Part shown: positions 1-37,810 of the stretch, in pieces
Layout of the letters: every line of letters begins with the position of its first letter
How positions within the stretch are numbered: position 1 is the first letter of the stretch
Origin: a virus
IMG/VR virus record: IMGVR_UViG_3300014541_000011
Coordinates: 1-37,810 of that record
Strand: one strand, 5' to 3'
Length of the DNA stretch: 37,810 bases
Position numbers and translations under genes: made by a program
The notes under the pieces: generated by a model
Told to the model about the DNA's origin: nothing
Databases searched by the model: none
Seen by the model: the letters and a program-made list of their open reading frames with translations, nothing else

Positions 1-239
1 CTGCCGAGGAAATGGTGGACATGTCTTTGCCCGTTTGGTCCGACAAATACGGCGAAGAAAACGGCATACTCGGCGAAGTAAATATAGATGGCGGGCCTAA
101 TAGAGGGATTGCTTTCCCGCAACCGACAACAGGCGATTACCGTGGCTATACGTTCAAGGTCCATATTCACGGTGGCAATCAACCGTGGATTAATTTAGGC
201 CCGTCCGTTGCTTGTCACGCTTGGCGACGCCAACAGTAA
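1..239 (+). CDS. 3' part (variable tip V1a) of wrap-around collar-domain tail fibre gene that starts at 37352; ends ...GGNQPWINLGPSVACHAWRRQQ*
   Basis: Same frame as ORF at 37352..37810 through the 77-nt terminal overlap. C-terminus matches the phage tail collar domain end (GxxQPxxNxxP..Y.W). Confidence 0.75.
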   Translation, partial: AEEMVDMSLPVWSDKYGEENGILGEVNIDGGPNRGIAFPQPTTGDYRGYTFKVHIHGGNQPWINLGPSVACHAWRRQQ

Positions 240-456
240 GTGGCTAAACATGGAGGCATATTATTGTGAGGTTGATCGTTGCCCGCCCTGAATCTAATTA
301 AGTCAAGCTCATTTCGCAACATTCCCGTGGCATAGCCATGCCCCTCTCTTACCGATTGGTCATAGGAAAAGACGCCTTTGGCGAAGATTGGCATCCCTTC
401 TTCTTGTTGAGGAATGTTTTGTAATTCTCCTTCTATTTTTGCCATTTCATCGGCAG
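215..456 (-). CDS. Promoter-less alternative C-terminal tail-fibre cassette V1b (75 aa after crossover repeat 442..456), collar-domain C-half ...GNDQPHNNMPPCLATYCWRRQA*
   Basis: TGA stop immediately upstream in frame and no RBS. In-frame repeat CTGCCGAtGAAATGG (rc of 442..456) matches CTGCCGAgGAAATGG in the parent gene at 37734..37748. Paralogous to V1a, similar length. Confidence 0.7.
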
Positions 457-687
457 CTATTCATTTCTAAACCACGAATAGCAGGCAACAGCAGGTTGCA
501 TATTCTGATGTGGTTGACCGCCACCAAAGTTTAGATTGATAATTACCCCTTCCATATTTTCAGTGGCGGCGGACGGAAACTTATTGCCCGTATTATTAAC
601 GGTAAAGGCGCCACTCAGAGTTTGCTTGTTACCCCACCGCAAAATCGTGCCAATTGAACCTTTGATGGGTGCGGATTCTTCGGCAGT
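457..687 (-). CDS. Promoter-less alternative C-terminal tail-fibre cassette V1c (...GGGQPHQNMQPAVACYSWFRNE*) beginning at in-frame repeat ACTGCCGAaGAA (rc of 676..687)
   Basis: Frame is open upstream of the TTG listed in the ORF track, and no ATG is present. In-frame TAEE at the repeat is identical to TAEE in the parent gene. Collar-type C-terminus. Confidence 0.65.
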   Translation of the reverse strand, partial: TAEESAPIKGSIGTILRWGNKQTLSGAFTVNNTGNKFPSAATENMEGVIINLNFGGGQPHQNMQPAVACYSWFRNE

Positions 688-739
688 TCGGACAGCTCGG
701 ACAGGTTCGGACTGAGCCAGTCCGTTTTAGTCCGTTTTA
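688..739. repeat. Phased short repeats: TCGGAC x3 at 9-10 bp spacing (688,697,707) followed by inverted GTCCGTTTTA x2 (720..729, 730..739)
   Basis: Read directly from the sequence. Lies between the outermost fibre cassette site and the 3' end of the recombinase gene. Confidence 0.6.
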
Positions 740-837
740 ACCCCTTGACAGCCTCGTTAAGCACAAATTAAGCACAGTGGCAATGCCCATACACCTAGGC
801 TACAAGCCATTTACAGCCTTCACATCTAACTAATTAA

Positions 838-1791
838 TCATAGCTTATCTACAACTCGGCGCAATTCGGCAAGCGTCTTATGCGTGTAAACGCCCTTTGT
901 GACGCCCTTTCGGGCGTGTCCCAGAATCATCTGGCACGCCGTATCACTGGCGCCCGTGGAATCAAGCATGGATGCGCAGGTATGACGGCATTCGTGCGGG
1001 GTGTGGTGCATTTTTAAAGCCTTCATGACCTTATCAAAAAGCCGTCTGAACCCGTCGTATGTCAAGTGGTATCCGCCTTGAGCCTTGAGCGACTCAAGAA
1101 AGGGCAAGATCTTCCTTGCGATGGGGACCTTGCGCACGCCCGCCGCTGTCTTGCTGTGCTTGATGTCTAGGTATCGCTCCCGAATCTTGATGCTGGCAGG
1201 GCGGAGGGCAAGGAGTTCACCGACTCGTAGGCCCGTATAAATGAGGATTAACACGGCCTGAACGTCGGGATCATCAGCCGCCTTCCATAACCTATTGATT
1301 TCTCGGACCGTGAACGGTCGCTTGACGTGGACGGGGACGTGGGGCTTGATTTCGACGAACCTAGAATAGTCGACGGCCACAAGGTCCCGCTTCATGGCCC
1401 ACTTATACAGCTGACTGAGTAAAACACGGGCCTTCTTCTGCGTGGCATAGCCCGCTTCAATGCCGTCCATGGCGGCCTGTAAATCCTCGTATCTCAGTGA
1501 TTCCATGGGCCTATCGTGGAGCGGAGCAAGGTGCCTGTAACTACTCATATAGGCGGAAACACTTGAACGTGACAGTCCTTCAAAGTGGCGTTCTGACCAC
1601 TTTTCGTAGCCCTGGGAGAACGTTTCGGATTGACCGCCATTCAATTTCAAAAGAAAAGAGAGCGCTTCAACATGGGAAGAAAAATACCCTACTGCCTTTT
1701 GTTTTCCGTTAATGCTTTTCTTGACAACGAAGGGCCGCCGCCTGTTCCCACTTAGCTTATAAACCGTTCCGAACCCATTAGGTAATTTCAT
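838..1791 (-). CDS. Tyrosine site-specific recombinase (317 aa from ATG with GGAGG RBS; 322 aa from the upstream ATG); candidate shufflon invertase (Rci-like role)
   Basis: R...HxxR...Y motifs (TGLRVGEL, HECRHTCAS, GHARKGVTKGVYTH). Placed directly beside the inverted fibre cassettes and separate from the int/xis lysogeny pair. Confidence 0.7.
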   Translation of the reverse strand: MKLPNGFGTVYKLSGNRRRPFVVKKSINGKQKAVGYFSSHVEALSFLLKLNGGQSETFSQGYEKWSERHFEGLSRSSVSAYMSSYRHLAPLHDRPMESLRYEDLQAAMDGIEAGYATQKKARVLLSQLYKWAMKRDLVAVDYSRFVEIKPHVPVHVKRPFTVREINRLWKAADDPDVQAVLILIYTGLRVGELLALRPASIKIRERYLDIKHSKTAAGVRKVPIARKILPFLESLKAQGGYHLTYDGFRRLFDKVMKALKMHHTPHECRHTCASMLDSTGASDTACQMILGHARKGVTKGVYTHKTLAELRRVVDKL

Positions 1792-1829
1792 TTCATCAAC
1801 CTCCATGAAAAGAATAAGGAGAACGTATC

Positions 1830-2099
1830 ATGAATATCTCGTTAAGTGAAGCTATTGCCCTCCTGACCTTCACGGGCGGGATTCTGCTGTGGGTCATTCA
1901 CAGTATGATTGAGCCGCTCAAGGTCCTCTTGGATAGGACCGTGCAGGCCCTGAACCGCTTGGACACCACATTAAAAGAAGAAAGGGAAAGGCGGGAGGCT
2001 ATTGGGCTTAGGCTCCAAGCTGTAGATAGCAGAAGTAAGTCTAATAGCCACCGTCTGGATGTATTAGAGGAGCAGCAGCGAAAATGTTTGAACGGCTAA
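1830..2099 (+). CDS. Lysis-cassette membrane protein: N-terminal TM plus coiled coil (Rz/i-spanin-like or holin-associated)
   Basis: AAGGAG RBS. TM helix AIALLTFTGGILLWVI followed by a charged coiled-coil region. Confidence 0.4.
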   Translation: MNISLSEAIALLTFTGGILLWVIHSMIEPLKVLLDRTVQALNRLDTTLKEERERREAIGLRLQAVDSRSKSNSHRLDVLEEQQRKCLNG

Positions 2100-2392
2100 A
2101 AAATACGGTCAGCCGTTTGAAGGTGACTGTAAGGAGTAAGACGTATATCGTGATTGTGGCAGGGCTGTCGGCCTTGCCCATCGTGCTGGTGCTATATGCG
2201 TGGCTATTCACATGGGTGACAGGGAGCCGTGACCCGTGGTTAATCTCCATGCAGGACCAATTGTTAAAGATTATTGACCATATCATGGCCCCAGCCGTCG
2301 TTGCAGGAATTGTTGCCTATGGGGCGAAGATTGTCGACAAGGACGGCGACGGGGTTCCTGATGACTTTGAAAGGAAGGATAAAGAATGTTGA
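2084..2392 (+). CDS. Holin-like small membrane protein (2-3 TM)
   Basis: Hydrophobic stretches YIVIVAGLSALPIVLVLYAWLFTWV and IMAPAVVAGIVAYGAKIV. Lies immediately upstream of the amidase and overlaps it. Confidence 0.5.
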   Translation: MFERLKNTVSRLKVTVRSKTYIVIVAGLSALPIVLVLYAWLFTWVTGSRDPWLISMQDQLLKIIDHIMAPAVVAGIVAYGAKIVDKDGDGVPDDFERKDKEC

Positions 2393-2901
2393 AGCCGACG
2401 TTTGTTGATTACGGGCTTTGGTTTAAGCCGCTCCAAGAGCGGACTGCCACGGACTTGATTGTGATCCACCACACGGGGAATCCGACGGATGACGACTTGA
2501 GCGCCGAAGCAATCCACGAATCCCACCTTGCGCAAGATTGGGCGGGAATCGGCTATCATTTTGTCATCAGAAAGGACGGCTCCATTGAACTAGGACGGCC
2601 CATGGATACTGTAGGGGCGCACGCATACGGTTATAATAGCCGTTCCATCGGGATTCATGTTTGCGGTAACTTTGAAGTCGGAGAACCGACACCGCAACAG
2701 ATTGAATCCTGCTCCATCCTCGTTGCTTGGCTGGCGGATGAATACGGCATTGACATTGACACTGATACCGTTGTCGGACACCGTGACTTAATGGCAACCG
2801 CTTGTCCGGGTGACAACCTGTATAGCCAGCTACAGACTATCCGTGGCAAGGCCATATGGTATCAACAGCACTACGACGAGGACGGGCAGTACCATGATTA
2901 G
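2386..2901 (+). CDS. N-acetylmuramoyl-L-alanine amidase (amidase_2/PGRP fold) endolysin, no cell-wall-binding domain
   Basis: HHTGNP..., GYHFVI, GAHAYGYNSRSIGIHVCGNF and HRDL...CPG motifs typical of T7-lysozyme/PGRP amidases. Only 171 aa. Confidence 0.8.
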   Translation: MLKPTFVDYGLWFKPLQERTATDLIVIHHTGNPTDDDLSAEAIHESHLAQDWAGIGYHFVIRKDGSIELGRPMDTVGAHAYGYNSRSIGIHVCGNFEVGEPTPQQIESCSILVAWLADEYGIDIDTDTVVGHRDLMATACPGDNLYSQLQTIRGKAIWYQQHYDEDGQYHD

Positions 2902-3418
2902 GCTTCAAACAGGCATACGAATTAAGTTTTTCGCCTATACCTTTTTATGCTTCGTCATTGGCTTTTTGACGGGGTTTAGCTGGCGTGCGATTCATCACAA
3001 GTGTCAGACTCAAAAAGCCACTCAGACGGAAGATGTGGCGGTGGAATCCAAAATAGAAACCAAAACGATTGTTCGCTACGTGGAAAAGGAGTCTCCGCAG
3101 GACGCTGATGTGGATGTGACCGTGCCAAAGCAGACTTTGACCGTCAAAGTCAACGGCGAAACTCAAACCTTTAATAAATCCGACAACGAGCAATATATTT
3201 TGGACAAAAATAAAATCGCCCTGGAGCAGCAGTCCAAGGCGAGCGTTGATATCAAGGTACCCGTCATCGATGAGACACGCAAATGGGAGCTTGGCGTAGG
3301 CGTAGATAAGAATGGCCGCCCCGCTGGCATGGTCGGGTTCCCTGTCAAGGGACACGTTGGCGGATGGGTCGCAGGCAGTAAGGGTAACGTCATGGGCGGG
3401 ATCAAAGTCCACTTTTAA
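2894..3418 (+). CDS. Membrane-anchored protein (N-terminal TM plus soluble domain) ending the lysis cassette
   Basis: ATG overlaps the amidase stop (ATGATTAG). TM helix FFAYTFLCFVIGFLTGF. Confidence 0.4.
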   Translation: MIRLQTGIRIKFFAYTFLCFVIGFLTGFSWRAIHHKCQTQKATQTEDVAVESKIETKTIVRYVEKESPQDADVDVTVPKQTLTVKVNGETQTFNKSDNEQYILDKNKIALEQQSKASVDIKVPVIDETRKWELGVGVDKNGRPAGMVGFPVKGHVGGWVAGSKGNVMGGIKVHF

Positions 3419-3457
3419 AAATCGTTTGAAATCGAACGCAAATGCTGCGCACGAAGA

Positions 3458-3500
3458 AACCCCGTAAAGCTAGAAAATATCTGGCTTTACGGGGTGATTT
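3458..3500 (+). terminator. Hairpin (CCCCGTAAAGC ... GCTTTACGGGG) followed by GATTTT; terminator-like, possibly bidirectional
   Basis: Perfect 11-bp inverted repeat with a roughly 13-nt loop. Confidence 0.45.
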
Positions 3501-3514
3501 TAATTGCTTTTTAC

Positions 3515-3543
3515 TTGACAATCTAGACGATATAGTCTATAAT
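3515..3543 (+). promoter_or_regulatory. Consensus sigma-A promoter TTGACA-17 bp-TATAAT
   Basis: TTGACA at 3515..3520 and TATAAT at 3538..3543, then AGGAGGTGA RBS and an ATG at 3563. Confidence 0.7.
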
Positions 3544-3562
3544 ATAATCAGGAGGTGAGATA

Positions 3563-3658
3563 ATGGTAGATATAGAAAGAGCCCTTCAAGATTTGGCAAA
3601 TGTGATTACAATCCTGGTGGGAATTTACACATTATATCAAATCAGAAAGGGCAAGTAA
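3563..3658 (+). CDS. 31-aa hydrophobic peptide MVDIERALQDLANVITILVGIYTLYQIRKGK (type I toxin-like or holin-like; moron)
   Basis: Perfect promoter plus perfect RBS. Single TM segment with a basic C-terminus. Below the 60-aa ORF track cutoff. Confidence 0.55.
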   Translation: MVDIERALQDLANVITILVGIYTLYQIRKGK

Positions 3659-3664
3659 TCCTTC

Positions 3665-3689
3665 GGAGGCGGGATAACCGCCCGCCTCC
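3665..3689. terminator. GC-rich hairpin GGAGGCGGG-ataaccg-CCCGCCTCC downstream of the peptide gene
   Basis: 9-bp perfect stem. Weak U tract on either side. Confidence 0.4.
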
Positions 3690-3707
3690 CTATATCTATT
3701 ATAACAA

Positions 3708-3842
3708 AATGAAAAGAAAAACGCTATTAGGGATTATGCTTGGAGCGACAGTTATTGGTAATTGGGGGCGCTGGGATGCCTTATCCATAGGAGCTGTAGT
3801 ATGCCTATCCATCGCCGTTGGTATGGAGGTGTTTCGAAAATG
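3708..3842 (+). CDS. 44-aa membrane peptide (MKRKTLLGIMLGATVIGNWGRWDALSIGAVVCLSIAVGMEVFRK), translationally coupled to the downstream HTH gene
   Basis: ATGA overlap with the ORF at 3839. Two hydrophobic segments. No clear RBS. Confidence 0.35.
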
Positions 3843-4040
3843 AAACTTGCTGATGTGATGACGACGCAAGAAGCGAGCGCATTGTACGGGCGTACGGCGC
3901 ATACAATCAAGCAGGCATGTGAATCTGGACGGCTCACATCGGAAGAATGTCGTAAGTCCGGGAAGATGTGGCTCGTTACCCGTGCGGGCATGGAAAAGCT
4001 ATACGGCCCGACAGACGGCAAAAATACGGCAAAAAAATGA
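3839..4040 (+). CDS. Small HTH DNA-binding protein, excisionase (Xis)/HTH_17-like
   Basis: EASALYGRTAHTIKQACESGRL helix-turn-helix plus a W-containing wing. Convergent with and adjacent to the integrase. Confidence 0.55.
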
Positions 4041-4169
4041 TGGAAAATATACTATTTCATGGGTGAAATATCGAGGGTGTAATTTTGGCCATTGCGATGC
4101 AGTCTAGTGTTTTGGATTCATAAAAAAATATCGTTATATATCACAATTACGGAAAATAATAATGAAACG

Positions 4170-4200
4170 GCCCGTATCCCTTGTGGATACGGGCTTTTTT
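4170..4200. terminator. Rho-independent terminator (GCCCGTATCC-cttgt-GGATACGGGC-TTTTTT), bidirectional-looking
   Basis: 10-bp perfect stem plus T6. U-rich on the opposite strand as well. Flanked by direct repeats AAATACGGCAAAAA at 4023 and 4215. Confidence 0.75.
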
Positions 4201-4231
4201 AATGTGACGGCAGAAATACGGCAAAAATAAT

Positions 4232-5299
4232 TTAGTATAGAGATTCAATGGCTTTAGCTGCAACCTTATTGATGTCGTCCGTGTAATTGACGTAAACCTT
4301 GCAAACGGTGGCCACAGTGTCCCCTAAGACATGAGCGACAAGGTTAATATCTCCCGTCCTGGACAACAGGAGAGTGGCAAAGGTGTGGCGTAACGCATGG
4401 ATGGACCTACCGGGAAAGTTGCGACCAATCACACGATTCAGTTCAGTCTGAACAGAGTGCCCTTTATCAATTGGGAAAACAGTTCCTGTAATCTCCATTG
4501 GGCGTGTGTCACGCCACTTTTTTAGTTTCTGCAGGACAAGCGGAGAAGCCGGAATGGTTCGGTGGCTGTTTCGTGTTTTGCATGGACCAATACCGTAGCT
4601 ATTTTGACCAATGAGCGTGTATTGCTGGGTGATGGTAATGGTCTTTTTAAACCAGTCGATGGCATTCCAGGGTAGCCCATAAATTTCACCGAACCGCATA
4701 CCTGTGTTAGCGGCCAAGGTAATGACCAAACTATAAATCGAATTAAATTCAACAATATCTTGGAGCTTGGAAAGTTCTTCCTTCGTGAAGGCACGCAGGA
4801 TAGTAGGATTCTTTGATTGTGGGAGTTTAATTCCTTTAGCAGGATTAGAGGGGATAATCTTGTATATCTCCTTTGCATGCTCAAGCACCGGCGAGATGCA
4901 GCGTAGATGAGCCCTCTTAGAACTGGCCTTCCCTTCAATCTGCATCAAAGCGTTGGTAAGATTTGCCGTGGTAATATCCCTAATTGGCACAGTGGCAAGA
5001 TTTCCCATTTTTTTCAAGGCCAGGGCGTAATTCTTCAATGTATTTGGAGCTAAAAATTCCTTTTTGTCACGCATAAAGATGGGTAAAAATTGTTGAAGTG
5101 AAATATTTTTAAGGGTAGCGTCGTCCGTCAGGCCTTCCAATTCCTTAACTTGCGCAAGCAGCTCATCCTGATAGCGGCGGGCCTCTCTTTGATTTTTAAA
5201 TCCTTGCTTTGTCTTTTGTCGCCACTTGGTGCCGACTTTGTAGGACAGGATCAGGCAGACACCGCCATTTTTCTCACGATACGAAAAGGTATATTCCAT
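4232..5299 (-). CDS. int: Tyrosine integrase (phage integrase family, 355 aa)
   Basis: C-terminal catalytic motifs HALRHTFAT...LGDT...Y. AAAGGAG RBS. Sits beside the Xis-like gene and the repressor module. Confidence 0.85.
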   Translation of the reverse strand: MEYTFSYREKNGGVCLILSYKVGTKWRQKTKQGFKNQREARRYQDELLAQVKELEGLTDDATLKNISLQQFLPIFMRDKKEFLAPNTLKNYALALKKMGNLATVPIRDITTANLTNALMQIEGKASSKRAHLRCISPVLEHAKEIYKIIPSNPAKGIKLPQSKNPTILRAFTKEELSKLQDIVEFNSIYSLVITLAANTGMRFGEIYGLPWNAIDWFKKTITITQQYTLIGQNSYGIGPCKTRNSHRTIPASPLVLQKLKKWRDTRPMEITGTVFPIDKGHSVQTELNRVIGRNFPGRSIHALRHTFATLLLSRTGDINLVAHVLGDTVATVCKVYVNYTDDINKVAAKAIESLY

Positions 5300-5385
5300 A
5301 AAAATCAGCTCCTTTGCTGGCTTGAAAGGGGCTGGCTGTGGTAAAATAATACAGTAAGCCCCTTTGGTAGGTGGGTTACGCTTTT

Positions 5386-5421
5386 CCCTGCTGGTACCGC
5401 AAATACCAGCAGGGATTTTTT
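5386..5421 (+). terminator. Strong hairpin CCCTGCTGGTA-ccgcaaa-TACCAGCAGGG followed by ATTTTTTATTT
   Basis: 11-bp perfect stem plus a T run on the + strand, between int and the exonuclease gene. Confidence 0.6.
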
Positions 5422-6466
5422 ATTTATCTTCTCTGATTTTGTACTGATGCACATAATCAGCAGGAAGCGGTGGTGCAAGCTTCTTTTCTATGATGGTGGC
5501 AATAAGATCTTTTTTCAGACCCTTCGTGGGAAGCCCGGCGTCTGCCAGAATCTTTTGAAGGTCTGCCTTATGCAGCTTACTCAATTCAATCTCATTGGAA
5601 ACATCTACAAGGCGGGCATATGTTCCCGGATTCACAAAGTCCCTAATGAAATCTTCTTTTGAGTAATTTTTTGGCTTTTCCTTGTATAAGGATTCGTAGG
5701 AAATCCCACCAGCGTAAGTCTTTGCCTCATACAAGACAGCCTTGACAAAAAGTTCCTCAGAAAACCGGTACAGAGATTTGATGATGGGGACTGTCCCTTT
5801 ATCCATGGTATCCTGCATGATTTGGGCACATGCCTTGGCATCAGACAGGGATTCATGGTGATTCAAGTCGAGATTGAGATATTTACAGATGGTGTCCAGC
5901 TTGTAGTTTTCCAGATTCCTGTAGGTGTATCTGGCACTCTGCAGAGAGTCGGCAAAGAGAAGCGGTTTATCCAGGGTGATTCCTTCCGTCTTAGCGGTAT
6001 AGATCAGACAGCCCATATCAAAGTTGGCGTTGTGTGCCACCAGGGGGAACCCTTTGATGAAATCGCGGAAGGTGGATTCATAGAATTCTTTGAAGGTGGG
6101 AGAATTCCGAACTTTTGACCAGGTGATTCCATGGACATAGGAATTCGTGAATTTTGCTTCCGGAGGCTTAATCAAAGAAGTGACAGAACCAGTGAACTGC
6201 CGGTTTTCAACTTTTACGGCGGAAATACTACAGATTGAATATGGCTGCGCATTGGCAGTTTCCACATCGAATGCCACAAAGCTGTCCATCGGGACCCTGT
6301 ATTCATTTGTCACCGGCAGTCTTACCCTTGCAAATCCCTTGTATTCGGGAAGCCTAAATGGGGCCAGTTCATCTGGCTTCATGGGAGATTCTGCAATCAT
6401 CCTGTCCTTTGCTTTTTTATTTAAAATGACAACAACGAAAATAACAATGACAATTAATAATGCCAT
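5420..6466 (-). CDS. Membrane-anchored DnaQ-like (DEDDh) 3'-5' exonuclease with C-terminal SAP domain
   Basis: N-terminal TM ALLIVIVIFVVVIL. Exo motifs FDVETA, HNANFDMGCL and H..SLSDAKAC. C-terminal DLQKILADAGLPTKGLKKDLIATIIE (SAP-like). Confidence 0.6.
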   Translation of the reverse strand: MALLIVIVIFVVVILNKKAKDRMIAESPMKPDELAPFRLPEYKGFARVRLPVTNEYRVPMDSFVAFDVETANAQPYSICSISAVKVENRQFTGSVTSLIKPPEAKFTNSYVHGITWSKVRNSPTFKEFYESTFRDFIKGFPLVAHNANFDMGCLIYTAKTEGITLDKPLLFADSLQSARYTYRNLENYKLDTICKYLNLDLNHHESLSDAKACAQIMQDTMDKGTVPIIKSLYRFSEELFVKAVLYEAKTYAGGISYESLYKEKPKNYSKEDFIRDFVNPGTYARLVDVSNEIELSKLHKADLQKILADAGLPTKGLKKDLIATIIEKKLAPPLPADYVHQYKIREDK

Positions 6467-6475
6467 AATATCACC

Positions 6476-6742
6476 CTATTCCCCATCTTTGATGTAGATT
6501 TCTAAGCCTTCTGAAATCTGGAAGTTATTCGAGCTGGCATGACAGGCATTCTCAATGGAATCCACATCTTCTTCTTTAAACAAATCATCCCCTACGATGT
6601 GGTTGAGTTCGTGCTTCATGGCCAGTCTTTTCTTCTCATCGGATAAATTGTCATTGATGATGATTGTATAGGAGTCGTCCGGATTCTGCTGGACGACTGC
6701 CGGAACGCTGGGTGGCAGATCCTGATAGGTGACGATGATCAT
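6476..6742 (-). CDS. ImmA/IrrE-family metallopeptidase (short form, HEXXH)
   Basis: HELNHIVGDD motif. Overlaps the upstream XRE repressor gene by 4 nt (ATGA). Confidence 0.6.
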   Translation of the reverse strand: MIIVTYQDLPPSVPAVVQQNPDDSYTIIINDNLSDEKKRLAMKHELNHIVGDDLFKEEDVDSIENACHASSNNFQISEGLEIYIKDGE

Positions 6743-7134
6743 TGCGGCGAACCTTCCTTCTTTTTCAGGCCGTTGATGACGGTCATGACGACCTTGATGT
6801 CATCAGGAGACAGGTCTTTCGAGGCATCGAACAGGGTGCGCTGACCAGGATTATCTTTCAGTTCTTGTGCTAGTTTGGCGGTTTCTGGATCCAGGTAGTA
6901 AACGCTTCGAGAAGCCTTTCCCATTAGATAGTCTGTATCTACGTTAAAAAAGTCTGCAAGCTGCTCTAAAATCTCAAAGCTGGGTTTTCTGCTACCGACT
7001 TCATACATAGAGACTGTACTGGTAGATACTCCCAATTTTTCTGCTAACTCACTTTGTGTTAAACCAGCAGACTGTCTCATTTGCTTTAATCTATCTTTGA
7101 ACTCAGGCATTTCTTCATCCCCTTTCGTTTCCAC
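6739..7134 (-). CDS. XRE-family HTH repressor (CI/ImmR-like)
   Basis: QSELAEKLGVSTSTVSMYE HTH. Divergent from the cro-like gene. Confidence 0.8.
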   Translation of the reverse strand: METKGDEEMPEFKDRLKQMRQSAGLTQSELAEKLGVSTSTVSMYEVGSRKPSFEILEQLADFFNVDTDYLMGKASRSVYYLDPETAKLAQELKDNPGQRTLFDASKDLSPDDIKVVMTVINGLKKKEGSPQ

Positions 7135-7190
7135 ATCTTAATACTACACTTTTCGTGTAATAAATTCAAGAAGGATTTCACAGTACAGTG

Positions 7191-7233
7191 TTGACATATA
7201 CACTTAAAGTGATATAATTACACTGAAAGTGAG
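7191..7233 (+). promoter_or_regulatory. Early rightward promoter (TTGACA 7191..7196, TATAAT 7213..7218) with TCACTTaAAGTGA-type operator half-palindromes at 7200..7212 and 7221..7233
   Basis: Near-consensus hexamers. Palindrome copies overlap the promoter. A third, perfect copy CTCACTTaAAGTGAG lies at 7455..7469. Confidence 0.6.
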
Positions 7234-7249
7234 AACGGAGGTGAGAATT

Positions 7250-7471
7250 ATGGTGTCTATTGACCGTAAAACCATTGGGAAAAAGCTCCGCGAGTTACGG
7301 GAACAGCGTGGAGAGTCCGTGAGTTATTTAGGCAAGAAAATAGGAGTCAGCGAGTCAACTATTTACATGTACGAGCAGGGCGAACGAATGCCCAGAGATT
7401 CCGTAAAAGTACTGCTGATAAAGCACTTTGGCATATCGTCTGACTTTTTTTTGACTCAAAATCTCACTTAA
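7250..7471 (+). CDS. Cro-like XRE-family HTH regulator (73 aa)
   Basis: GGAGGTGA RBS. HTH LGKKIGVSESTIYMYE. Confidence 0.75.
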   Translation: MVSIDRKTIGKKLRELREQRGESVSYLGKKIGVSESTIYMYEQGERMPRDSVKVLLIKHFGISSDFFLTQNLT

Positions 7472-7498
7472 AGTGAGCAAAATGAGGAGCATTTTTAA

Positions 7499-8281
7499 AT
7501 GAAAAAACTAGAAATTTTTCAAAATAAAAGTTTCGGCCGCATCAGAACACTGGCTATCAACAATGAGCCTTGGTTTGTTGGCAAGGACGTTGCTGAAATA
7601 CTCGGGTATGCAAAGCCTGAAAATGCCATTGCAAACCATGTGGATGAAGAAGACAAAACCAGTACCCTGATTCAGGGGAGTGGTTCAAATTACAAAAGCA
7701 AAGCAATCATCATCAATGAATCAGGACTCTACAGCCTGGTTCTATCCAGTAAGTTGCCGTCAGCCAAAGAGTTCAAGCGGTGGATCACCCACGAAGTCAT
7801 CCCCGCTATCCGGAAACACGGTGCCTATATGACCGAGGATACCCTTGAAAAGGCATTGACCAGCCCCGACTTCTTGATTCAGCTGGCAACTCAGCTGAAG
7901 GAAGAGAAAGAAAAGCGACTTGCTGCAGAAAAGCAAATTGAAATGGACCGACCGAAGACCATCTTCGCCGATGCGGTGAGTGTCAGTAAAGACGGCATCC
8001 TGGTAGGAGCTTTGGCCAAACTGATCCACCAGAACGGAGTGGAAATCGGGCAAAAACGCCTGTTCCAGTGGCTGCGGGATCATGGATACCTGATGAAATC
8101 CGGGGCAGACAAGAATATGCCAACTCAGAAGGCCAGGGACATGGATCTGTTCAAGGTAAAAGAACGGACCATCAACAACCCGGATGGATCAGTGAGACTG
8201 ACCAGGACAACCCTGGTGACTGGCAAAGGGCAGCAGTACTTCGTGAATAAGTTTTTGGCGGGGAGGGAATCCCATGACTGA
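7499..8281 (+). CDS. Phage antirepressor (Bro-N plus KilA-C/ANT domains)
   Basis: N-terminal FGRIRTLAINNEPWFVGKDVAEILGY is typical of Bro-N. Confidence 0.8.
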   Translation: MKKLEIFQNKSFGRIRTLAINNEPWFVGKDVAEILGYAKPENAIANHVDEEDKTSTLIQGSGSNYKSKAIIINESGLYSLVLSSKLPSAKEFKRWITHEVIPAIRKHGAYMTEDTLEKALTSPDFLIQLATQLKEEKEKRLAAEKQIEMDRPKTIFADAVSVSKDGILVGALAKLIHQNGVEIGQKRLFQWLRDHGYLMKSGADKNMPTQKARDMDLFKVKERTINNPDGSVRLTRTTLVTGKGQQYFVNKFLAGRESHD

Positions 8282-8495
8282 AGAGGGAAAAAAGAAAGAG
8301 CCCTGCAAAAGCAAGGCTCTTGTTGAAAGAAAGCTTAGCCAGGAAAGGCTAAGGAAGCTGTTGCATGTGTCGATGATCTTGACGGAAGCTTCCCAGACAG
8401 CCGACAGGGAACTTCTGGAAGCTTACCAGGAAACTTCAGAGCACCTCGACCGCTTAATAGTGGCAGAGGTTAGATGCCAAGAAAAGACATTGTAA
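8274..8495 (+). CDS. Hypothetical small protein
   Basis: ORF overlapping the antirepressor stop (ATGA). Confidence 0.4.
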   Translation: MTEEGKKKEPCKSKALVERKLSQERLRKLLHVSMILTEASQTADRELLEAYQETSEHLDRLIVAEVRCQEKTL

Positions 8496-8838
8496 CATGT
8501 TCGGCGATTGTCTTGACGATGGACAGAGACGCTTGACCGCCGACTGAAGCCAACTTTTCTTTGGTCTTTTCCCAAATTGATGCTGACCGGATGGAGTCTA
8601 CATAATCACAACCATCATTAGTCAGCCATTTCACCAGGTATTGCGGGTAGTAGTGCCCGATTGTATTGACTTCATAAGCGTCAATATATCCGGCATCTGC
8701 CAAAAGGTACAGATGGTAATCCACAATATTCTGGTCCGGCTCCAGATCCGCGAAATCGGAGCTGCTTAGAGTGGCATTTTTCTCATTGGTTTCAATACGA
8801 AGAAGAATGTTACGGATTAAATCGAGATTTCTCTTCAC
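8470..8838 (-). CDS. Hypothetical protein on the opposite strand (moron-like), likely GTG start after GGAGGTGA
   Basis: Own RBS and a TATAAT-like -10 in the divergent 8848..8904 spacer. Confidence 0.45.
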   Translation of the reverse strand: MKRNLDLIRNILLRIETNEKNATLSSSDFADLEPDQNIVDYHLYLLADAGYIDAYEVNTIGHYYPQYLVKWLTNDGCDYVDSIRSASIWEKTKEKLASVGGQASLSIVKTIAEHVTMSFLGI

Positions 8839-8904
8839 CAGGATCACCTCCTTCCGTTACCCATTATATCAGAAGGAGAGTGAAGAACAGAAAGGAGGCT
8901 AGCC

Positions 8905-9201
8905 ATGGAACCCAAAGTCATGACAGCGCAGGAGGCGGCAGAGGTCCTTAACGTGTCGCTCTCCACCATCTACAACCTGCGCGACCGCGGCACACTGCCA
9001 CAGCTTACCAAGCTCCCAGGGGTCCGTTTTGCGGCCAAGGATGTAATGGACATTGTCGGCGTTAATTCATACTTTTATACGCCAGCCAGAATGAAAGAGC
9101 TGCAGAGAGAGTTGGACCGTAAGGACGCCAGGATTAAGACATTGGAAGCGCTGCTCCGAGGAGCAGCATCGACAATCTTAGACGGACTAAAAGGAGGGTA
9201 A
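8905..9201 (+). CDS. HTH DNA-binding protein (excisionase/MerR-like HTH_17)
   Basis: AAAGGAGG RBS. AAEVLNVSLSTIYNLRDRGTLP HTH. Confidence 0.55.
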   Translation: MEPKVMTAQEAAEVLNVSLSTIYNLRDRGTLPQLTKLPGVRFAAKDVMDIVGVNSYFYTPARMKELQRELDRKDARIKTLEALLRGAASTILDGLKGG

Positions 9202-9205
9202 AAAA

Positions 9206-9499
9206 ATGAGAACAAGAAGGAAAGTCGGCATCATTGCAACGGCACTTATTACTGCAGGCGTCCTGACCGCAGGCGCGATATGGCGAGAGCGGACCAAACC
9301 AGAACCTACCGACTATTTGACATTTGAGCATACGGTCCACACAGGTGACAGCCTCTGGAGCCTCTGCGAGCGGTATGGTGGCTATGAGGACATCCAGACC
9401 ATCATTATGCGGGTGCGGGAGGACAATGGAATCAAAGAGCCAGGGGCACTGCAGCCAGGACAGAAAATCAAGGTCAGAGTCAGAAAGGGGAATCGGTGA
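9206..9499 (+). CDS. LysM-domain protein with N-terminal membrane anchor
   Basis: TM IIATALITAGVLTAGAI. LysM-like HTVHTGDSLWSLCERYG...PGQKIKV. Confidence 0.6.
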   Translation: MRTRRKVGIIATALITAGVLTAGAIWRERTKPEPTDYLTFEHTVHTGDSLWSLCERYGGYEDIQTIIMRVREDNGIKEPGALQPGQKIKVRVRKGNR

Positions 9500-9813
9500 T
9501 GATTGATACTGACTGCAGCGTATGCCCTTTTGCTGCTAAATGCCCGAAGCAAGACAACCCCGAAAGAATCCCATGGAGTCAAGGTGGATTGGGGCTATGT
9601 CCCAAAGTTGAAATCGGATGGGCGCAACCAACCTGCAAAGTCTGCCATTTCGCTGGCAAGGTCGGAAGTCGGGGCGGGGCAAAAATCCGACACTGCCGAA
9701 CCTGCATGTTGCTTCCCGATGAGCCGATTGTACAGAACATTAAAGGGCGCAAGAAAAACTGCCCATTTATGGAACGAGTAATAAAGGAAAGAGCTTTAGA
9801 CGACGTGTTTTGA
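9499..9813 (+). CDS. Cys-rich putative zinc-binding protein
   Basis: Multiple CxxC pairs (CSVC, CKVC, CRTC). Confidence 0.4.
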   Translation: MIDTDCSVCPFAAKCPKQDNPERIPWSQGGLGLCPKVEIGWAQPTCKVCHFAGKVGSRGGAKIRHCRTCMLLPDEPIVQNIKGRKKNCPFMERVIKERALDDVF

Positions 9814-9841
9814 CTTGTCAAAAACGACCGATTTTGACAAG
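9806..9841. promoter_or_regulatory. Cluster of TTTTGAC half-sites in alternating orientation (TTTTGACttGTCAAAA and CTTGTCAAAA-n8-TTTTGACAAG)
   Basis: Perfect 10-bp inverted repeat inside a 150-bp non-coding gap. Confidence 0.5.
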
Positions 9842-9968
9842 AAATTAGTGAAATGTCTTTAGAGATTTACTCAACATTTTAGAAAAATGAGGAAAGACTA
9901 GTGCTAGATTCACTTTGCTTTTTGATTGTTTTAGGCATTTGTGTCGTAAGGATAAGGAGATGAAAAAG

Positions 9969-10337
9969 ATGCCATATTATAAGCCTCACATAGCAACATG
10001 GTTTGGCAGATTTAGGCCATCAAGATTTGTGTATGACTGGAGAACTAAAATCGATCACAATTACTTTTACTTCGAAAACGGATATGGCGCCAGTGTGGTC
10101 CAAGGTCCGTTCACATACGGCGGGCGTGATGGAATGTGGGAGCTGGCTGTGCTTGAAAAGACCATCCACGACTGGCAGTTTGCGGACGGAAATCCGCTTG
10201 GCAGTGAAGTTATTGGCCATCTCACAGAGGTGGAAGTCGAAGAGTTGTTGGAAAAAACTGAAAAAATGCCAGCTAGTGAAAAAGAAAAGGAGAGAAAAAA
10301 ATGCATATTACGGAAGACCAAGCAGTCCAGGCGTTGA
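9969..10337 (+). CDS. Hypothetical protein
   Basis: AGGAG RBS upstream of the second ATG. Overlaps the next gene. Confidence 0.4.
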   Translation: MPYYKPHIATWFGRFRPSRFVYDWRTKIDHNYFYFENGYGASVVQGPFTYGGRDGMWELAVLEKTIHDWQFADGNPLGSEVIGHLTEVEVEELLEKTEKMPASEKEKERKKCILRKTKQSRR

Positions 10338-10714
10338 TCACGCTGATTGGCTATTACCGTCAAGAAGAAATTTCGCAAGAGAATCCTTGCGAAAGTAAGG
10401 TCAACTCCATCCCCCAGATGGCCGTTGAGCGCATGGCTCAGATGAACGTCGAGGACCGGGTTAGCTCAGATCCCGTCTATCATCCTAGTCACTATTCTTG
10501 GAGAGGCGGCATGGAAGCCGCAGACATTGCGGCGGAGATGACAAGAGGCGCAGAAGGAGTGGAAGCTTACTGGATTGGCTGCACCATAAAATATCTTTAC
10601 CGATATCCAAAAAAGAACGGGCTCCAGGACATCGACAAGGCAATTGAGTGTCTGAAGCTTCTCAGAAAAGTCATGTCAAAAAAGGTGCAGAAAAATGCAA
10701 ACCCGTTGGAGTGA
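10301..10714 (+). CDS. DUF3310-family phage protein
   Basis: HPSHY...AYWIGCTIKYLYRY pattern typical of DUF3310. Confidence 0.5.
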   Translation: MHITEDQAVQALITLIGYYRQEEISQENPCESKVNSIPQMAVERMAQMNVEDRVSSDPVYHPSHYSWRGGMEAADIAAEMTRGAEGVEAYWIGCTIKYLYRYPKKNGLQDIDKAIECLKLLRKVMSKKVQKNANPLE

Positions 10715-11189
10715 GTGGCAGGAACTGGTCCTGACGGCCCGCCTCATTGCCCTAGACCACCTGAAGCACCTTGAAAAGGACCCCGAAGACAGAGACGCTA
10801 TCAGCTATTTTCACGGTTTGGAGTTTAAGAGGTGGTTTTCCAATCCCGCCAATGAGCCAATTGATGCCGTGACCATCTGGCACAGAAAACCGATAGCAGT
10901 GGCCAAGTCCTTGAGACTGGTCAGTGAGCCGCCACCGTTTGCTGAATTGCCTAAACCGACTCGGCACTGTAAGGCGTGTGGACGAGAGGTGCCACGCGGC
11001 AAAAATTACTGTGATGAGTGCAAAATTAAGCGCTACAGGGCCTATGAGACAAGACGGGCACTAAAACGTAAGGAAGCCCGCAGAAAGAGGCGGGAAGAAG
11101 CAAAAAAGGCATTAATTGATCAGCTAACCACACTCCGATCGGCAACGAGAAAACTGACAAAAATGATTGAAAAGCTAAAAAAAGAATGA
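10695..11189 (+). CDS. Hypothetical protein with zinc-ribbon (CKACG...CDEC) and basic tail
   Basis: ORF with RBS and a CxxC...CxxC motif. Confidence 0.4.
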   Translation: MQTRWSEWQELVLTARLIALDHLKHLEKDPEDRDAISYFHGLEFKRWFSNPANEPIDAVTIWHRKPIAVAKSLRLVSEPPPFAELPKPTRHCKACGREVPRGKNYCDECKIKRYRAYETRRALKRKEARRKRREEAKKALIDQLTTLRSATRKLTKMIEKLKKE

Positions 11190-11270
11190 GGCCTCCGCGC
11201 TGCAACGCAAAGACCTCGGGTGAACCTTTAGGACAGGTTTCACCCCATTATAACATGGGAGGAATGGGAA

Positions 11271-11450
11271 ATGAAAAGACCGAAGAAATTTCGCAGTTTC
11301 ATGTTCCAACTTTTTAAAAATGTGACACTGACCAACCTTTGCACTGCTCTGAGGTTGGCAGAAATTAACGAAGAAGAAACTCCTGAGTATGTCTACTGGC
11401 TCTATCGGATCATCGATGCCGAGGAGCTGCCAGATGAGGAGGAAAAATAA
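11271..11450 (+). CDS. Small acidic protein (59 aa)
   Basis: GGGAGG RBS. Stop overlaps the ATPase start (TAATG). Confidence 0.35.
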   Translation: MKRPKKFRSFMFQLFKNVTLTNLCTALRLAEINEEETPEYVYWLYRIIDAEELPDEEEK

Positions 11451-13411
11451 TGAAACTGATTACATTAACTCTCGAAAACTTTAAGGGCATCCAATCCTTT
11501 AGCCTGGATGCTGAAGGCCAAAATGCCGAAGTCTACGGCAGCAATGGATGCGGAAAATCAACCCTCTTTGATGCTTTTACTTGGCTCCTTTTCGGCAAGA
11601 ACAGCCATGATGAAAAGGACTTTGGAATCAAGACCTTGGACGAGAATGGTGAGGTCATCCCCCGTATCGATCACAAGGTCACGGCCGTGATTGAGCACGA
11701 TGGACGGCAGATTGAGCTGACGAGGACATACAAGGAAAAATGGCGCAAGCAGCGGGGCGCCGCTGAAGCTGTCATGGTTGGAAATACGACTGAATATGCC
11801 TATGGCCCAGTCGGGGCCGCGACGCCCATCAGCGCGGGCGAATATGCCAAGGCCATTAACGGTCTCATCGATGAAAAGATCTTTAAGCTCATTACGGATC
11901 CCCTTTATTTCAACGAACGCCTGTCTTGGCAGGAGCGCCGTCAGCTCCTGATGCAGCTCTGTGGCGACGTGACGGACGATGAAATCGTCAAGGCCAATGC
12001 GGACCTGGAGGAGGTCCTTAATCTGGCAGCAGGCCGTGACCTTGAAACCACGAAAAAAGGCGTCAGGGCCGCGATTAGAGCCACGAAAAAGGAGAAGGAT
12101 GAAATCGGTCCCCGAATGGACGAATGTCGGAAGAGCCTGGTCGATATTAATCTTGCGAGTCTTGACGACGCCAGGATTGACGTCAAGACGATCCCAGAAA
12201 AGATCGAAGCCCTGAGGCAAGAAAAGATGGCCAAGTCCTCCATGGACCAGAAGGTCAAAGCCCAGGAAGAACTGGCGACGATTAAGGCTAAGATTGTGGC
12301 GCTTAAATCGGCCAGGGAAACGGCCTATCAAGAACGGATGCGGGATTTGATGAATAAGGAAATGGAAGCGCAGAAATCGGCATCGGAGCAAAAGGAAATC
12401 TGTGATGGCCTTTGGGCGCAGCATGCTGCATTTCGCAATGAAATTGACCGCATCAACAAGAACTTGGATGGCCTCAGAAATCACTTTAGAGAGGTTTTTT
12501 CTAAAGTCTTTAATAAACCCCCTATCGACACGATTTGTCCCACCTGTGGCCAAAATCTGCCGCCAGAGAGGGTGGAAAAAGCTAAGGCGGCTATGGAAAA
12601 AGACGAAGCTGATTTTAAACAGCAAAGAGCAGAATTGTTGAAGAAAATCCGCGAAGAAGGCAAGGCCAAGAAGGCTGACCTGGAATCCAAGCAAAAGGAG
12701 CTGGCAGACCTTGAAACGAAGGCCAAGGAGGCAGACGAGAACCTTATCGTTCGGCAAGATTTTAGGGATGAATTTGCCACTCGGGCCAAGCTCCTCAAAG
12801 TCGCAGACCCAAGCGAAGAAGAGGTCCGCCTCATTCAGCGGGCCATGGACATCAAAGCGCACATGGACCAGCCTAAGGAAGATCCTAGCCTGGCCCAATA
12901 TGACCAGAAAATTGCAAAGCTCACTGCCAAGCTTGATGCAGCCAAGACCATCATCACTGCAGCTGACCGCAACAATCAGCTTAATGCACGCATTGGCGAG
13001 CTGCTAAAGGAAGAAAAGGCCCTTTCCGAGCATCTGATTAATCTGGAGCGACAGCTTTATCTCTGCGAAACGTTCGTGCGCGAAAAAACGGACCGCTTAA
13101 GTGCAAAACTGACAGAGAAGATTCCGAATGTGAATTTTATTATGTTTAAACCTAACGTCACGAACGAGGGTATTGAAGAATGTTGCGAGACCAGCTATCA
13201 CGGCATCCCATATAAGGACCTCAACACGGGCGCAAGGATTAATGTGGGACTTGAAATCATCAAAGCCCTGACGGACGAATATCATGTGACAGCCCCGATT
13301 TTTATTGATAACGCCGAAAGCGTCGTCAAACTGGTCGACATGCCGAGCCAGATGATTAGACTCGTGGTTAGTGAAAATGACAAGACTTTGAGAGTGGAAA
13401 AGGAGAATTGA
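11450..13411 (+). CDS. SMC/SbcC-like AAA ATPase with long coiled coil (recombination/replication-associated)
   Basis: N-terminal Walker A GSNGCGKST. Extensive coiled-coil middle region. Immediately upstream of RecT. Confidence 0.75.
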   Translation: MKLITLTLENFKGIQSFSLDAEGQNAEVYGSNGCGKSTLFDAFTWLLFGKNSHDEKDFGIKTLDENGEVIPRIDHKVTAVIEHDGRQIELTRTYKEKWRKQRGAAEAVMVGNTTEYAYGPVGAATPISAGEYAKAINGLIDEKIFKLITDPLYFNERLSWQERRQLLMQLCGDVTDDEIVKANADLEEVLNLAAGRDLETTKKGVRAAIRATKKEKDEIGPRMDECRKSLVDINLASLDDARIDVKTIPEKIEALRQEKMAKSSMDQKVKAQEELATIKAKIVALKSARETAYQERMRDLMNKEMEAQKSASEQKEICDGLWAQHAAFRNEIDRINKNLDGLRNHFREVFSKVFNKPPIDTICPTCGQNLPPERVEKAKAAMEKDEADFKQQRAELLKKIREEGKAKKADLESKQKELADLETKAKEADENLIVRQDFRDEFATRAKLLKVADPSEEEVRLIQRAMDIKAHMDQPKEDPSLAQYDQKIAKLTAKLDAAKTIITAADRNNQLNARIGELLKEEKALSEHLINLERQLYLCETFVREKTDRLSAKLTEKIPNVNFIMFKPNVTNEGIEECCETSYHGIPYKDLNTGARINVGLEIIKALTDEYHVTAPIFIDNAESVVKLVDMPSQMIRLVVSENDKTLRVEKEN

Positions 13412-13412
13412 A

Positions 13413-14333
13413 ATGACTAAAGCACTGACAACTAACGTATCGGAAAATTTCGTGAAGAAGATGCTCTCGGAAATCGCTTTCCCAGTGACTGACGAGCAGA
13501 AAGACCTCATCCAGGGCTATTTTATCCAAATGGATAAGTTTCTGACCGACAACGGCATCGCCTGGAAAGATGTCATTGTCGACTACAAGCTGGCTCAAGA
13601 CCTTATGGTCTGCGCACAAATCGGCTTTGATATGCGCTCTGAAGCCATGCTCTACCCCGTCGCCAGAAAGGACGGGAAGGCGGGAGGAAAATACCGGTTC
13701 TCCGTCCAGAAGGGCTACAAGGGCCGCATCTTCGAGGCCACGAAATATGCTGTTGGGAAAATCGTTGACATTGATGCTCATCTTGTCTACGAAAATGACC
13801 AATTCACGCCTCATTTCAAGGATGCGAATCATCCCTTTGACACCTTTGAATTTAATCCTCCTAAAAATGTTTTTGTCGACAGGGGCAAGCTGGTCGGTGG
13901 CTTTGCTTATATCACCTATGAAAATCAACTCCAAAATAAGCTGGTCGTCATGTCCAAGGCCGACATCGACAAAAGAAAAAATACCGCTGCAGCCAAAGCT
14001 ATCTGGAATGCCTGGTACGAAGAGATGGCCATGAAGACGCTCTATATTGCTGCAGCCAAGGCCGTCCCCAAAGACCCCTCCAAGATTGATAGCACTTACC
14101 GTGCGTCTCAGCTCCTTGACCAAGCCCAAGGCGACGAAGACATCAAGGCTGGCATCATTGAGGCGCAAAAAGCAGCGGAAGTTGTAGATCTCTCGGAGCC
14201 TGTCACAGCACTCCCCGAATCCACAACTGTGGACATGCCTGTGCACATGGCCATGCCTCAAGAGCCTGAAAAGGTTACTGTAAGCCAGCCAGCTGCAGAC
14301 CCTGCGCAGGAAATTATGGAGATGGATTTCTGA
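13413..14333 (+). CDS. recT: RecT-family single-strand annealing protein
   Basis: Size and conserved core (GYKGRIFEATKYAVGKI...). Placed between the ATPase and the MBL hydrolase as in many Bacillota phages. Confidence 0.7.
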   Translation: MTKALTTNVSENFVKKMLSEIAFPVTDEQKDLIQGYFIQMDKFLTDNGIAWKDVIVDYKLAQDLMVCAQIGFDMRSEAMLYPVARKDGKAGGKYRFSVQKGYKGRIFEATKYAVGKIVDIDAHLVYENDQFTPHFKDANHPFDTFEFNPPKNVFVDRGKLVGGFAYITYENQLQNKLVVMSKADIDKRKNTAAAKAIWNAWYEEMAMKTLYIAAAKAVPKDPSKIDSTYRASQLLDQAQGDEDIKAGIIEAQKAAEVVDLSEPVTALPESTTVDMPVHMAMPQEPEKVTVSQPAADPAQEIMEMDF

Positions 14334-15070
14334 TGGAGATTAAGACGATTGCAACCGGAAGCAGTGGGAACTGCTATGTCCTGACGGCGCCGAACGGGGA
14401 CCAGCTGCTGCTGGAATGTGGCATCCCCTGGAAGCGCATTGCCATGGGCATGAAATGGGATTTTTCGAGGCTCCAGGGCTGCGTGATTAGCCATGAGCAT
14501 ATGGACCATGCTAGGGCAGCGATTCACCTTTTAAGCCGGATGATTCCGGTTTTTGCAAGCGGCGGGACCCTTGCAGCCATTGGATGCGGAGATGCCTTAT
14601 CGGCGTATCCTCTTCATTCTAACGATGAGGACGGGATTAAGCACGTTGTCCGTGCAGGCGCCTTCACAATCATCCCCTTCTCGGCCATCCACGATGCAGC
14701 AGATCCACTGATGTTTGTCATCAAGGATAGCGTCGATACGCTCCTTTTTGCCACGGACACGCAATATATGCCCAGGACATTTTCAGGACTCACCAAGATC
14801 ATGATCGAGGCCAACTATGATCAAAAAATCATGGACGATAATTTTGTCCAAAACGGCGATGTGGGACCACGGCGGAAACGGGTCATGAAAACTCACATGA
14901 GCATCGAGACCCTGGAATATTGGCTGAGGAAATGCGAGGAGAGCTATCTTTTTTCCGAGCTCAAAGAAATCCGCCTCATCCATCTGTCAAGCCAAAATTC
15001 CGATATGAGGGAATTTCAAGACAGAATTGAGAGAGCTATCGGAGTGCCAGTATTCATCGAAGGCAGGTGA
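14333..15070 (+). CDS. MBL-fold metallo-hydrolase
   Basis: HxHxDH motif (ISHEHMDHA). Confidence 0.7.
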   Translation: MEIKTIATGSSGNCYVLTAPNGDQLLLECGIPWKRIAMGMKWDFSRLQGCVISHEHMDHARAAIHLLSRMIPVFASGGTLAAIGCGDALSAYPLHSNDEDGIKHVVRAGAFTIIPFSAIHDAADPLMFVIKDSVDTLLFATDTQYMPRTFSGLTKIMIEANYDQKIMDDNFVQNGDVGPRRKRVMKTHMSIETLEYWLRKCEESYLFSELKEIRLIHLSSQNSDMREFQDRIERAIGVPVFIEGR

Positions 15071-15075
15071 TTCGG

Positions 15076-15831
15076 ATGGGCAAGGAAGAGGGGTTTGTTA
15101 GGCTATACCGATCCCTTATCGATGATCCGATATGGCTCAATTCGACACCAGCACAGAAAACAGTGCTCATCACGCTTCTCTGCATGGTGACCTGGAAACC
15201 TAGGCAATGGGACGTTTTGGGCAAGCCATTTGTCTTGCAGCCTGGTCAATGCTTCACTTCTTTGTCCAAACTCGCCAAAAAAGCCGGCAAGGGAATAACG
15301 GTGGACGTCGTAAGAAAAGCGCTTCAGCGTTTTGAAAATCTCGGTTTTAGCACAATGAAGAGTACAAAGCGAGGAAGGCTCATAACCATAGAGAAATGGC
15401 GGGTCTACCAACTTGACGACGAAGAGGAGACCAAAGAGGAGACCAAAGCGAGACCAAAGCGAGACCAAAGCGAGACCAAAGCGAGACCAAAGCGAGACCA
15501 AACCAATAAACAAGAAAGTAATAAAGTAATAAGGGAAGAAAGTAATAATAACCCCCTAGGGGGGATCATTGAAAACTACACCTCAAATCCTGCCCTTATC
15601 TCCGCCCTGGAAGATTGGGTGGAGTCCAGAAAGGCATCGAGGAGACCGACAACCAAAAGGGCTGTCGAGATCAACCTCAGGAAGCTGGATCAATGGGCTC
15701 CGAATGACGATGAACAAAAAATAGCAATTGTCGAAGAGACAATTGCACTAGGACTTGCTGCATTCGTGCAACCAAAAGAGAAGGTCGAAAAAATCAAGAC
15801 GGAGCCCAAGGATATGGGCATCCCGTGCTAG
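15076..15831 (+). CDS. DnaD-like replication initiator / phage replisome organiser (contains internal origin-like repeats)
   Basis: N-terminal FVRLYRSLIDDPIW... (phage_rep_org_N-like). Internal iterons. Confidence 0.65.
   Translation: MGKEEGFVRLYRSLIDDPIWLNSTPAQKTVLITLLCMVTWKPRQWDVLGKPFVLQPGQCFTSLSKLAKKAGKGITVDVVRKALQRFENLGFSTMKSTKRGRLITIEKWRVYQLDDEEETKEETKARPKRDQSETKARPKRDQTNKQESNKVIREESNNNPLGGIIENYTSNPALISALEDWVESRKASRRPTTKRAVEINLRKLDQWAPNDDEQKIAIVEETIALGLAAFVQPKEKVEKIKTEPKDMGIPC
15424..15502. repeat. Tandem iterons: 2 x GAGGAGACCAAA then 5 x GCGAGACCAAA, followed by AT-rich AGTAATAA repeats and palindrome CCCCCTAGGGGG (15552..15563)
   Basis: Read directly from the sequence. Located inside the initiator gene. 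Confidence 0.8.
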
Positions 15832-15842
15832 GAGGGAAGACT

Positions 15843-16652
15843 GTGGAACCTTATATTAAAGCAATGCTTGAGCGGGTGAAAAAGAAAATGCAGGATAGGC
15901 CACCGATGGAGCCGAGGCACCCAGTACCACAAGACGGGATTTATTGCGACAAATGTCGATGCAGCGGCTGGATTGCTGTAACAGAAGCGAACGGCACAGT
16001 AGCTATGGCTCATTGCCCGAAATGCTGGGAGCGGCGGCAGGTCGTAAGACGGCTGAAGCAGTCCGGCATCAATCCCAAGGACTACGAAAAATATACCTTA
16101 GAGTCCTTTGACGGGGATAGATCCGATATGGCGGGCAAGATGAAAGCCATGGCTGGAAAATATCTGAAGGAGCATACCAAAGGCGGTCCAGGCATCGGAA
16201 TCTTTGGCCGCTCTGGAATGGGCAAGACGCACATTTGCATTGCTGTGTGCCAAGAGCTCACGAGAACATGCGGTGAACCGCACTACTATTTCTCGTACAG
16301 ATCCGAAATGCCAAACCTTGTCAAGGCATCAAGGAGCTTTGTCGACGACTATGCTGCCGCTATGGAAAAATGGAAGACCTGCCAGAATCTCTACATCGAC
16401 GACCTCTTTAAGCTGGGTGGCAGGGTCGAGAATGGCCGTCTGGTCGACGTCGACAGGGAAGAGTTGAGAATCATCTACGACATCATTAACGCCAGATATT
16501 TAAATCACCTGACGACGATCATCAGCAGCGAATATCGACTCAATGACATCACGGCCTGTGACGAGGCCATCGGAAGCAGGATCTGGGAGATGATTAAGCC
16601 TTACGGCATCTTTGTCGAGGGCGAGAATCAGAGAATGGGAAGGGGAAAATGA
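15843..16652 (+). CDS. DnaC/IstB-like helicase loader ATPase with N-terminal zinc-finger
   Basis: Walker A GRSGMGKTH. N-terminal CDKCRC...CPKC. Confidence 0.75.
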   Translation: MEPYIKAMLERVKKKMQDRPPMEPRHPVPQDGIYCDKCRCSGWIAVTEANGTVAMAHCPKCWERRQVVRRLKQSGINPKDYEKYTLESFDGDRSDMAGKMKAMAGKYLKEHTKGGPGIGIFGRSGMGKTHICIAVCQELTRTCGEPHYYFSYRSEMPNLVKASRSFVDDYAAAMEKWKTCQNLYIDDLFKLGGRVENGRLVDVDREELRIIYDIINARYLNHLTTIISSEYRLNDITACDEAIGSRIWEMIKPYGIFVEGENQRMGRGK

Positions 16653-16791
16653 CGAGAAAGCTTAGAAGAAAGCAATGGCATCAAGCCTTTAGGGTGATGG
16701 GAGCAATGAATAACACCGATTTGATCAACTTGTTTATCGGCCGGCTGTCACTAAAAGCCTTGATATACCTTTTGAAGAAAGGAGCGTAACC

Positions 16792-17232
16792 ATGAATAAA
16801 ATCATCTTGATGGGACGGCTCACCAGGGAGCCAGAAGCGAAAATGACGCCTAACGACAAGCTTTGCACCACCTTCACTTTGGCCGTTGACCGGCCATTTT
16901 CGAGGGGAAAAGACAAAGAAGCGGACTTCATCAACATCGTGACCTGGAATAAGACGGCAGAGGTAGCTGGGAATTATCTCCATAAAGGCCAGCGTGCCCT
17001 CGTCGAAGGACGACTCCAGATTAGATCCTACGACGGGAAGGACGGTCAAAAGCACTGGGTCACGGAGGTTATCGCGGATCACCTTGAATTTGTGGAACCG
17101 AAAGCGGCTAGTGTTCCGTCTGGTCCTATGGATGCATTTGGCTCTGGCGGCGGCCCTGTGAGCCAGCCTGCGCAGCCGCAAGCACCGAAGATTGAGCAGC
17201 AGAATTATTTTAACGAAGAATTTCCATTTTGA
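16792..17232 (+). CDS. ssb: Single-stranded DNA-binding protein
   Basis: OB-fold N-terminus MNKIILMGRLTREPE. Gly/Gln-rich linker. Acidic C-terminal EEFPF tail. Confidence 0.85.
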   Translation: MNKIILMGRLTREPEAKMTPNDKLCTTFTLAVDRPFSRGKDKEADFINIVTWNKTAEVAGNYLHKGQRALVEGRLQIRSYDGKDGQKHWVTEVIADHLEFVEPKAASVPSGPMDAFGSGGGPVSQPAQPQAPKIEQQNYFNEEFPF

Positions 17233-17250
17233 CGAAAGAAGGCATGAAGA

Positions 17251-17559
17251 GTGAGAATTGCAACGAAGAAGCAGCCGGAATCAGTTATCCTGCAGGCAGT
17301 CAGAAATGCGCTTGTGATTGACGGCTACGATGTGACCAGGCACCAGCAGGGGCTTGGATGCAGAAGGGGGTTCCCGGATTTAACGGCCCTGAAGGATGGA
17401 AAGACGCTTTACATCGAAATTAAGACGGCGACTGGCAAGCAATCACAATGGCAGGTTGAATTTCAGCGTGAATGTGAAGCGCATGGTGGGACTTACATTT
17501 TGGCAAGATCGGTTGATGACATTAAGCCCTGGCTGACGAGGGTTAGGGCGCTGTTTTGA
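17251..17559 (+). CDS. VRR-NUC domain nuclease (GTG start)
   Basis: D...EIK...QWQ motif pattern (DLTAL...LYIEIKTATGKQSQWQVEF). Confidence 0.6.
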   Translation: MRIATKKQPESVILQAVRNALVIDGYDVTRHQQGLGCRRGFPDLTALKDGKTLYIEIKTATGKQSQWQVEFQRECEAHGGTYILARSVDDIKPWLTRVRALF

Positions 17560-17580
17560 GCTGCAAAAGGAGAAAGCATA

Positions 17581-18042
17581 ATGGACATTGCAGACATTTC
17601 GAGGGTTGAGATTAAGGGTGCGTTTCTTTGCGTTTGGTTCATCCGGCAAAACAAAAACGGAAGTATAGATGAATGCACGATTAAGTATTCCAGTAAACCG
17701 CATCCGGACTTTGAAAAGGCTTGGAATAAAGTCAGAGATGCAGTCGTGGCCATGATTCCGGGTTGGAAAATGGTAAGCCTAGGCCTTGAATCTATTAAAA
17801 GAGTAGTATCAAAAGAATCTGTGAGATACGCAGCAAAATTGAAGGTCTTCCCGCAAGAGGAGCCGCACTACTGCGATGCATCTTTAATCCTTAAAGACAT
17901 GGGAGAGACGATGGAGCTATGCAATGCCGTAAATCAACTCTGGCACGAAGTCAATGCCTATATCCGAGGCAAACAGGCGCAAACCGTGCTGCAATTTGAA
18001 GGACCGAAAGAAGACCAGGAAGCTGCAAGGGAAGTTAGATGA
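17581..18042 (+). CDS. Hypothetical protein
   Basis: ORF with RBS. Confidence 0.4.
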   Translation: MDIADISRVEIKGAFLCVWFIRQNKNGSIDECTIKYSSKPHPDFEKAWNKVRDAVVAMIPGWKMVSLGLESIKRVVSKESVRYAAKLKVFPQEEPHYCDASLILKDMGETMELCNAVNQLWHEVNAYIRGKQAQTVLQFEGPKEDQEAAREVR

Positions 18043-18093
18043 CGGGGAGAGGTTAATAGAATCGCTGGCAAGCAGAATTAGGAGGAATAAACA

Positions 18094-18354
18094 ATGAATC
18101 AAAAAGAATGTTATGAATATTGTCAAGGACTGGCGGCTGCATTGAACGATATGGGGGGAGAAATCGAGGAAGTTCTCATGGAGATTTATTCCATGGCCAT
18201 CCAAGCGCACAGCGTGCCAAAGCCGGGAAAGATTGACTGCAGCGAAGACGTGCGGTACGGGCTCAAAGAGTTTCGAAAGTCATTAAAAAGACAGCACAAT
18301 ACGTGGAAGTCCGTGATTGAACAGATGGAACTCTTGATTAAGGCTCTCGACTAA
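18094..18354 (+). CDS. Hypothetical protein
   Basis: ORF with GGAGG RBS. Confidence 0.4.
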   Translation: MNQKECYEYCQGLAAALNDMGGEIEEVLMEIYSMAIQAHSVPKPGKIDCSEDVRYGLKEFRKSLKRQHNTWKSVIEQMELLIKALD

Positions 18355-18791
18355 TGACAGGACGGGATTTTTTAAAAAGTTTGAGAGAAGACAACTTCGC
18401 GCTCAAGTCCTTGGAAGATCGGATTGTTGAGCTGAGAAATAACCTCTACCGCGTTAAGACAATCAATTACTCCAAGGACCGAGTCGATGGCGGCGTGCCG
18501 TCAGATATCGCAGACCGAATCGGCATGATCCAGTCCTTGGTCGATGAGGCTAATGATAGGTGGGATTCGCTGATAAAGAAAAAGAGAATGGCACTTTCTA
18601 TCATCTTCGAAATCAAGGATGGGCGCTATCAAGCTATCCTGGAGGAGCGCTATATCAATATGAGGTCGTGGAGCTTCATCGCGCGGCGAATCGGCTATGA
18701 GGAGAGCCAGACCTATCTGCTCCACAAAAAAGGACTCAATGTCTTTGATAGGATTTTTGATGAGAGAGAAAAATTGCGTAGTGAATCGTAG
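18354..18791 (+). CDS. ArpU/RinA-family late transcriptional activator
   Basis: Size, position immediately upstream of HNH/terminase, and a sigma-region-4-like C-terminus. Confidence 0.5.
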   Translation: MTGRDFLKSLREDNFALKSLEDRIVELRNNLYRVKTINYSKDRVDGGVPSDIADRIGMIQSLVDEANDRWDSLIKKKRMALSIIFEIKDGRYQAILEERYINMRSWSFIARRIGYEESQTYLLHKKGLNVFDRIFDEREKLRSES

Positions 18792-18892
18792 TAGTCTCTC
18801 GTGATATCATTAAGCTGTGGAATTGAGATACAAAACGACCATCGTCCCTGTTTCTCATGATGTTCACCTCCTTTCTAAGACTAGCGTACCGA

Positions 18893-18925
18893 AAACGGCC
18901 CTCGCATTTGCGGGGGCTTTTTTCG
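18893..18925 (+). terminator. Rho-independent terminator (CCCTCGC-attt-GCGGGGG then TTTTTT)
   Basis: GC stem plus T6, upstream of the packaging operon. Confidence 0.55.
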
Positions 18926-18964
18926 TGGAGGGATTTTTTAGAAAGGATTTTTTGGGAAAAGAAA

Positions 18965-19285
18965 ATGGCAAGAGATTTTTCAAAACGGTTTTATGATTCA
19001 AAAGCATGGAAGGATTTAGCAAAGCTTATACGAGAGAAGAAATATTTTATTTGCGATAAATGCGGAAGACCTGGAGCGCATCAGGTCCATCACATCATTG
19101 AGCTGACACCGGAAAACATCAACAACCCCAGCATCAGCCTTAATCCACGCAATCTGATGCTGCTTTGCAACGACTGCCACAACCGGCTGCACCATCGCTT
19201 CGAGCAGGGAGCCAGCAGCAGGACCTACAGCTACGACAGCGAGGGACACGTGGTGGCTGTCCGGGAAAAGGAAAGGCGGCGCTGA
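18965..19285 (+). CDS. HNH endonuclease
   Basis: CDKCG...HHII...N...LLCNDCHN motif. Confidence 0.8.
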   Translation: MARDFSKRFYDSKAWKDLAKLIREKKYFICDKCGRPGAHQVHHIIELTPENINNPSISLNPRNLMLLCNDCHNRLHHRFEQGASSRTYSYDSEGHVVAVREKERRR

Positions 19286-19400
19286 CCCACCCCCCGGGGG
19301 TAGTTTTTTCGACGGGAGCCAAACGACCCGGCCCCACTCTTGCGTGCGATACAGGCTGTTTCCAGAGGGGGTGTGACCAACGTGAAAGGAGGCGAAATGG

Positions 19401-19739
19401 ATGGCGGATGAAAAAACAAGGCGAGGAGCCCAAACACGGTACATCAACCAGCTGAAGAAAATCTTCAGCGGCTCCCCGAGAGAAGCAGAAGCGTTGCTCC
19501 TCATCAAAAGAGCAGCGTTTTTCCTAGCATCTCTGGATGAGCTGGAGCACATCATCCAGAAAGAAGGGTATGTCGATACCTACAAGAACGGACGGAATCA
19601 ATCCGGCACGATGGCATCGGCATCACTCAAAGCATACAAACTGTCCATGGATGGCCTCCTGGCCACACTGAAGAAGCTGGAAGATATCGCTCCGAACCAG
19701 GAAGGAGCAGATGAGCTGAAAGCCTTCCTGAACAAATGA
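19401..19739 (+). CDS. terS: Terminase small subunit (P27 family)
   Basis: AGGAGG RBS. Sequence typical of P27-family TerS. ATGA overlap with TerL. Confidence 0.75.
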   Translation: MADEKTRRGAQTRYINQLKKIFSGSPREAEALLLIKRAAFFLASLDELEHIIQKEGYVDTYKNGRNQSGTMASASLKAYKLSMDGLLATLKKLEDIAPNQEGADELKAFLNK

Positions 19740-21394
19740 CATCCGCAATTGAGGAATACAATGATGTGCTCCAATCAGGAAAGATCAAGGCCTGCAAAAA
19801 GTTAAGAGCAGTCTACCAACATTTGACAAAGAACATCCAGCATCCTGGAAAATTCCATTTTGACCAAAAGGCAGCTGACAGAGCTGTGACATTTATCGAG
19901 ACATTCTGCTGCATTCCAAAGATGCGGGGGACTCCTCGATTTAAACTGGAACTGTGGCAAAAAGCCCTGGTGGAAGCAACGTTCGGCTTCGTCGATGACC
20001 AGAACCTCCGGCAATACCGAGAGGTTTTTCTTTTTATCGGTCGAAAGAACGCAAAATCAATCCTGGGCGCAGCTATGGCACTTTATCTGCTGCTGGCTGA
20101 TGGCGAAGATGGACCGGAAATTTATACGGCAGCGACGGACAGATCCCAGGCGAAAGTGGTCTGGGAATACGCCATTTCGATGATTAACCATGATGCCAGC
20201 TTGAAAAAATACCTCCGGCCCAAGGTCAATCTGATTGAATGCAAGGAAAACGGTGGAAAATTCGTCCCGCTGTCAAAGAATTCCGGCTCCCTGGATGGGT
20301 TGAACGTCTCTGGAATGTTCCTGGATGAACTTCATGCCATCAAGGACCGGAACATGTACGACGTTTTGAAGGGCGGCACCTACGCACGGAGCCAGCCATT
20401 AACCGTGATCATGTCAACAGGCGGCTACTACGAGCAGGACAGCCTTTTCGACACAAAGTACAGCGAATACATGAGCATTATCGACGGCTACAGCACCGGC
20501 AGATATGTCGACGAGTCAACCCTCCCGATCATCTACGAGCTGGATTCCAAGGAAGAAGTCGTGGATCCGTCCAACTGGATCAAAGCGAACCCGAACCTGG
20601 GCGTCAGCAAGAATCCGGAGCAGCTGGAGCGGGAATTCAACCGTGCCACACTGGACGAAAAGACCATGAGGGACCTGCTGGTGAAGCAGTTCAACTTCCG
20701 GGAAAACGCCCGGGATACCTTCTTCAATCTGGAAGACGTGGAAAACAAAGAGACTTTCAACCTGGATGATCTCTCAGGCATGTATTTCTTTGGCGGTGTC
20801 GACCTGTCCGAGACCACTGACCTCACATGTGCGACCGCTGCCTTCCCAGTGAATGATCCGGAGACGGATGAACCCAAGCTGATGGTTCATCAGATGTATT
20901 GGATCCCCGAAGATACCCTTCAGGAACATATTGAAAAGGATAAAGTGCCCTACGACGTTTGGATCCGCAACGGATGGGTACGAACGTGCCCAGGGAACGT
21001 TATTGATCAAAAAGACGTCGTCAACTGGTTCCAGGAACTTCAGGAGGAACACAATGTATACGCCTATAAAATAGGCTACGATGCCTACAACGCCCAGTAC
21101 TTGACCAAAGACCTGGAAGAAAACTTCGGGAAGGATCTAACAGAAAAAGTCCAGCAGAACTTCAAGGGCCTTTCGTCCCAGATGTACCTTTCCAAAGCCT
21201 GGTTCAAAAAGCGGAAAATCGTGTACAACTACAATCCGGTCTTGCTGTGGTGCTTGCTCAATACAGAGGCAGTCACAGACACACAGGGCAACGTCAAACC
21301 GTATAAAAACAGAAATTTAAGGAAACGCATCGATGGCTACAGCAGCCTTCTGGATGCGTTTTGTGTTTATCTTGACCACAAGGACGAAATCTAG
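19736..21394 (+). CDS. terL: Terminase large subunit
   Basis: 552 aa with an ATPase N-domain and nuclease C-domain layout. Position after TerS. Confidence 0.9.
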   Translation: MTSAIEEYNDVLQSGKIKACKKLRAVYQHLTKNIQHPGKFHFDQKAADRAVTFIETFCCIPKMRGTPRFKLELWQKALVEATFGFVDDQNLRQYREVFLFIGRKNAKSILGAAMALYLLLADGEDGPEIYTAATDRSQAKVVWEYAISMINHDASLKKYLRPKVNLIECKENGGKFVPLSKNSGSLDGLNVSGMFLDELHAIKDRNMYDVLKGGTYARSQPLTVIMSTGGYYEQDSLFDTKYSEYMSIIDGYSTGRYVDESTLPIIYELDSKEEVVDPSNWIKANPNLGVSKNPEQLEREFNRATLDEKTMRDLLVKQFNFRENARDTFFNLEDVENKETFNLDDLSGMYFFGGVDLSETTDLTCATAAFPVNDPETDEPKLMVHQMYWIPEDTLQEHIEKDKVPYDVWIRNGWVRTCPGNVIDQKDVVNWFQELQEEHNVYAYKIGYDAYNAQYLTKDLEENFGKDLTEKVQQNFKGLSSQMYLSKAWFKKRKIVYNYNPVLLWCLLNTEAVTDTQGNVKPYKNRNLRKRIDGYSSLLDAFCVYLDHKDEI

Positions 21395-21409
21395 GAAGGA
21401 GGTGAGACT

Positions 21410-22657
21410 ATGAAAGGAATCCTGAGAAGCGCCTTTGATGCCGTATTCGGAGGGACAAAAGAGCCAAAGACCACTACATTCCAGATGATCAATGGATGGA
21501 GTAACTTCTTCGTCCCAATGGAAGACTACAGCAAGGACATCCTGATCAAGACCTGCATCGACCGTGTAGCTACTCATGTGGCGAAGCTGCATCCAAACCA
21601 TGTAGTAATGGAGCAGGGAAAGAAGCAACCGGCGAACAATATCCAGCTTCAAACGCTGCTGGCCATTTCTCCGAACCCGTACATGAATGCTTACAGCTTC
21701 CTGTATAACCTAGCGACGAAGGCTGTGGCAAACAAAAACGCCTTCGCCTACATCAAGAGGGATCGGCAGCGGAATGTCATCAGCCTGTGGCCTATGGAAT
21801 ACCAGAGCTGTGAAGCCCGGGAAGACGATCATGGGAACCTCTACATCATGTTCCGATATGGCGGAACTAATTCCACCAGGACCATTCCATACACGGATCT
21901 GATCCATCTCCGGAGCATGTTCCAACAGGGGGAAATTTTTGCCGACACCGACGATAACCTGGCCACCCACATGGCCCTGCTGACTAAGCTGGGACAGAGC
22001 TTTGAAAATGTAGTGGAAAATTCTGGGCGAATCCGTGGCATCGCTAAAATCGCCGGTCAGGCAGGGACGGAAGCCTGGAAAAGCAAGGCCAAAATGCTCA
22101 ACGAGAATCTGAAGGACCCGGCCCAGGGCGGAATGGTGGTCACTGACGGCACTATGGAATTTACCCCTGTGGATAGCGAACCGAAGGCGGCCGATACAGC
22201 CCAGCTGGAATTCGTCCGGGACAACATCTATCGCTACTTTGGCGTATCCAAACCCATCGCTGAGGGAATCTACGATGAAACGTCCTGGAGCGCATTCTTC
22301 GAGTCCGTCATTGAGCCGTTCTCCATCCAGATGAGCCAGGAATTTACCCGGAAGCTCTTCACTCCGGATGAGATTGCCGCTGGGAATGAAATCGTGTTCG
22401 ACGCCAACAGGCTGACCTACGCCAGCACGGATACAAAAGTCGAGCTGATCCGGCAGCTTCGGCCCCTGGGCATTCTGACCACAAACCAGAGCCTGGAAAT
22501 CATGAACCTGCCGCCCATCGCTGACGGCGACGATCGTGTCCAGACGCTGAACGTAGCGAACACGGATATTGTGAGCCAGTATCAGATGAGCCAGGCAGAT
22601 TCCCAGAAGGGAGGTGAGAAGGATGAACAAGGACCAACTGATGATCCGGCAGATTGA
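21410..22657 (+). CDS. Portal protein (HK97 family)
   Basis: 415 aa. Position and sequence character. Confidence 0.8.
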   Translation: MKGILRSAFDAVFGGTKEPKTTTFQMINGWSNFFVPMEDYSKDILIKTCIDRVATHVAKLHPNHVVMEQGKKQPANNIQLQTLLAISPNPYMNAYSFLYNLATKAVANKNAFAYIKRDRQRNVISLWPMEYQSCEAREDDHGNLYIMFRYGGTNSTRTIPYTDLIHLRSMFQQGEIFADTDDNLATHMALLTKLGQSFENVVENSGRIRGIAKIAGQAGTEAWKSKAKMLNENLKDPAQGGMVVTDGTMEFTPVDSEPKAADTAQLEFVRDNIYRYFGVSKPIAEGIYDETSWSAFFESVIEPFSIQMSQEFTRKLFTPDEIAAGNEIVFDANRLTYASTDTKVELIRQLRPLGILTTNQSLEIMNLPPIADGDDRVQTLNVANTDIVSQYQMSQADSQKGGEKDEQGPTDDPAD

Positions 22658-23195
22658 TGTCAAACCATCTGATGAAGACATGGTCATCGAGGGCTATGCT
22701 GCCGTCTACGACTCGCCTACAGTCCTATGGACCGATGATGACGGGACAGAGTACAAGGAAGTCATTGAAAGAGGAGCTTTTTCCGGAGCTGACCTGTCCA
22801 ATGTGGTGCTGAGGTATAACCACAGCCCGGAAGGCATGGTCCTGGCAAGGACCACAAACGGCACGCTGCAGGTGACTCCGGACCAGAATGGCTTGAAAAT
22901 CCGGGCAAAACTGGCACCCACAACTGCCGGGAAAGACCTGTATGCCCTGATCAAAAGAGGCGACGTCAACAAAATGAGCTTCGGGGGATATTCCCAGGAG
23001 GTGGACTATGACCTGGAAAACCACATGCGGCACATCAAGACCATGCGGAACCTTTTTGACGTCTCTGCCGTTGACTTTCCTGCCTATGAGGCGACCTCTC
23101 TAGCGGCCGTCCAGCGAAGCTTCGAAGAAGCTAGAAAAACTGAACAAAATCTGATTAAAGAGCGCATGCGGATCCAGATCGCAGCGCTTTTTTAA
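22623..23195 (+). CDS. Prohead protease (HK97/S78 family)
   Basis: Position between portal and capsid. Conserved N-terminal pattern IRQIDVK...EGYAAVY. Confidence 0.75.
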   Translation: MNKDQLMIRQIDVKPSDEDMVIEGYAAVYDSPTVLWTDDDGTEYKEVIERGAFSGADLSNVVLRYNHSPEGMVLARTTNGTLQVTPDQNGLKIRAKLAPTTAGKDLYALIKRGDVNKMSFGGYSQEVDYDLENHMRHIKTMRNLFDVSAVDFPAYEATSLAAVQRSFEEARKTEQNLIKERMRIQIAALF

Positions 23196-23223
23196 TGCCT
23201 AAAAAAGAAAGAGGGAATGCTTA

Positions 23224-24399
23224 ATGACTATCACTGAAATCATCCAGAAAAAAACTGAACTGCTGGAACGCTCCAAAACTGCAACCGTCGAACAGCTGAA
23301 AAACATCCAGAAGGAAATGGAAGGCCTGAACGCTGAACTGAAGAAGGCCCAGGACGATCAGCAGGCAGAAATGCTGAGAAACAGCATCGCAAGACAGATG
23401 GACAACGGTGCTTATGCTGGGAACATCCTGGCTGATATTGGAGCTCCGAAAAAGGCGCCTGTGGTGAATGCGAAAACCTTCGCCAGCACTCCGGAATATC
23501 GCCAGGCCTTTATGGATTACGTCCTGGAAGGGAAGATGGACCCTATGTTCCGGGCTGTAGCGACTACCGCAAACAACGGAGCTGTGATTCCCGTTCCCGT
23601 GCTGAATGAAATCGTCGAAAAGATGATGAAATACGGGAACATCCTTCCCCTGGTTCGTCACCTGAACTATCCTGCCGGTATGACCGTTCCCACCTCCACT
23701 CTGGAAGCCATCGCTAAATGGGTAGACGAAGGGGCAACCATTGCCGCTGACGGGAAAAAGACCACTTCCGTGGCATTCGCCGGTTACCAGCTTGCTGCAG
23801 CTGTCGGCCTGACCTTCCAGGCTCAAATCAAGAGCATGGCCATCTTCGAACAGGCCCTGATCCAGGATGTATCTAAAGCGATGACTCTGGCTCTAGAAGA
23901 AGCCATCATTTCCGGCGACGGCACTGGCAAGCCTACTGGCATCATCAAAGCTACTCCTGCTGCGAAATTGACCACCAAAGCTCCGGATTACAAATTCCTG
24001 ATCAGCATTCTGAAGGCCATTCCTTCCGCATACAAGAGCGGCTCGGTGCTGGTGATGAACGAATCCACCTTCCTGGATTTTGCCGGGATCACCGATACCG
24101 CTGGCCAGCCCATCGCCCATGTGAACTATGGCCTTGACGGAGCTCCTGCTGCACGGATCCTGGGCAAACCGGTTGTCTTCACCGACTTCCTGCCGTCCCT
24201 GGACACCGCCGAAGCCGGGAACACTGTTGCCTTTGCTTTTGACATGAGCAAATACATCCTGAATGTAGCTTATGCCATGGATCTGGTATCCTACATCGAC
24301 AACGCCACCAGAAACCGCATTTATCAAAGCATTGGCCTGTATGACGGCAAAGTTGTTGACGCCAACGGCCTGGTGCTGATCAACAAGGCGGGGGCCTAA
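23224..24399 (+). CDS. Major capsid protein (HK97 fold) with N-terminal coiled-coil delta domain
   Basis: 391 aa. Coiled-coil N-terminus, then capsid core. Confidence 0.8.
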   Translation: MTITEIIQKKTELLERSKTATVEQLKNIQKEMEGLNAELKKAQDDQQAEMLRNSIARQMDNGAYAGNILADIGAPKKAPVVNAKTFASTPEYRQAFMDYVLEGKMDPMFRAVATTANNGAVIPVPVLNEIVEKMMKYGNILPLVRHLNYPAGMTVPTSTLEAIAKWVDEGATIAADGKKTTSVAFAGYQLAAAVGLTFQAQIKSMAIFEQALIQDVSKAMTLALEEAIISGDGTGKPTGIIKATPAAKLTTKAPDYKFLISILKAIPSAYKSGSVLVMNESTFLDFAGITDTAGQPIAHVNYGLDGAPAARILGKPVVFTDFLPSLDTAEAGNTVAFAFDMSKYILNVAYAMDLVSYIDNATRNRIYQSIGLYDGKVVDANGLVLINKAGA

Positions 24400-24431
24400 C
24401 CCTCTCCCGCCTCTTTTGAGGAGGGAAGAGA

Positions 24432-24740
24432 ATGGAACTCAAAGATTTCAAAAACTATCTCCATGTCGACTCTGATCTGACGGACGATGACTCTCTCATC
24501 CAATCCCTGATGACTTCGGCGAAAGAATACATCGTGAACAGCACGGGGAAGGAGTGGACGGAAAACACCGACACTCCTCTGATGCTTACTTGTGCGAAGC
24601 TCCTGGTGGTTCACTGGTACTCCGACCGGGCACTGGTATCAAAGTCCAACGTCCAGGAGTACAACCATAGTATCACGAGTATGCTGCACTTGATCGAAAT
24701 GTCTGATGCATACCCTGAAAAGGCGGTGAGGACGGAATGA
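24432..24740 (+). CDS. Head-tail connector (gp6-like)
   Basis: Size and position. Confidence 0.6.
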   Translation: MELKDFKNYLHVDSDLTDDDSLIQSLMTSAKEYIVNSTGKEWTENTDTPLMLTCAKLLVVHWYSDRALVSKSNVQEYNHSITSMLHLIEMSDAYPEKAVRTE

Positions 24741-25102
24741 TCTGCAATCCCGGGTTACTGAATAGAAAGGTGACCATCTATCGGCCAACGGTAACGGCAG
24801 GGACCGACCTTGACATTCAGACAGATAGAGTGCTGTATTCCAACGTTTCTGCCTGGATCGCTCCTGTCCGGGGCCTTCAGTACAAGGAGGATGGGACCGA
24901 CCGGAACGACGCCACTGTCAAGATCGTGATCCGCTATCGCAAGGGAATCACGGACGGCTGTTGGGTGGGATACAAAAATCATCACTACCTGGTGACTTAC
25001 ATTTCCGACCCGGACATGCAGCATGAATCCCTGGAGCTGATGTGCGTGGAACGGCTTCGTGGCGATCCTCCGGAATCGGTCCAGGATGGATGGGAGCCGT
25101 GA
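24737..25102 (+). CDS. Head closure / head-tail adaptor
   Basis: Size and position. Confidence 0.55.
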   Translation: MICNPGLLNRKVTIYRPTVTAGTDLDIQTDRVLYSNVSAWIAPVRGLQYKEDGTDRNDATVKIVIRYRKGITDGCWVGYKNHHYLVTYISDPDMQHESLELMCVERLRGDPPESVQDGWEP

Positions 25103-25106
25103 TGCT

Positions 25107-25532
25107 ATGGCTGATTTTACGATCAAGGGCATAGAAGAACTAAACACCGACATCCTGGAAGCCGCTCAGCATTACCCGAAAGAGGTTGAAAAGCACCTCA
25201 AAAAGACCGGTGACGTGCTAAAAAAGAAAGCCATCGAGAAAACCCCGGATTCTGGGACCGATCACAAGCGAAAGCTTAGTAAGTCCTGGAAATCGGAAAT
25301 CGAGGGCATGACTGTTGACAGCCTGGAATATCAGCTACGGAACACATCGCCCCACTATCACCTGGTGGAACGGGGACACAAGCTGGTCACCCGGAAGGGA
25401 AAAACCATCGGTTTCGTCCAGGGGCGGCACTTTTTTGAAAAGGCATGTGACGCTTTCAATGCATCCGATGAAGTCGGCAAGGAGATGGATAGATTCATAG
25501 CAGAAATCCAAAGGAAGATTGCTCATGATTGA
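25107..25532 (+). CDS. HK97 gp10-family protein
   Basis: Size and position. Confidence 0.5.
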   Translation: MADFTIKGIEELNTDILEAAQHYPKEVEKHLKKTGDVLKKKAIEKTPDSGTDHKRKLSKSWKSEIEGMTVDSLEYQLRNTSPHYHLVERGHKLVTRKGKTIGFVQGRHFFEKACDAFNASDEVGKEMDRFIAEIQRKIAHD

Positions 25533-25980
25533 CGACACAGATATCCTGAAGGCCGTCAGAGCTCAGCTGAAGGCGGCGTGGCCGGACGTGGACGTGAACC
25601 TGGACGATGTCCAGAGGTCCTTCCGGCTGCCGTGCTTCTTCCTCCGTTTTTTCGAGCTTGACAGCCCTCAAATGGTTTACAGCAGGAGCCTAAAAAGGTC
25701 CTGCACTCTACACATTGATTACTTTACCCAGAAGAACCGGAACTCCGCTATCGAGTTGTACAAGGTACGGAAGCGGCTCCGGGAACTCTTCACATTCGGT
25801 CTCCAGGTTGGCGACAGGGTCTTCAACTTCGATGGCATCTCGACGGAAACAAACGGGAAAGACGCAGATATCCTCTCTGCGACTCTCAGCTTTTCCTTTT
25901 ACGACGTCATCGAGGACGCAGAAGAAGATCCCCCGACCATCGGAAATATCGAACAAGATATTGGACTTTTAAAGGAGTGA
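25519..25980 (+). CDS. Tail completion/terminator-like protein
   Basis: Position before the sheath gene. Confidence 0.4.
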   Translation: MLMIDDTDILKAVRAQLKAAWPDVDVNLDDVQRSFRLPCFFLRFFELDSPQMVYSRSLKRSCTLHIDYFTQKNRNSAIELYKVRKRLRELFTFGLQVGDRVFNFDGISTETNGKDADILSATLSFSFYDVIEDAEEDPPTIGNIEQDIGLLKE

Positions 25981-25988
25981 GAAAATAA

Positions 25989-27071
25989 ATGGCTCAAAAA
26001 GCACCTAGCGTCATCGTGACGTTTAAAGAACGGGGCATCACGGCCATCCAGCGCAGTCAGCGTGGCATCCTGGCCATGATTCTGACCGAAACCCAACCGC
26101 TGGATCCGCTGACCATCTACTCTATTGACGATATCCCGGAATCCGGGTTGTCCGCTGACAACGTGGAACAGATCCAGCTGGCGCTTAAAGGCTACCAGAC
26201 CAGCCCCAGAAAAATCCTTGTTTATACCATCAAAGACACCACCTACACCGACATTTTGAAAATCCTGGAAAATGTCCGTTTTGATTGGCTTGTAATCCCT
26301 GGCATTTCTGAAGAGAATGCGGAAACCGTGGCATCCTGGATTAAATCCATGCGCACCGTCAAGGATAAGGCCGTGAAGGCCGTCCTGCCCAATGAAGATG
26401 CTGACTTCGAAGGCGTGGTGAACTTCACAAACACCTCTCTTCAGACGAAGAGCAAGACTTATACTGCTGCTCAGTACTGCTCCCGGGTAGCTGGCATCAT
26501 CTGCGGCACGCCCATGACCATCTCCTGCACCTACGCCCCGGCTCCTGAGCTGATCGCCTGCGACAGCTACACAAGCGATGAACGGGATGAAAAGGTGGGA
26601 AAAGGAGAACTGTTCTTCTTTAACGACGGTGAGAAAATCAAGATCTGCAAGGGCGTCAACTCCTACGTGACTACTGTCCAGGGCAAGCTGAACAGTTATC
26701 AGAAAATCAAGCTGGTGGATCTGATGGATATGATTCACGATGATATCAAGCAGACCGGGCACGACTCCTACATCGGAAAATACGCCAACAGTTACGATAA
26801 CCGTTGCCTCCTGGTGACTGCCATCAACGGCTATTTCCATGAACTGGAAAAAGAAGGGCTCCTGGAAGTCGGCCAGAACCTGGCGGAAATTGACATTGAA
26901 GCCACGAAGAACTGGCTGGAAGCAAACGGGAAATACACGAGAGACGAACTGGAAAGCATGACCGATCTGGCCATCAAGAAGGCCAACATTGGCGAGAATG
27001 TGTTCATCAAATCCACAATCTCCATGCTGGATGCCATCGAACACATTGAAGTCAGCAACATCATCCAATAA
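25989..27071 (+). CDS. Tail sheath protein (XkdK-like, short)
   Basis: Position directly upstream of the XkdM-like tube gene. Confidence 0.55.
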   Translation: MAQKAPSVIVTFKERGITAIQRSQRGILAMILTETQPLDPLTIYSIDDIPESGLSADNVEQIQLALKGYQTSPRKILVYTIKDTTYTDILKILENVRFDWLVIPGISEENAETVASWIKSMRTVKDKAVKAVLPNEDADFEGVVNFTNTSLQTKSKTYTAAQYCSRVAGIICGTPMTISCTYAPAPELIACDSYTSDERDEKVGKGELFFFNDGEKIKICKGVNSYVTTVQGKLNSYQKIKLVDLMDMIHDDIKQTGHDSYIGKYANSYDNRCLLVTAINGYFHELEKEGLLEVGQNLAEIDIEATKNWLEANGKYTRDELESMTDLAIKKANIGENVFIKSTISMLDAIEHIEVSNIIQ

Positions 27072-27083
27072 GGAGGGATATAG

Positions 27084-27521
27084 ATGCACGAGGTTGATAC
27101 TCAGCGAGTCGTCTATGGCTCCTATGGCCAGCTCTGGCTGGATGGCGATGAAATCGCCGAAATCATCTCCTGTAAGGCCACTCTGACCGCTCAGAAGACG
27201 GCCATCAAGCGCAGCCGTCACCTGGTTGACGGCTACAAGACCACTGGCTACGAAGCCAAAGGCAGCATCAAGCTGCACAAAGTCAGCTCCTACCTGATCA
27301 AAAAGCTGGCCCCGGCCATCAAGGAAGGGAAACAGGTGAAATTTACGCTAATCAGCAAGCTGGACGACCCCAACGCCCTGGGTGCTGAACGGATTGCCCT
27401 GTATGGCGTGATGTTTGATGCCGTCGACCTGATCAACTGGGAATTGGGCAAGGTAGGCGAGGAAGATCAGAACTTCACTTTCGAAGATTTCGACCTGCTG
27501 GACCTGATTGACGAAGAATAA
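27084..27521 (+). CDS. Tail tube protein (XkdM-like)
   Basis: Pattern LDGDE.A.I...HKTTG...KV.S... and terminal FTFEDFD resemble XkdM. Confidence 0.7.
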   Translation: MHEVDTQRVVYGSYGQLWLDGDEIAEIISCKATLTAQKTAIKRSRHLVDGYKTTGYEAKGSIKLHKVSSYLIKKLAPAIKEGKQVKFTLISKLDDPNALGAERIALYGVMFDAVDLINWELGKVGEEDQNFTFEDFDLLDLIDEE

Positions 27522-27532
27522 GGAGAAAAAGC

Positions 27533-27949
27533 ATGAGCGTACTCGCACTGCTGCTTAATGCAGACGCAAAGAAAATTGAAGAAAAGCAGACTAAAAAGAT
27601 GGAAATCCCCAGGCTCTCCGCAGCCCTGGGGGCTCCTTTTGAATTGGAATTGCAACCAATTGACCCGGAGCTGTATTCCGAGATCCAGGAAAGTGCTGTA
27701 AACCTGGACAAAAAAGGCGGCCTGAAGAGCATCGACACCTATGCACTGTCCGTTCGGACCTGCGTCGAAGGCATCAAGGACCCGTCGATGAAAGATAAAG
27801 GTCTGATGAAAAAATTCGGAGCAGCCTCTCCCAATGATCTGGTAAAAAAGCTGTTCCTGGCTGGCGAAATCAGCGATATTTCTCAGGAAATCAGCAAGGT
27901 CAATGGCTACACGAGCCAGGACGAAACGGATGAAACTGTAAAAAACTGA
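27533..27949 (+). CDS. Tail assembly chaperone (XkdN-like); -1 frameshift at A_AAA_AAC (27938..27944) extends it to 28144
   Basis: Slippery heptamer plus an open -1 frame of 57 codons reaching the tape-measure start. Confidence 0.6.
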   Translation: MSVLALLLNADAKKIEEKQTKKMEIPRLSAALGAPFELELQPIDPELYSEIQESAVNLDKKGGLKSIDTYALSVRTCVEGIKDPSMKDKGLMKKFGAASPNDLVKKLFLAGEISDISQEISKVNGYTSQDETDETVKN

Positions 27950-28126
27950 TAGAGACGGACGGGGAAGTCGAGCGCATGTACTTCCTCTTCCGGTTCCATC
28001 ATATGGACCCGGCCCGGGTTGAACGCATGCCAATCCGGGAGAAACAGGTCCTTTTTTCGTTCGCAGCATACGAAATCGCAGAACGGAACGCAGAAATCGA
28101 ATCTTTGAAGAAAGGAGGGGACGATC

Positions 28127-30184
28127 ATGGCACGAGTCATTGATGCCATCATCCGGCTCCATGACCAATTCAGTCCTGTGCTGAAGAAAGTCAGCAATAG
28201 CCTGACAGAGTCGGAGAAACTGACCAACCGATTCGGCAGGAATCTGAAGAGCATCGGCGGAACGATGTCTTCTGTCGGAGCGACGGTTTCCACCGCTATG
28301 GCGCCCATCATGGCTGCTGCCGCTGCCGGGCTGAAGCTCCACAGCGACTTTGAGCGGGGCATGGCAAAAGTCAGCACACTAGTGGATACAAACGTAGTCA
28401 GCCTTCAGCAGCTGTCCAATGGCATCCGTCAAATTTCCGACGAAACCGGCATGAGCGTGACCGAACTGGCTGAAGCTGAATATCAGGCAATTTCCGCTTC
28501 CGTTGACACGGCCCATGTTACAGACTTTGTCAGGACGGCAGCCATTGCCGCAAAGGCTGGCTTCACCGACACGACCACAGCTATCGACGGGTTGACGACA
28601 GTGCTCAACTCCTACGGCATGAGTGCTGAAAACGCCGGGAAAATCACGGATCAGATGCTCATGACCCAGAATCTGGGCAAAACGACCTTCGGCGACCTGG
28701 CTCAGGGCATTGGTTCCGTAGCCACGGCGGCCAGCCTGGCCAAAGTCAGCACGGACGACCTGTTTGCCAGCATGGCCATTCTGACCAAAAACGGCGTACA
28801 GACGTCTGAGGCATTCACTGGCTTCCAGGGCATCCTGAGCGCTGTGTCCAAACAAAGCCAGCAAACTGTCAAAACAGCTGCAGCCCTGGGGCTGGACTTC
28901 ACACCGGAACACCTAGGACAAGTCGGATGGATCCAGTTCCTAACTGAAGTCAAGGAAAAGGTCGGCGATGATCAGACGGCCATTCAGCACCTGTTCGGCA
29001 GAGTCGAAGCGGCCAATGCTTTCAAGGTCCTAACCAAAGATCTGGGGCAGCTGAAAGACGCACAGAGAGCGATGGGTGACTCCATGGGAGCCACGGAGCT
29101 GGCATTTAACAAGATGCTGACCCCGGCGGAGAAAAACAAAATCGCCATGAACCAGATGAAGAACGCCCTCATGGATCTCCGTGGAGTCGTCGCTCCTGTG
29201 GTCATGGCAACCGCTCAGGCTGTCAAAGCGTTCACCGGTTGGTGGAACGGGCTCAGTGATGGGCAGAAAGCCTTTGCAGTCCATGCCATCCAGGTAGTGG
29301 CAGCATTCGGAGCCATCACTCTGGGCGTAGGGAAAGCCATCAGCGCTGTGGGACGTTTCAGCATATTTATCAACAGATTGCCCCGGACCTTCCGCAACAT
29401 CCGGAGTGCTGCTTCCATCATCGGGAAAGGCTTTTGGGTCATTCCCGGCGCCCTTCGTCTCGTAGGCGGAGGCTTCCTGCGCATGGCTGGAATCGTAAAA
29501 ACGGCCATGAGTGGTATCGCTGCTGCCGTCGCCGCAAACCCGGTTTTCTTCGCCCTGACCGCTCTGGTGATGCTGCTTGTTGTTGTCTACAACCACTGGG
29601 ATGAAATCGTCAGCTACGTCAAGGAGAACTTCCCACAGGTATATGCCGTCGTCACCAGCGTTGTGTCCAACGTCATGAGCAAGCTGGGTGCCCTGATCGA
29701 CTGGATCACGGGGACGCTGATCCCGATGTGGACCAACGGTTGGAACACCATGAAGGCCATCTTCGAAGGGGCCTTTGACGGGATCTCTACGATCGCCCAC
29801 CGGGCGCTGGATTGGATCCTGGACAAAGTGGAAAGCGTCAAGAGCGCTGTGTCCAGCATCCATCTGCCGAGCTTCAGCTTAGGCGGACATGCCACCGGCA
29901 CTATGGGGCTCCCTGGTGGAACGACCTTTATTCACGAACAGGGCCCTGAAATTATGGACCTGCCCACAGGTACCCGGATTATTCCTCATTCCGAATCCCT
30001 TCAGGAGGAATTCAGACGAGGAAAGGACGAAGGGCGGAAAAGCATGGGAGCGGCTGTCTTCAACATCCCGAAGCTGGCTGATCAGATCGTGGTCCGGGAA
30101 AATGCCGACGTCGACCGAATCATGGAAAAACTTGTATTTAAATTGAAGCAGTTCAGCATCAACCGCATGGAGGGGGCGATCTAA
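28127..30184 (+). CDS. Tail tape measure protein
   Basis: 685 aa, helical with a hydrophobic central segment. Position. Confidence 0.85.
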   Translation: MARVIDAIIRLHDQFSPVLKKVSNSLTESEKLTNRFGRNLKSIGGTMSSVGATVSTAMAPIMAAAAAGLKLHSDFERGMAKVSTLVDTNVVSLQQLSNGIRQISDETGMSVTELAEAEYQAISASVDTAHVTDFVRTAAIAAKAGFTDTTTAIDGLTTVLNSYGMSAENAGKITDQMLMTQNLGKTTFGDLAQGIGSVATAASLAKVSTDDLFASMAILTKNGVQTSEAFTGFQGILSAVSKQSQQTVKTAAALGLDFTPEHLGQVGWIQFLTEVKEKVGDDQTAIQHLFGRVEAANAFKVLTKDLGQLKDAQRAMGDSMGATELAFNKMLTPAEKNKIAMNQMKNALMDLRGVVAPVVMATAQAVKAFTGWWNGLSDGQKAFAVHAIQVVAAFGAITLGVGKAISAVGRFSIFINRLPRTFRNIRSAASIIGKGFWVIPGALRLVGGGFLRMAGIVKTAMSGIAAAVAANPVFFALTALVMLLVVVYNHWDEIVSYVKENFPQVYAVVTSVVSNVMSKLGALIDWITGTLIPMWTNGWNTMKAIFEGAFDGISTIAHRALDWILDKVESVKSAVSSIHLPSFSLGGHATGTMGLPGGTTFIHEQGPEIMDLPTGTRIIPHSESLQEEFRRGKDEGRKSMGAAVFNIPKLADQIVVRENADVDRIMEKLVFKLKQFSINRMEGAI

Positions 30185-30909
30185 TGGCGAATGAATTTTG
30201 GAGTGGACTAATCTCCGGCCTGATTTCCGGCAACGTCAATTCCGTGATCCTGAGCGCCAACGGAGACTCCATGACGTTCCCCATCATGCCCGAGACGGTG
30301 GAAACAAGCGTCTCCCAGAACAACGGCACTGTGACCATCAATGCCGATGGAGATTACAACATGCCTGGGAAGACGGGACTCCATGAGATCAGCCTGGATG
30401 GGATTTTCCCGGCTCAGAACTACAGCTTCGTGGATGTTACCCCGGAAAGCCCGGAAGACTATGTTTATCAGCTGGAAAACTGGAGATCCACCGGGCAGGT
30501 TGTTCAGCTGACTGTGCCGGATAGCCCTATCGACCTGCCGTTTCTCATCGAGTCGCTGAAATACGGATACAAGGATGGAACCTACGATATCTATTTCAGC
30601 ATTTCTTTCCGTGAGTACCGCTACATTGCTGGGATCTCCAACGATAAAATCAACGAATTGACCGGGCTGAAATCCCGCCCTGACACCATGGTGGGGACCG
30701 GAGGGATCATCGGCACGACCGCAACCAGCGGAACGGATATGGCAGGGAATATCGGCAGAGCTATCGGCGGTGCTGTAAGATCTGGCACGACGTCTCCCAT
30801 GGGCTGCATCGAAGCCGCCATGAGGGCCTGTAAGAAAGGCGGCGTGAAGCCGGGCGACCTGATCAAGGTCGCTGCATCGGGGGTGATGGTCAATGACCGA
30901 GTCATTTAG
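30184..30909 (+). CDS. Tail protein (post-tape-measure, XkdP position)
   Basis: Position only. Confidence 0.4.
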   Translation: MANEFWSGLISGLISGNVNSVILSANGDSMTFPIMPETVETSVSQNNGTVTINADGDYNMPGKTGLHEISLDGIFPAQNYSFVDVTPESPEDYVYQLENWRSTGQVVQLTVPDSPIDLPFLIESLKYGYKDGTYDIYFSISFREYRYIAGISNDKINELTGLKSRPDTMVGTGGIIGTTATSGTDMAGNIGRAIGGAVRSGTTSPMGCIEAAMRACKKGGVKPGDLIKVAASGVMVNDRVI

Positions 30910-32296
30910 TCTCCTCGATGTAACCACAGGTGTGTACCTCACGCCCTGGATCATTTCCTATGAGTGGTCCGGGGACCTGGAACAGGCAGGCCGGAAGCTG
31001 AACTTCAAAATCGCCTATACAACAAAAGATAATGCTTGGATGAACCCAGCTATCAATCTGGGGGACGAGATTATGCTTTACTGTATCGACCCAACGGCAG
31101 GCGGGCAGTTTGACCTTTTCCACGGGAAAATCTTCATGCAGAGCCGGGAAAGCAGCTCCTACGAGATGGAATTTGTTGCCTACGATAAGCTGATTTATCT
31201 GGCAAAATCCAAATACACGTTGAAATTCTCGGAAGCCCCTGTGAAGGACGTTCTCTCCACGGTAGCCAGCAAGGCTGGCCTGACCCTGGGCCGGGTGGCC
31301 GATGACTTGACCTATACCGTCGATTTTGTGGCCGATGGAATGACCGGCACAGAAATCATCAAAAAGGCTTTAGAACAAGGACGGAAAAAATCCGGGAAAA
31401 GCTATCACATCTATCTGGATGCCCATGACAAGCTGAATGTCGTCAGAGCTGACACGATTATCCAGGGCTATGCCATCACTGATATGACCAATCTGACCAC
31501 AGCCAGCCACAGCGCCAGCATTGAAGACATGGTCAACCGGGTGGAAATCACTGACAAGGACGGACATGTGATCGGGGCTGTGACCAACTCCGACGATGTC
31601 AAAGCCTACGGCACTATCCAGGGCGTTTATAAAGTGGACAACAAGCAGGATACACAGTCCAGCGCCAAAGCCTTGCTGAAAAGCGTAAGCGAGCATAGCG
31701 AGGTGGAAGCCCTGGGCAATATTCAGTGCATCGCAGGATATGCGGTTGAAATCCAGGAAGAGCAGCTGAAAGGCACCTTCTTGATTGTATCTGATTCTCA
31801 TACCATCGAGAAAAACCGACACATGATGAAGCTGACGCTGCGTTATCTGGATCAGGAAGCTAAGCCGAAAATCACGACCGAAGGAAACACATCCGGCGGT
31901 GGCGTTACCATCGGGAACATCGACGAAGGTATGAGCTCCGGGGAAGCTGCCTGGCTGGGGGCGACCATGGACAACGGAACGGAAGGCTGCGTGGAAGCAG
32001 CAACAAAAGTCGGAAGCTATTACAGTCCATTCCTTGCCCAGGAATACTCTAATGGCGTGGTCAATGTCACCACGCTAGCCAATGATGCAGGCTCCAACAC
32101 CATCGACTTTGATGCTTCCCAGCTAGAGAAAGGCGACGTTATCGTTTATGGCGACAATGATCATGTGGTCATTTACGATGGCCAGGGCGGATACATCGGG
32201 AATAGCAGCAGCCAGGATGAAGTAGTACATGGTTCGAACTACAACGAAATGGGCGGGTTGACGCCTACCCAGATCATCAAGACGTCCAGGATATAA
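30893..32296 (+). CDS. Tail hub protein (XkdQ-like) with C-terminal NlpC/P60- or CHAP-like peptidoglycan hydrolase domain
   Basis: C-terminal Cys...His pattern (GCVEAATKVG...DVIVYGDNDHVVIYDG). Confidence 0.5.
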   Translation: MTESFSLLDVTTGVYLTPWIISYEWSGDLEQAGRKLNFKIAYTTKDNAWMNPAINLGDEIMLYCIDPTAGGQFDLFHGKIFMQSRESSSYEMEFVAYDKLIYLAKSKYTLKFSEAPVKDVLSTVASKAGLTLGRVADDLTYTVDFVADGMTGTEIIKKALEQGRKKSGKSYHIYLDAHDKLNVVRADTIIQGYAITDMTNLTTASHSASIEDMVNRVEITDKDGHVIGAVTNSDDVKAYGTIQGVYKVDNKQDTQSSAKALLKSVSEHSEVEALGNIQCIAGYAVEIQEEQLKGTFLIVSDSHTIEKNRHMMKLTLRYLDQEAKPKITTEGNTSGGGVTIGNIDEGMSSGEAAWLGATMDNGTEGCVEAATKVGSYYSPFLAQEYSNGVVNVTTLANDAGSNTIDFDASQLEKGDVIVYGDNDHVVIYDGQGGYIGNSSSQDEVVHGSNYNEMGGLTPTQIIKTSRI

Positions 32297-32308
32297 GGAG
32301 GATGCAGC

Positions 32309-32734
32309 ATGAAGAAAAACCCATACAGCGAACTCCTTGGAATCATGAACGGTGTGGGGAGAAATAACCAGAGCCCGACAATCCAGATCGGGACCATCCT
32401 GGAGCCACCGCCCAACATCAAGGTGAGATACAAGAGCATTATCCTGGAAGCTGCCGAATGTTATATAAGTGAATATCTTCTGACCCAATACAAGAGATTA
32501 GCAGAAGGAAACATTAAAACGATCACTGAAAACGTATCAGGAGGATCTGGTGACGCTCAATATGCAAGCCATGCCCATCCGGTCAATCACTACTACTCAG
32601 AGTCCTGGATTACAACTGATACCCTGAAGCCTGGGGACAAGGTGGCAATCATGCCGTGTGAATCCGAAGATGGCACAAGTCAGACATACATCATCCTGGA
32701 CAAGATCGTCCGTCCGAATCGAGGTGCATTTTAA
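32309..32734 (+). CDS. Baseplate-associated protein (XkdR/DUF2577-like)
   Basis: Position. Confidence 0.35.
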   Translation: MKKNPYSELLGIMNGVGRNNQSPTIQIGTILEPPPNIKVRYKSIILEAAECYISEYLLTQYKRLAEGNIKTITENVSGGSGDAQYASHAHPVNHYYSESWITTDTLKPGDKVAIMPCESEDGTSQTYIILDKIVRPNRGAF

Positions 32735-33192
32735 TGAACCCTTTCATCGCTGGGCCTATCACTCAGACCGCCAAAAGTTACACGGCAAACCTGCCGGAGC
32801 TCCAGGAGTTGGCGTGGGACTTTACCCATGATATTTTCGTCCATGATAATGATGGCCGTTTGAAAACGGTCACAGGAAACGAAGCTTTGAAGGTCTGGAT
32901 CTACAAAGCCTTGAAGACGGAGCGCTACCGCTACATGGCATATCTTTATGGTGAATACAACGCTGAAGGGAACTATGGCGTGGAGCTGGAACGCTTCATC
33001 GGCACCCGGTCAAACAGCGAAATCAGTGCCACAGAGATTAAGAGATACATCAAGGATGGGCTCCTGGTGAATCCCTATATCAAGAGCGTGGACGCAATCG
33101 AGACAACCGTCCGGGATGGAGAAAACCTGACGCTGACGGTCAATTTGACAAGCGTTTACGGCAGTACATCCATCACGGTAGGAGGTGAATAG
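32734..33192 (+). CDS. Baseplate wedge protein (XkdS/DUF2634, gp25-like)
   Basis: Size and position, overlapping stop/start. Confidence 0.5.
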   Translation: MNPFIAGPITQTAKSYTANLPELQELAWDFTHDIFVHDNDGRLKTVTGNEALKVWIYKALKTERYRYMAYLYGEYNAEGNYGVELERFIGTRSNSEISATEIKRYIKDGLLVNPYIKSVDAIETTVRDGENLTLTVNLTSVYGSTSITVGGE

Positions 33193-33194
33193 GA

Positions 33195-34235
33195 TTGTTT
33201 GAAGTACAAAGTAAGGACGAAATCCAGAAACGCATGGCGGCGGACCTTTCCACCATGAATCCCAACAGCACCATCGAGGGGAGCTTCGGCCGTGACGTCA
33301 TCAACGCCACCAGTGTGGAATTTGAGAAAACTTATGCAGAACTTTCTCTGGTGAACCAGGCAGGATTTGCACAAACCTCATGGGGAGACTACCTGGAAAA
33401 CATCGCTGAAGAACATGGCGTCTTTAGACGGGCAGCTGTCCAGGCCATCGGCACCGTCACGGTGACCGGCACTGGGACTGTCTCCCAGGGTGCGCTATTC
33501 CAGACTCAGGACGGAACGGAATTCACGGCAACGGAGACCGTCAAGGTTACCAGCACGGCTGACATCCCCGTGAAAGCGGTGGAGTATGGGGCCAAAGGGA
33601 ACGTGGCCGCCGGGGCCATTACGATCATCCCCATGAGCATCCCCGGCATCACCCGGGTAACCAATGCCAAAGCTACCTATGACGGCTTCGACGAAGAAAC
33701 GGACGACGAGCTCCGAGAACGGTTGCTGTTTAAGGTCCGCCAACCGGCAACATCTGGCAACATAAACGATTACATCGAGTGGGGAAACAGCGTAGAAGGC
33801 GTGGGACACATCACGGTTGTCCCTCTCTGGAACGGCAACGGCACGGTGAAGCTGCTGGTGACCGACTCTAACGGCCAACCGGCCAGCCCGGACCTTTTGG
33901 CCAGGGTGACTGAAAAGGTGGAAACCATGCACCCCATCGGTGCTGACGTGTCTGTCATTGCTCCCTCCGTACTGGGACTGACCATCGCTTTGACTCCCAC
34001 CAAAGGCGGGGGAGATGCCGATGCTATCAAGAAGGTTCTCAACAAGTATTTCTTGAGCAAACAGTACACCGAGAAAAAGGTCTCCTATGCGAAGGTGGGA
34101 CAGCTGATCATTGAGAACAGCAACACGACCCAGGTGGAAGACTACGATAACCTCACCATTAATGGGACGACGGCAAACATCGGCGTGGATACCGACCAAA
34201 TCCCGTCCGTCGTGGAGGTGGTGCTCAATGCCTAA
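33195..34235 (+). CDS. Baseplate J-like protein (XkdT-like)
   Basis: 346 aa. Baseplate_J-like sequence character. Confidence 0.65.
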   Translation: MFEVQSKDEIQKRMAADLSTMNPNSTIEGSFGRDVINATSVEFEKTYAELSLVNQAGFAQTSWGDYLENIAEEHGVFRRAAVQAIGTVTVTGTGTVSQGALFQTQDGTEFTATETVKVTSTADIPVKAVEYGAKGNVAAGAITIIPMSIPGITRVTNAKATYDGFDEETDDELRERLLFKVRQPATSGNINDYIEWGNSVEGVGHITVVPLWNGNGTVKLLVTDSNGQPASPDLLARVTEKVETMHPIGADVSVIAPSVLGLTIALTPTKGGGDADAIKKVLNKYFLSKQYTEKKVSYAKVGQLIIENSNTTQVEDYDNLTINGTTANIGVDTDQIPSVVEVVLNA

Positions 34236-35001
34236 TTTTAAATTGTTAAGGGACAGTGATCCGGACGTCAAAAAGTATCTCCCTCTGTTCCTTATCAACG
34301 ATCCCACCTTCAAATCCTGGCTGGATACCCAGAGCGACGAACATAAGCGCATCTGGACCGACATCATCGACGCCTGGAAACAGTTCTACGTGAATGAAGC
34401 TACCTGGGGGCTGTCTGACTGGGAAGCCTTTTTGGGGATTCCCACGGATGAAAAGCTGTCCTACACAGTGAGACGGGCGGCAATCATCGCCAAGATGAAC
34501 GGGACTCAGACGGTGACTAAAGAGTTTCTGGAACGGACCATCAACAGCTTTACCTCCGATAAATCAAGCCGTGTGGTGGACCATCCAGACCAGTACAGCG
34601 TTGACATCTATCTGCCTAATGGTGGGGTTCTCTCTTTCGAGGAAATGGATAAGGCCATCCGGACTTTCATGCCAGCGCATATCGGCTGGCGATATATATA
34701 TAAAACCTACGTCAACGGCAGCCAGTACATCGGGGCTGTGCTCCGTCCCGCCCGGACCATCATGGAGATGGGCAGGCTGAAAGGTGACAAGCTGACCGGC
34801 CAGAGCGTGCTCCGGCTGGATAAATCCATCGACTACGTAAACGGCGATGGGCAAATCCAGACAACCCCGGATGGAGTCAAGACCAACGCAGTGCTGGATT
34901 CCACACCTACGACCATCAGTCCCTGTTCGTCCGCTCCCATCGGAGCCACAGACGGGATTTTCTACGTCAACGGAGATGGGAACATCAAAACGATTAGTTA
35001 G
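34228..35001 (+). CDS. Tail protein XkdU/DUF2313-like
   Basis: Position after baseplate J. Overlapping start. Confidence 0.45.
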   Translation: MPNFKLLRDSDPDVKKYLPLFLINDPTFKSWLDTQSDEHKRIWTDIIDAWKQFYVNEATWGLSDWEAFLGIPTDEKLSYTVRRAAIIAKMNGTQTVTKEFLERTINSFTSDKSSRVVDHPDQYSVDIYLPNGGVLSFEEMDKAIRTFMPAHIGWRYIYKTYVNGSQYIGAVLRPARTIMEMGRLKGDKLTGQSVLRLDKSIDYVNGDGQIQTTPDGVKTNAVLDSTPTTISPCSSAPIGATDGIFYVNGDGNIKTIS

Positions 35002-35016
35002 AAAAGGAGTGAGACA

Positions 35017-36216
35017 ATGGCAGAATTTCACAATATCACCGTCACCAATGACGGGATGAAGCTGATAGCCCTGGCCAGCGCCATGCAGAAGCCAATTGTG
35101 TTTGACCGCATGGACATCGGGGATAGCAGACCTACGGATGCCAGCAAGGTGGCGTCCCTGACCGCTGTGGTCAACAAGCGCATCGAAGCGACCATCTCCG
35201 ATATCGGAGTGGTCACCAATGCCAATGTCAGCGAAGCTAGATACAGAATCCTGGGCAAATACAGCAACAGCAGCGTGACAACGGGATTTAAGCTGTCCGA
35301 AGTGGGCGTGATTGCCCACGTCGAGTCAAACTACTACCAGGATTCAGGCTGGAACGGCTACGCCGGAGAGAACTTGCTCTTCGGCTATTTTTATGCGGAT
35401 GAGGGGAAAGAAGACTGGCTGCCGTCCAAAGATATGCTCATGGACGATTTGCAGATGGGCGCCTATTTTACGGTCAGCAATGCCACCAGCATTGCTGTCT
35501 ACATCAACGAAGAAGATAACGTTAGCCGCTTCGATTTCAACGTCCATCTGAGCGACAAAAACGCCCACTCCGATGTGATCGGCTGCACAAGCACGTCCGA
35601 CGGCGTTCGAGGATTTGTTCCGAAACCGGAAAAAGGGGACGGGGAAAAATTCCTGTCAGCCGAAGGGAAGTGGAAAAAGGCAAAAATGACCCCCTTAGAA
35701 CTCGTCAATATCCTATATCCAAAGGGCATCATCCTTCCGTTTGCAGACGGTACGAATCCAAATGAGCTATGGCAAGGCACGACTTGGAAGCGCACGTTGC
35801 AGGGTCGTGTTCCTATCGGAGCTGGCGATTACTGGGAGAATGGGAAAAAGTTTAGCTATTCCGTAGGGGATACGGGCGGCGAAGCTGAACACAAACTCAC
35901 TGAGAGTGAATTGGCAAAAATCACGCCTAAAATTGCGTCGTCAACGCTGGCTGTATCTAGGGTTGCACAAATTCATGGGGTCGTCACGAAGTACTCATCG
36001 ACAAACCAATACAAAGATGTTCCGAAAAATGGTTGGTCGGGAACAGTTGTCAGCGGTGAAGAATCGGGCGGAGGGACCAAGGACCACGGAATTGAGGTCC
36101 GCAACGTCCTTGAAACCTTGTCCCCTTCTATCGCAATAGAATCTATCGGTGGCGACGAAAGCCACGAAAACAGGCCCCCGTTCCAAGGCGTTTGTTATTG
36201 GGTTCGCACCCAGTAG
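35017..36216 (+). CDS. Tail fibre protein with C-terminal tail-collar domain (constant part to about 35915, then variable tip V2a)
   Basis: GGAGTGA RBS. Collar-domain motifs ...GEAEHKLTESEL... and a terminal HENRPPFQGVCYWVRTQ. Confidence 0.8.
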   Translation: MAEFHNITVTNDGMKLIALASAMQKPIVFDRMDIGDSRPTDASKVASLTAVVNKRIEATISDIGVVTNANVSEARYRILGKYSNSSVTTGFKLSEVGVIAHVESNYYQDSGWNGYAGENLLFGYFYADEGKEDWLPSKDMLMDDLQMGAYFTVSNATSIAVYINEEDNVSRFDFNVHLSDKNAHSDVIGCTSTSDGVRGFVPKPEKGDGEKFLSAEGKWKKAKMTPLELVNILYPKGIILPFADGTNPNELWQGTTWKRTLQGRVPIGAGDYWENGKKFSYSVGDTGGEAEHKLTESELAKITPKIASSTLAVSRVAQIHGVVTKYSSTNQYKDVPKNGWSGTVVSGEESGGGTKDHGIEVRNVLETLSPSIAIESIGGDESHENRPPFQGVCYWVRTQ

Positions 36217-36475
36217 GCAACGCCGCTATACGGCATCCTGTTCTCATGAGCGGCCCCGCCGCCCGTCGTGGAAATGGTGATGTTGTGGGAATGATTGCCA
36301 GCGTACGAGATAGGTTCAGTTTTCCATCTTCTGGACCCGTCACGGCCTTTGTGAGCGCAGTTATTGTATTGCCCCCAGTCGTCGCCTAATGAATTGCTTA
36401 GTTGAATATTGTGATTGTGATCCCCTGCAACTGCCGCCGTGGCGAGGTGGCTGTGAGGTGCCAGTTCACTCTCAG
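36195..36475 (-). CDS. Promoter-less alternative tip cassette V2b: (ESEL)APHSHLATAAVAGDHNHNIQ...GNHSHNITISTTGGGAAHENRMPYSGVAYWVRTQ*
   Basis: Frame opens at CTGAGAGTGAAcTGGC (rc of 36460..36475), homologous to 35898..35915. No start codon. HxH repeats. Absent from the ORF track because it has no Met. Confidence 0.7.
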
Positions 36476-36479
36476 CCCG

Positions 36480-36780
36480 TTAAGCCGTTCTTTCCCAATA
36501 TGCCACGCCCTGATACGGTTGGCGGTTTTCATGTCCTTCACCAGTCCCAGACGTGGCCAAAGAAACGGTGACAGCGTGGGAATGATTGCCATCTGTTGTG
36601 GTTTTTCCGAGGTAGTTATCGTGATCTGTTCCGGATGCCCCAGCATACCCACCTTGTGACGAATATTCGCCCAATGGATTGTTTTGTTTCACGTCACCTC
36701 TCCCACCGTGGTAATGAGCGCCGTTAGTACTGCAAGCCGCAGAAGCTCTGTGGGTGTGAGGCGCCAATTCACTCTCAGTG
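36480..36780 (-). CDS. Promoter-less alternative tip cassette V2c: (TESEL)APHTHRASAACSTNGAHYHGG...GNHSHAVTV...HENRQPYQGVAYWERTA*
   Basis: 18-nt perfect repeat CACTGAGAGTGAATTGGC (rc of 36763..36780) identical to 35898..35915 and in frame. The TTG in the ORF track is not a real start. Confidence 0.7.
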
Positions 36781-36792
36781 AAAGGAGATAAA

Positions 36793-37116
36793 ATGCACGT
36801 TTTTCAAATTTTGAACAATGAAGTCACCGTTATTGACGGTGACAAAACCTATATTGATTCCTATGACAATTTCGTGGCTGACGGGGGACGGCATGACATC
36901 CCCCGAAAAGTCATATACGACGAAGCCCAAAAATGCTGTGTGGTGGAAGACAGGTTCCTTCCGTATCCAAACTTTGAATTTGAGGACATTATCGCAACCC
37001 TTGATTCCCTTGTCGAAGCAAAGGAAAAGCGGGAGCCGCAACCAGAGGCCCCAGCCATGGACCCCAAAATCGCCCTTACAGACGATTACAACGAAAGCGC
37101 AAGGGGATTTGTCTAG
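36793..37116 (+). CDS. Hypothetical protein (possible fibre assembly factor)
   Basis: AAAGGAG RBS. Confidence 0.4.
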   Translation: MHVFQILNNEVTVIDGDKTYIDSYDNFVADGGRHDIPRKVIYDEAQKCCVVEDRFLPYPNFEFEDIIATLDSLVEAKEKREPQPEAPAMDPKIALTDDYNESARGFV

Positions 37117-37226
37117 CGCCTACACTATCGCTTGTCTGAGAGGCGATTTGACGGTACAGGAAAGTATTAAAAGCGATTTTGAAGCGTTACAAGAAGCCTA
37201 CAAGACGGAAATGGAGGAATTGAAAG

Positions 37227-37355
37227 ATGAAATTTAAGCTTCCAAAGCGTTGCCCCTATTGCGCTCACAAGCTGAGCGAAGAAGAGAAATGCGTGAACCC
37301 TGAATGCATTGCGTATGATCAGAAAAAAGACGAAAAGGAGCGTGAAGAAGAATGA
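37227..37355 (+). CDS. 42-aa zinc-ribbon protein (CPYC...CVNPEC)
   Basis: GGAGG RBS. ATGA overlap with the collar gene. Confidence 0.4.
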   Translation: MKFKLPKRCPYCAHKLSEEEKCVNPECIAYDQKKDEKEREEE

Positions 37356-37810
37356 CCACGAGAGCATTAGTACCGAATGCCGATGGGGAAGGCTCCCTGG
37401 GTATTGAAGGGTTAAATTGGGGAGCTATGTACGTCTCGTCCCCGGAAAAAGACGACGATTCTCAGAAAGTGCCGTCGACGGCGTGGGTGCGGCAAATCAT
37501 CGCAGAAGAAATCCAGAAGGCTTCCCTTTTCACCCTCGAACGCATCTTTCCCGTCGGCAGCATCTACACATCGCTTACTGACTCCCGCAATCCTTCTGAG
37601 ATACTAGGATTTGGCACATGGGAACCCTTGCCGGCAGGCTACACCCTCATCGCCCAAGGCCAAGGCACGGACCAGTTTGGCAGTTTTGAGTACGTAGCTG
37701 GACAAAAGTACGGCGAACGAATGCACCAACTCACTGCCGAGGAAATGGTGGACATGTCTTTGCCCGTTTGGTCCGACAAATACGGCGAAGAAAACGGCAT
37801 ACTCGGCGAA
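37352..37810 (+). CDS. 5' part of wrap-around collar-domain tail fibre gene (about 206 aa in total; continues at 1..239)
   Basis: Collar N-half FPVGSIY...LPAGY...GERMHQLTAEEM. In frame across the circular junction. Confidence 0.75.
   Translation, partial: MTTRALVPNADGEGSLGIEGLNWGAMYVSSPEKDDDSQKVPSTAWVRQIIAEEIQKASLFTLERIFPVGSIYTSLTDSRNPSEILGFGTWEPLPAGYTLIAQGQGTDQFGSFEYVAGQKYGERMHQLTAEEMVDMSLPVWSDKYGEENGILGE
37734..37810. repeat. 77-nt terminal overlap identical to 1..77 (circular contig signature)
   Basis: Exact identity, read directly. Confidence 0.9.

Follow-up and report, generated by a model that had tools for sequence, protein, structure and literature searches.

Tail-fibre switches run by serine invertases include the G segment of Mu (Gin), the C segment of P1 (Cin), Pin of e14 and Min of p15B, and their function lies in host range. 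Enzymes of the Gin and Cin type make 2-bp crossovers in sites of ~26 bp with the help of an enhancer and Fis, and the Min system of p15B has multiple crossover sites. The R64/IncI shufflon is a plasmid system in which the tyrosine recombinase Rci acts at sfx sites on pilV, the tip of the conjugative pilus. The R64 sites studied by the Komano laboratory are reportedly asymmetric, with a 7-bp core and a conserved arm on one side, and are said to allow inversions only.

Programmed inversions by tyrosine recombinases have also been surveyed in bacterial reference genomes, with viruses not characterised; they include Type I R-M hsdS shufflons and a PilV/tail-collar fusion gene, and the survey finds a statistical enrichment of tail-fibre proteins among the targets (Milman et al., 2023; PMC9881135). 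The closest precedent for the locus described here is the Rin shufflon of Bifidobacterium breve and B. longum prophages (Mavrich et al., 2018, Sci Rep 8:12772; PMC6109161), so that this kind of system is already known. In Rin, a constant 5' part (Rc) of a receptor-binding or fibre gene is accompanied by start-less 3' cassettes (Rv) in both orientations, and an 11-bp asymmetric rix repeat, TTCCCTAACCC, precedes each cassette (PMC6109161). The gene of an arm-less tyrosine recombinase, separate from the phage integrase, flanks the array, and isomers differ by inversions at the repeats (PMC6109161).

The window analysed here, the whole 37,810-nt stretch of DNA, is a circular contig in which positions 1..77 are the same as 37734..37810, giving a unique circle of 37733 bp. 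It is best read as a temperate contractile-tailed gut phage of the Negativicutes (Megasphaera/Acidaminococcus group). The phage was sampled in ENA analysis ERZ1742901 / JGI 3300045988 and in SRR2155181. Megablast of the fibre region against GenBank phages returned no match, and the phage therefore has no annotated close relative in that collection.

An earlier note on this DNA had likened it to the R64 pilV shufflon and the Mu G and P1 C segments; the shufflon-type switch stands, but the nearest precedent is instead Rin with its tyrosine invertase (PMC6109161). As in Rin, the system is phage-encoded and consists of a constant part and start-less cassettes in both orientations, here at two loci. 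A short repeat lies at the end of the constant part and at the 5' end of every cassette and is absent elsewhere in the window, an arm-less tyrosine recombinase distinct from the integrase flanks locus 1, and inversion isomers exactly at the repeats occur in sister lineages at 99-100% identity. Unlike Rin, which is found in Actinobacteria with TP901-1/1358-like receptor-binding proteins, the present system belongs to Negativicutes phages with a contractile tail and a T4 gp10-like C-terminal domain. The sites also differ (TTCCCTAACCC in Rin, CTGCCGA-N-GAR... here), half-domains are swapped because the crossover falls within a conserved domain, the convergent modules overlap at their 3' ends, and two arrays in two fibre genes with different 7-mers go with one recombinase gene.

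Similarly, the system resembles R64 in its tyrosine-run multiple inversion and in a constant N-terminal adhesin-like part joined to alternative C-termini, whereas the target is a phage fibre rather than a plasmid conjugative pilus and the site sequences are unrelated to sfx. With the Mu and P1 type it shares the constant part of a tail fibre, alternative C-terminal parts on an invertible segment and convergent modules. Those systems swap units that include the chaperone genes U/U', whereas half-domains of ~75-100 aa with no accompanying gene are exchanged here. The exchange of specificity half-genes in frame at short inverted repeats beside a tyrosine recombinase also recalls the systems surveyed by Milman et al. 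(2023; PMC9881135), but the window's phage family and its two-locus design are absent from that survey.

Fibre genes with probably interchangeable half-domains

The features of locus 1 and its adjoining recombinase gene are as follows.

37352..37733, plus strand: constant part of fibre gene F2, residues 1-127; short N-terminal region and first half of a Gp10_C domain
1..15 (= 37734..37748), plus strand: site S1-0, CTGCCGA-G-GAAATGG
16..239, plus strand: module C0, the currently expressed second half of Gp10_C, VDMS...HAWRRQQ and stop
215..441, minus strand: module CA (cassette A), silent, AKIEG...CWRRQA, stop codon 215..217
442..456, minus strand: site S1-A, CTGCCGA-T-GAAATGG on the minus strand
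457..675, minus strand: module CB (cassette B), silent, SAPIKG...YSWFRNE, stop codon 457..459, directly abutting S1-A
676..687, minus strand: site S1-B, (A)CTGCCGA-A-GAA, 7-mer intact
688..837, no strand: spacer from the array to the recombinase stop codon, with short direct and inverted repeats (CGGAC/GTCCG)
838..1806 (ORF), minus strand: arm-less tyrosine recombinase, candidate invertase, abutting the locus 1 array

The wrap-around gene 37352..37733 plus 1..239 translates into 206 aa (...HQLTAEEM/VDMS...HAWRRQQ, then stop). Full-length F2 matches the Pfam domain Gp10_C (PF21939) with 60.2 bits (cut-off 27) over profile positions 2-138 of 139, and the constant part alone with 49.4 bits over positions 2-72 only. 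Joined in silico to CA or CB, the same constant part reaches 69.9 and 70.5 bits respectively, each time with full coverage (2-138 of 139); the silent frames correspond to profile positions ~73-139, the half that is missing from the constant part. The fusion to either cassette that had been predicted thus completes a full domain. The earlier note had labelled this a collar domain, but the domain is Gp10_C, and Collar (PF07484) was not returned by Pfam for the fusion proteins even at E<=1. The constant part also matches PHROG tail families, and a sequence-based search of solved structures gave no match other than that of the constant half to T4 gp10 residues 450-490. An AlphaFold2 model of F2 from a 112-sequence alignment was unusable (mean pLDDT 46.9, pTM 0.21) and gives no support for an exposed swapped half.

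Homologues of both silent cassettes are expressed elsewhere as C-termini with the predicted junction peptides, which bears out the proposal of one constant N-terminal part with inverted alternative C-termini. CA shares 92% identity with the C-terminal end of full-length P0041 (junction LTAGEM/AKIEGEL). CB shares 90% with that of P0032 and 87.5% with that of P0061, and P0061 has exactly the predicted junction GERMHQLTAEE/SAPIKGS. At the protein level, column entropy rises from ~0.5 to >2 bits at residue 131. Furthermore, modules are less than 50% identical in 161 of the 181 homologue pairs whose constant parts are at least 95% identical.

The minus-strand frame of cassette A has, as had been noted, a TGA just upstream and then reads (I)AADEM-AKIEG...PHNNMPPCLATYCWRRQA and stop; that of cassette B reads TAEE-SAPIKG...QPHQNMQPAVACYSWFRNE and stop. 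Both had been described as start-less. This holds for cassette B, which has no ATG, but cassette A has an in-frame ATG (445..443), although this codon encodes the M within the repeat and lacks a Shine-Dalgarno sequence. This ATG yields a 76-aa ORF in the mechanical ORF list, as would suit a reading of the minus-strand frames as independent small genes or pseudogene debris with incidental repeats. Such a reading is barely credible: a ribosome-binding site is missing, cassette B and most relatives' modules have no ATG, each frame supplies exactly the missing domain half, close homologues of CA and CB are found solely as C-termini of full-length proteins, and the frames are open across many lineages.

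The sequence CTGCCGANGAA occurs at 1..11 (= 37734..37744, plus strand), 446..456 (minus) and 676..686 (minus) and nowhere else on either strand of the 37.8 kb; 0.07 occurrences would be expected, and a count of three was reached in 0 of 100 shuffles. As inverted repeats, 1..15 and 442..456 match at 14 of 15 positions, and 1..11 and 676..686 at 10 of 11. All three sites share one codon phase (T/A-A-D/E-E), so that the inverted, in-phase recurrence of the repeat at the LTAEEM linker was correctly recognised. The third copy is likewise present at 676..687, with its size corrected to 11-12 nt. Uninterrupted identity among the three sites extends over only 7-8 nt, and position 8 differs at each of them (G/T/A). 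The 7-mer of S1-0 is the proposed crossover core, followed by the variable position 8 and a cassette-side right arm. The right arm of S1-B, TCCGCA, deviates from the family consensus NT-RSC, and S1-B may be a weaker site.

The 3' ends of C0 (239) and CA (215) overlap convergently by 25 nt in a palindrome, TTGGCGaCGCCAA. This palindrome was considered as a terminator and rejected, since it is not listed by the hairpin scan and, by eye, has a stem of just ~5 bp, a loop of 3 nt and no run of T. The spacer holds a terminator-like hairpin at 708..724, followed by TTGACA-N17-ATTAAGCACA, which is kept in relatives.

Locus 1 (37352..687) is, with good confidence, a multiple-inversion switch, or shufflon, on a baseplate fibre gene. 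The constant part of F2 stops in the middle of the Gp10_C-type domain at L-T-A-E-E-M and could be completed by any of three modules of ~75 aa with their own stop codons, C0 being expressed and CA and CB silent and inverted. An asymmetric site of ~16 nt heads each module. It is composed of CTGCCGA, which is the same at every site of the locus, of a position 8 that is free to vary, and of a cassette-side arm, GAR-NT-RSC, with weak conservation; the left flank is not conserved. In the proposed mechanism, a site-specific recombinase would exchange strands inside the 7-mer between the forward S1-0 and the reverse S1-A or S1-B, the intervening DNA would invert and another module would become fused in frame. 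Four isomers and three proteins would be within reach at locus 1. The outcome would likely be a switch of receptor or host specificity, with a presumed effect on host range.

A second arrangement of the same design is found at gene 35017..36216 (F1, 399 aa).

35017..35896, plus strand: constant part of F1, tail-fibre N-terminal domain PF12571 and first half of Gp10_C PF21939; PHROG tail-fibre families
35897..35915, plus strand: site S2-0, TCA-CTGAGAG-T-GAATTGGC
35916..36216, plus strand: locus 2 module C0, expressed, AKITPK...CYWVRTQ and stop
36195..36458, minus strand: locus 2 module CA, silent, APHSH...AYWVRTQ and stop; 22 nt at its 3' end are shared with the 3' end of F1
36459..36475, minus strand: site S2-A, CTGAGAG-T-GAACTGGCA on the minus strand
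36480..36762, minus strand: locus 2 module CB, silent, APHTH...AYWERTA and stop
36763..36781, minus strand: site S2-B, 19/19 complementary to S2-0

The sequence CTGAGAGTGAAYTGGC marks the three locus 2 sites, against 0.01 expected, and occurs nowhere else in the window. The full F1 gene scores 36.3 bits against Gp10_C, above the Pfam gathering threshold. The fusions of F1 with CA and CB score 53.7 bits, with full domain coverage, and 54.2 bits respectively, compared with 39.0 bits and partial coverage for the expressed F1 form; the domain is completed in each of these fusions, as at locus 1. In contig L004, a 98%-identical homologue of the locus 2 CB is the module joined to the constant part. 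The next gene (ATG at 36790) has its ribosome-binding site in the outer flank of S2-B, which an inversion leaves unmoved. Locus 2 follows the same design with a different 7-mer, CTGAGAG, and with two such loci up to 3 x 3 combinations of fibre tips are possible.

Natural inversion isomers and the crossover block

Public contigs of sister lineages, at 99-100% DNA identity, differ only by inversions that end on homologous sites, in agreement with the earlier proposal of inversion at short in-phase repeats. For example, L112 can be derived from L004 by one 713-bp inversion (S1xS3), the two being otherwise 100% identical, and L116, L113 and L117 are further isomers; in the one lineage with four isomers, modules a, b, c and d are each found joined to the same constant part. 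Inversions also separate L001 from L002/L003, and L004 from L005. The lineage closest to the window (~92% nt identity, with constant parts 98-98.5% identical at the amino acid level) has isomers at both loci at 99.9-100% identity. At locus 1, L124 differs from L118 by a 468-bp inversion, and at locus 2, L122 differs from L118 by an 885-bp S2-0 x S2-B inversion whose span corresponds to window positions 35897..36781. Moreover, contigs L123 and L116 end exactly where the identity of two locus 2 sites ends.

Isomers of this kind could also arise by general homologous recombination, through host RecA or phage RecT, between short repeats that exist through module paralogy only. The phage does encode RecT (13413..14333) and a partner nuclease-like protein, and the repeats coincide with a conserved peptide motif and would exist anyway. 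However, the identity blocks are just 7-19 nt, and efficient substrates of RecA or RecT are far longer than this. Every breakpoint in the 100%-identity isomers lies within one block of 7-10 nt, and the PHNN...WRR tail motif, although just as well conserved, has none; several isomers carry essentially no point mutations, and the specialised recombinase clade is counted here as always adjacent to the arrays. This route is accordingly very improbable, and site-specific inversion is preferred.

The position of the exchange can be mapped from the 100%-identity isomers, on which the crossover mapping rests. Position 11 at locus 1 and position 8 at locus 2 always move with the module, even between partners mismatched at position 8, which places the exchange within the 7-10 nt block. 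Since modules were exchanged between mismatched sites, a position-8 mismatch like the window's G/T/A is no block to exchange. The 7-mer is uniform within a phage and locus, with L005 as the sole exception, and varies between phages and between loci (CTGCCGA, CCACCGA, CTACCGA and CCGAAGG; CTGAGAG). The general layout is a 7-mer, a conserved cassette-side arm of ~9 nt and an uninformative left flank, and in this it resembles that of R64; the right arm also encodes a conserved peptide (D/E-E-L/M-A/P), and its conservation is inseparable from coding constraint. A comparison of L004 with L005 had suggested that the left part of the site remains attached to the upstream sequence, but this point was dropped, as the pair is only 88% identical and 7-mers of two kinds are mixed in L005.

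For the exact window phage, no alternative isomer was found among assembled contigs. A degenerate scan of the metagenome contigs for junctions of the constant part with CA or CB was negative, as was an exact scan of IMG/VR with the locus 1 constant 26-mer and the 5' ends of CA and CB. An exact look-up of F2 recovered two more assemblies (L125 and L126), 100% identical to the window and of the same isomer. Because assemblies record only the majority isomer, missing minor isomers are weak negative evidence. The window assembly has a 77-nt terminal overlap (k=77) that begins at base 1 of the S1-0 7-mer, and the ENA/JGI assembly of the same 37733-bp circle has a 55-nt terminal overlap (k=55; window 450..504) that ends at base 7 of the S1-A 7-mer. 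Both opening points are the de Bruijn vertices predicted where the S1-0 x S1-A recombinant coexists with the parental form, and reads drawn from more than one isomer would produce them; this evidence is indirect, and the two assemblies may share reads. We infer that inversion occurs in the window phage itself.

It could instead be argued that the window array is a frozen relic, whose ancestors inverted but whose locus 1 has stopped switching, with sites that share the 7-mer only and a degenerate S1-B arm. The single isomer in all assemblies, the negative junction scan, the differing position 8 at all three sites and the departure of S1-B from the right-arm consensus all fit such a history. Nevertheless, it is decidedly improbable. 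The frames of both silent modules are open and undamaged and end in conserved tails, the recombinase is intact, a real event demonstrably tolerated the position-8 mismatch, the break points of two assemblies coincide exactly with 7-mer edges at S1-0 and S1-A, and majority-only assembly weakens the absence of minor isomers as evidence. An active shufflon at locus 1 is the reading retained here.

Recombinases and possible supply in trans

The phage encodes two tyrosine recombinases, the one adjoining the array and a second one outside the switch.

4232..5299, minus strand: phage integrase proper, Arm-DNA-bind_4 and catalytic domain

The earlier note had pointed to a tyrosine recombinase nearby, and 838..1791 does adjoin the array; it is distinct from the integrase at 4232..5299. 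The latter is neighboured by an Xis-like HTH protein (3762..4040) and a repressor module (6739..7134). The domain scan covered 60 ORFs, including all plausibly coding ORFs of at least 80 aa, and found no third recombinase beyond 838..1806 and 4232..5299 and no serine recombinase (Resolvase-type domain, 0 of 60 ORFs). A serine invertase elsewhere in the phage was therefore ruled out by whole-genome annotation, and the window phage differs in this respect from systems of the Mu and P1 type.

The start of the adjacent recombinase is likely the ATG at 1791, giving 317 aa, to judge from a GGAGG 8 nt upstream and from relatives that begin MKLPNG. The ORF carries the Pfam Phage_integrase catalytic domain and a weak SAM-like domain, with no arm domain, and R194, K219, H271, R274, H297 and Y307 are invariant in 12 relatives. 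NCBIfam has no tyrosine-invertase model for this protein and gives only weak sub-threshold matches to Xer and integron families, and an exact-protein look-up returned the source contig only. IncI plasmids carry Rci and are numerous in PLSDB. A tblastn search of the 72,556 PLSDB plasmids gave no Rci-like match to the recombinase; the nearest were generic integrases of ~32% identity, and Escherichia was not among the ten most frequent organisms. By tblastn, relatives of at least 52% identity with enough downstream sequence all lie beside fibre cassettes, and none of those at 47% identity or below has the module-tail motif downstream.

The adjacent recombinase of the closest lineage (L118/L124/L029/L114) is shortened to 214 aa by an in-frame deletion of ~108 aa (residues ~107-211) that takes out TGLRVGE with the first catalytic arginine, and in the L002/L003 lineage there is no recombinase gene at that position. 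The adjacent gene is thus not always needed in cis, since the L118 lineage has isomers despite its damaged recombinase and L002/L003 do without the gene. The damaged gene is comparable to a rin gene with a premature stop codon (PMC6109161).

These observations could also suit a scheme in which the array inverts through an enzyme other than, or additional to, the adjacent recombinase, supplied in trans by a co-resident related prophage or by another host or phage enzyme such as the arm-type integrase. Isomers at both loci in L118/L124, the missing gene in L002/L003, a Megasphaera genome with two prophages of the family (L031 and L035), a metagenome (3300045988) that contains both the window phage and L029, and a phage inversion locus without a flanking recombinase in Mavrich et al. 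(PMC6109161) can all be cited for it. However, the window's own adjacent recombinase is intact with all catalytic residues, and the tight clade-specific synteny of recombinase and array would be hard to explain if the recombinase were idle. The integrase has its own Xis-like partner and sits in the lysogeny module, and supply in trans from the same clade would be a version of the main model with no contradiction. An enzyme other than the adjacent recombinase is therefore unlikely, and the arm-less recombinase at 838..1791 is most likely the enzyme, acting on both loci.

A more specific scheme can be put forward tentatively. One arm-less tyrosine invertase may serve both fibre shufflons through a common cassette-side arm (N-GAR-NT-RSC), while locus-specific 7-bp cores (CTGCCGA and CTGAGAG) would keep the arrays apart and allow up to nine tip combinations. 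The same enzyme might work in trans for related prophages with a dead invertase, as in the L118 lineage, and half-domains, not entire domains, could be the exchange unit that also moves between distantly related phages, the crossover being placed within a conserved fold.

Implications for phages of Negativicutes

For gut phages, the chief practical uncertainty is host range, and the phages that infect Negativicutes (Megasphaera and Acidaminococcus, for instance) are, to our knowledge, almost uncharacterised. A switch of this kind, likely one of host range, is real and already known, and what is new here is the phage family and some of the details. Phage-encoded tyrosine-invertase shufflons, so far described for Bifidobacterium (Rin), are extended to a different phylum and tail type. 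Members of the family are carried by the isolates Acidaminococcus intestini DSM 21505, Megasphaera hexanoica MH and M. massiliensis NP3. The 100%-identical isomers, with a 7-mer that varies by phage and locus, also provide a clean natural data set for mapping crossovers of tyrosine recombinases. Furthermore, a Gp10_C-type fibre domain can accept a different C-terminal half, a property of use in engineering receptor-binding proteins.

To summarize, one prophage of the window's family can carry and switch several alternative fibre tips. A single genome sequence would therefore under-report its host range, and assemblies of such phages would be arbitrary snapshots or break at the sites. Switching despite a crippled invertase also raises the question of whether invertases are shared in trans between prophages.

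Two fibre arrays with silent modules

The contig ends duplicate each other (1..77 and 37734..37810), which indicates circular closure to a unique circle of 37733 bp, and the fibre gene F2 crosses this junction from its start at 37352 to its stop at 239 (206 aa). F2 falls in the tail or tail-fibre class of PHROGs, and a complete Gp10_C domain is matched at residues 62-204 (PF21939, the C-terminal domain of T4 baseplate protein gp10; Pfam). The earlier note had claimed inverted repeats at this locus 1 and start-less inverted frames of about 75 aa, and both are borne out. The repeat at 1..15 (site S1-0, heading the expressed module C0) is complementary to 442..456 at 14/15 positions (S1-A, heading silent module CA), and 1..11 to 676..686 at 10/11 (S1-B, heading silent module CB). 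On both strands of the window, their common sequence CTGCCGANGAA is confined to these three unique sites, against a chance expectation of 0.07 occurrences. Both inverted copies start minus-strand frames of ~75 codons in a common codon phase (T/A-A-D/E-E), each ended by a stop codon of its own (215..217 and 457..459). The sole ATG of cassette A is the Met codon within the repeat, where there is no ribosome-binding site, and cassette B lacks any ATG.

The preceding fibre gene, F1 (35017..36216; tail-fibre N-terminal domain plus Gp10_C), carries TCACTGAGAGTGAATTGGC at an L-T-E-S-E-L motif (35897..35915, site S2-0). Inverted copies lie at 36763..36781 (S2-B, 19/19) and 36459..36475 (S2-A, 16/17), each at the head of a minus-strand frame (88-94 aa) that lacks a start, and both silent modules (n=2) are of the HxH type described below. 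F1 thus follows the design of F2, with repeats of its own, and the phage carries this arrangement twice, at loci separated by 1.1 kb. The site layout is that of locus 1, but the 7-mer is different (CTGAGAG).

Several further features were observed around the arrays. Convergent modules share their 3' ends (25 nt at 215..239 and 22 nt at 36195..36216), also in relatives such as contig L004, which is an unusual compaction; on either strand, the near-palindrome TTGGCGaCGCCAA in this overlap codes for the conserved tail (W-R-R-Q / Y-W-V-R-T-Q), and as a terminator it was not convincing. The next gene (ATG 36790) has its Shine-Dalgarno region (AAAGGAG) in the outer flank of S2-B (ttatctcctttc, minus strand; region 36763..36793). 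Every lineage conserves this flank, and inversion leaves it unmoved, so the translation signals of that gene stay undisturbed. Between the fibre genes (36790..37356) lie a 108-aa ORF without family match and a 42-aa Cys-rich ORF (CxxC...CxxxC) overlapping the F2 start, which might be fibre assembly factors. The spacer from the last locus 1 site to the recombinase stop (688..837) contains direct and inverted CGGAC/GTCCG repeats, a terminator-like hairpin (708..724) and two copies of AGTCCGTTTT, and then TTGACA-N17-ATTAAGCACA, whose GACA...TTAAGCACA part shows no change in four other lineages. To judge from its sequence, this element looks like a + strand promoter that would read antisense into the recombinase gene and onward to the lysis genes.

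Inversion isomers and crossover sites

The strongest evidence for inversion comes from sets of public contigs, each set representing one phage at 99-100% DNA identity in different arrangements; in these, the inversion at the repeats proposed by the earlier note is seen at homologous sites in sister lineages. Contig L004, whose recombinase is 89% identical to that of the window, has the locus 1 order constant-S-a(+)-S-b(+).c(-)-S-d(-)-S-recombinase (S, site; a to d, modules with orientation; dot, convergent pair). L112 is identical to it apart from a 713-bp inversion from the first to the third site (100% identity). With the orders constant-b.c-a(-)-d(-) in L116 and constant-d(+)-b.c-a(-) in L113 and L117, all four modules are thus seen joined to one constant part. 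In the lineage nearest the window (~92% nt; constant parts 98-98.5% aa), the sole difference between L124 and L118 is a 468-bp inversion at locus 1, and that between L122 and L118 an 885-bp inversion at locus 2 with the exact span of window 35897..36781; two of its fibre proteins (P0002, P0003) have a common constant part and different modules. Likewise, between the Acidaminococcus intestini prophage L001 and L002/L003, 560 bp are inverted at locus 2 and the modules stand in another order at locus 1. Compared with the window, L004 holds a 98%-identical homologue of locus 2 CB in the expressed position and the C0 homologue inverted, with breakpoints on S2-0, S2-A and S2-B, and the homology of L029 (92.6%) ends exactly at S1-0.

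L004 and L005 (88% identity) differ by a ~450-bp inversion (oriented coordinates 5150..5596 vs 4914..5360) in which the overlapping module tails at the centre (~100 bp) keep their orientation; this reflects either two separate events or additional recombination within the conserved PHNN motif.

In 100%-identical isomers, four left flanks are re-paired with four right sides. Position 11 at locus 1 and position 8 at locus 2 always move along with the module, placing strand exchange within the 7-10 nt to the left. The L118-to-L122 event joined partner sites of which one had G and the other T at position 8; a mismatch there is therefore no block, which is relevant to the window because its three locus 1 sites differ only at this position (G, T, A). 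In the consensus of 72 distinct sites, a left flank almost without information precedes the 7-mer; position 8 is free, the GA after it is invariant, and the R-N-T-R-S-C that follows is weak. Right-arm conservation is confounded with the conserved peptide coded there and cannot be separated from it. The 7-mer is uniform per phage and locus, but other phages have other versions, and the two loci differ as well (CTGCCGA, CCACCGA or CTACCGA at locus 1, CCGAAGG in a more distant group; CTGAGAG at locus 2). The exception is L005, which mixes CCACCGA and CTGCCGA, apparently through import of a module related to window CB. The overlap region of a tyrosine recombinase must match between partner sites, and the 7-mer behaves as expected of such a region; different 7-mers would prevent recombination between the two loci. 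The right arm of S1-B is atypical, and CB may therefore be reached less often. In L012 and L014, two sites abutting head to head make up a 22-nt palindrome without mismatch (TTCCTCGGTAG|CTACCGAGGAA), a site pair common to divergent modules and an arrangement absent from the window.

No alternative isomer of the window phage itself was found among assembled contigs. The window contig (circle + 77 nt) begins at base 1 of the S1-0 7-mer, and the terminal overlap of ENA/JGI contig NODE_199_length_37788 (circle + 55 nt) equals window 450..504 and ends, on the minus strand, ...GAATAG-CTGCCGA at base 7 of the S1-A 7-mer. A 15-nt repeat cannot branch a de Bruijn graph at k=55 or k=77, whereas read-level heterogeneity can, and both contig-end k-mers are exactly the vertices of convergence and divergence to be expected if parental DNA were mixed with the S1-0 x S1-A recombinant; by our estimate, the chance of one arbitrary contig start at such a position is ~1e-4. 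Two short sister-lineage contigs (L123, L116) likewise stop at the very point where the match between two locus 2 sites breaks off. These ends at 7-mer edges, taken from possibly non-independent assemblies, suggest isomer heterogeneity in the reads. Overall, the observation made in the earlier note at locus 1 is confirmed and its interpretation as a shufflon supported: locus 1 is probably an inversion shufflon of this type, a judgement that includes our slightly lower confidence in the adjacent recombinase as its enzyme.

The candidate invertase

The genome annotation is that of a temperate, contractile-tailed phage with the following features:

838..1806, minus strand: tyrosine recombinase, candidate invertase; catalytic domain and weak SAM-like core-binding domain, without arm-binding domain
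4232..5299: integrase with arm DNA-binding domain, adjoining an Xis-like HTH protein and the repressor module
5420..6466: RNase_T-type exonuclease with SAP domain, adjoining the integrase
13413..15070: RecT and metallo-beta-lactamase-fold protein
Structural genes: terminase, portal, protease, capsid, sheath, tube, tape measure
Baseplate genes: J-like protein, Mu Gp48-like protein
Other genes: lysis genes, cI/antirepressor module, SSB

The tyrosine recombinase that the earlier note placed nearby is the arm-less enzyme, whose likely start is the ATG at 1791, preceded by GGAGG. It is distinct from ORF 4232..5299, identified as the integrase by its arm DNA-binding domain and its Xis-like and repressor-module neighbours. 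Whole-genome ORF annotation of the window revealed no serine recombinase, and RecT, though encoded, is an unlikely alternative route to the inversions.

Residues R194, K219, H271, R274, H297 and Y307 are kept in 12/12 relatives of the arm-less enzyme (57-89% identical). Among 100+ loci gathered through this protein, recombinases at least 52% identical with enough downstream sequence all directly adjoin mixed-orientation fibre modules and then an F2-type constant part, in most cases with an F1-type array beyond; downstream of those at most 47% identical, no module-tail motif was found. The adjacent recombinase is thus probably the invertase.

In the closest lineage (L118, L119, L124, L029, L114), however, this gene has an in-frame deletion of ~108 aa (window residues ~107-211) that removes half of the core-binding domain and TGLRVGE with the first catalytic arginine, leaving 214 aa (L118:4507-5151); the lineage nonetheless has ~100%-identical isomers at both loci. 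These could be made by a related invertase acting in trans, given that two family prophages occur in one Megasphaera genome and that the source metagenome contains the window phage and L029, or by some other enzyme; alternatively, the deletion allele could have moved in by homologous recombination. The L002/L003 lineage has no recombinase gene beside locus 1 (L002:8727-9240), where two modules lie in direct orientation, the second with a hybrid 3' end (..PHNNMPPYYTLAFIMKL*) and directly followed by a holin-like gene; this array looks fixed or decayed. The crippled gene of the one lineage and its absence from the other lower confidence in the adjacent gene as sole enzyme; confidence in array inversion is unaffected.

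Known shufflons and the exchanged half-domain

Inversion systems that switch tail fibres are known from Mu (G/Gin), P1 (C/Cin) and p15B (Min) onward; those use serine invertases, whereas a tyrosine recombinase is the candidate here. The nearest precedent among known systems, the Rin shufflon of Bifidobacterium prophages, combines a constant Rc part and Rv cassettes with rix repeats of 11 bp, and an arm-less recombinase lies beside the array; its authors report it as the first phage-encoded tyrosine-family invertase (PMC6109161). Tail-fibre genes are also among the enriched targets of programmed inversion in a systematic survey that, by its own account, did not characterise viruses (PMC9881135). 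Our literature search found no published link between shufflons and phages of Negativicutes, the class of the isolates carrying this family (Megasphaera species, Acidaminococcus intestini DSM 21505). The window system works like the Rin and R64 shufflons. Its sites resemble overall the asymmetric layout of R64 sfx; its candidate enzyme is not a relative of Rci by sequence, and the NCBIfam search yielded no tyrosine-invertase model for it. In contrast to Rin, host and tail type differ, convergent modules overlap by 22-25 nt, two arrays have distinct crossover cores with apparently one invertase gene for both, and crossover lies inside a folded domain, so that half-domains are exchanged.

The silent frames are half-domains. 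The F2 constant part alone covers positions 2-72 of the 139 in the Gp10_C profile (49.4 bits), and in silico fusion to CA or CB extends the match to 2-138 (69.9 and 70.5 bits, both above the 60.2 bits of the present F2 form); the two locus 2 fusions behave in the same way. In other phages, close homologues of CA and CB form the expressed C-terminal ends of full-length proteins, and the junction falls on the exact predicted residue (P0041, ...LTAGEM|AKIEGEL..., 92% identical to CA; P0061, ...GERMHQLTAEE|SAPIKGS..., 87.5%, and P0032, 90%, to CB). Right after the junction, modules of the window and its relatives split into two classes, which a single array can hold together: HxH (APHTH, APHSH, PSHGH, GPHTH), reminiscent of metal-binding HxH motifs in fibre tips, and (K/H)-I-x-G-(D/E) (AKIEGE, LPHIRGD, LPKIKGD). 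Across 112 aligned homologues, column entropy is ~0.5 bits through residue 130, exceeds 2 bits from 131 and drops again at the conserved tail PHNN..P....W(R/K)R, and where the constant parts agree at 95% or more (181 homologue pairs), the C-terminal modules are <50% identical in 161 cases. By analogy, the swapped half would be the receptor-contacting surface of the fibre.

Follow-up and report, generated by a model that had tools for sequence, protein, structure and literature searches.

The DNA analysed here (the window, 37,810 nucleotides) is a circular phage genome of 37,733 bp in which positions 1-16 equal positions 37734-37749, a contig overlap, and the contig starts at the first base of a 7-nt core, CTGCCGA. 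It is a temperate gut phage, its host probably being Acidaminococcus, and a tRNA search found no tRNA gene in the window. Its two tail-fibre genes each contain one short in-frame site and are each accompanied, on the opposite strand, by a pair of tip cassettes that lack promoters, every cassette opening with the site of its own set. Fibre gene 1 (35017..36216, plus strand, 399 aa) has a Phage_tail_fib N-terminus and a Gp10_C domain, and carries its set-1 site at 35900-35915 (plus strand), inside the codons L-T-E-S-E-L-A. The silent cassettes of this set, both on the minus strand, are c1a (36195..36468) and c1b (36480..36771), which open with the minus-strand sites CTGAGAGTGAACTGGC (36460..36475) and CTGAGAGTGAATTGGC (36763..36778), respectively; the latter forms a 19-nt perfect inverted repeat with positions 35897-35915. 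Between the two cassette sets, and outside both invertible segments, lie two small plus-strand genes (36778..37355); one is for a 147-aa-type protein and has a frameshift here near 37104, the other for a zinc-ribbon-like protein of 42 aa.

Fibre gene 2 spans the circular junction and encodes 206 aa in all, with a 5' constant part at 37352..37810 (plus strand; RBS AAGGAG; Pfam Gp10_C, 5e-16) and a 3' part at 1..239 (plus strand) made up of the set-2 site at 1-16 and the currently expressed tip. Its silent cassette c2a (215..449, minus strand) opens with the site CTGCCGATGAAATGGC (441..456, minus strand) and would give an in-frame fusion of 207 aa. Cassette c2b (457..679, minus strand), an alternative, promoterless fibre 2 C-terminus with a weak Gp10_C match and the ending ...ACYSWFRNE before its stop codon, opens with CTGCCGAAGAATCCGC (671..686, minus strand), and its fusion to fibre 2 is in frame, with 203 aa and a single stop. 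Translation of all six possible tip fusions likewise gave an intact frame with a single stop in every case. The six sites are 16-19 nt long, fall within conserved codons L-T-x-x-E-(L/M), lack dyad symmetry and form two families, which share the right half GAAnTGGC and differ in their 7-nt centres (CTGAGAG in fibre 1 versus CTGCCGA in fibre 2); some right-arm sequences are degenerate, c2b having GAATCCGC. Both families are confined to the fibre region, where CTGAGAGKGAAYTGGC occurs three times (0.11 expected in the window) and CTGCCGANGAANNNGC, allowing at most one mismatch, has four listed matches (0.30 expected in the window) that amount to three distinct sites because 1-16 and 37734-37749 coincide.

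Between the minus-strand tip cassettes (215-686) and a pair of holin-like and amidase genes (1830-2901), exactly where the sequence-only reading had placed it, lies a minus-strand tyrosine recombinase gene (838..1791, 317 aa, stop codon at 838-840) that we propose to be the fibre-tip invertase. The open reading frame as listed extends over 838..1806 (322 aa), and the ATG at 1791, which the earlier reading had used, is the better start because the RBS GGAGG lies 8 nt upstream of it and all homologues begin with MKLPNG. That the gene encodes a tyrosine recombinase and is not a chance reading frame, as had been claimed, is confirmed by matches to Pfam Phage_integrase (9e-18) and to the PHROG family phrog_1 'integrase' (8.5e-53), and by the putative catalytic residues R189, K214, H266, R269, H292 and Y302, a set assigned from sequence motifs rather than by alignment to a solved recombinase, which are invariant across 35 homologues. 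An AlphaFold model (pLDDT 80) has Tn1549 Int, lambda Int and Brujita Int as its best matches. The protein combines the catalytic fold and R-K-H-R-H/W-Y residue set of the tyrosine recombinase superfamily with a SAM-like core-binding domain that precedes the catalytic one. Ahead of these, strands at residues 8-12, 21-27 and 30-37 and a helix at 40-50 are predicted (pLDDT ~62-88); such a strand-strand-strand-helix order is typical of arm-binding domains, and residues 1-65 had no Pfam family match and no domain-only structural match among those listed. We describe the protein as integrase-type, with a predicted extra N-terminal domain. Pfam detected no Resolvase domain in it, and a serine invertase elsewhere in the genome was rejected as a candidate, since tblastn of the window with a provisional Mu Gin query sequence (E <= 1) returned no Gin-like match.

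The window codes for just two tyrosine recombinases, and the second (4232..5299, minus strand), which stands outside the proposed switch, has the features of a conventional integrase: Arm-DNA-bind_4 and Phage_integrase domains and a weak, sub-threshold SAM_3 match. It shares 21% identity with the 838-1791 recombinase, which rules out a recent integrase duplication as the origin of the latter gene. An Xis-like gene (HTH_59/HTH_17, 3762-4040) adjoins it, an HTH_3 repressor/Cro-like pair is also a neighbour, and direct repeats lie beside it at 4014-4035 and 4206-4227; these domains and neighbours agree with the earlier description of a conventional int paired with an Xis-like gene and a repressor module. 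Homology of the window to integrated relatives stops at 3418, beside this gene. Its arm-binding domain and its position where that homology ends support its identification as the phage's integrase. In the integrated relatives host genes come after the lysis genes, and the 838-1791-type recombinase lies 2-5.5 kb inside the prophage rather than at its end. Two considerations bear on which gene acts as invertase: counting for the 838-1791 gene, there is no other candidate, given that the only other tyrosine recombinase has integrase features; counting against it, the protein belongs to an integrase family.

We then examined how consistently related recombinases are associated with fibre cassettes. 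Of the loci with a recombinase at least 52% identical to that of the window, 19 extend for the full 3.5 kb past the gene, and in 17 of these oppositely oriented fibre-tip paralogues follow it; among 75 loci at or below 41% identity, an automatic screen found such matches in about three, none of them immediately downstream of the gene. The pairing is kept across 52-90% recombinase identity and occurs on two backbones, one of the contractile-tail kind and another that encodes an 1882-aa polyvalent protein, and in three loci (L026, L039 and L040) the first site begins directly past the recombinase stop codon. Homologues at 39% identity or below look like ordinary integrases, and those at 35-38% either adjoin tRNA-Leu genes or occupy the canonical integrase position; in a tRNA scan that covered homologues below the 52% clade, such adjacency turned up at 35-38% identity alone. 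The nearest homologue from an isolated phage in the phage database is 36-37% identical, so that no characterised phage carries this system.

These observations bear on the strongest of the alternatives, in which the gene encodes a second integrase, or is what remains of one gained through recombination between prophages, and adjoins the cassettes incidentally, while inversion is performed by another enzyme, whether the 4232-5299 integrase or a trans-acting invertase of the host. The family carries the annotation integrase and has clear integrases among its members, the predicted extra N-terminal domain has the arm-binding order of secondary structure, and at another phage locus a trans-acting invertase has already been suggested (PMC6109161). 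Nonetheless, incidental linkage leaves unexplained a pairing that is maintained on two unrelated backbones over so wide a range of recombinase identity, and the sites that start right after the stop codon in three loci argue in the same direction. Lysis genes also separate the gene from the prophage end, the other integrase occupies the junction region, and no integration-type target such as a host junction was seen beside the gene in any locus of the clade. We accordingly regard this alternative as improbable, and favor a dedicated role of the 838-1791 recombinase in cassette inversion.

The sequence-only reading had proposed a phylogenetic comparison with Rci, and in a neighbor-joining tree the protein proved not to be Rci-like: it groups with Bacillota prophage integrases, and a 92% bootstrap value separates the family from Rci, Xer, Fim and lambda Int. 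Within the family the integrase-position group has 79% support, and the cassette-linked proteins fall together with a bootstrap of only 15-20%. By BLASTP, the recombinase aligns with R64 Rci (query sequence a 100% match to NC_005014.1) along 164 aa of the catalytic domain at 26% identity (E 1e-5); Rci's long C-terminal extension is absent from the shorter protein (317 aa versus 384 aa).

Direct comparison of relatives reveals inversion isomers. Contigs from different samples, with the same recombinase protein in each, show clean inversions relative to one another that end on the in-frame repeats, with flanks that are 99-100% identical. Relative to L002 and L008, the window is inverted exactly at 35900-35915, 36460-36475, 36763-36778 and 441-456: the sites of c1a and c2a are break points in the comparison with L002, in which the c1a-type tip is expressed and the c2a counterpart is 92% identical and inverted, and the site of c1b is a break point in the comparison with L008, in which the c1b counterpart (96% identical) is flipped and fused to the fibre gene. 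Both c1a-type and c1b-type tips are therefore expressed in some relative. In L002 and L003, which come from different samples and encode identical recombinase proteins, segments of 447 bp and 569 bp match at 100% identity but are inverted relative to each other. In addition, prophages of A. intestini with an identical recombinase (L115-L122) include a 580-bp set-1 inversion, a 794-bp inversion that takes in all of set 2 and one reshuffled arrangement, with flanks 99.4-100% identical. With three sites per fibre, in-frame fusions throughout, and relatives in which segments are inverted singly or as a whole set or stand in a new order, the locus has the layout of a shufflon, the adjacent recombinase being its putative enzyme.

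The isomers also locate the exchange. In both sets a polymorphic base just 3' of the 7-nt centre goes with the variable side, the A. intestini exchange point maps within CCACCGATGA, and cross-over positions fall within the 7-nt centres or to the left of them, the centre being the putative overlap region. The centres of the two sets differ in every two-set phage examined, and no rearrangement between sets was seen. The isomers were read from assembled contigs, and some, such as a 447-nt deletion in L003 whose missing cassette is flanked by two directly repeated sites, could be assembly artefacts. In another relative (L033) the cassettes are retained and the recombinase gene has decayed, indicating that the arrangement can outlast the enzyme.

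One could take from the latter two cases that the differences among contigs reflect rearrangements fixed long ago, or misassembly at inverted repeats, and that the recombinase is now idle, all the more as every isomer is inferred from assemblies and several contigs break in the cassette region. However, across independent samples several isomers encode identical recombinase proteins and have flanks at 99.4-100% identity, which points to recent and repeated events; the break points always lie on the 16-19-nt sites, with the reading frame preserved; and these repeats are much shorter than assembler k-mers, so that repeats alone would not cause the misjoins. The recombinase gene of the window is, moreover, intact, with all putative catalytic residues present. 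We consider this explanation very unlikely, and inversion by an active recombinase the better account of the isomers. Least credible, and very improbable, is an Xer-like resolvase of phage genome multimers unconnected to the fibre genes, for although XerA, XerD and XerC are the best curated-family models and XerD is the top reference recombinase by BLAST, the scores lie far under the family cut-offs (65 bits versus 220-335; 64.6 versus 220 for XerA and 58.5 versus 329.6 for XerD), no dif-like palindromic site adjoins the gene, and the specific association with cassettes would stay unexplained.

Taken together, a second recombinase beside silent, backwards cassettes and relatives that are flipped at in-frame repeats make the locus very probably a host-range switch. 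With considerable confidence, drawn from sequence comparisons, we propose that the 838-1791 protein is a site-specific DNA invertase that swaps the receptor-binding C-terminal tips of two tail-fibre proteins; that this protein is the catalyst is suggested by adjacency and co-occurrence, and the exchange of tips would be expected to change host range. The isomers, the cassette association at 52% identity and above, and the integrase features of the 4232-5299 gene all favor the division of labor put forward in the sequence-only reading, in which the extra recombinase serves the cassettes and the other is the integrase. Recombination of an expressed site with an inverted silent site would flip the intervening DNA and join a new tip to the constant fibre body, and three tips per fibre would allow up to nine fibre combinations. 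If the 7-nt centres are the regions of strand exchange, their difference would keep the sets from recombining together while one enzyme serves both.

The DNA beside the recombinase gene holds further motifs that may belong to the system. Two tandem copies of TGTGCTTAA lie in the non-coding sequence downstream of the recombinase stop codon (757..776, minus strand) and are its sole exact copies in the window. The motif TGTG[ACT][GT]T[AG]A[CT] recurs at fixed offsets past the recombinase stop in 17 of 20 related loci, a roughly 490-fold enrichment calculated post hoc, and we regard the copies at 757-776 as a candidate accessory or arm-type site. Abutting the distal site are short tandem repeats (688..740, minus strand), two of AAAACGGACT followed by three of C(A/T)GTCCGA at a spacing of 9-11 nt; relatives have similar phased repeats, with three ATAAAATGG units in L008, L038 and L015 and five CTGTCCGAA-type units in L015. 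The CTGTCCGA repeat is not enriched over the whole window, and its local cluster alone stands out. A plus-strand hairpin at 708-724 overlaps the short tandem repeats beside the distal set-2 site, and a promoter and terminator scan of positions 1-2100 gave counts approximately within two standard deviations of the shuffled expectation.

A broader and more tentative reading, possible but not one that we would presently count on, joins these features: an integrase-type lineage turned into a dedicated tip invertase, with an accessory array, two insulated shufflons and exchange of cassettes. Dedicated fibre-tip invertases would have evolved from integrase-type tyrosine recombinases in Negativicutes phages, the gene retaining an arm-binding-like N-terminal domain and an array of accessory sites (TGTGCTTAAC motifs and phased short repeats). 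One enzyme might then run two mutually insulated shufflons, with the choice of partner set only by the 7-nt overlap and 3 x 3 fibre sets as the outcome. The same sites could also let cassettes excise and be captured as circles in an integron-like manner, which would explain how a module of recombinase plus cassettes moves between unrelated backbones.

Several known systems bear comparison with this locus. The sequence-only reading had taken a phage fibre switch run by a tyrosine recombinase to be unusual, but the design is not unprecedented, as the Rin shufflon is a phage tyrosine-invertase system (PMC6109161, PMC8778435). Rin acts on receptor-binding-protein tips in prophages of Bifidobacterium breve and B. 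longum (Mavrich et al. 2018, PMC6109161), is present in Eggerthella lenta prophages too (PMC8778435), and has inversion isomers that were observed between prophages and virions (PMC6109161). This kind of switch was thus first described in 2018 in Bifidobacterium phages. As here, a phage tyrosine recombinase lies beside promoterless C-terminal cassettes of a receptor-binding protein, a short asymmetric repeat opens each cassette, and a lambda-like integrase has its own gene in another part of the genome. Compared by published description (PMC6109161) rather than by sequence, Rin is armless and XerD-like, whereas the 838-1791 protein clusters with prophage integrases and is predicted to carry an additional N-terminal strand-strand-strand-helix domain. 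The Rin site rix is the 11-bp TTCCCTAACCC, whereas the sites here are 16-19 nt and sit inside L-T-x-x-E-L/M codons, and Rin serves one receptor-binding protein of an Actinobacteria siphovirus as opposed to a contractile-tail-type module, in Negativicutes phages, that has two fibre genes and two families of sites. The present system differs from Rin in its integrase-type protein with a predicted N-terminal domain, its two sets with different 7-nt cores, the conserved motif by the gene, and its Negativicutes hosts.

The R64/IncI1 shufflon (Rci, sfx sites and pilV tips) likewise places a tyrosine recombinase by a region of multiple inversions and swaps in-frame adhesin C-termini. In its sfx sites a 7-bp spacer is combined with a conserved arm and a non-conserved one, a layout that resembles the one inferred here, with its 7-nt centre, shared right arm and variable left side. 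The two differ in their targets, a conjugative pilus adhesin in R64 and a phage fibre here, and in their site sequences, which are unrelated; deletion between direct sites also appears to occur here, unlike in R64. The Gin, Cin, Min and Pin segments (of Mu, P1, p15B and e14) have an invertase gene by an invertible segment and exchange a variable fibre C-terminus for host range. These enzymes are serine recombinases that require an enhancer and Fis, whereas the chemistry here would be tyrosine-type, with no serine recombinase found in the window. In hsdS switches a tyrosine recombinase acts on short repeats within coding sequence and shuffles in-frame specificity domains. They share with the present system the logic of a tyrosine recombinase at coding repeats and differ in target protein and genetic context, a comparison of design rather than of sequence. 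PsrA, a tyrosine-type invertase of such type I restriction switches, is named in PMC9881135. The closest relatives outside the cassette-linked group are Bacillota prophage integrases of the 'MKLPNGYGSVYKLSGKRR...' family (e.g. the Butyrivibrio phage Arawn homologue), which are 35-39% identical over their full length and have the N-terminal motif in common with the 838-1791 protein, yet occupy the canonical integrase position or lie beside tRNA-Leu, with no oppositely oriented fibre paralogues nearby.

Host-range switching in gut phages is poorly charted beyond E. coli phages and diversity-generating retroelements. Databases call recombinases of this type 'integrase', and predictions of prophage boundaries and lifestyle can be misled as a result; the invertible region also breaks short-read assemblies. 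If one enzyme serves both site families, the sites would be naturally orthogonal, set apart by their 7-nt centres, and possibly useful for engineering. The direction of lambda-type recombination is set by arms and accessory proteins, and integrase-like features in an invertase thus raise the question of directionality. The same question, of an integrase-type enzyme turned invertase, was raised by the authors of the Rin study (PMC6109161). Fibre switches of the tyrosine-recombinase type are common in Negativicutes prophages: related recombinases occur in genomes of Acidaminococcus, Megasphaera, Mitsuokella, Allisonella, Phascolarctobacterium and Anaerovibrio, and the best 120 database clusters all share 56% identity or more with the recombinase, several of them with more than 100 member sequences.

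Bases 1-77 of the window are identical to bases 37734-37810, and this 77-nt terminal overlap therefore identifies the contig as a circular phage genome of 37,733 bp. Stop-to-stop translation of its fibre region yielded a pair of plus-strand fibre genes, fibre 1 (35017-36216) and fibre 2, a Gp10_C protein gene running from 37352 across the junction to 239. Four promoterless tip segments occupy the minus strand: c1a and c1b, the silent cassettes of fibre 1 (set 1), and c2a and c2b, those of fibre 2 (set 2). The short sequence that opens each tip is also found within the matching fibre gene, such that the set 1 core, CTGAGAGTGAAYTGGC, is located at 35900-35915 (+), 36460-36475 (-) and 36763-36778 (-), and the set 2 core, CTGCCGAnGAA..., at 1-16 (+), 441-456 (-) and 671-686 (-). 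Both patterns are confined to the fibre region, with three matches for set 1 against a shuffled expectation of 0.11 and four listed matches (three distinct sites) for set 2 against an expectation of 0.30. The codons holding the sites read L-T-x-x-E-(L/M), and all six of the six fibre-tip fusions are in frame, each with a single stop. Separating the two cassette sets is a gene (36778-37237) that encodes a 147-aa protein in relatives; an extra G near 37104-37107 (GGGG versus GGG in the related loci L002 and L033) splits it into two overlapping frames, reflecting either a sequencing error or a true frameshift.

Related loci capture these cassettes in different orientations. L002 and L003 derive from different metagenomes and have one recombinase protein in common (77% identical to that of the window); each of their cassette sets shows one clean inversion between the two loci, the pair spanning 447 bp and 569 bp at 100% identity. 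Likewise, one identical recombinase is found in eight loci of an Acidaminococcus intestini prophage, among which L121 carries a 580-bp inversion in set 1, L122 has the whole of set 2 inverted (794 bp), and L116 to L118 have their cassettes rearranged in a way that takes at least two inversions to explain, all with flank identities of 99.4-100%. The window itself is collinear with L003; compared with L002 it shows inversions at 36475-35900 and 456-201, and it differs from L008 by inversion of the whole 35916-36763 block. In these two relatives, L002 and L008, tips of the c1a and c1b types occupy the expressed position. Several short-read contigs stop just past the recombinase gene, and the first base of the window contig is the first base of the fibre 2 core CTGCCGA. 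Both observations fit heterogeneity at the locus, though neither is proof of it, and the latter suggests that the assembler broke at a branch created by inversion heterogeneity in the sample. A phage with approximately 91% identity to the window over the fibre region (L033) retains the cassettes in the window's arrangement, and its recombinase gene is reduced to a shortened, out-of-frame remnant (L033 2738-3379).

Sequence differences between isomers allowed the point of exchange to be narrowed down. For each set in L002 and L003, the sole polymorphic base directly 3' of a 7-nt centre travels with the variable side and the left flank remains on the constant side, and in A. intestini the exchange maps inside CCACCGATGA. 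The right-hand part of the site is common to both sets of one phage (GAAnTGGC in the window) while the centres differ, a pattern that held in all two-set phages examined (the window, L002, L008, L010, L012 and L115), and among these phages we saw no rearrangement between sets. We infer that the 7-nt centre may be the overlap region in which strands are exchanged, and that unlike centres would insulate two shufflons run by one enzyme. The sfx sites of the R64 plasmid shufflon consist of a 7-bp spacer and a single conserved arm, an organization that resembles the 7-nt centre and shared right part described here. Site-specific deletion (excision) of cassettes, or its reverse (capture), also seems to occur because a cassette of L002 (4590-4804) that is missing from L003 (L002 4578-4815 versus L003 3195-3245) lies between two sites in direct repeat, and L003 has exactly the junction predicted for such an event. 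Separately, L003 lacks 447 nt of the fibre 1 constant part (L003 5620-5665 versus L002 7240-7687); the sequence at its junction (CAGGA|ACTGGC) is similar to a site's right half, and this loss may represent pseudo-site recombination or an assembly artefact.

The sequence-only reading had assigned the switching of fibre tips to the tyrosine recombinase encoded at 838-1791 (-), and both the inversion isomers and the association of this gene with cassettes support that assignment, making its 317-aa product the likely catalyst. Across IMG/VR and genome loci, all recombinases at least 52% identical to it and with enough flanking sequence have a Gp10_C-type fibre and opposite-strand tips just beyond their 3' end. 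In a blind self-comparison, 17 of the 19 loci in this class having a full 3.5 kb downstream contained paralogues on the opposite strand; at 41% identity or less, roughly 3 of 75 loci contain such paralogues, none of them directly following the gene. Two distinct backbones carry the pairing, one of contractile-tail type and the other encoding both a 1882-aa polyvalent protein and a GH25 lysin. At 41-47% identity (Phascolarctobacterium, Anaerovibrio and one IMG/VR contig), the invertible tips belong to a different family, starting ...QWG and ending ...IAIGK/F/H, with the repeat ACAGTGGGGAT (L023 9400-10460, L042 9650-10244 and L045 9720-10240), and this clade seems to have switched both site and target fibre type. 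Homologues at 35-39% identity look like ordinary integrases: that of Butyrivibrio phage Arawn lies between lysis and early genes, and three loci adjoin tRNA-Leu genes.

The 838-1791 open reading frame is real, and Pfam (Phage_integrase, 9e-18), PHROG (phrog_1, 8.5e-53) and structure-model matches agree on a tyrosine recombinase. The ATG at 1791 is favoured as the start codon over the one at 1806 further upstream, since it has GGAGG 8 nt ahead of it and all homologues open with MKLPNG. The putative catalytic residues R189, K214, H266, R269, H292 and Y302 are invariant across 35 homologues, and the structure model (pLDDT 80) has its best matches in Tn1549 Int, lambda Int, Brujita Int and XerA. 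This model predicts a strand-strand-strand-helix unit ahead of the core-binding domain, for which sequence and fold searches gave no confirmation of an arm-binding identity. No Gin-like serine invertase is encoded in the window. In 17 of 20 loci whose flanks have otherwise diverged, the motif TGTG[ACT][GT]T[AG]A[CT] keeps constant positions next to the recombinase gene, namely overlapping its stop codon, +10, and +62 to +78, an enrichment of approximately 490-fold for a pattern derived from these same sequences. The window has two exact copies at 757-776 (-) and no others, and phased 9-11-nt repeats run from them to the distal site; together these may form an accessory or arm-type array. L026, L039 and L040 are without the array, and their first site directly follows the stop codon. 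The recombinase gene and the first gene of the lysis module start divergently, 38 nt apart (1791-1830), and late transcription to the lysis genes would run antisense through the cassettes and recombinase gene or start within that gene.

Such a switch, which had been proposed to be unusual, has precedents. The Rin shufflon of Bifidobacterium prophages was presented as the first tyrosine-family invertase encoded by a phage and working on receptor-binding-protein tips (Mavrich et al. 2018; PMC6109161), Eggerthella lenta prophages are reported to have the same arrangement (PMC8778435), and the programmed inversions catalogued in systematic surveys include some that target tail fibres (PMC9881135). 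The switch, which would alter host range, is thus no new principle; its interest lies in two putatively insulated cassette sets, an integrase-like architecture and frequent occurrence in Negativicutes phages of the gut. The published account of Rin is of an armless enzyme (PMC6109161), in contrast to the 838-1791 protein with its predicted N-terminal unit. The latter is not a relative of Rci, the R64 recombinase (26% identity over 164 aa, E 1e-5). Phylogenetic comparison set the family apart from Rci, XerD, FimB/E, lambda Int and the window integrase with 92% bootstrap; the neighbour-joining tree groups cassette-linked members with weak support, and we claim no direction of evolution from it.

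The second recombinase gene, 4232-5299 (-), had been read as the conventional integrase, and this view is supported: of the window's two recombinases, which share 21% identity, only its product has a recognisable arm-binding Pfam domain, and homology to integrated relatives ends nearby, at 3418. Because host genes (AhpC, transporters) also follow the lysis genes in L002 and L004, the attachment region is placed between the lysis genes (an amidase and two small membrane-protein genes, 1830-2901) and the 4232-5299 gene, leaving the 838-1791 recombinase internal to the prophage. A 22-nt repeat (GACGGCARAAATACGGCAAAAA, each copy internally tandem) occurs just downstream of the integrase gene at 4014-4035 and 4206-4227, in a region conserved in L033, and the two copies are plausible candidates for integrase arm sites bracketing the attP core. 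The lysogeny module further comprises an Xis-like gene (HTH_59/HTH_17, 3762-4040) and an HTH_3 repressor and Cro-like pair, and the genome also encodes a contractile-tail-type baseplate and fibre module; in relatives, the tail module includes homologues of YqbQ, DUF2577, sheath initiator, baseplate J and Mu gp48. Since the baseplate J and gp48-like proteins are 97% and 90% identical to their counterparts in a prophage of A. intestini DSM 21505, the host is probably Acidaminococcus or a near Negativicutes relative. An RNase_T-type exonuclease with a SAP domain (5420-6466, -) is encoded between integrase and repressor, and a small gene upstream of the repressor (6476-6742, -) has an HExxH motif and by eye resembles an ImmA-like protease. 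Finally, the early/replication region contains a tandem array of approximately seven copies of an 11-nt unit (GAGACCAAAGC) at 15428-15513.

What the first reader, a model, noticed from the sequence alone, without database searches (positions are those of the whole stretch)
3458..3706. Insulated mini-cassette: consensus promoter and RBS driving a 31-aa membrane peptide, with a convergent extended -10 promoter
The cassette lies between two hairpins. It has a textbook TTGACA-17-TATAAT promoter and AGGAGGTGA RBS driving MVDIERALQDLANVITILVGIYTLYQIRKGK, a single TM segment with a basic tail. On the opposite strand TTTGTTATAAT (rc of 3698..3708) would launch an antisense RNA through the 3' hairpin into the ORF. 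This layout resembles type I toxin-antitoxin loci (Fst/TxpA-like). It could alternatively be a lysogenic-conversion or superinfection-exclusion peptide, located just upstream of the xis/int region.
Basis: partly seen in the sequence, partly recalled or inferred. Interest (0 to 1): 0.55.

Follow-up and report, generated by a model that had tools for sequence, protein, structure and literature searches.

The report
Prophage membrane peptide with antisense RNA
A prophage, probably of the gut bacterium Megasphaera, carries a conserved gene for a 31-residue membrane peptide whose mRNA folds to hide its own start codon and faces an antisense promoter, the layout of an RNA-controlled toxin-antitoxin pair, and it appears related to the unexplained Listeria small-RNA pair rli48/rli98.

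Summary
The 31-aa ORF is under purifying selection: 4 synonymous and 0 non-synonymous differences to its closest variant, and dN/dS of 0.15-0.27 to distant ones. In all six Megasphaera-type lineages sampled it lies after the lysis genes at the prophage end.

The minus-strand extended -10 box is kept in 5 of 6 Megasphaera-type lineages and in Listeria phages. There the same strand is the detected sRNA rli48, and the sense strand is rli98. Reciprocal covariance-model hits, peptide shuffle tests and gene order link the two modules.

New here: the sense RNA has a conserved long-range helix that pairs the AUG and first codons with the 13 nt just 3' of the GC hairpin. Compensatory changes support it, as in hok and aapA1 toxin mRNAs.

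"Insulated" is doubtful. The 3' hairpin has no T tract. The downstream 2-TM (two-transmembrane-segment) and HTH genes have no promoter of their own. Peptide-less relatives fuse the same promoter and SD directly to the 2-TM gene.

Best reading: a new type I toxin-antitoxin-like family that forms the first cistron of a small operon (confidence about 0.5). Toxicity is untested, and the peptide matches no known toxin family.

The parts
3459..3495 (.). 5' GC-rich hairpin, a candidate bidirectional terminator. It ends the late/lysis transcript on the + strand and would end the antisense RNA on the minus strand.
   Evidence: Called as a terminator. Folds at -28.1 kcal/mol (+) and -24.2 (-). The stem differs by compensating changes between lineages, and A/T tracts are kept on both sides.
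3515..3543 (+). Sense promoter TTGACA-17-TATAAT. The predicted transcription start is about 3550, the first base of the SD.
   Evidence: 12/12 match. One of two in the window, 0 expected. The hexamers are conserved while the spacer diverges. The start site is inferred from spacing only.
3524..3539 (.). Inverted repeat TAGAC-N6-GTCTA inside the promoter spacer, reaching into the -10. Candidate operator.
   Evidence: Unique in the window. An inverted repeat sits at the same place with a different sequence in other lineages: L014 TACATC-N6-GATGTA, L042 ATATCA-N8-TGATAT, Listeria AATACATGTATT. Protein binding is inferred.
3550..3558 (+). Shine-Dalgarno AGGAGGTGA, 4 nt before the ATG.
   Evidence: Read directly. 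Invariant in all six Megasphaera-type lineages.
3563..3658 (+). 31-aa peptide gene: amphipathic acidic N-terminal part, short hydrophobic helix, RKGK tail.
   Evidence: ORF. A family of 31-aa peptides was found among 1.84 billion proteins. Codon differences: 4 synonymous and 0 non-synonymous against L003; dN 0.197 and dS 0.73 against L014.
3563..3575 (+). 5' strand of long-range helix P1 (AUGGUAGAUAUAG), covering the start codon and codons 2-5.
   Evidence: RNAalifold consensus. 92% of cells are paired, against 24-50% when the partner is slid. Three pairs change on both sides. G.U pairs fit the + strand only.
3581..3652 (+). Long imperfect hairpin made by the coding region itself.
   Evidence: The equivalent hairpin appears in the Listeria alignment and in the Rfam rli48 consensus structure.
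3665..3689 (.). 3' GC hairpin (GGAGGCGGG / CCCGCCTCC) with no T tract after it. It is a structural element of the sense RNA and the 5' stem-loop of the predicted antisense RNA.
   Evidence: Folded; not called as a terminator. It is more stable on the + strand in L003, L014, L019, L042 and L044 because of G.U pairs.
3690..3702 (+). 3' strand of helix P1 (CUAUAUCUAUUAU). It lies 7-19 nt upstream of the 2-TM start codon.
3698..3706 (-). Antisense extended -10 promoter TGTTATAAT. The predicted start is about 3691, just before the GC hairpin.
   Evidence: Kept as TGTTATAAT (L003), TGTTATGAT (L014), TGCTATGAT (L019), TGATATGAT (L042), TGTTATAAT (Listeria B025) and TGATATACT (L002). In L044 the TG is displaced by one base. 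The Listeria RNA on this strand is rli48. No transcript data exist for this phage.
3709..3843 (+). 44-aa 2-TM (two-transmembrane-segment) miniprotein gene with no SD and no promoter of its own.
   Evidence: Shuffle tests give p = 3e-4 against the L014 48-aa protein, which in turn gives p = 5e-5 against the Listeria 45-aa protein. Peptide-less relatives carry an SD upstream of it.
3840..4040 (+). 66-aa HTH_59 protein, excisionase-like. Its ATG overlaps the 2-TM stop (ATGA) and its SD, GGAGGTG, lies within the end of the 2-TM ORF.
   Evidence: Pfam PF20038, E = 1.5e-22. PHROG 2655 excisionase, E = 1.3e-15. Sequence read.
4169..4195 (.). Bidirectional terminator that ends the predicted operon (+) and the integrase transcript (-).

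Best explanation
The cassette is a type I toxin-antitoxin-like module, and it forms the first cistron of a small operon at the prophage end (peptide, 2-TM [two-transmembrane-segment] miniprotein, HTH_59 protein).

The proposed mechanism runs as follows.

1. A consensus promoter makes an mRNA that starts at about 3550. This step is inferred from promoter spacing.
2. Once about 13 nt beyond the GC hairpin have been transcribed, that tail (3690-3702) pairs with the AUG and codons 2-5 (3563-3575). The RNA closes into a compact form made of helix P1, the ORF-internal hairpin and the GC hairpin. In this form the peptide cannot be initiated. The fold is shown comparatively; the block to translation is inferred.
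3. A cis-antisense RNA starts at about 3691 from the conserved extended -10 box. It begins with the complement of the GC hairpin and runs back across the ORF, probably to the 5' hairpin at 3459-3495. The promoter's conservation is shown. A transcript has been shown only for the Listeria counterpart, rli48.
4. Pairing of the two RNAs, probably starting at the complementary hairpin loops, blocks translation and/or triggers cleavage of the duplex. This step is inferred by analogy with bsrG/SR4, yonT/SR6 and txpA/RatA.
5. If the peptide is made, it inserts into the membrane and harms the cell. That would stabilise the prophage or abort infection. This step is inferred and untested.

An inverted repeat in the promoter spacer is probably an operator for the downstream HTH_59 protein, which would give autorepression. 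This too is inferred.
For: The gene is coding and conserved.

- A family of 31-aa peptides exists.
- Substitutions are biased toward synonymous changes.
- The identical peptide occurs on 56 or more contigs. In the ten places shown it always follows the amidase and precedes HTH_59.

Regulatory signals are conserved while neighbouring bases diverge.

- This holds for the -35, the -10 and the SD, and the 5' hairpin changes by compensating substitutions.
- The antisense TGnTAT(A/G)AT box is kept in 5 of 6 Megasphaera-type lineages and in Listeria phages. In L044 the TG is shifted by one base.

The sense RNA is structured.

- Its fold has z = -4.66 against shuffles.
- RNAalifold gives the same topology independently for the Megasphaera set and the Listeria set.
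- Helix P1 has 92% of cells paired, against 24-50% in slid controls. Three pairs carry compensatory changes. The covariation score was reached by 1 of 500 shuffles.
- P1 uses three different sequences in the three groups: GUAGAUAUAG/CUAUAUCUAU, GGGUAUA/UAUACCC and UUAGAGG/CCUCUAA.

The module appears related to Listeria rli48/rli98.

- Rfam rli48 matches window 3705-3559 on the minus strand: full model length, 28.5 bits, E = 0.0035-0.0098.
- A model built only from the six Megasphaera RNAs puts the rli98 locus first in all six Listeria phage sequences searched (56 kb in total), at 17-24 bits and E = 3e-4 to 0.017. The next unrelated hit scores 14.2 bits.
- The peptide shuffle test gives p = 1.5e-4 and the 2-TM shuffle test p = 5e-5. 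hhalign gives P = 2.2e-4 over the full length.
- Gene order and position between lysin and attP are the same.
- rli48 and rli98 are reported as an antisense pair in the A118-like prophage (PMC4179725, PMC3105390). Published primers show that rli48 is the strand antisense to the ORF.

There is a precedent for a type I toxin as the first gene of a polycistronic prophage mRNA: yonT-yoyJ/SR6 (PMC5848175).
Against: - No toxicity data exist, and no transcript data exist for this phage.
- The peptide matches no known type I toxin family.
- Its hydrophobic stretch is short and less hydrophobic than that of Fst or BsrG.
- The best-conserved part is the polar N-terminal IExALQDLAN. That pattern suggests a specific partner rather than generic membrane damage.
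- The SD is perfect and unpaired in the predicted fold, and the 5' UTR is only about 13 nt. Translation during transcription is therefore not obviously prevented.
- The antisense promoter has no -35, and it faces a 12/12 sense promoter.
- Part of the antisense -10 (3698-3702) is also the 3' strand of helix P1, so its conservation is confounded. Only the TG at 3705-3706 lies outside P1.
- The match to Rfam rli48 is far below the family's gathering score (28.5 against 100 bits). Rfam did not match the variants L003, L004, L014 or L019 in a larger search.
- Cross-family hmmsearch of the peptides is not significant.
Confidence: 0.5

Rival explanations
1. The peptide is a non-toxic accessory membrane miniprotein. 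It would act in lysogenic conversion, superinfection exclusion or anti-defence, probably together with the 2-TM (two-transmembrane-segment) miniprotein encoded next to it. The operon would be autoregulated in the manner of acr-aca operons: a strong promoter with an operator in its spacer, small effector genes first, and an HTH repressor last. The antisense RNA and the RNA fold would only tune expression.
For: - The peptide is always followed by a 2-TM gene and a small regulator-like gene: six of six Megasphaera-type lineages and all eight Listeria phages.
- The polar N-terminal motif is the most conserved part.
- The hydrophobicity is marginal for a transmembrane helix.
- The promoter spacer carries an inverted repeat whose sequence differs between lineages, as do the HTH_59 sequences. 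The geometry matches the Listeria acr promoter bound by the AcrIIA1 N-terminal domain (10.1101/787200).
- The module sits in a cargo hot spot next to AcrIIA3, AbiD/F, DUF3800 or Mrr genes.
- Its GC content is low, 36.6% against 49.9% for the window.
Against: - Sequestering the start codon and adding a cis-antisense RNA over the whole ORF is an unusually heavy control for a harmless peptide. It is typical of toxin mRNAs.
- None of the three proteins matches a known exclusion, Acr or defence family. The only PADLOC hit is weak: mad1 for the HTH protein, E = 0.0047.
- The 2-TM and HTH_59 pair works without the peptide in other elements.
Confidence: 0.3
2. The short ORF, the hairpin and helix P1 form a regulatory leader (an upstream ORF combined with an RNA switch). 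Its job would be to control expression of the downstream 2-TM and HTH_59 genes, the latter being excisionase-like. P1 also covers positions -19 to -7 of the 2-TM start region. Translation of the leader, or binding of the antisense RNA, would open P1 and switch the downstream genes on.
For: - The 2-TM ORF loses its SD exactly when the cassette is present. Peptide-less relatives place the same promoter remnant and SD directly on the 2-TM gene.
- The 3' strand of P1 lies in the 2-TM translation-initiation region.
- The peptide stop codon lies only 6 nt before the GC hairpin.
- There is no + strand promoter between 3660 and 3840.
- In Listeria the sense RNA rli98 is listed as extending 176 nt beyond the rli48 5' end.
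Against: - Leader peptides are normally not conserved at the amino-acid level. Here dN/dS is 0.15-0.27, and an amphipathic, then hydrophobic, then basic design is kept from Megasphaera to Listeria.
- No run of regulatory codons or arrest motif is evident.
- The third gene differs between the two genera (HTH_59 against an unrelated 69-aa protein), while the peptide and 2-TM genes stay.
Confidence: 0.12
3. There is no functional antisense RNA in this phage. The minus-strand box would be conserved only because the same bases form the 3' strand of helix P1 and the 2-TM initiation region. The cassette would then be a plain, constitutively expressed small gene.
For: - Five of the six -10 positions overlap P1.
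- There is no -35.
- TGNTATAAT alone occurs five times in the window.
- In L044 the TG is displaced by one base.
Against: - The TG lies outside P1 and is kept in register in 5 of 6 Megasphaera-type lineages and in the Listeria phages examined.
- In Listeria an RNA from exactly this strand and position has been detected repeatedly (PMC4179725, PMC3105390).
- The 5' hairpin keeps T tracts on both strands.
Confidence: 0.08

Closest known systems
Listeria monocytogenes sRNA pair rli48 (Rfam RF01479) / rli98 in A118-like prophages and Listeria phages B025, LP-101, U153 and others
   Same: - Same layout: promoter with an inverted repeat in its spacer, SD, a 31-33-aa ORF (amphipathic, then hydrophobic, then basic), a GC hairpin, a minus-strand TGnTATAAT box, a 2-TM (two-transmembrane-segment) ORF of about 45 aa with no SD, and a small third ORF.
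- Same place, between the lysis genes and attP.
- Same RNA topology, including helix P1.
- Reciprocal covariance-model matches, and significant shuffle tests for both small proteins.
   Different: - The window scores 28.5 bits against the family's gathering score of 100, so it is not a member by Rfam's rule.
- The module points the opposite way relative to the lysis genes and int.
- The third gene is unrelated.
- The start codon is GTG in Listeria.
- In the papers searched, rli48 and rli98 are treated as non-coding sRNAs. None mentions the ORF or a toxin-antitoxin reading.
yonT-yoyJ/SR6 of Bacillus subtilis prophage SPbeta, and the related 3'-overlapping systems bsrG/SR4, bsrE/SR5 and txpA/RatA
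   Same: - A prophage-borne small toxin gene is transcribed as the first gene of a polycistronic mRNA.
- The antisense RNA starts on the 3' side and touches the 5' end of a second small gene.
- The antisense promoter is weaker than the toxin promoter (PMC5848175; organisation of Gram-positive families in PMC8594479).
   Different: - No sequence relationship was detected (Pfam search).
- The peptide is shorter and less hydrophobic.
- Here the antisense RNA would cover the whole ORF.
- Toxicity and RNase III dependence are unknown.
hok/Sok and aapA1/IsoA1 toxin mRNAs (5'-3' fold-back or long-distance interaction)
   Same: The 3' tail of the mRNA pairs with the translation-initiation region and gives a closed, translationally inert full-length RNA (own knowledge; PMC5416894 and PMC6733600 appear in the listing).
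   Different: - Here the AUG and first codons are sequestered, not the SD.
- No 3' trimming step is known.
- The hosts are Firmicutes.
- There is no sequence similarity.
acr-aca-type autoregulated operons, for example the Listeria phage acr promoter repressed by the AcrIIA1 N-terminal domain
   Same: A consensus-like promoter has a palindrome filling the spacer up to the -10. Small genes come first and an HTH protein last. The position is between lysin and attP (10.1101/787200).
   Different: - The palindrome sequence is different.
- The first two products are membrane miniproteins, not soluble Acr proteins.
- Neither binding nor anti-defence activity has been tested.

Membership tests
Type I toxin-antitoxin systems (class) | Small hydrophobic peptide (under about 60 aa) encoded by the toxin mRNA | tested here: met
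   A 31-aa ORF under purifying selection. The hydrophobic core covers residues 11-25 and is short and only moderately hydrophobic.
Type I toxin-antitoxin systems (class) | Antisense RNA that base-pairs with the toxin mRNA | tested here: inconclusive
   The extended -10 box is conserved in 5 of 6 Megasphaera-type lineages and in Listeria. A transcript has been shown only for the Listeria counterpart, rli48. No expression data exist for this phage.
Type I toxin-antitoxin systems (class) | Toxin mRNA folded so that translation is restrained | tested here: met
   Helix P1 pairs the AUG and codons 2-5 with 3690-3702: 92% of cells paired, 3 compensatory pairs, and the same topology in Listeria. The effect on translation is inferred.
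Type I toxin-antitoxin systems (class) | Peptide toxic when expressed without the antitoxin, and neutralised by the RNA | not testable with these tools
   This requires expression experiments.
Rfam RF01479 (rli48) | Covariance-model score at or above the gathering threshold of 100 bits | tested here: not met
   The window scores 28.5 bits (E = 0.0035-0.0098). L003, L004, L014 and L019 gave no hit at E <= 1. Listeria phage loci score 171-178 bits. The reciprocal model R1 ranks the Listeria locus first in six of six phage sequences. The window cassette is therefore a remote relative, not a member.
Known type I toxin protein families in Pfam and NCBIfam (Fst, TxpA/BsrG-type 'holin-like toxin', Hok, Ldr, TisB, Ibs and others) | Significant match to the family profile | tested here: not met
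   Pfam gave no family at E <= 1 and NCBIfam none at E <= 10 for the window peptide and the Listeria peptide. The only PHROG hit is a holin family at E = 0.27. PADLOC gave none.
yonT-yoyJ/SR6-type polycistronic type I TA | The toxin is the first cistron, and the antisense RNA starts between the toxin and a second small gene and overlaps both | tested here: inconclusive
   The layout matches at the level of predicted signals. The predicted antisense start (about 3691) lies 18 nt upstream of the 2-TM ATG, so overlap with the second gene's coding region is not predicted. No homology was found.
acr-aca-type autoregulated anti-defence operon | The downstream HTH protein binds an inverted repeat in its own promoter | not testable with these tools
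   The inverted repeat is present and unique in the window. It is replaced by different repeats in other lineages, whose HTH_59 sequences also differ. Binding has not been tested.
acr-aca-type autoregulated anti-defence operon | The upstream small genes inhibit a host defence system | not tested
   None of the three proteins matches PADLOC or any annotated Acr family. Membrane miniproteins are atypical for Acr proteins.

The most novel reading that the evidence does not exclude
The module is a three-part membrane system governed by one RNA switch. The 31-aa peptide would be a toxin. The 2-TM (two-transmembrane-segment) miniprotein would be its protein-level immunity or partner. This reading rests on one pattern in the sample: the 2-TM gene occurs alone, but the peptide never occurs without it.

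The single helix P1 would hide both translation start regions at once. Binding of the rli48-like antisense RNA to the peptide ORF would then free the 3' strand of P1. That would silence the toxin while switching on the 2-TM and regulator genes.

If so, the Listeria sRNAs rli48 and rli98 would be the two RNAs of a protein-coding prophage addiction or defence module shared between Bacilli and Negativicutes.
Probability: 0.15. Interest if true: 0.7.

Novelty: new member of a known kind. Interest (0 to 1): 0.5.

Why it matters
- It would add a new type I toxin-antitoxin family. As far as the searched literature shows, it would be the first in Negativicutes (diderm Firmicutes).
- It would give a concrete, testable function to the Listeria prophage sRNA pair rli48/rli98. 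These RNAs are reported as induced in macrophages and in the intestine, and rli48 as an inducer of interferon-beta, yet they have no known role.
- It would show that a hok/aapA1-style fold-back lock on a toxin mRNA also occurs in Firmicute prophages.
- It offers a compact natural example of a start-codon-sequestering helix shared between two adjacent small genes.
- Small ORFs like this one are usually unannotated. In the Listeria phage records examined the ORF itself is not annotated, and two records (B025 gp31, vB_Lmo_2389_typeII) instead carry a CDS on the opposite strand.

Tried and rejected
- blastn of 3400-3900 against 50,697 phage records found no match. tblastn of the peptide gave one chance-level hit.
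- The search for homologous proteins and the search for related loci refuse queries under 40 aa. I replaced them with phmmer against the 1.84-billion-protein representative set and a back-translated motif scan. Nine of the 12 genome hits were chance matches in unrelated taxa.
- Pfam, NCBIfam, PHROGs and PADLOC gave nothing significant for the peptide or the 2-TM (two-transmembrane-segment) protein.
- Cross-family hmmsearch was not significant. The Megasphaera HMM against all B025 frames did not list the Listeria ORF among the hits printed. The Listeria HMM ranked the window ORF first of 1065 frames, but at E = 1.8. Narrow HMMs built from close relatives are too specific. Profile-profile comparison, shuffle tests and covariance models were more informative.
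- Rfam rli48 did not match L003, L004, L014 or L019 in a 54-kb search. The single Rfam hit is therefore weak on its own.
- I tested whether the phage CI repressor controls the cassette. The palindrome TAGAC-N6-GTCTA has no second copy in the window, even allowing one mismatch, so I dropped that idea.
- I considered helix P1 as DNA-level terminal inverted repeats of a mobile insertion. This is less likely because G.U pairs fit only the + strand RNA, and the indel ends do not coincide with the repeat ends.
- The second minus-strand TGATATAAT at 3631-3639 is not kept in L042 or L044 and lies in coding sequence, so I did not rely on it.
- The profile search with the 2-TM alignment found only close Megasphaera-type and Listeria-type relatives and no bridging taxa.
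- The Impens 2017 N-terminomics paper is not held, and the Mraheil 2011 supplements are not held.
Full report
**1. What is in the sequence**

- A strong hairpin lies at 3459-3495 with a T tract after it. It folds at -28.1 kcal/mol with z = -8.9. On the minus strand it folds at -24.2 and is followed by TTTCTT.
- The promoter is TTGACA (3515-3520), 17 nt, TATAAT (3538-3543).
- AGGAGGTGA lies at 3550-3558 and the ATG at 3563. The 31-codon ORF ends at 3658.
- A 9-bp GC hairpin lies at 3665-3689, at -19.9 kcal/mol with z = -4.1.
- TGTTATAAT lies on the minus strand at 3698-3706.

The perfect promoter is not chance. Two exact matches exist in 37.8 kb against none in 100 shuffles, and the other one precedes the cro-like gene. 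The minus-strand box alone is not significant: 5 matches against 0.63 expected. The cassette has 36.6% GC in a window of 49.9%.

**2. Context**

The window looks like a complete temperate phage genome.

- Upstream lie a holin-like ORF, an Amidase_2 endolysin (2386-2901) and a membrane ORF.
- Downstream lie a 44-aa ORF with two hydrophobic segments (2-TM; 3709-3843) and a 66-aa HTH_59 protein (3840-4040). The HTH_59 protein is excisionase-like: Pfam E = 1.5e-22 and PHROG 2655 E = 1.3e-15.
- Its ATG overlaps the 2-TM stop codon (ATGA).
- A bidirectional terminator follows at 4169-4195, then the integrase at 4232-5299 on the minus strand.

No + strand promoter is predicted between 3660 and 3840. 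The 3' hairpin is not called as a terminator because no T tract follows it. The transcription unit predicted from canonical signals therefore runs from about 3550 to about 4200 and covers three genes. It is not a mini-cassette insulated on both sides.

**3. The peptide gene is real**

phmmer against 1.84 billion representative proteins found a family of 31-aa peptides at 61-100% identity.

- The identical peptide is on 56 or more contigs. In the ten places shown it always follows the amidase and precedes HTH_59, usually at the prophage end next to host genes.
- A back-translated motif scan placed family members in Megasphaera hexanoica and in an uncultured Megasphaera. The host is therefore probably Megasphaera (Negativicutes; taxonomy from my own knowledge).
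- Invariant residues cluster in the polar N-terminal IExALQDLAN.
- Codon differences are 4 synonymous and 0 non-synonymous against L003. Against L014, dN is 0.197 and dS is 0.73 to 1.3.
- No antisense-frame ORF is conserved.
- The hydrophobic core (residues 11-25) is short and less hydrophobic than that of Fst or BsrG. The N-terminal part is strongly amphipathic.

**4. Regulatory signals are conserved**

Alignments of the Megasphaera-type lineages (window, L003, L014 and L019; L044 and L042 read directly) show the following.

- The 5' hairpin is kept through compensating changes, with A/T tracts on both sides.
- The -35, the -10 and the SD are kept while the spacer diverges.
- The 3' hairpin diverges but always folds. 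It is more stable on the + strand in five variants because of G.U pairs.
- The minus-strand box is kept as TGTTATAAT, TGTTATGAT, TGCTATGAT or TGATATGAT. In L044 the TG is shifted by one base.
- The promoter spacer always contains an inverted repeat that touches the -10, and its sequence differs between lineages:
  - window: TAGAC-N6-GTCTA, imperfect in L044;
  - L014: TACATC-N6-GATGTA;
  - L042: ATATCA-N8-TGATAT.
- The window repeat has no second copy in the phage.

The HTH_59 sequences differ between these lineages. The Listeria phage acr promoter, bound by the HTH domain of AcrIIA1, has the same geometry. I infer an operator for the downstream HTH_59 protein. Binding has not been tested.

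**5. The link to Listeria rli48/rli98**

Rfam's rli48 model matches window 3705-3559 on the minus strand over its full length, at 28.5 bits and E = 0.0035-0.0098 for the region searched. The family's gathering score is 100 bits.

The reverse complement of the rli48 consensus encodes VKDVLEEIKTVLEIVTLAVALITLRKRDKNKDK. Listeria phages B025, LP-HM00113468, LP-101, U153 and others carry this locus between lysin and attP. The order of elements there is:

1. a promoter with the palindrome AATACATGTATT in its spacer;
2. an SD and a GTG start codon;
3. a 33-aa ORF;
4. a GC hairpin;
5. a minus-strand TGTTATAAT or TGATATACT box;
6. a 45-48-aa 2-TM ORF with no SD;
7. a 69-aa ORF.

The literature lists rli48 and rli98 as an antisense pair in the A118-like prophage (PMC4179725; PMC3105390). 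Published in-vitro-transcription primers show that rli48 is the strand antisense to the ORF and begins at the -10 box, and that rli98 is the sense strand. Tabulated coordinates are rli48 2361274-2361405 (-) and rli98 2361329-2361581 (+). They imply that sense transcription continues about 176 nt past the rli48 start, into the 2-TM ORF. This is an inference, because I could not map the coordinates onto the EGD-e sequence.

Is the resemblance homology? The evidence is mixed but mostly positive.

- Against: hmmsearch between the two peptide families is not significant, and Rfam did not match the other Megasphaera variants in a larger search.
- For: hhalign aligns the two profiles end to end with P = 2.2e-4.
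- For: composition-preserving shuffles give p = 1.5e-4 for the peptides and p = 5e-5 for the L014 2-TM protein against the Listeria 2-TM protein.
- For: a covariance model built only from the six Megasphaera sense RNAs, run without filters over six Listeria phage sequences (56 kb in total), put the rli98 locus first in all six. Scores were 17-24 bits and E = 3e-4 to 0.017. The best unrelated hit scored 14.2 bits. These E-values are rough.

Together with the shared order and position, I rate common ancestry at about 0.7.

**6. A conserved fold of the sense RNA**

The predicted mRNA (3550-3700) folds far better than shuffles, at -51.5 kcal/mol with z = -4.66. RNAalifold on the Megasphaera set and, separately, on the Listeria set gives the same topology:

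- a long-range helix, P1, that pairs the start codon and first codons with the 13 nt just 3' of the GC hairpin;
- a long hairpin inside the ORF;
- the GC hairpin.

P1 uses different sequences in different groups. The window has GUAGAUAUAG/CUAUAUCUAU, L014 has GGGUAUA/UAUACCC, and Listeria has UUAGAGG/CCUCUAA. On six sequences, 92% of P1 cells pair, against 24-50% when the partner is slid. Three pairs change on both sides. Only 1 of 500 shuffles reaches the covariation score. This is a small, related sample, so the support is modest.

G.U pairs at the AUG end fit only the + strand. The predicted antisense start (about 3691) excludes most of the P1 complement. P1 is therefore a feature of the sense RNA. 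Sequestering the initiation region through a 5'-3' fold-back is the device of the hok and aapA1 toxin mRNAs (own knowledge; PMC5416894 and PMC6733600 appear in the listing).

**7. The cassette is an add-on to a 2-TM/HTH_59 pair**

A profile search with the 2-TM proteins and the contig look-ups that followed found the 2-TM gene, alone or with HTH_59, without any peptide. These copies sit at the ends of other integrative elements, next to ResIII or Mrr genes. There the 2-TM gene has its own SD. In L033 and L040, remnants of the L014-type promoter and palindrome sit directly upstream. The peptide ORF, hairpin and antisense box therefore behave as an indel of about 150 nt between the SD and the 2-TM ATG.

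In the sample, the peptide is never without the 2-TM gene, while the reverse occurs. The 3' strand of P1 lies 7-19 nt upstream of the 2-TM start codon, where an SD would be.

**8. Interpretation**

The combination below is the signature of Gram-positive type I toxin-antitoxin loci (PMC8594479):

- a selected membrane-type peptide;
- a strong promoter;
- an mRNA that locks its own start codon;
- a conserved antisense promoter on the 3' side;
- a prophage location.

yonT-yoyJ/SR6 of SPbeta shows that such a toxin can be the first gene of a polycistronic mRNA, with a second small gene next to the antisense promoter (PMC5848175). I therefore favour a new type I TA-like family embedded in a small autoregulated operon, at about 0.5.

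The main rival, at about 0.3, is a non-toxic membrane miniprotein working with the 2-TM protein in exclusion, conversion or anti-defence. The conserved polar motif, the marginal hydrophobicity and the hot-spot location favour it: AcrIIA3, AbiD/F, DUF3800 or Mrr genes lie next door. A leader/RNA-switch role for the downstream genes comes next at about 0.12. The reading with no functional antisense RNA is at about 0.08.

Only experiments can decide on toxicity. The peptide belongs to no known toxin family.

**9. Novelty**

Six papers in the searchable library mention rli48 and four mention rli98. In the passages retrieved from all six, none mentions the ORF or a toxin-antitoxin reading. The main text of the T1TAdb paper mentions neither Listeria nor Negativicutes. 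A search for Megasphaera, prophage and toxin-antitoxin together returned nothing relevant. If confirmed, this is a new family of a known kind, and it would explain an orphan pair of Listeria sRNAs.

Noticed in passing
window 12-642 and 838-1806: Three tail-fibre-like C-terminal ORF fragments have related endings (...QPWINLGPSVACHAWRRQQ on the + strand...QPHNNMPPCLATYCWRRQA and ...QPHQNMQPAVACYSWFRNE on the minus strand). They lie next to a tyrosine recombinase that sits between the tail-fibre genes and the lysis cassette. A recombinase occupies the same position in L004, L006, L009 and L012. This may be an invertible host-range cassette. No long inverted repeats were found in 1-2100.
   Followed up: partly
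window 3631-3639 (minus strand): A second extended -10 match, TGATATAAT, lies inside the peptide ORF. It is largely kept in L003, L014 and L019 but not in L042 or L044. Coding constraint on the residues L-Y-Q may explain it.
   Followed up: partly
window 3709-3843; L033, L037, L040 around 2480-2500: The 2-TM ORF has no Shine-Dalgarno sequence whenever the peptide cassette precedes it. It has one (AAGAGGA, GGAAGGTGA or AAGGAGAG) in peptide-less relatives. How it is translated in the cassette-bearing form is unexplained.
   Followed up: partly
L026 1549 onward; L029 and L030 1448-1547; L031 1251-1545; L040 2934-3878: The module sits in a cargo hot spot. AcrIIA3 follows it on the same strand in Listeria phage FHC15313-PLM26. 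A DUF3800 gene or an AbiD/F-like gene follows in other Listeria phages. ResIII and Mrr restriction-like genes flank the peptide-less 2-TM/HTH_59 pair in Megasphaera-type elements.
   Followed up: no
L001 3435-3599 (B025 gp31) and L030 614-799: Some Listeria phage records annotate a CDS on the rli48 strand across this locus, while the 33-aa ORF on the other strand is unannotated. Given the similarity to the Megasphaera peptide and the synonymous changes among Listeria variants, these CDS calls are probably on the wrong strand.
   Followed up: partly
window 5420-6466 (minus strand): The gene next to the integrase encodes a DEDDh (RNase_T-like) exonuclease with a SAP domain. It matches the PADLOC models 'cas-associated DEDDh' (E = 6.8e-28) and PDC-S48 (Pfam families via L012). 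It may be a defence or anti-defence gene in the lysogeny region.
   Followed up: no
window 2894-3418: The ORF after the endolysin is called as 174 aa in related loci. It has an N-terminal hydrophobic segment and matches only phrog_37316, of unknown function. In a diderm host it could be a spanin-like lysis accessory protein.
   Followed up: no
L042 1358-2305: In one lineage an IS-type transposase (rve domain) is inserted just upstream of the cassette promoter and replaces the 5' terminator hairpin seen in L043. The cassette promoter region is otherwise identical.
   Followed up: no

Follow-up and report, generated by a model that had tools for sequence, protein, structure and literature searches.

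Two tail-fibre loci of a circular gut phage genome are probably independent shufflons, with partner-matched 7-bp cores, a common right arm, one plausible recombinase and exchange confined to each locus. Each shufflon joins the constant N-terminal part of a tail-fibre/receptor-binding gene to one of three C-termini. The crossover site is asymmetric and sfx-like: an unconserved left flank (only T/G at position -3) is followed by a 7-bp core, inside which strands are exchanged, and by the right arm K-G-A-R-N-T-R-(G/C)-C. The core is free to vary across loci and phages, provided that partner sites match. As the right arm is common to both loci, one recombinase could plausibly bind both, and the natural candidate would be the 322-aa tyrosine recombinase adjoining locus 1. 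As the cores differ between the loci, productive exchange would be expected only within a locus, which would yield 3 x 3 fibre combinations and leave ORF107, the Zn-ribbon ORF and the TF1 N-terminus protected. The comparisons below establish the anatomy of the site, where crossover occurs, that the cores are locus-specific and that both loci are active in nature; the action of a single enzyme at both loci, a block imposed by mismatched cores and an adaptive value of the core difference are inferred.

Layout of the two fibre loci

The window, by which we mean the whole stretch of 37,810 nt that was analysed, is a circular contig of phage DNA whose two ends repeat the same 77 bp (bases 1-77 equal 37734-37810). 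The circular genome is assigned to a temperate phage with a Megasphaera-type host (gut); the host group is indicated by prophages of Megasphaera hexanoica and M. massiliensis among its relatives. A contractile-tail baseplate module, including Baseplate_J and a Mu Gp48-like protein (Pfam), is encoded upstream of the fibre genes. TF2 combines a tail-collar-fibre N-terminus with a Gp10_C-like C-terminus. Each fibre gene is followed downstream by two cassettes that lack a promoter and run on the opposite strand; they open with the parent gene's short motif and encode alternative C-termini of 76-99 codons. The features of the two loci are as follows.

35017-36216 (+): TF2 tail-fibre gene in its current state, 399 aa, constant N-terminal part plus expressed cassette Ca (ORF; Pfam Phage_tail_fib N-terminal and Gp10_C; PHROG tail fibre families)
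35894-35914 (+): locus-2 parent site, AACTCA-CTGAGAG-TGAATTGG; 7-bp core 35900-35906, flanked by the dyad TCA/TGA
36195-36476 (-): locus-2 silent cassette Cb, 93 codons, AESELAPHSH…YWVRTQ and stop; site 36461-36475, core 36469-36475
36480-36779 (-): locus-2 silent cassette Cc, 99 codons, TESELAPHTH…YWERTA and stop; site 36764-36778, core 36772-36778
36793-37355 (+): inter-locus genes, ORF107 (36793-37116) and a 42-aa Zn-ribbon ORF (37227-37355); order and orientation kept in 23/23 two-locus contigs
37352-37810 (+): TF1 tail-fibre gene, first part; 206 aa in total, resuming at 78-239 past the circular junction (Pfam Gp10_C)
37728-37748 (+): locus-1 parent site, AACTCA-CTGCCGA-GGAAATGG; core 37734-37740, repeated at 1-7
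1-239 (+): rest of TF1, which is the locus-1 expressed cassette Ca including the stop codon; bases 1-77 duplicate 37734-37810
215-457 (-): locus-1 silent cassette Cb, 80 codons, AADEMAKIEG…CWRRQA and stop; site 442-456, core 450-456
457-687 (-): locus-1 silent cassette Cc, 76 codons, TAEESAPIKG…SWFRNE and stop; site 672-686, core 680-686; right arm degenerate, AGAATCCG

The TAG stop of locus-1 Cc (459-457) abuts the Cb core.

The site pattern was assessed within the window. CTGNNNNNGAANTGG matched six times against 0.40 +/- 0.57 expected, and six matches were reached in 0 of 100 shuffles. Because the contig is circular with a 77-bp terminal repeat, the matches at 1-15 and 37734-37748 are one site, leaving five unique fitting sites: 37734-37748(+), 442-456(-), 35900-35914(+), 36461-36475(-) and 36764-36778(-). 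The sixth site, 672-686(-), reads CTGCCGAAGAATCCG; it fits CTG-N5-GAA-N and ends in CCG instead of TGG. The preliminary description of this DNA had proposed that five of six sites fit CTG-N5-GAA-N-TGG and that all share one codon phase, and it was right on both counts: in 6/6 sites the C of CTG stands second in a Thr/Ala codon. Each of the six starts an in-frame alternative C-terminus of 76-105 codons. Both of the 21-nt parent sites that it quoted are present, the locus-2 site lying at 35894-35914, 2 nt from the 35896-35916 given there. Its invariant cores are likewise borne out, with CTGCCGA throughout locus 1 and CTGAGAGTGAA throughout locus 2, where the invariant stretch extends beyond the 7-mer as CTGAGAG(TGAA). 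Elsewhere in the genome, bare 7-mers turn up about as often as chance would predict and never with the GAA arm; they were therefore rejected as significant by themselves.

Any inversion or deletion between the loci would disrupt ORF107 and the Zn-ribbon ORF. The figure of about 1.5 kb previously suggested for an inter-locus inversion is only approximate: inter-locus pairs in opposite orientation lie about 1.0-2.5 kb apart. The parent sites themselves, separated by 1.83 kb, have the same orientation as direct repeats; recombination between them would therefore delete DNA rather than invert it.

Natural isomers and the 7-bp crossover core

A blastn search of positions 30000-37733 against 50,697 GenBank phages gave no match at all, and hence no close relative in culture. 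Relatives were instead recovered as 42 loci from IMG/VR and 7 from GTDB genomes, including the prophages of Megasphaera hexanoica and M. massiliensis. The gene order TF2, cassettes, ORF107, Zn-ribbon ORF, TF1, cassettes, recombinase is common to 23 contigs including the window. In these 23 two-locus contigs no inter-locus inversion or deletion was seen, and all constant parts are co-oriented.

Comparison of relatives revealed natural isomers at both loci. Over 12,365 nt, two contigs from two metagenomes (L035 and L036) differ at locus 1 alone; when two inversions were made in silico in L035 at exactly the CCACCGA cores, the result matched L036 with 0 mismatches. Because the flanking bases at -1/-2 and at +8 are not the same, the exchange is placed within 7-8 bp. 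A gut viral contig (L020) and the chromosomal prophage of Megasphaera massiliensis NP3 (L044) carry segments that are 100% identical; here, two inversions separate the forms of locus 2 (core CTACCAA) and one those of locus 1 (CCGTTGG), so that both loci are flipped while the inter-locus genes are unchanged. A further pair with 99.6% identity (L032 and L033) are locus-2 isomers.

The window's locus 2, [Ca+ Cb- Cc-], is converted to the arrangement of L040, [Cc+ Ca+ Cb-], by two inversions, with cassettes 95-98% identical, and both L040 and L041 carry the window's locus-2 cassettes in permuted arrangement. The counterpart of Cc (98% aa identity) is the expressed cassette in L040 and L041, and a cassette 94-95% identical to Cb occupies other positions and orientations in L027 and L040. 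Locus 1 was followed by IMG/VR pattern searches and a single metagenome scan, in which an isomer of the window's exact phage was not found: the IMG/VR search gave no match to a locus-1 parent site with the CTGCCGA core, and the cassette-side CTGCCGA pattern occurred there in the L002 contig only. L051, the sole contig from the metagenome scan, was rejected as an isomer of the window, being a different phage with a mismatched parent core. The isomer pairs, together with the permutation between the window and L040, establish both loci as active shufflons in this phage family. Each locus has three sites and what defines a shufflon, namely at least three sites in mixed orientation, in-frame alternative 3' segments and natural permuted isomers.

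To delimit the site among relatives, we used a finder that is independent of core identity, requiring C-Y-R-N5-GAR in frame with an ORF of 45-140 codons that ends in the fibre C-terminal motif; the rule fixes C-Y-R at positions 1-3 and GAR at positions 9-11. It returned 39 unique loci with 113 sites, counts that overstate independence because the sites are phylogenetically related. All sites of a locus are identical at positions 1-7 in 95-100% of these loci, as compared with 28% at position -1 and 56% at position +8. Core positions 2 and 5 are invariant within loci at this level (95-100%) although they are synonymous codon positions, whereas only 54-62% of loci show identity at positions 8, 11 and 14, which are synonymous too. 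Within-locus identity of positions 1-7, combined with the exact inversions that relate the isomers, identifies the 7-mer as the crossover core, or overlap region, as the preliminary description had supposed.

Within-locus identity is not universal, as three loci have mixed cores (L002 locus 1, L051 locus 1 and L042 locus 2). In L002, two CCACCGA sites accompany two CTGCCGA sites, and in L051 a CTGCCGA parent faces CCACCGA cassettes. Such loci may hold locked cassettes or represent transitional states, and they show that cores are able to change in place. Furthermore, one cassette with its left flank is paired with CCACCGA in L041 and with CTGCCGA in L002, which implies that cores convert or occasionally recombine across two mismatches.

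Cores are specific to their locus. At locus 1 we found CCACCGA, CCGTCGA and CCGTTGG in addition to the window's CTGCCGA; at locus 2, CTGAGAG, CTGAAAG, CTGCTGA, CTGTTGA, CTATCAG, CTACCGA and CTACCAA; and in single-locus relatives, CCGTTGA, CCGAAGG and CTGTCGA. The claim that the two loci of a phage differ in core, made at first for the window alone (CTGCCGA versus CTGAGAG, 4 mismatches), extends to all 8 distinct two-locus combinations: no core is shared, and each pair is separated by 3 nt or more. When the two loci of a phage are compared, identity at positions 2-5 falls to 9-33%, but at positions 8-16 it stays close to the level found within a locus. This divergence may be neutral drift between paralogous loci and not selected insulation. 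For Cre, spacer identity is no absolute requirement in vitro, where some non-identical spacers are tolerated (PMC1479339).

Right arm, recombinase and competing explanations

The wording CTG-N5-GAA-N-TGG does not hold as a general grammar. Across relatives, the literal letters prove peculiar to this phage: among other cores, CCACCGA, CCGTCGA and CTACCAA occur, GAG is used besides GAA, and TGC besides TGG. The family consensus is C-Y-R-N-N-R-R followed by K-G-A-R-N-T-R-S-C, corresponding to Thr/Ala/Ser-x-x-Glu-Leu/Met-Ala/Pro, and most of the shared letters are codons of the conserved tail-fibre motif Thr-x-x-Glu-Leu/Met-Ala/Pro. The shared grammar might be a protein-coding by-product of paralogous Gp10_C/tail-collar-like fibres (Leu-Thr-x-x-Glu-Leu/Met-Ala/Pro), with cores that drift neutrally and insulation that is incidental. 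In that case the likeness of the two loci in DNA would carry no information on what a recombinase recognises. Several observations fit this explanation. Both fibres match Pfam Gp10_C, the conserved letters of CTG-N5-GAA-N-TGG all sit at codon positions under constraint, variation is free at positions 11 and 17, and relatives replace CTG, GAA and TGG as described. The choice of GAA or GAG in sites tracks codon usage; GAA makes up 66% of Glu codons genome-wide, so that its presence in 6/6 sites is unremarkable and was rejected as evidence for constraint. We nevertheless consider the explanation unlikely, as the invariance of synonymous core positions 2 and 5, set against positions 8, 11 and 14, is not what coding predicts, and the arm has biases of its own. 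Position 8 is never C (66:0 for two-fold codons ending in Y): codon 3 is GAT:GAC 50:0 in sites against 45:55 in the genome, AGT:AGC 13:0 against 18:82, and AAT:AAC 3:0 against 41:59. Leu codons are of the YTR type despite opposite genome usage, TTG and TTA accounting for 41/68 in sites (genome 15%) and CTC and CTT for 2/68 (genome 34%). In the left flanks, which are non-homologous, position -3 is T (78%) or G (21%), together 99% of 73 unique cassette sites. These DNA-level constraints are the same at both loci.

The codon biases, unexplained by coding, and the equal between-locus and within-locus similarity of the arm point to one arm common to both loci; in both, the right arm is constrained at the DNA level beyond coding needs. 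Positions 9, 10, 13 and 16 keep their bases throughout, and from -10 to -1 only -3 is conserved. The sites thus consist of a 7-bp core, a conserved right arm and an unconserved left arm, the architecture of R64-type sfx sites. Parent sites additionally form the dyad TCA-N7-TGA centred on the 7-mer; since the stop codon of the upstream cassette often supplies the T at -3 as its first base, this argument is suggestive only and was weighted lightly.

Two tyrosine recombinase genes bear on the question of which enzyme acts.

838-1806 (-): candidate invertase, 322-aa tyrosine recombinase with residues R…K…HxxR…H…Y (Pfam Phage_integrase PF00589, E = 9e-18)
4232-5299: second tyrosine recombinase, with an arm-binding domain and only 21% identical to the 322-aa enzyme

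The 322-aa protein matches PF00589 above the cut-off and PF13495 weakly, and R (GLRVGE), K, HECR, GH and VYTH are visible in its sequence. PDB sequence matches are to XerA, XerD and Int. The catalytic Tyr lies at about residue 307 and the protein ends about 15 residues later, without a C-terminal extension. Homologues with 53-89% identity stand beside the locus-1 cassettes in most relatives with that flank recovered. The second recombinase, from its domain composition, looks like a lysogeny integrase. No serine recombinase was present among nine proteins scanned around both loci, and a serine-invertase reading was rejected, as the linked enzyme is a tyrosine recombinase and the identity block is 7 bp. 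Homologues of the candidate in cultured phages (Butyrivibrio Arawn and Ruminococcus gnavus phages, 25-37% identity) were rejected as invertases; they are ordinary integrases beside lysis/repressor modules.

The recombinase does not co-vary with the core. The enzymes of L002 and L041 are 100% identical and their locus-1 cores are different; enzymes 95-97% identical accompany CCGTTGA in one case and CCGAAGG in another; and enzymes 93% identical accompany three locus-2 cores (CTGTTGA, CTGCTGA and CTGAGAG). This argues that the core is an overlap sensed for homology with its partner and is not read by the protein. We give even odds to a more specific model, according to which a single core-agnostic tyrosine invertase reads the common arm, and an evolvable 7-bp overlap serves as the 'address' of a locus and thereby creates two orthogonal shufflons. 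At least 12 naturally validated cores with 93-100% identical enzymes would then be available, and core switching, of the kind visible in the mixed-core loci of L002, L051 and L042, would offer an evolutionary route to lock or unlock cassettes or to split them into independent shufflons.

Separate enzymes are a second alternative: the neighbouring recombinase would be confined to locus 1, locus 2 would depend on the phage integrase (4232-5299) or a host invertase, and the cores would reflect two specificities. The single invertase-like gene lies beside locus 1, and locus 2 has no recombinase of its own. In three lineages (L028, L038 and L040) the recombinase is absent from the recovered flank and part of locus 1 is lost, yet the locus-2 sites are perfect and L040 is in a rearranged state, making a trans-acting or a different enzyme possible; for bifidoprophages, a trans-acting invertase has been proposed at a second phage locus (PMC6109161). 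However, the right arm, the TCA-N7-TGA dyad and the codon biases are indistinguishable between the loci, nearly identical recombinases occur with different locus-2 cores, the second recombinase is built like an integrase, with an arm-binding domain, and has little identity with the candidate, and both loci are flipped within the one 100%-identical phage pair (L020/L044). We therefore regard two enzymes as rather improbable. Homologous recombination or gene conversion between short repeats over phage evolution, in place of programmed inversion, would account for the mosaic distribution of cassettes among relatives and for the tendency of positions 8-16 towards homogenisation within a phage, past the 7-mer. 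This we consider very improbable indeed: the exchange is limited to 7-8 bp, far under RecA substrate length; the inversions are clean and multiple, with zero point differences over more than 12 kb; the site geometry is that of a tyrosine-recombinase core site; and in nearly all relatives the cassettes come with a linked tyrosine recombinase.

Relation to known inversion systems

Two insulated shufflons worked by a tyrosine recombinase, our preferred reading, have partial precedents. In the asymmetric sfx sites of R64, a 7-bp core separates a variable left arm from a conserved right arm (PMC11852207). As in the R64/IncI shufflon (Rci, sfx), multiple inversion by a tyrosine recombinase swaps the C-termini of a surface-recognition protein, the sites lie within coding sequence and the arrays tolerate sites in direct orientation. 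In R64, however, the target is the PilV adhesin rather than a phage tail fibre, and a single core serves a single locus, whereas here two loci with different cores share one genome. The 322-aa enzyme also differs in being no detectable Rci relative and in its missing C-terminal extension. A tblastn search of 72,556 plasmids (PLSDB, E <= 1e-3) gave no Rci or IncI/Escherichia matches, NCBIfam returned only weak sub-threshold Xer-type matches, and the recombinase thus appears, on these comparisons, to lie outside the Rci family.

Closer in biology is the Rin shufflon of Bifidobacterium and Eggerthella prophages, in which a phage-encoded tyrosine invertase acts on RBP cassettes and isomers are seen between prophage and virion genomes (PMC6109161, PMC8778435). 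The present loci fit its functional definition, having a phage tyrosine invertase that adjoins tandem RBP C-terminal cassettes and short asymmetric crossover repeats. They depart from it in host phylum (Negativicutes) and in fibre type, which is Gp10_C-like here and TP901-1 RBP-like or lectin in Rin. The 11-bp rix site TTCCCTAACCC is clearly different in sequence, and Rin is described as one locus per phage. Bifidobacterium was absent from the hosts and organisms listed for a protein search of phage collections (31 records, E <= 1e-10). In other bifidophages, a second inverted locus lacks a recombinase and has an unrelated 8-bp repeat (PMC6109161).

Gin, Cin, Pin and Min (Mu, P1, e14 and p15B) similarly switch host range by inverting tail-fibre C-termini, and Min is a multi-segment shufflon. 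These serine invertases cross over within 2 bp and work with an enhancer and Fis, in contrast to a tyrosine recombinase with a 7-bp overlap. Heterospecific lox/FRT sites resemble the present arrangement in that one tyrosine recombinase serves independent site sets with no cross-reaction, as the central or whole sites differ; they are man-made and involve no phage fibres. HvsR of Mycoplasma pulmonis (cited in PMC2268961) is likewise a single recombinase, whose sites at the vsa and hsd loci are of two kinds; these are reported as two distinct recognition sequences, unlike one common arm with interchangeable cores, and phage fibres are not involved. In the literature searched, no account emerged of a phage whose two shufflons combine a common arm with different cores. 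Overall, the system unites a Rin-like phage shufflon with sfx/Rci-like sites.

Were one enzyme to drive both insulated shufflons, 3 x 3 or more combinations of receptor-binding tips would become available with no risk to essential tail genes, a compact solution for host-range bet-hedging in the gut. The arrangement would be a natural demonstration of overlap identity as an addressing code, and, restricted to inversion, a counterpart in nature of heterospecific lox. Rci/sfx pairs that are fully orthogonal have yet to be obtained (PMC11852207); natural core and arm variants with near-identical enzymes would, if the model holds, be parts for multiplexed, lossless DNA shuffling or barcoding.

Short-read assemblies of gut phages are broken or mis-ordered at such loci, and fibre genes annotated from a single isomer consequently under-represent phage host range. 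The first base of the contig analysed here is the first core base of the locus-1 parent site, a position that would fit an assembly-graph branch caused by inversion heterogeneity in the sample. When the contig ends of relatives were compared with their site positions, the window alone was found to start at a core.

Cassette ends and the flanks of the crossover core

At their 3' ends the convergent cassettes, which encode alternative fibre C-termini, overlap by about 20 to 27 nt, and in the window these overlaps form quasi-palindromes:

215-240, overlapping cassette 3' ends, TTGGCGACGCCAA
36195-36218, overlapping cassette 3' ends, TGGGTTCGCACCCA

Both code on either strand, giving the conserved C-terminal residues W-R-R-Q / Y-W-V-R-T-Q followed by a stop codon. 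The counterpart in the related phage locus L027 is a perfect palindrome, TGGGTACGTACCCA. In the window (457-459, minus strand), as in many related loci, an upstream cassette's stop codon sits immediately against the next 7-bp core, and the first codon of the cassette that follows starts on the last base of that stop. The abutting stop codon thus explains much of the T found at position -3. The isomers L020 and L044, the latter the Megasphaera massiliensis NP3 prophage, are otherwise 100% identical but differ by a single-nucleotide indel located exactly at position -1 of the distal site of locus 1 (~5991 in L020, ~6992 in L044).

Contig start at the locus-1 parent core

1-77 and 37734-37810, terminal direct repeat of 77 bp, marking the circular contig

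The repeat starts precisely where the locus-1 parent core does, on its base 1. That the contig begins there suggests that the assembler stopped at a graph branch generated by inversion heterogeneity within the sample.

Mixed cores and lineages without the candidate invertase gene

Mixed cores were found in three loci. At locus 1 of L002 (IMGVR_UViG_3300029412_000261), CCACCGA sites enclose two nested CTGCCGA cassettes; in L051 (UMHQ01027236.1), cassettes with CCACCGA, one of them carrying a 1-nt frameshift, face a CTGCCGA parent; and at locus 2 of L042, CCGTTGA is paired with CTGCTGA. These loci possibly represent locked cassettes or core-switching intermediates. L028, L038 and L040 (e.g. L040 8354-9282) have neither the candidate invertase gene nor the distal cassettes of locus 1, and lysis genes directly follow their fibre gene TF1. 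Despite the missing gene, perfect locus-2 sites are retained in all three, with L040 in a rearranged state.

The recombinase and neighbouring modules

838-1806 (minus strand), recombinase gene; N-terminal segment (residues about 1-55), KLPNGFGTVYKLSGNRRRPFVVKK, ahead of the SAM-like domain
36793-37355, ORF107 and a 42-aa CxxC…CxxC Zn-ribbon ORF, between the two fibre loci
within 4232-6466, second tyrosine integrase with an Arm-DNA-bind_4 domain
within 4232-6466, adjoining 348-aa RNase_T-type exonuclease with a SAP domain
7499-8281, Ant/Bro anti-repressor

The segment KLPNGFGTVYKLSGNRRRPFVVKK had no match in Pfam and resembles the small arm-type DNA-binding domains of integrases. ORF107, for which no family match was found, and the Zn-ribbon ORF are kept between the two fibre loci in all relatives and might serve as chaperones or assembly factors for the fibres. 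The region of the second integrase, exonuclease and anti-repressor is a lysogeny module; the phage is therefore temperate.
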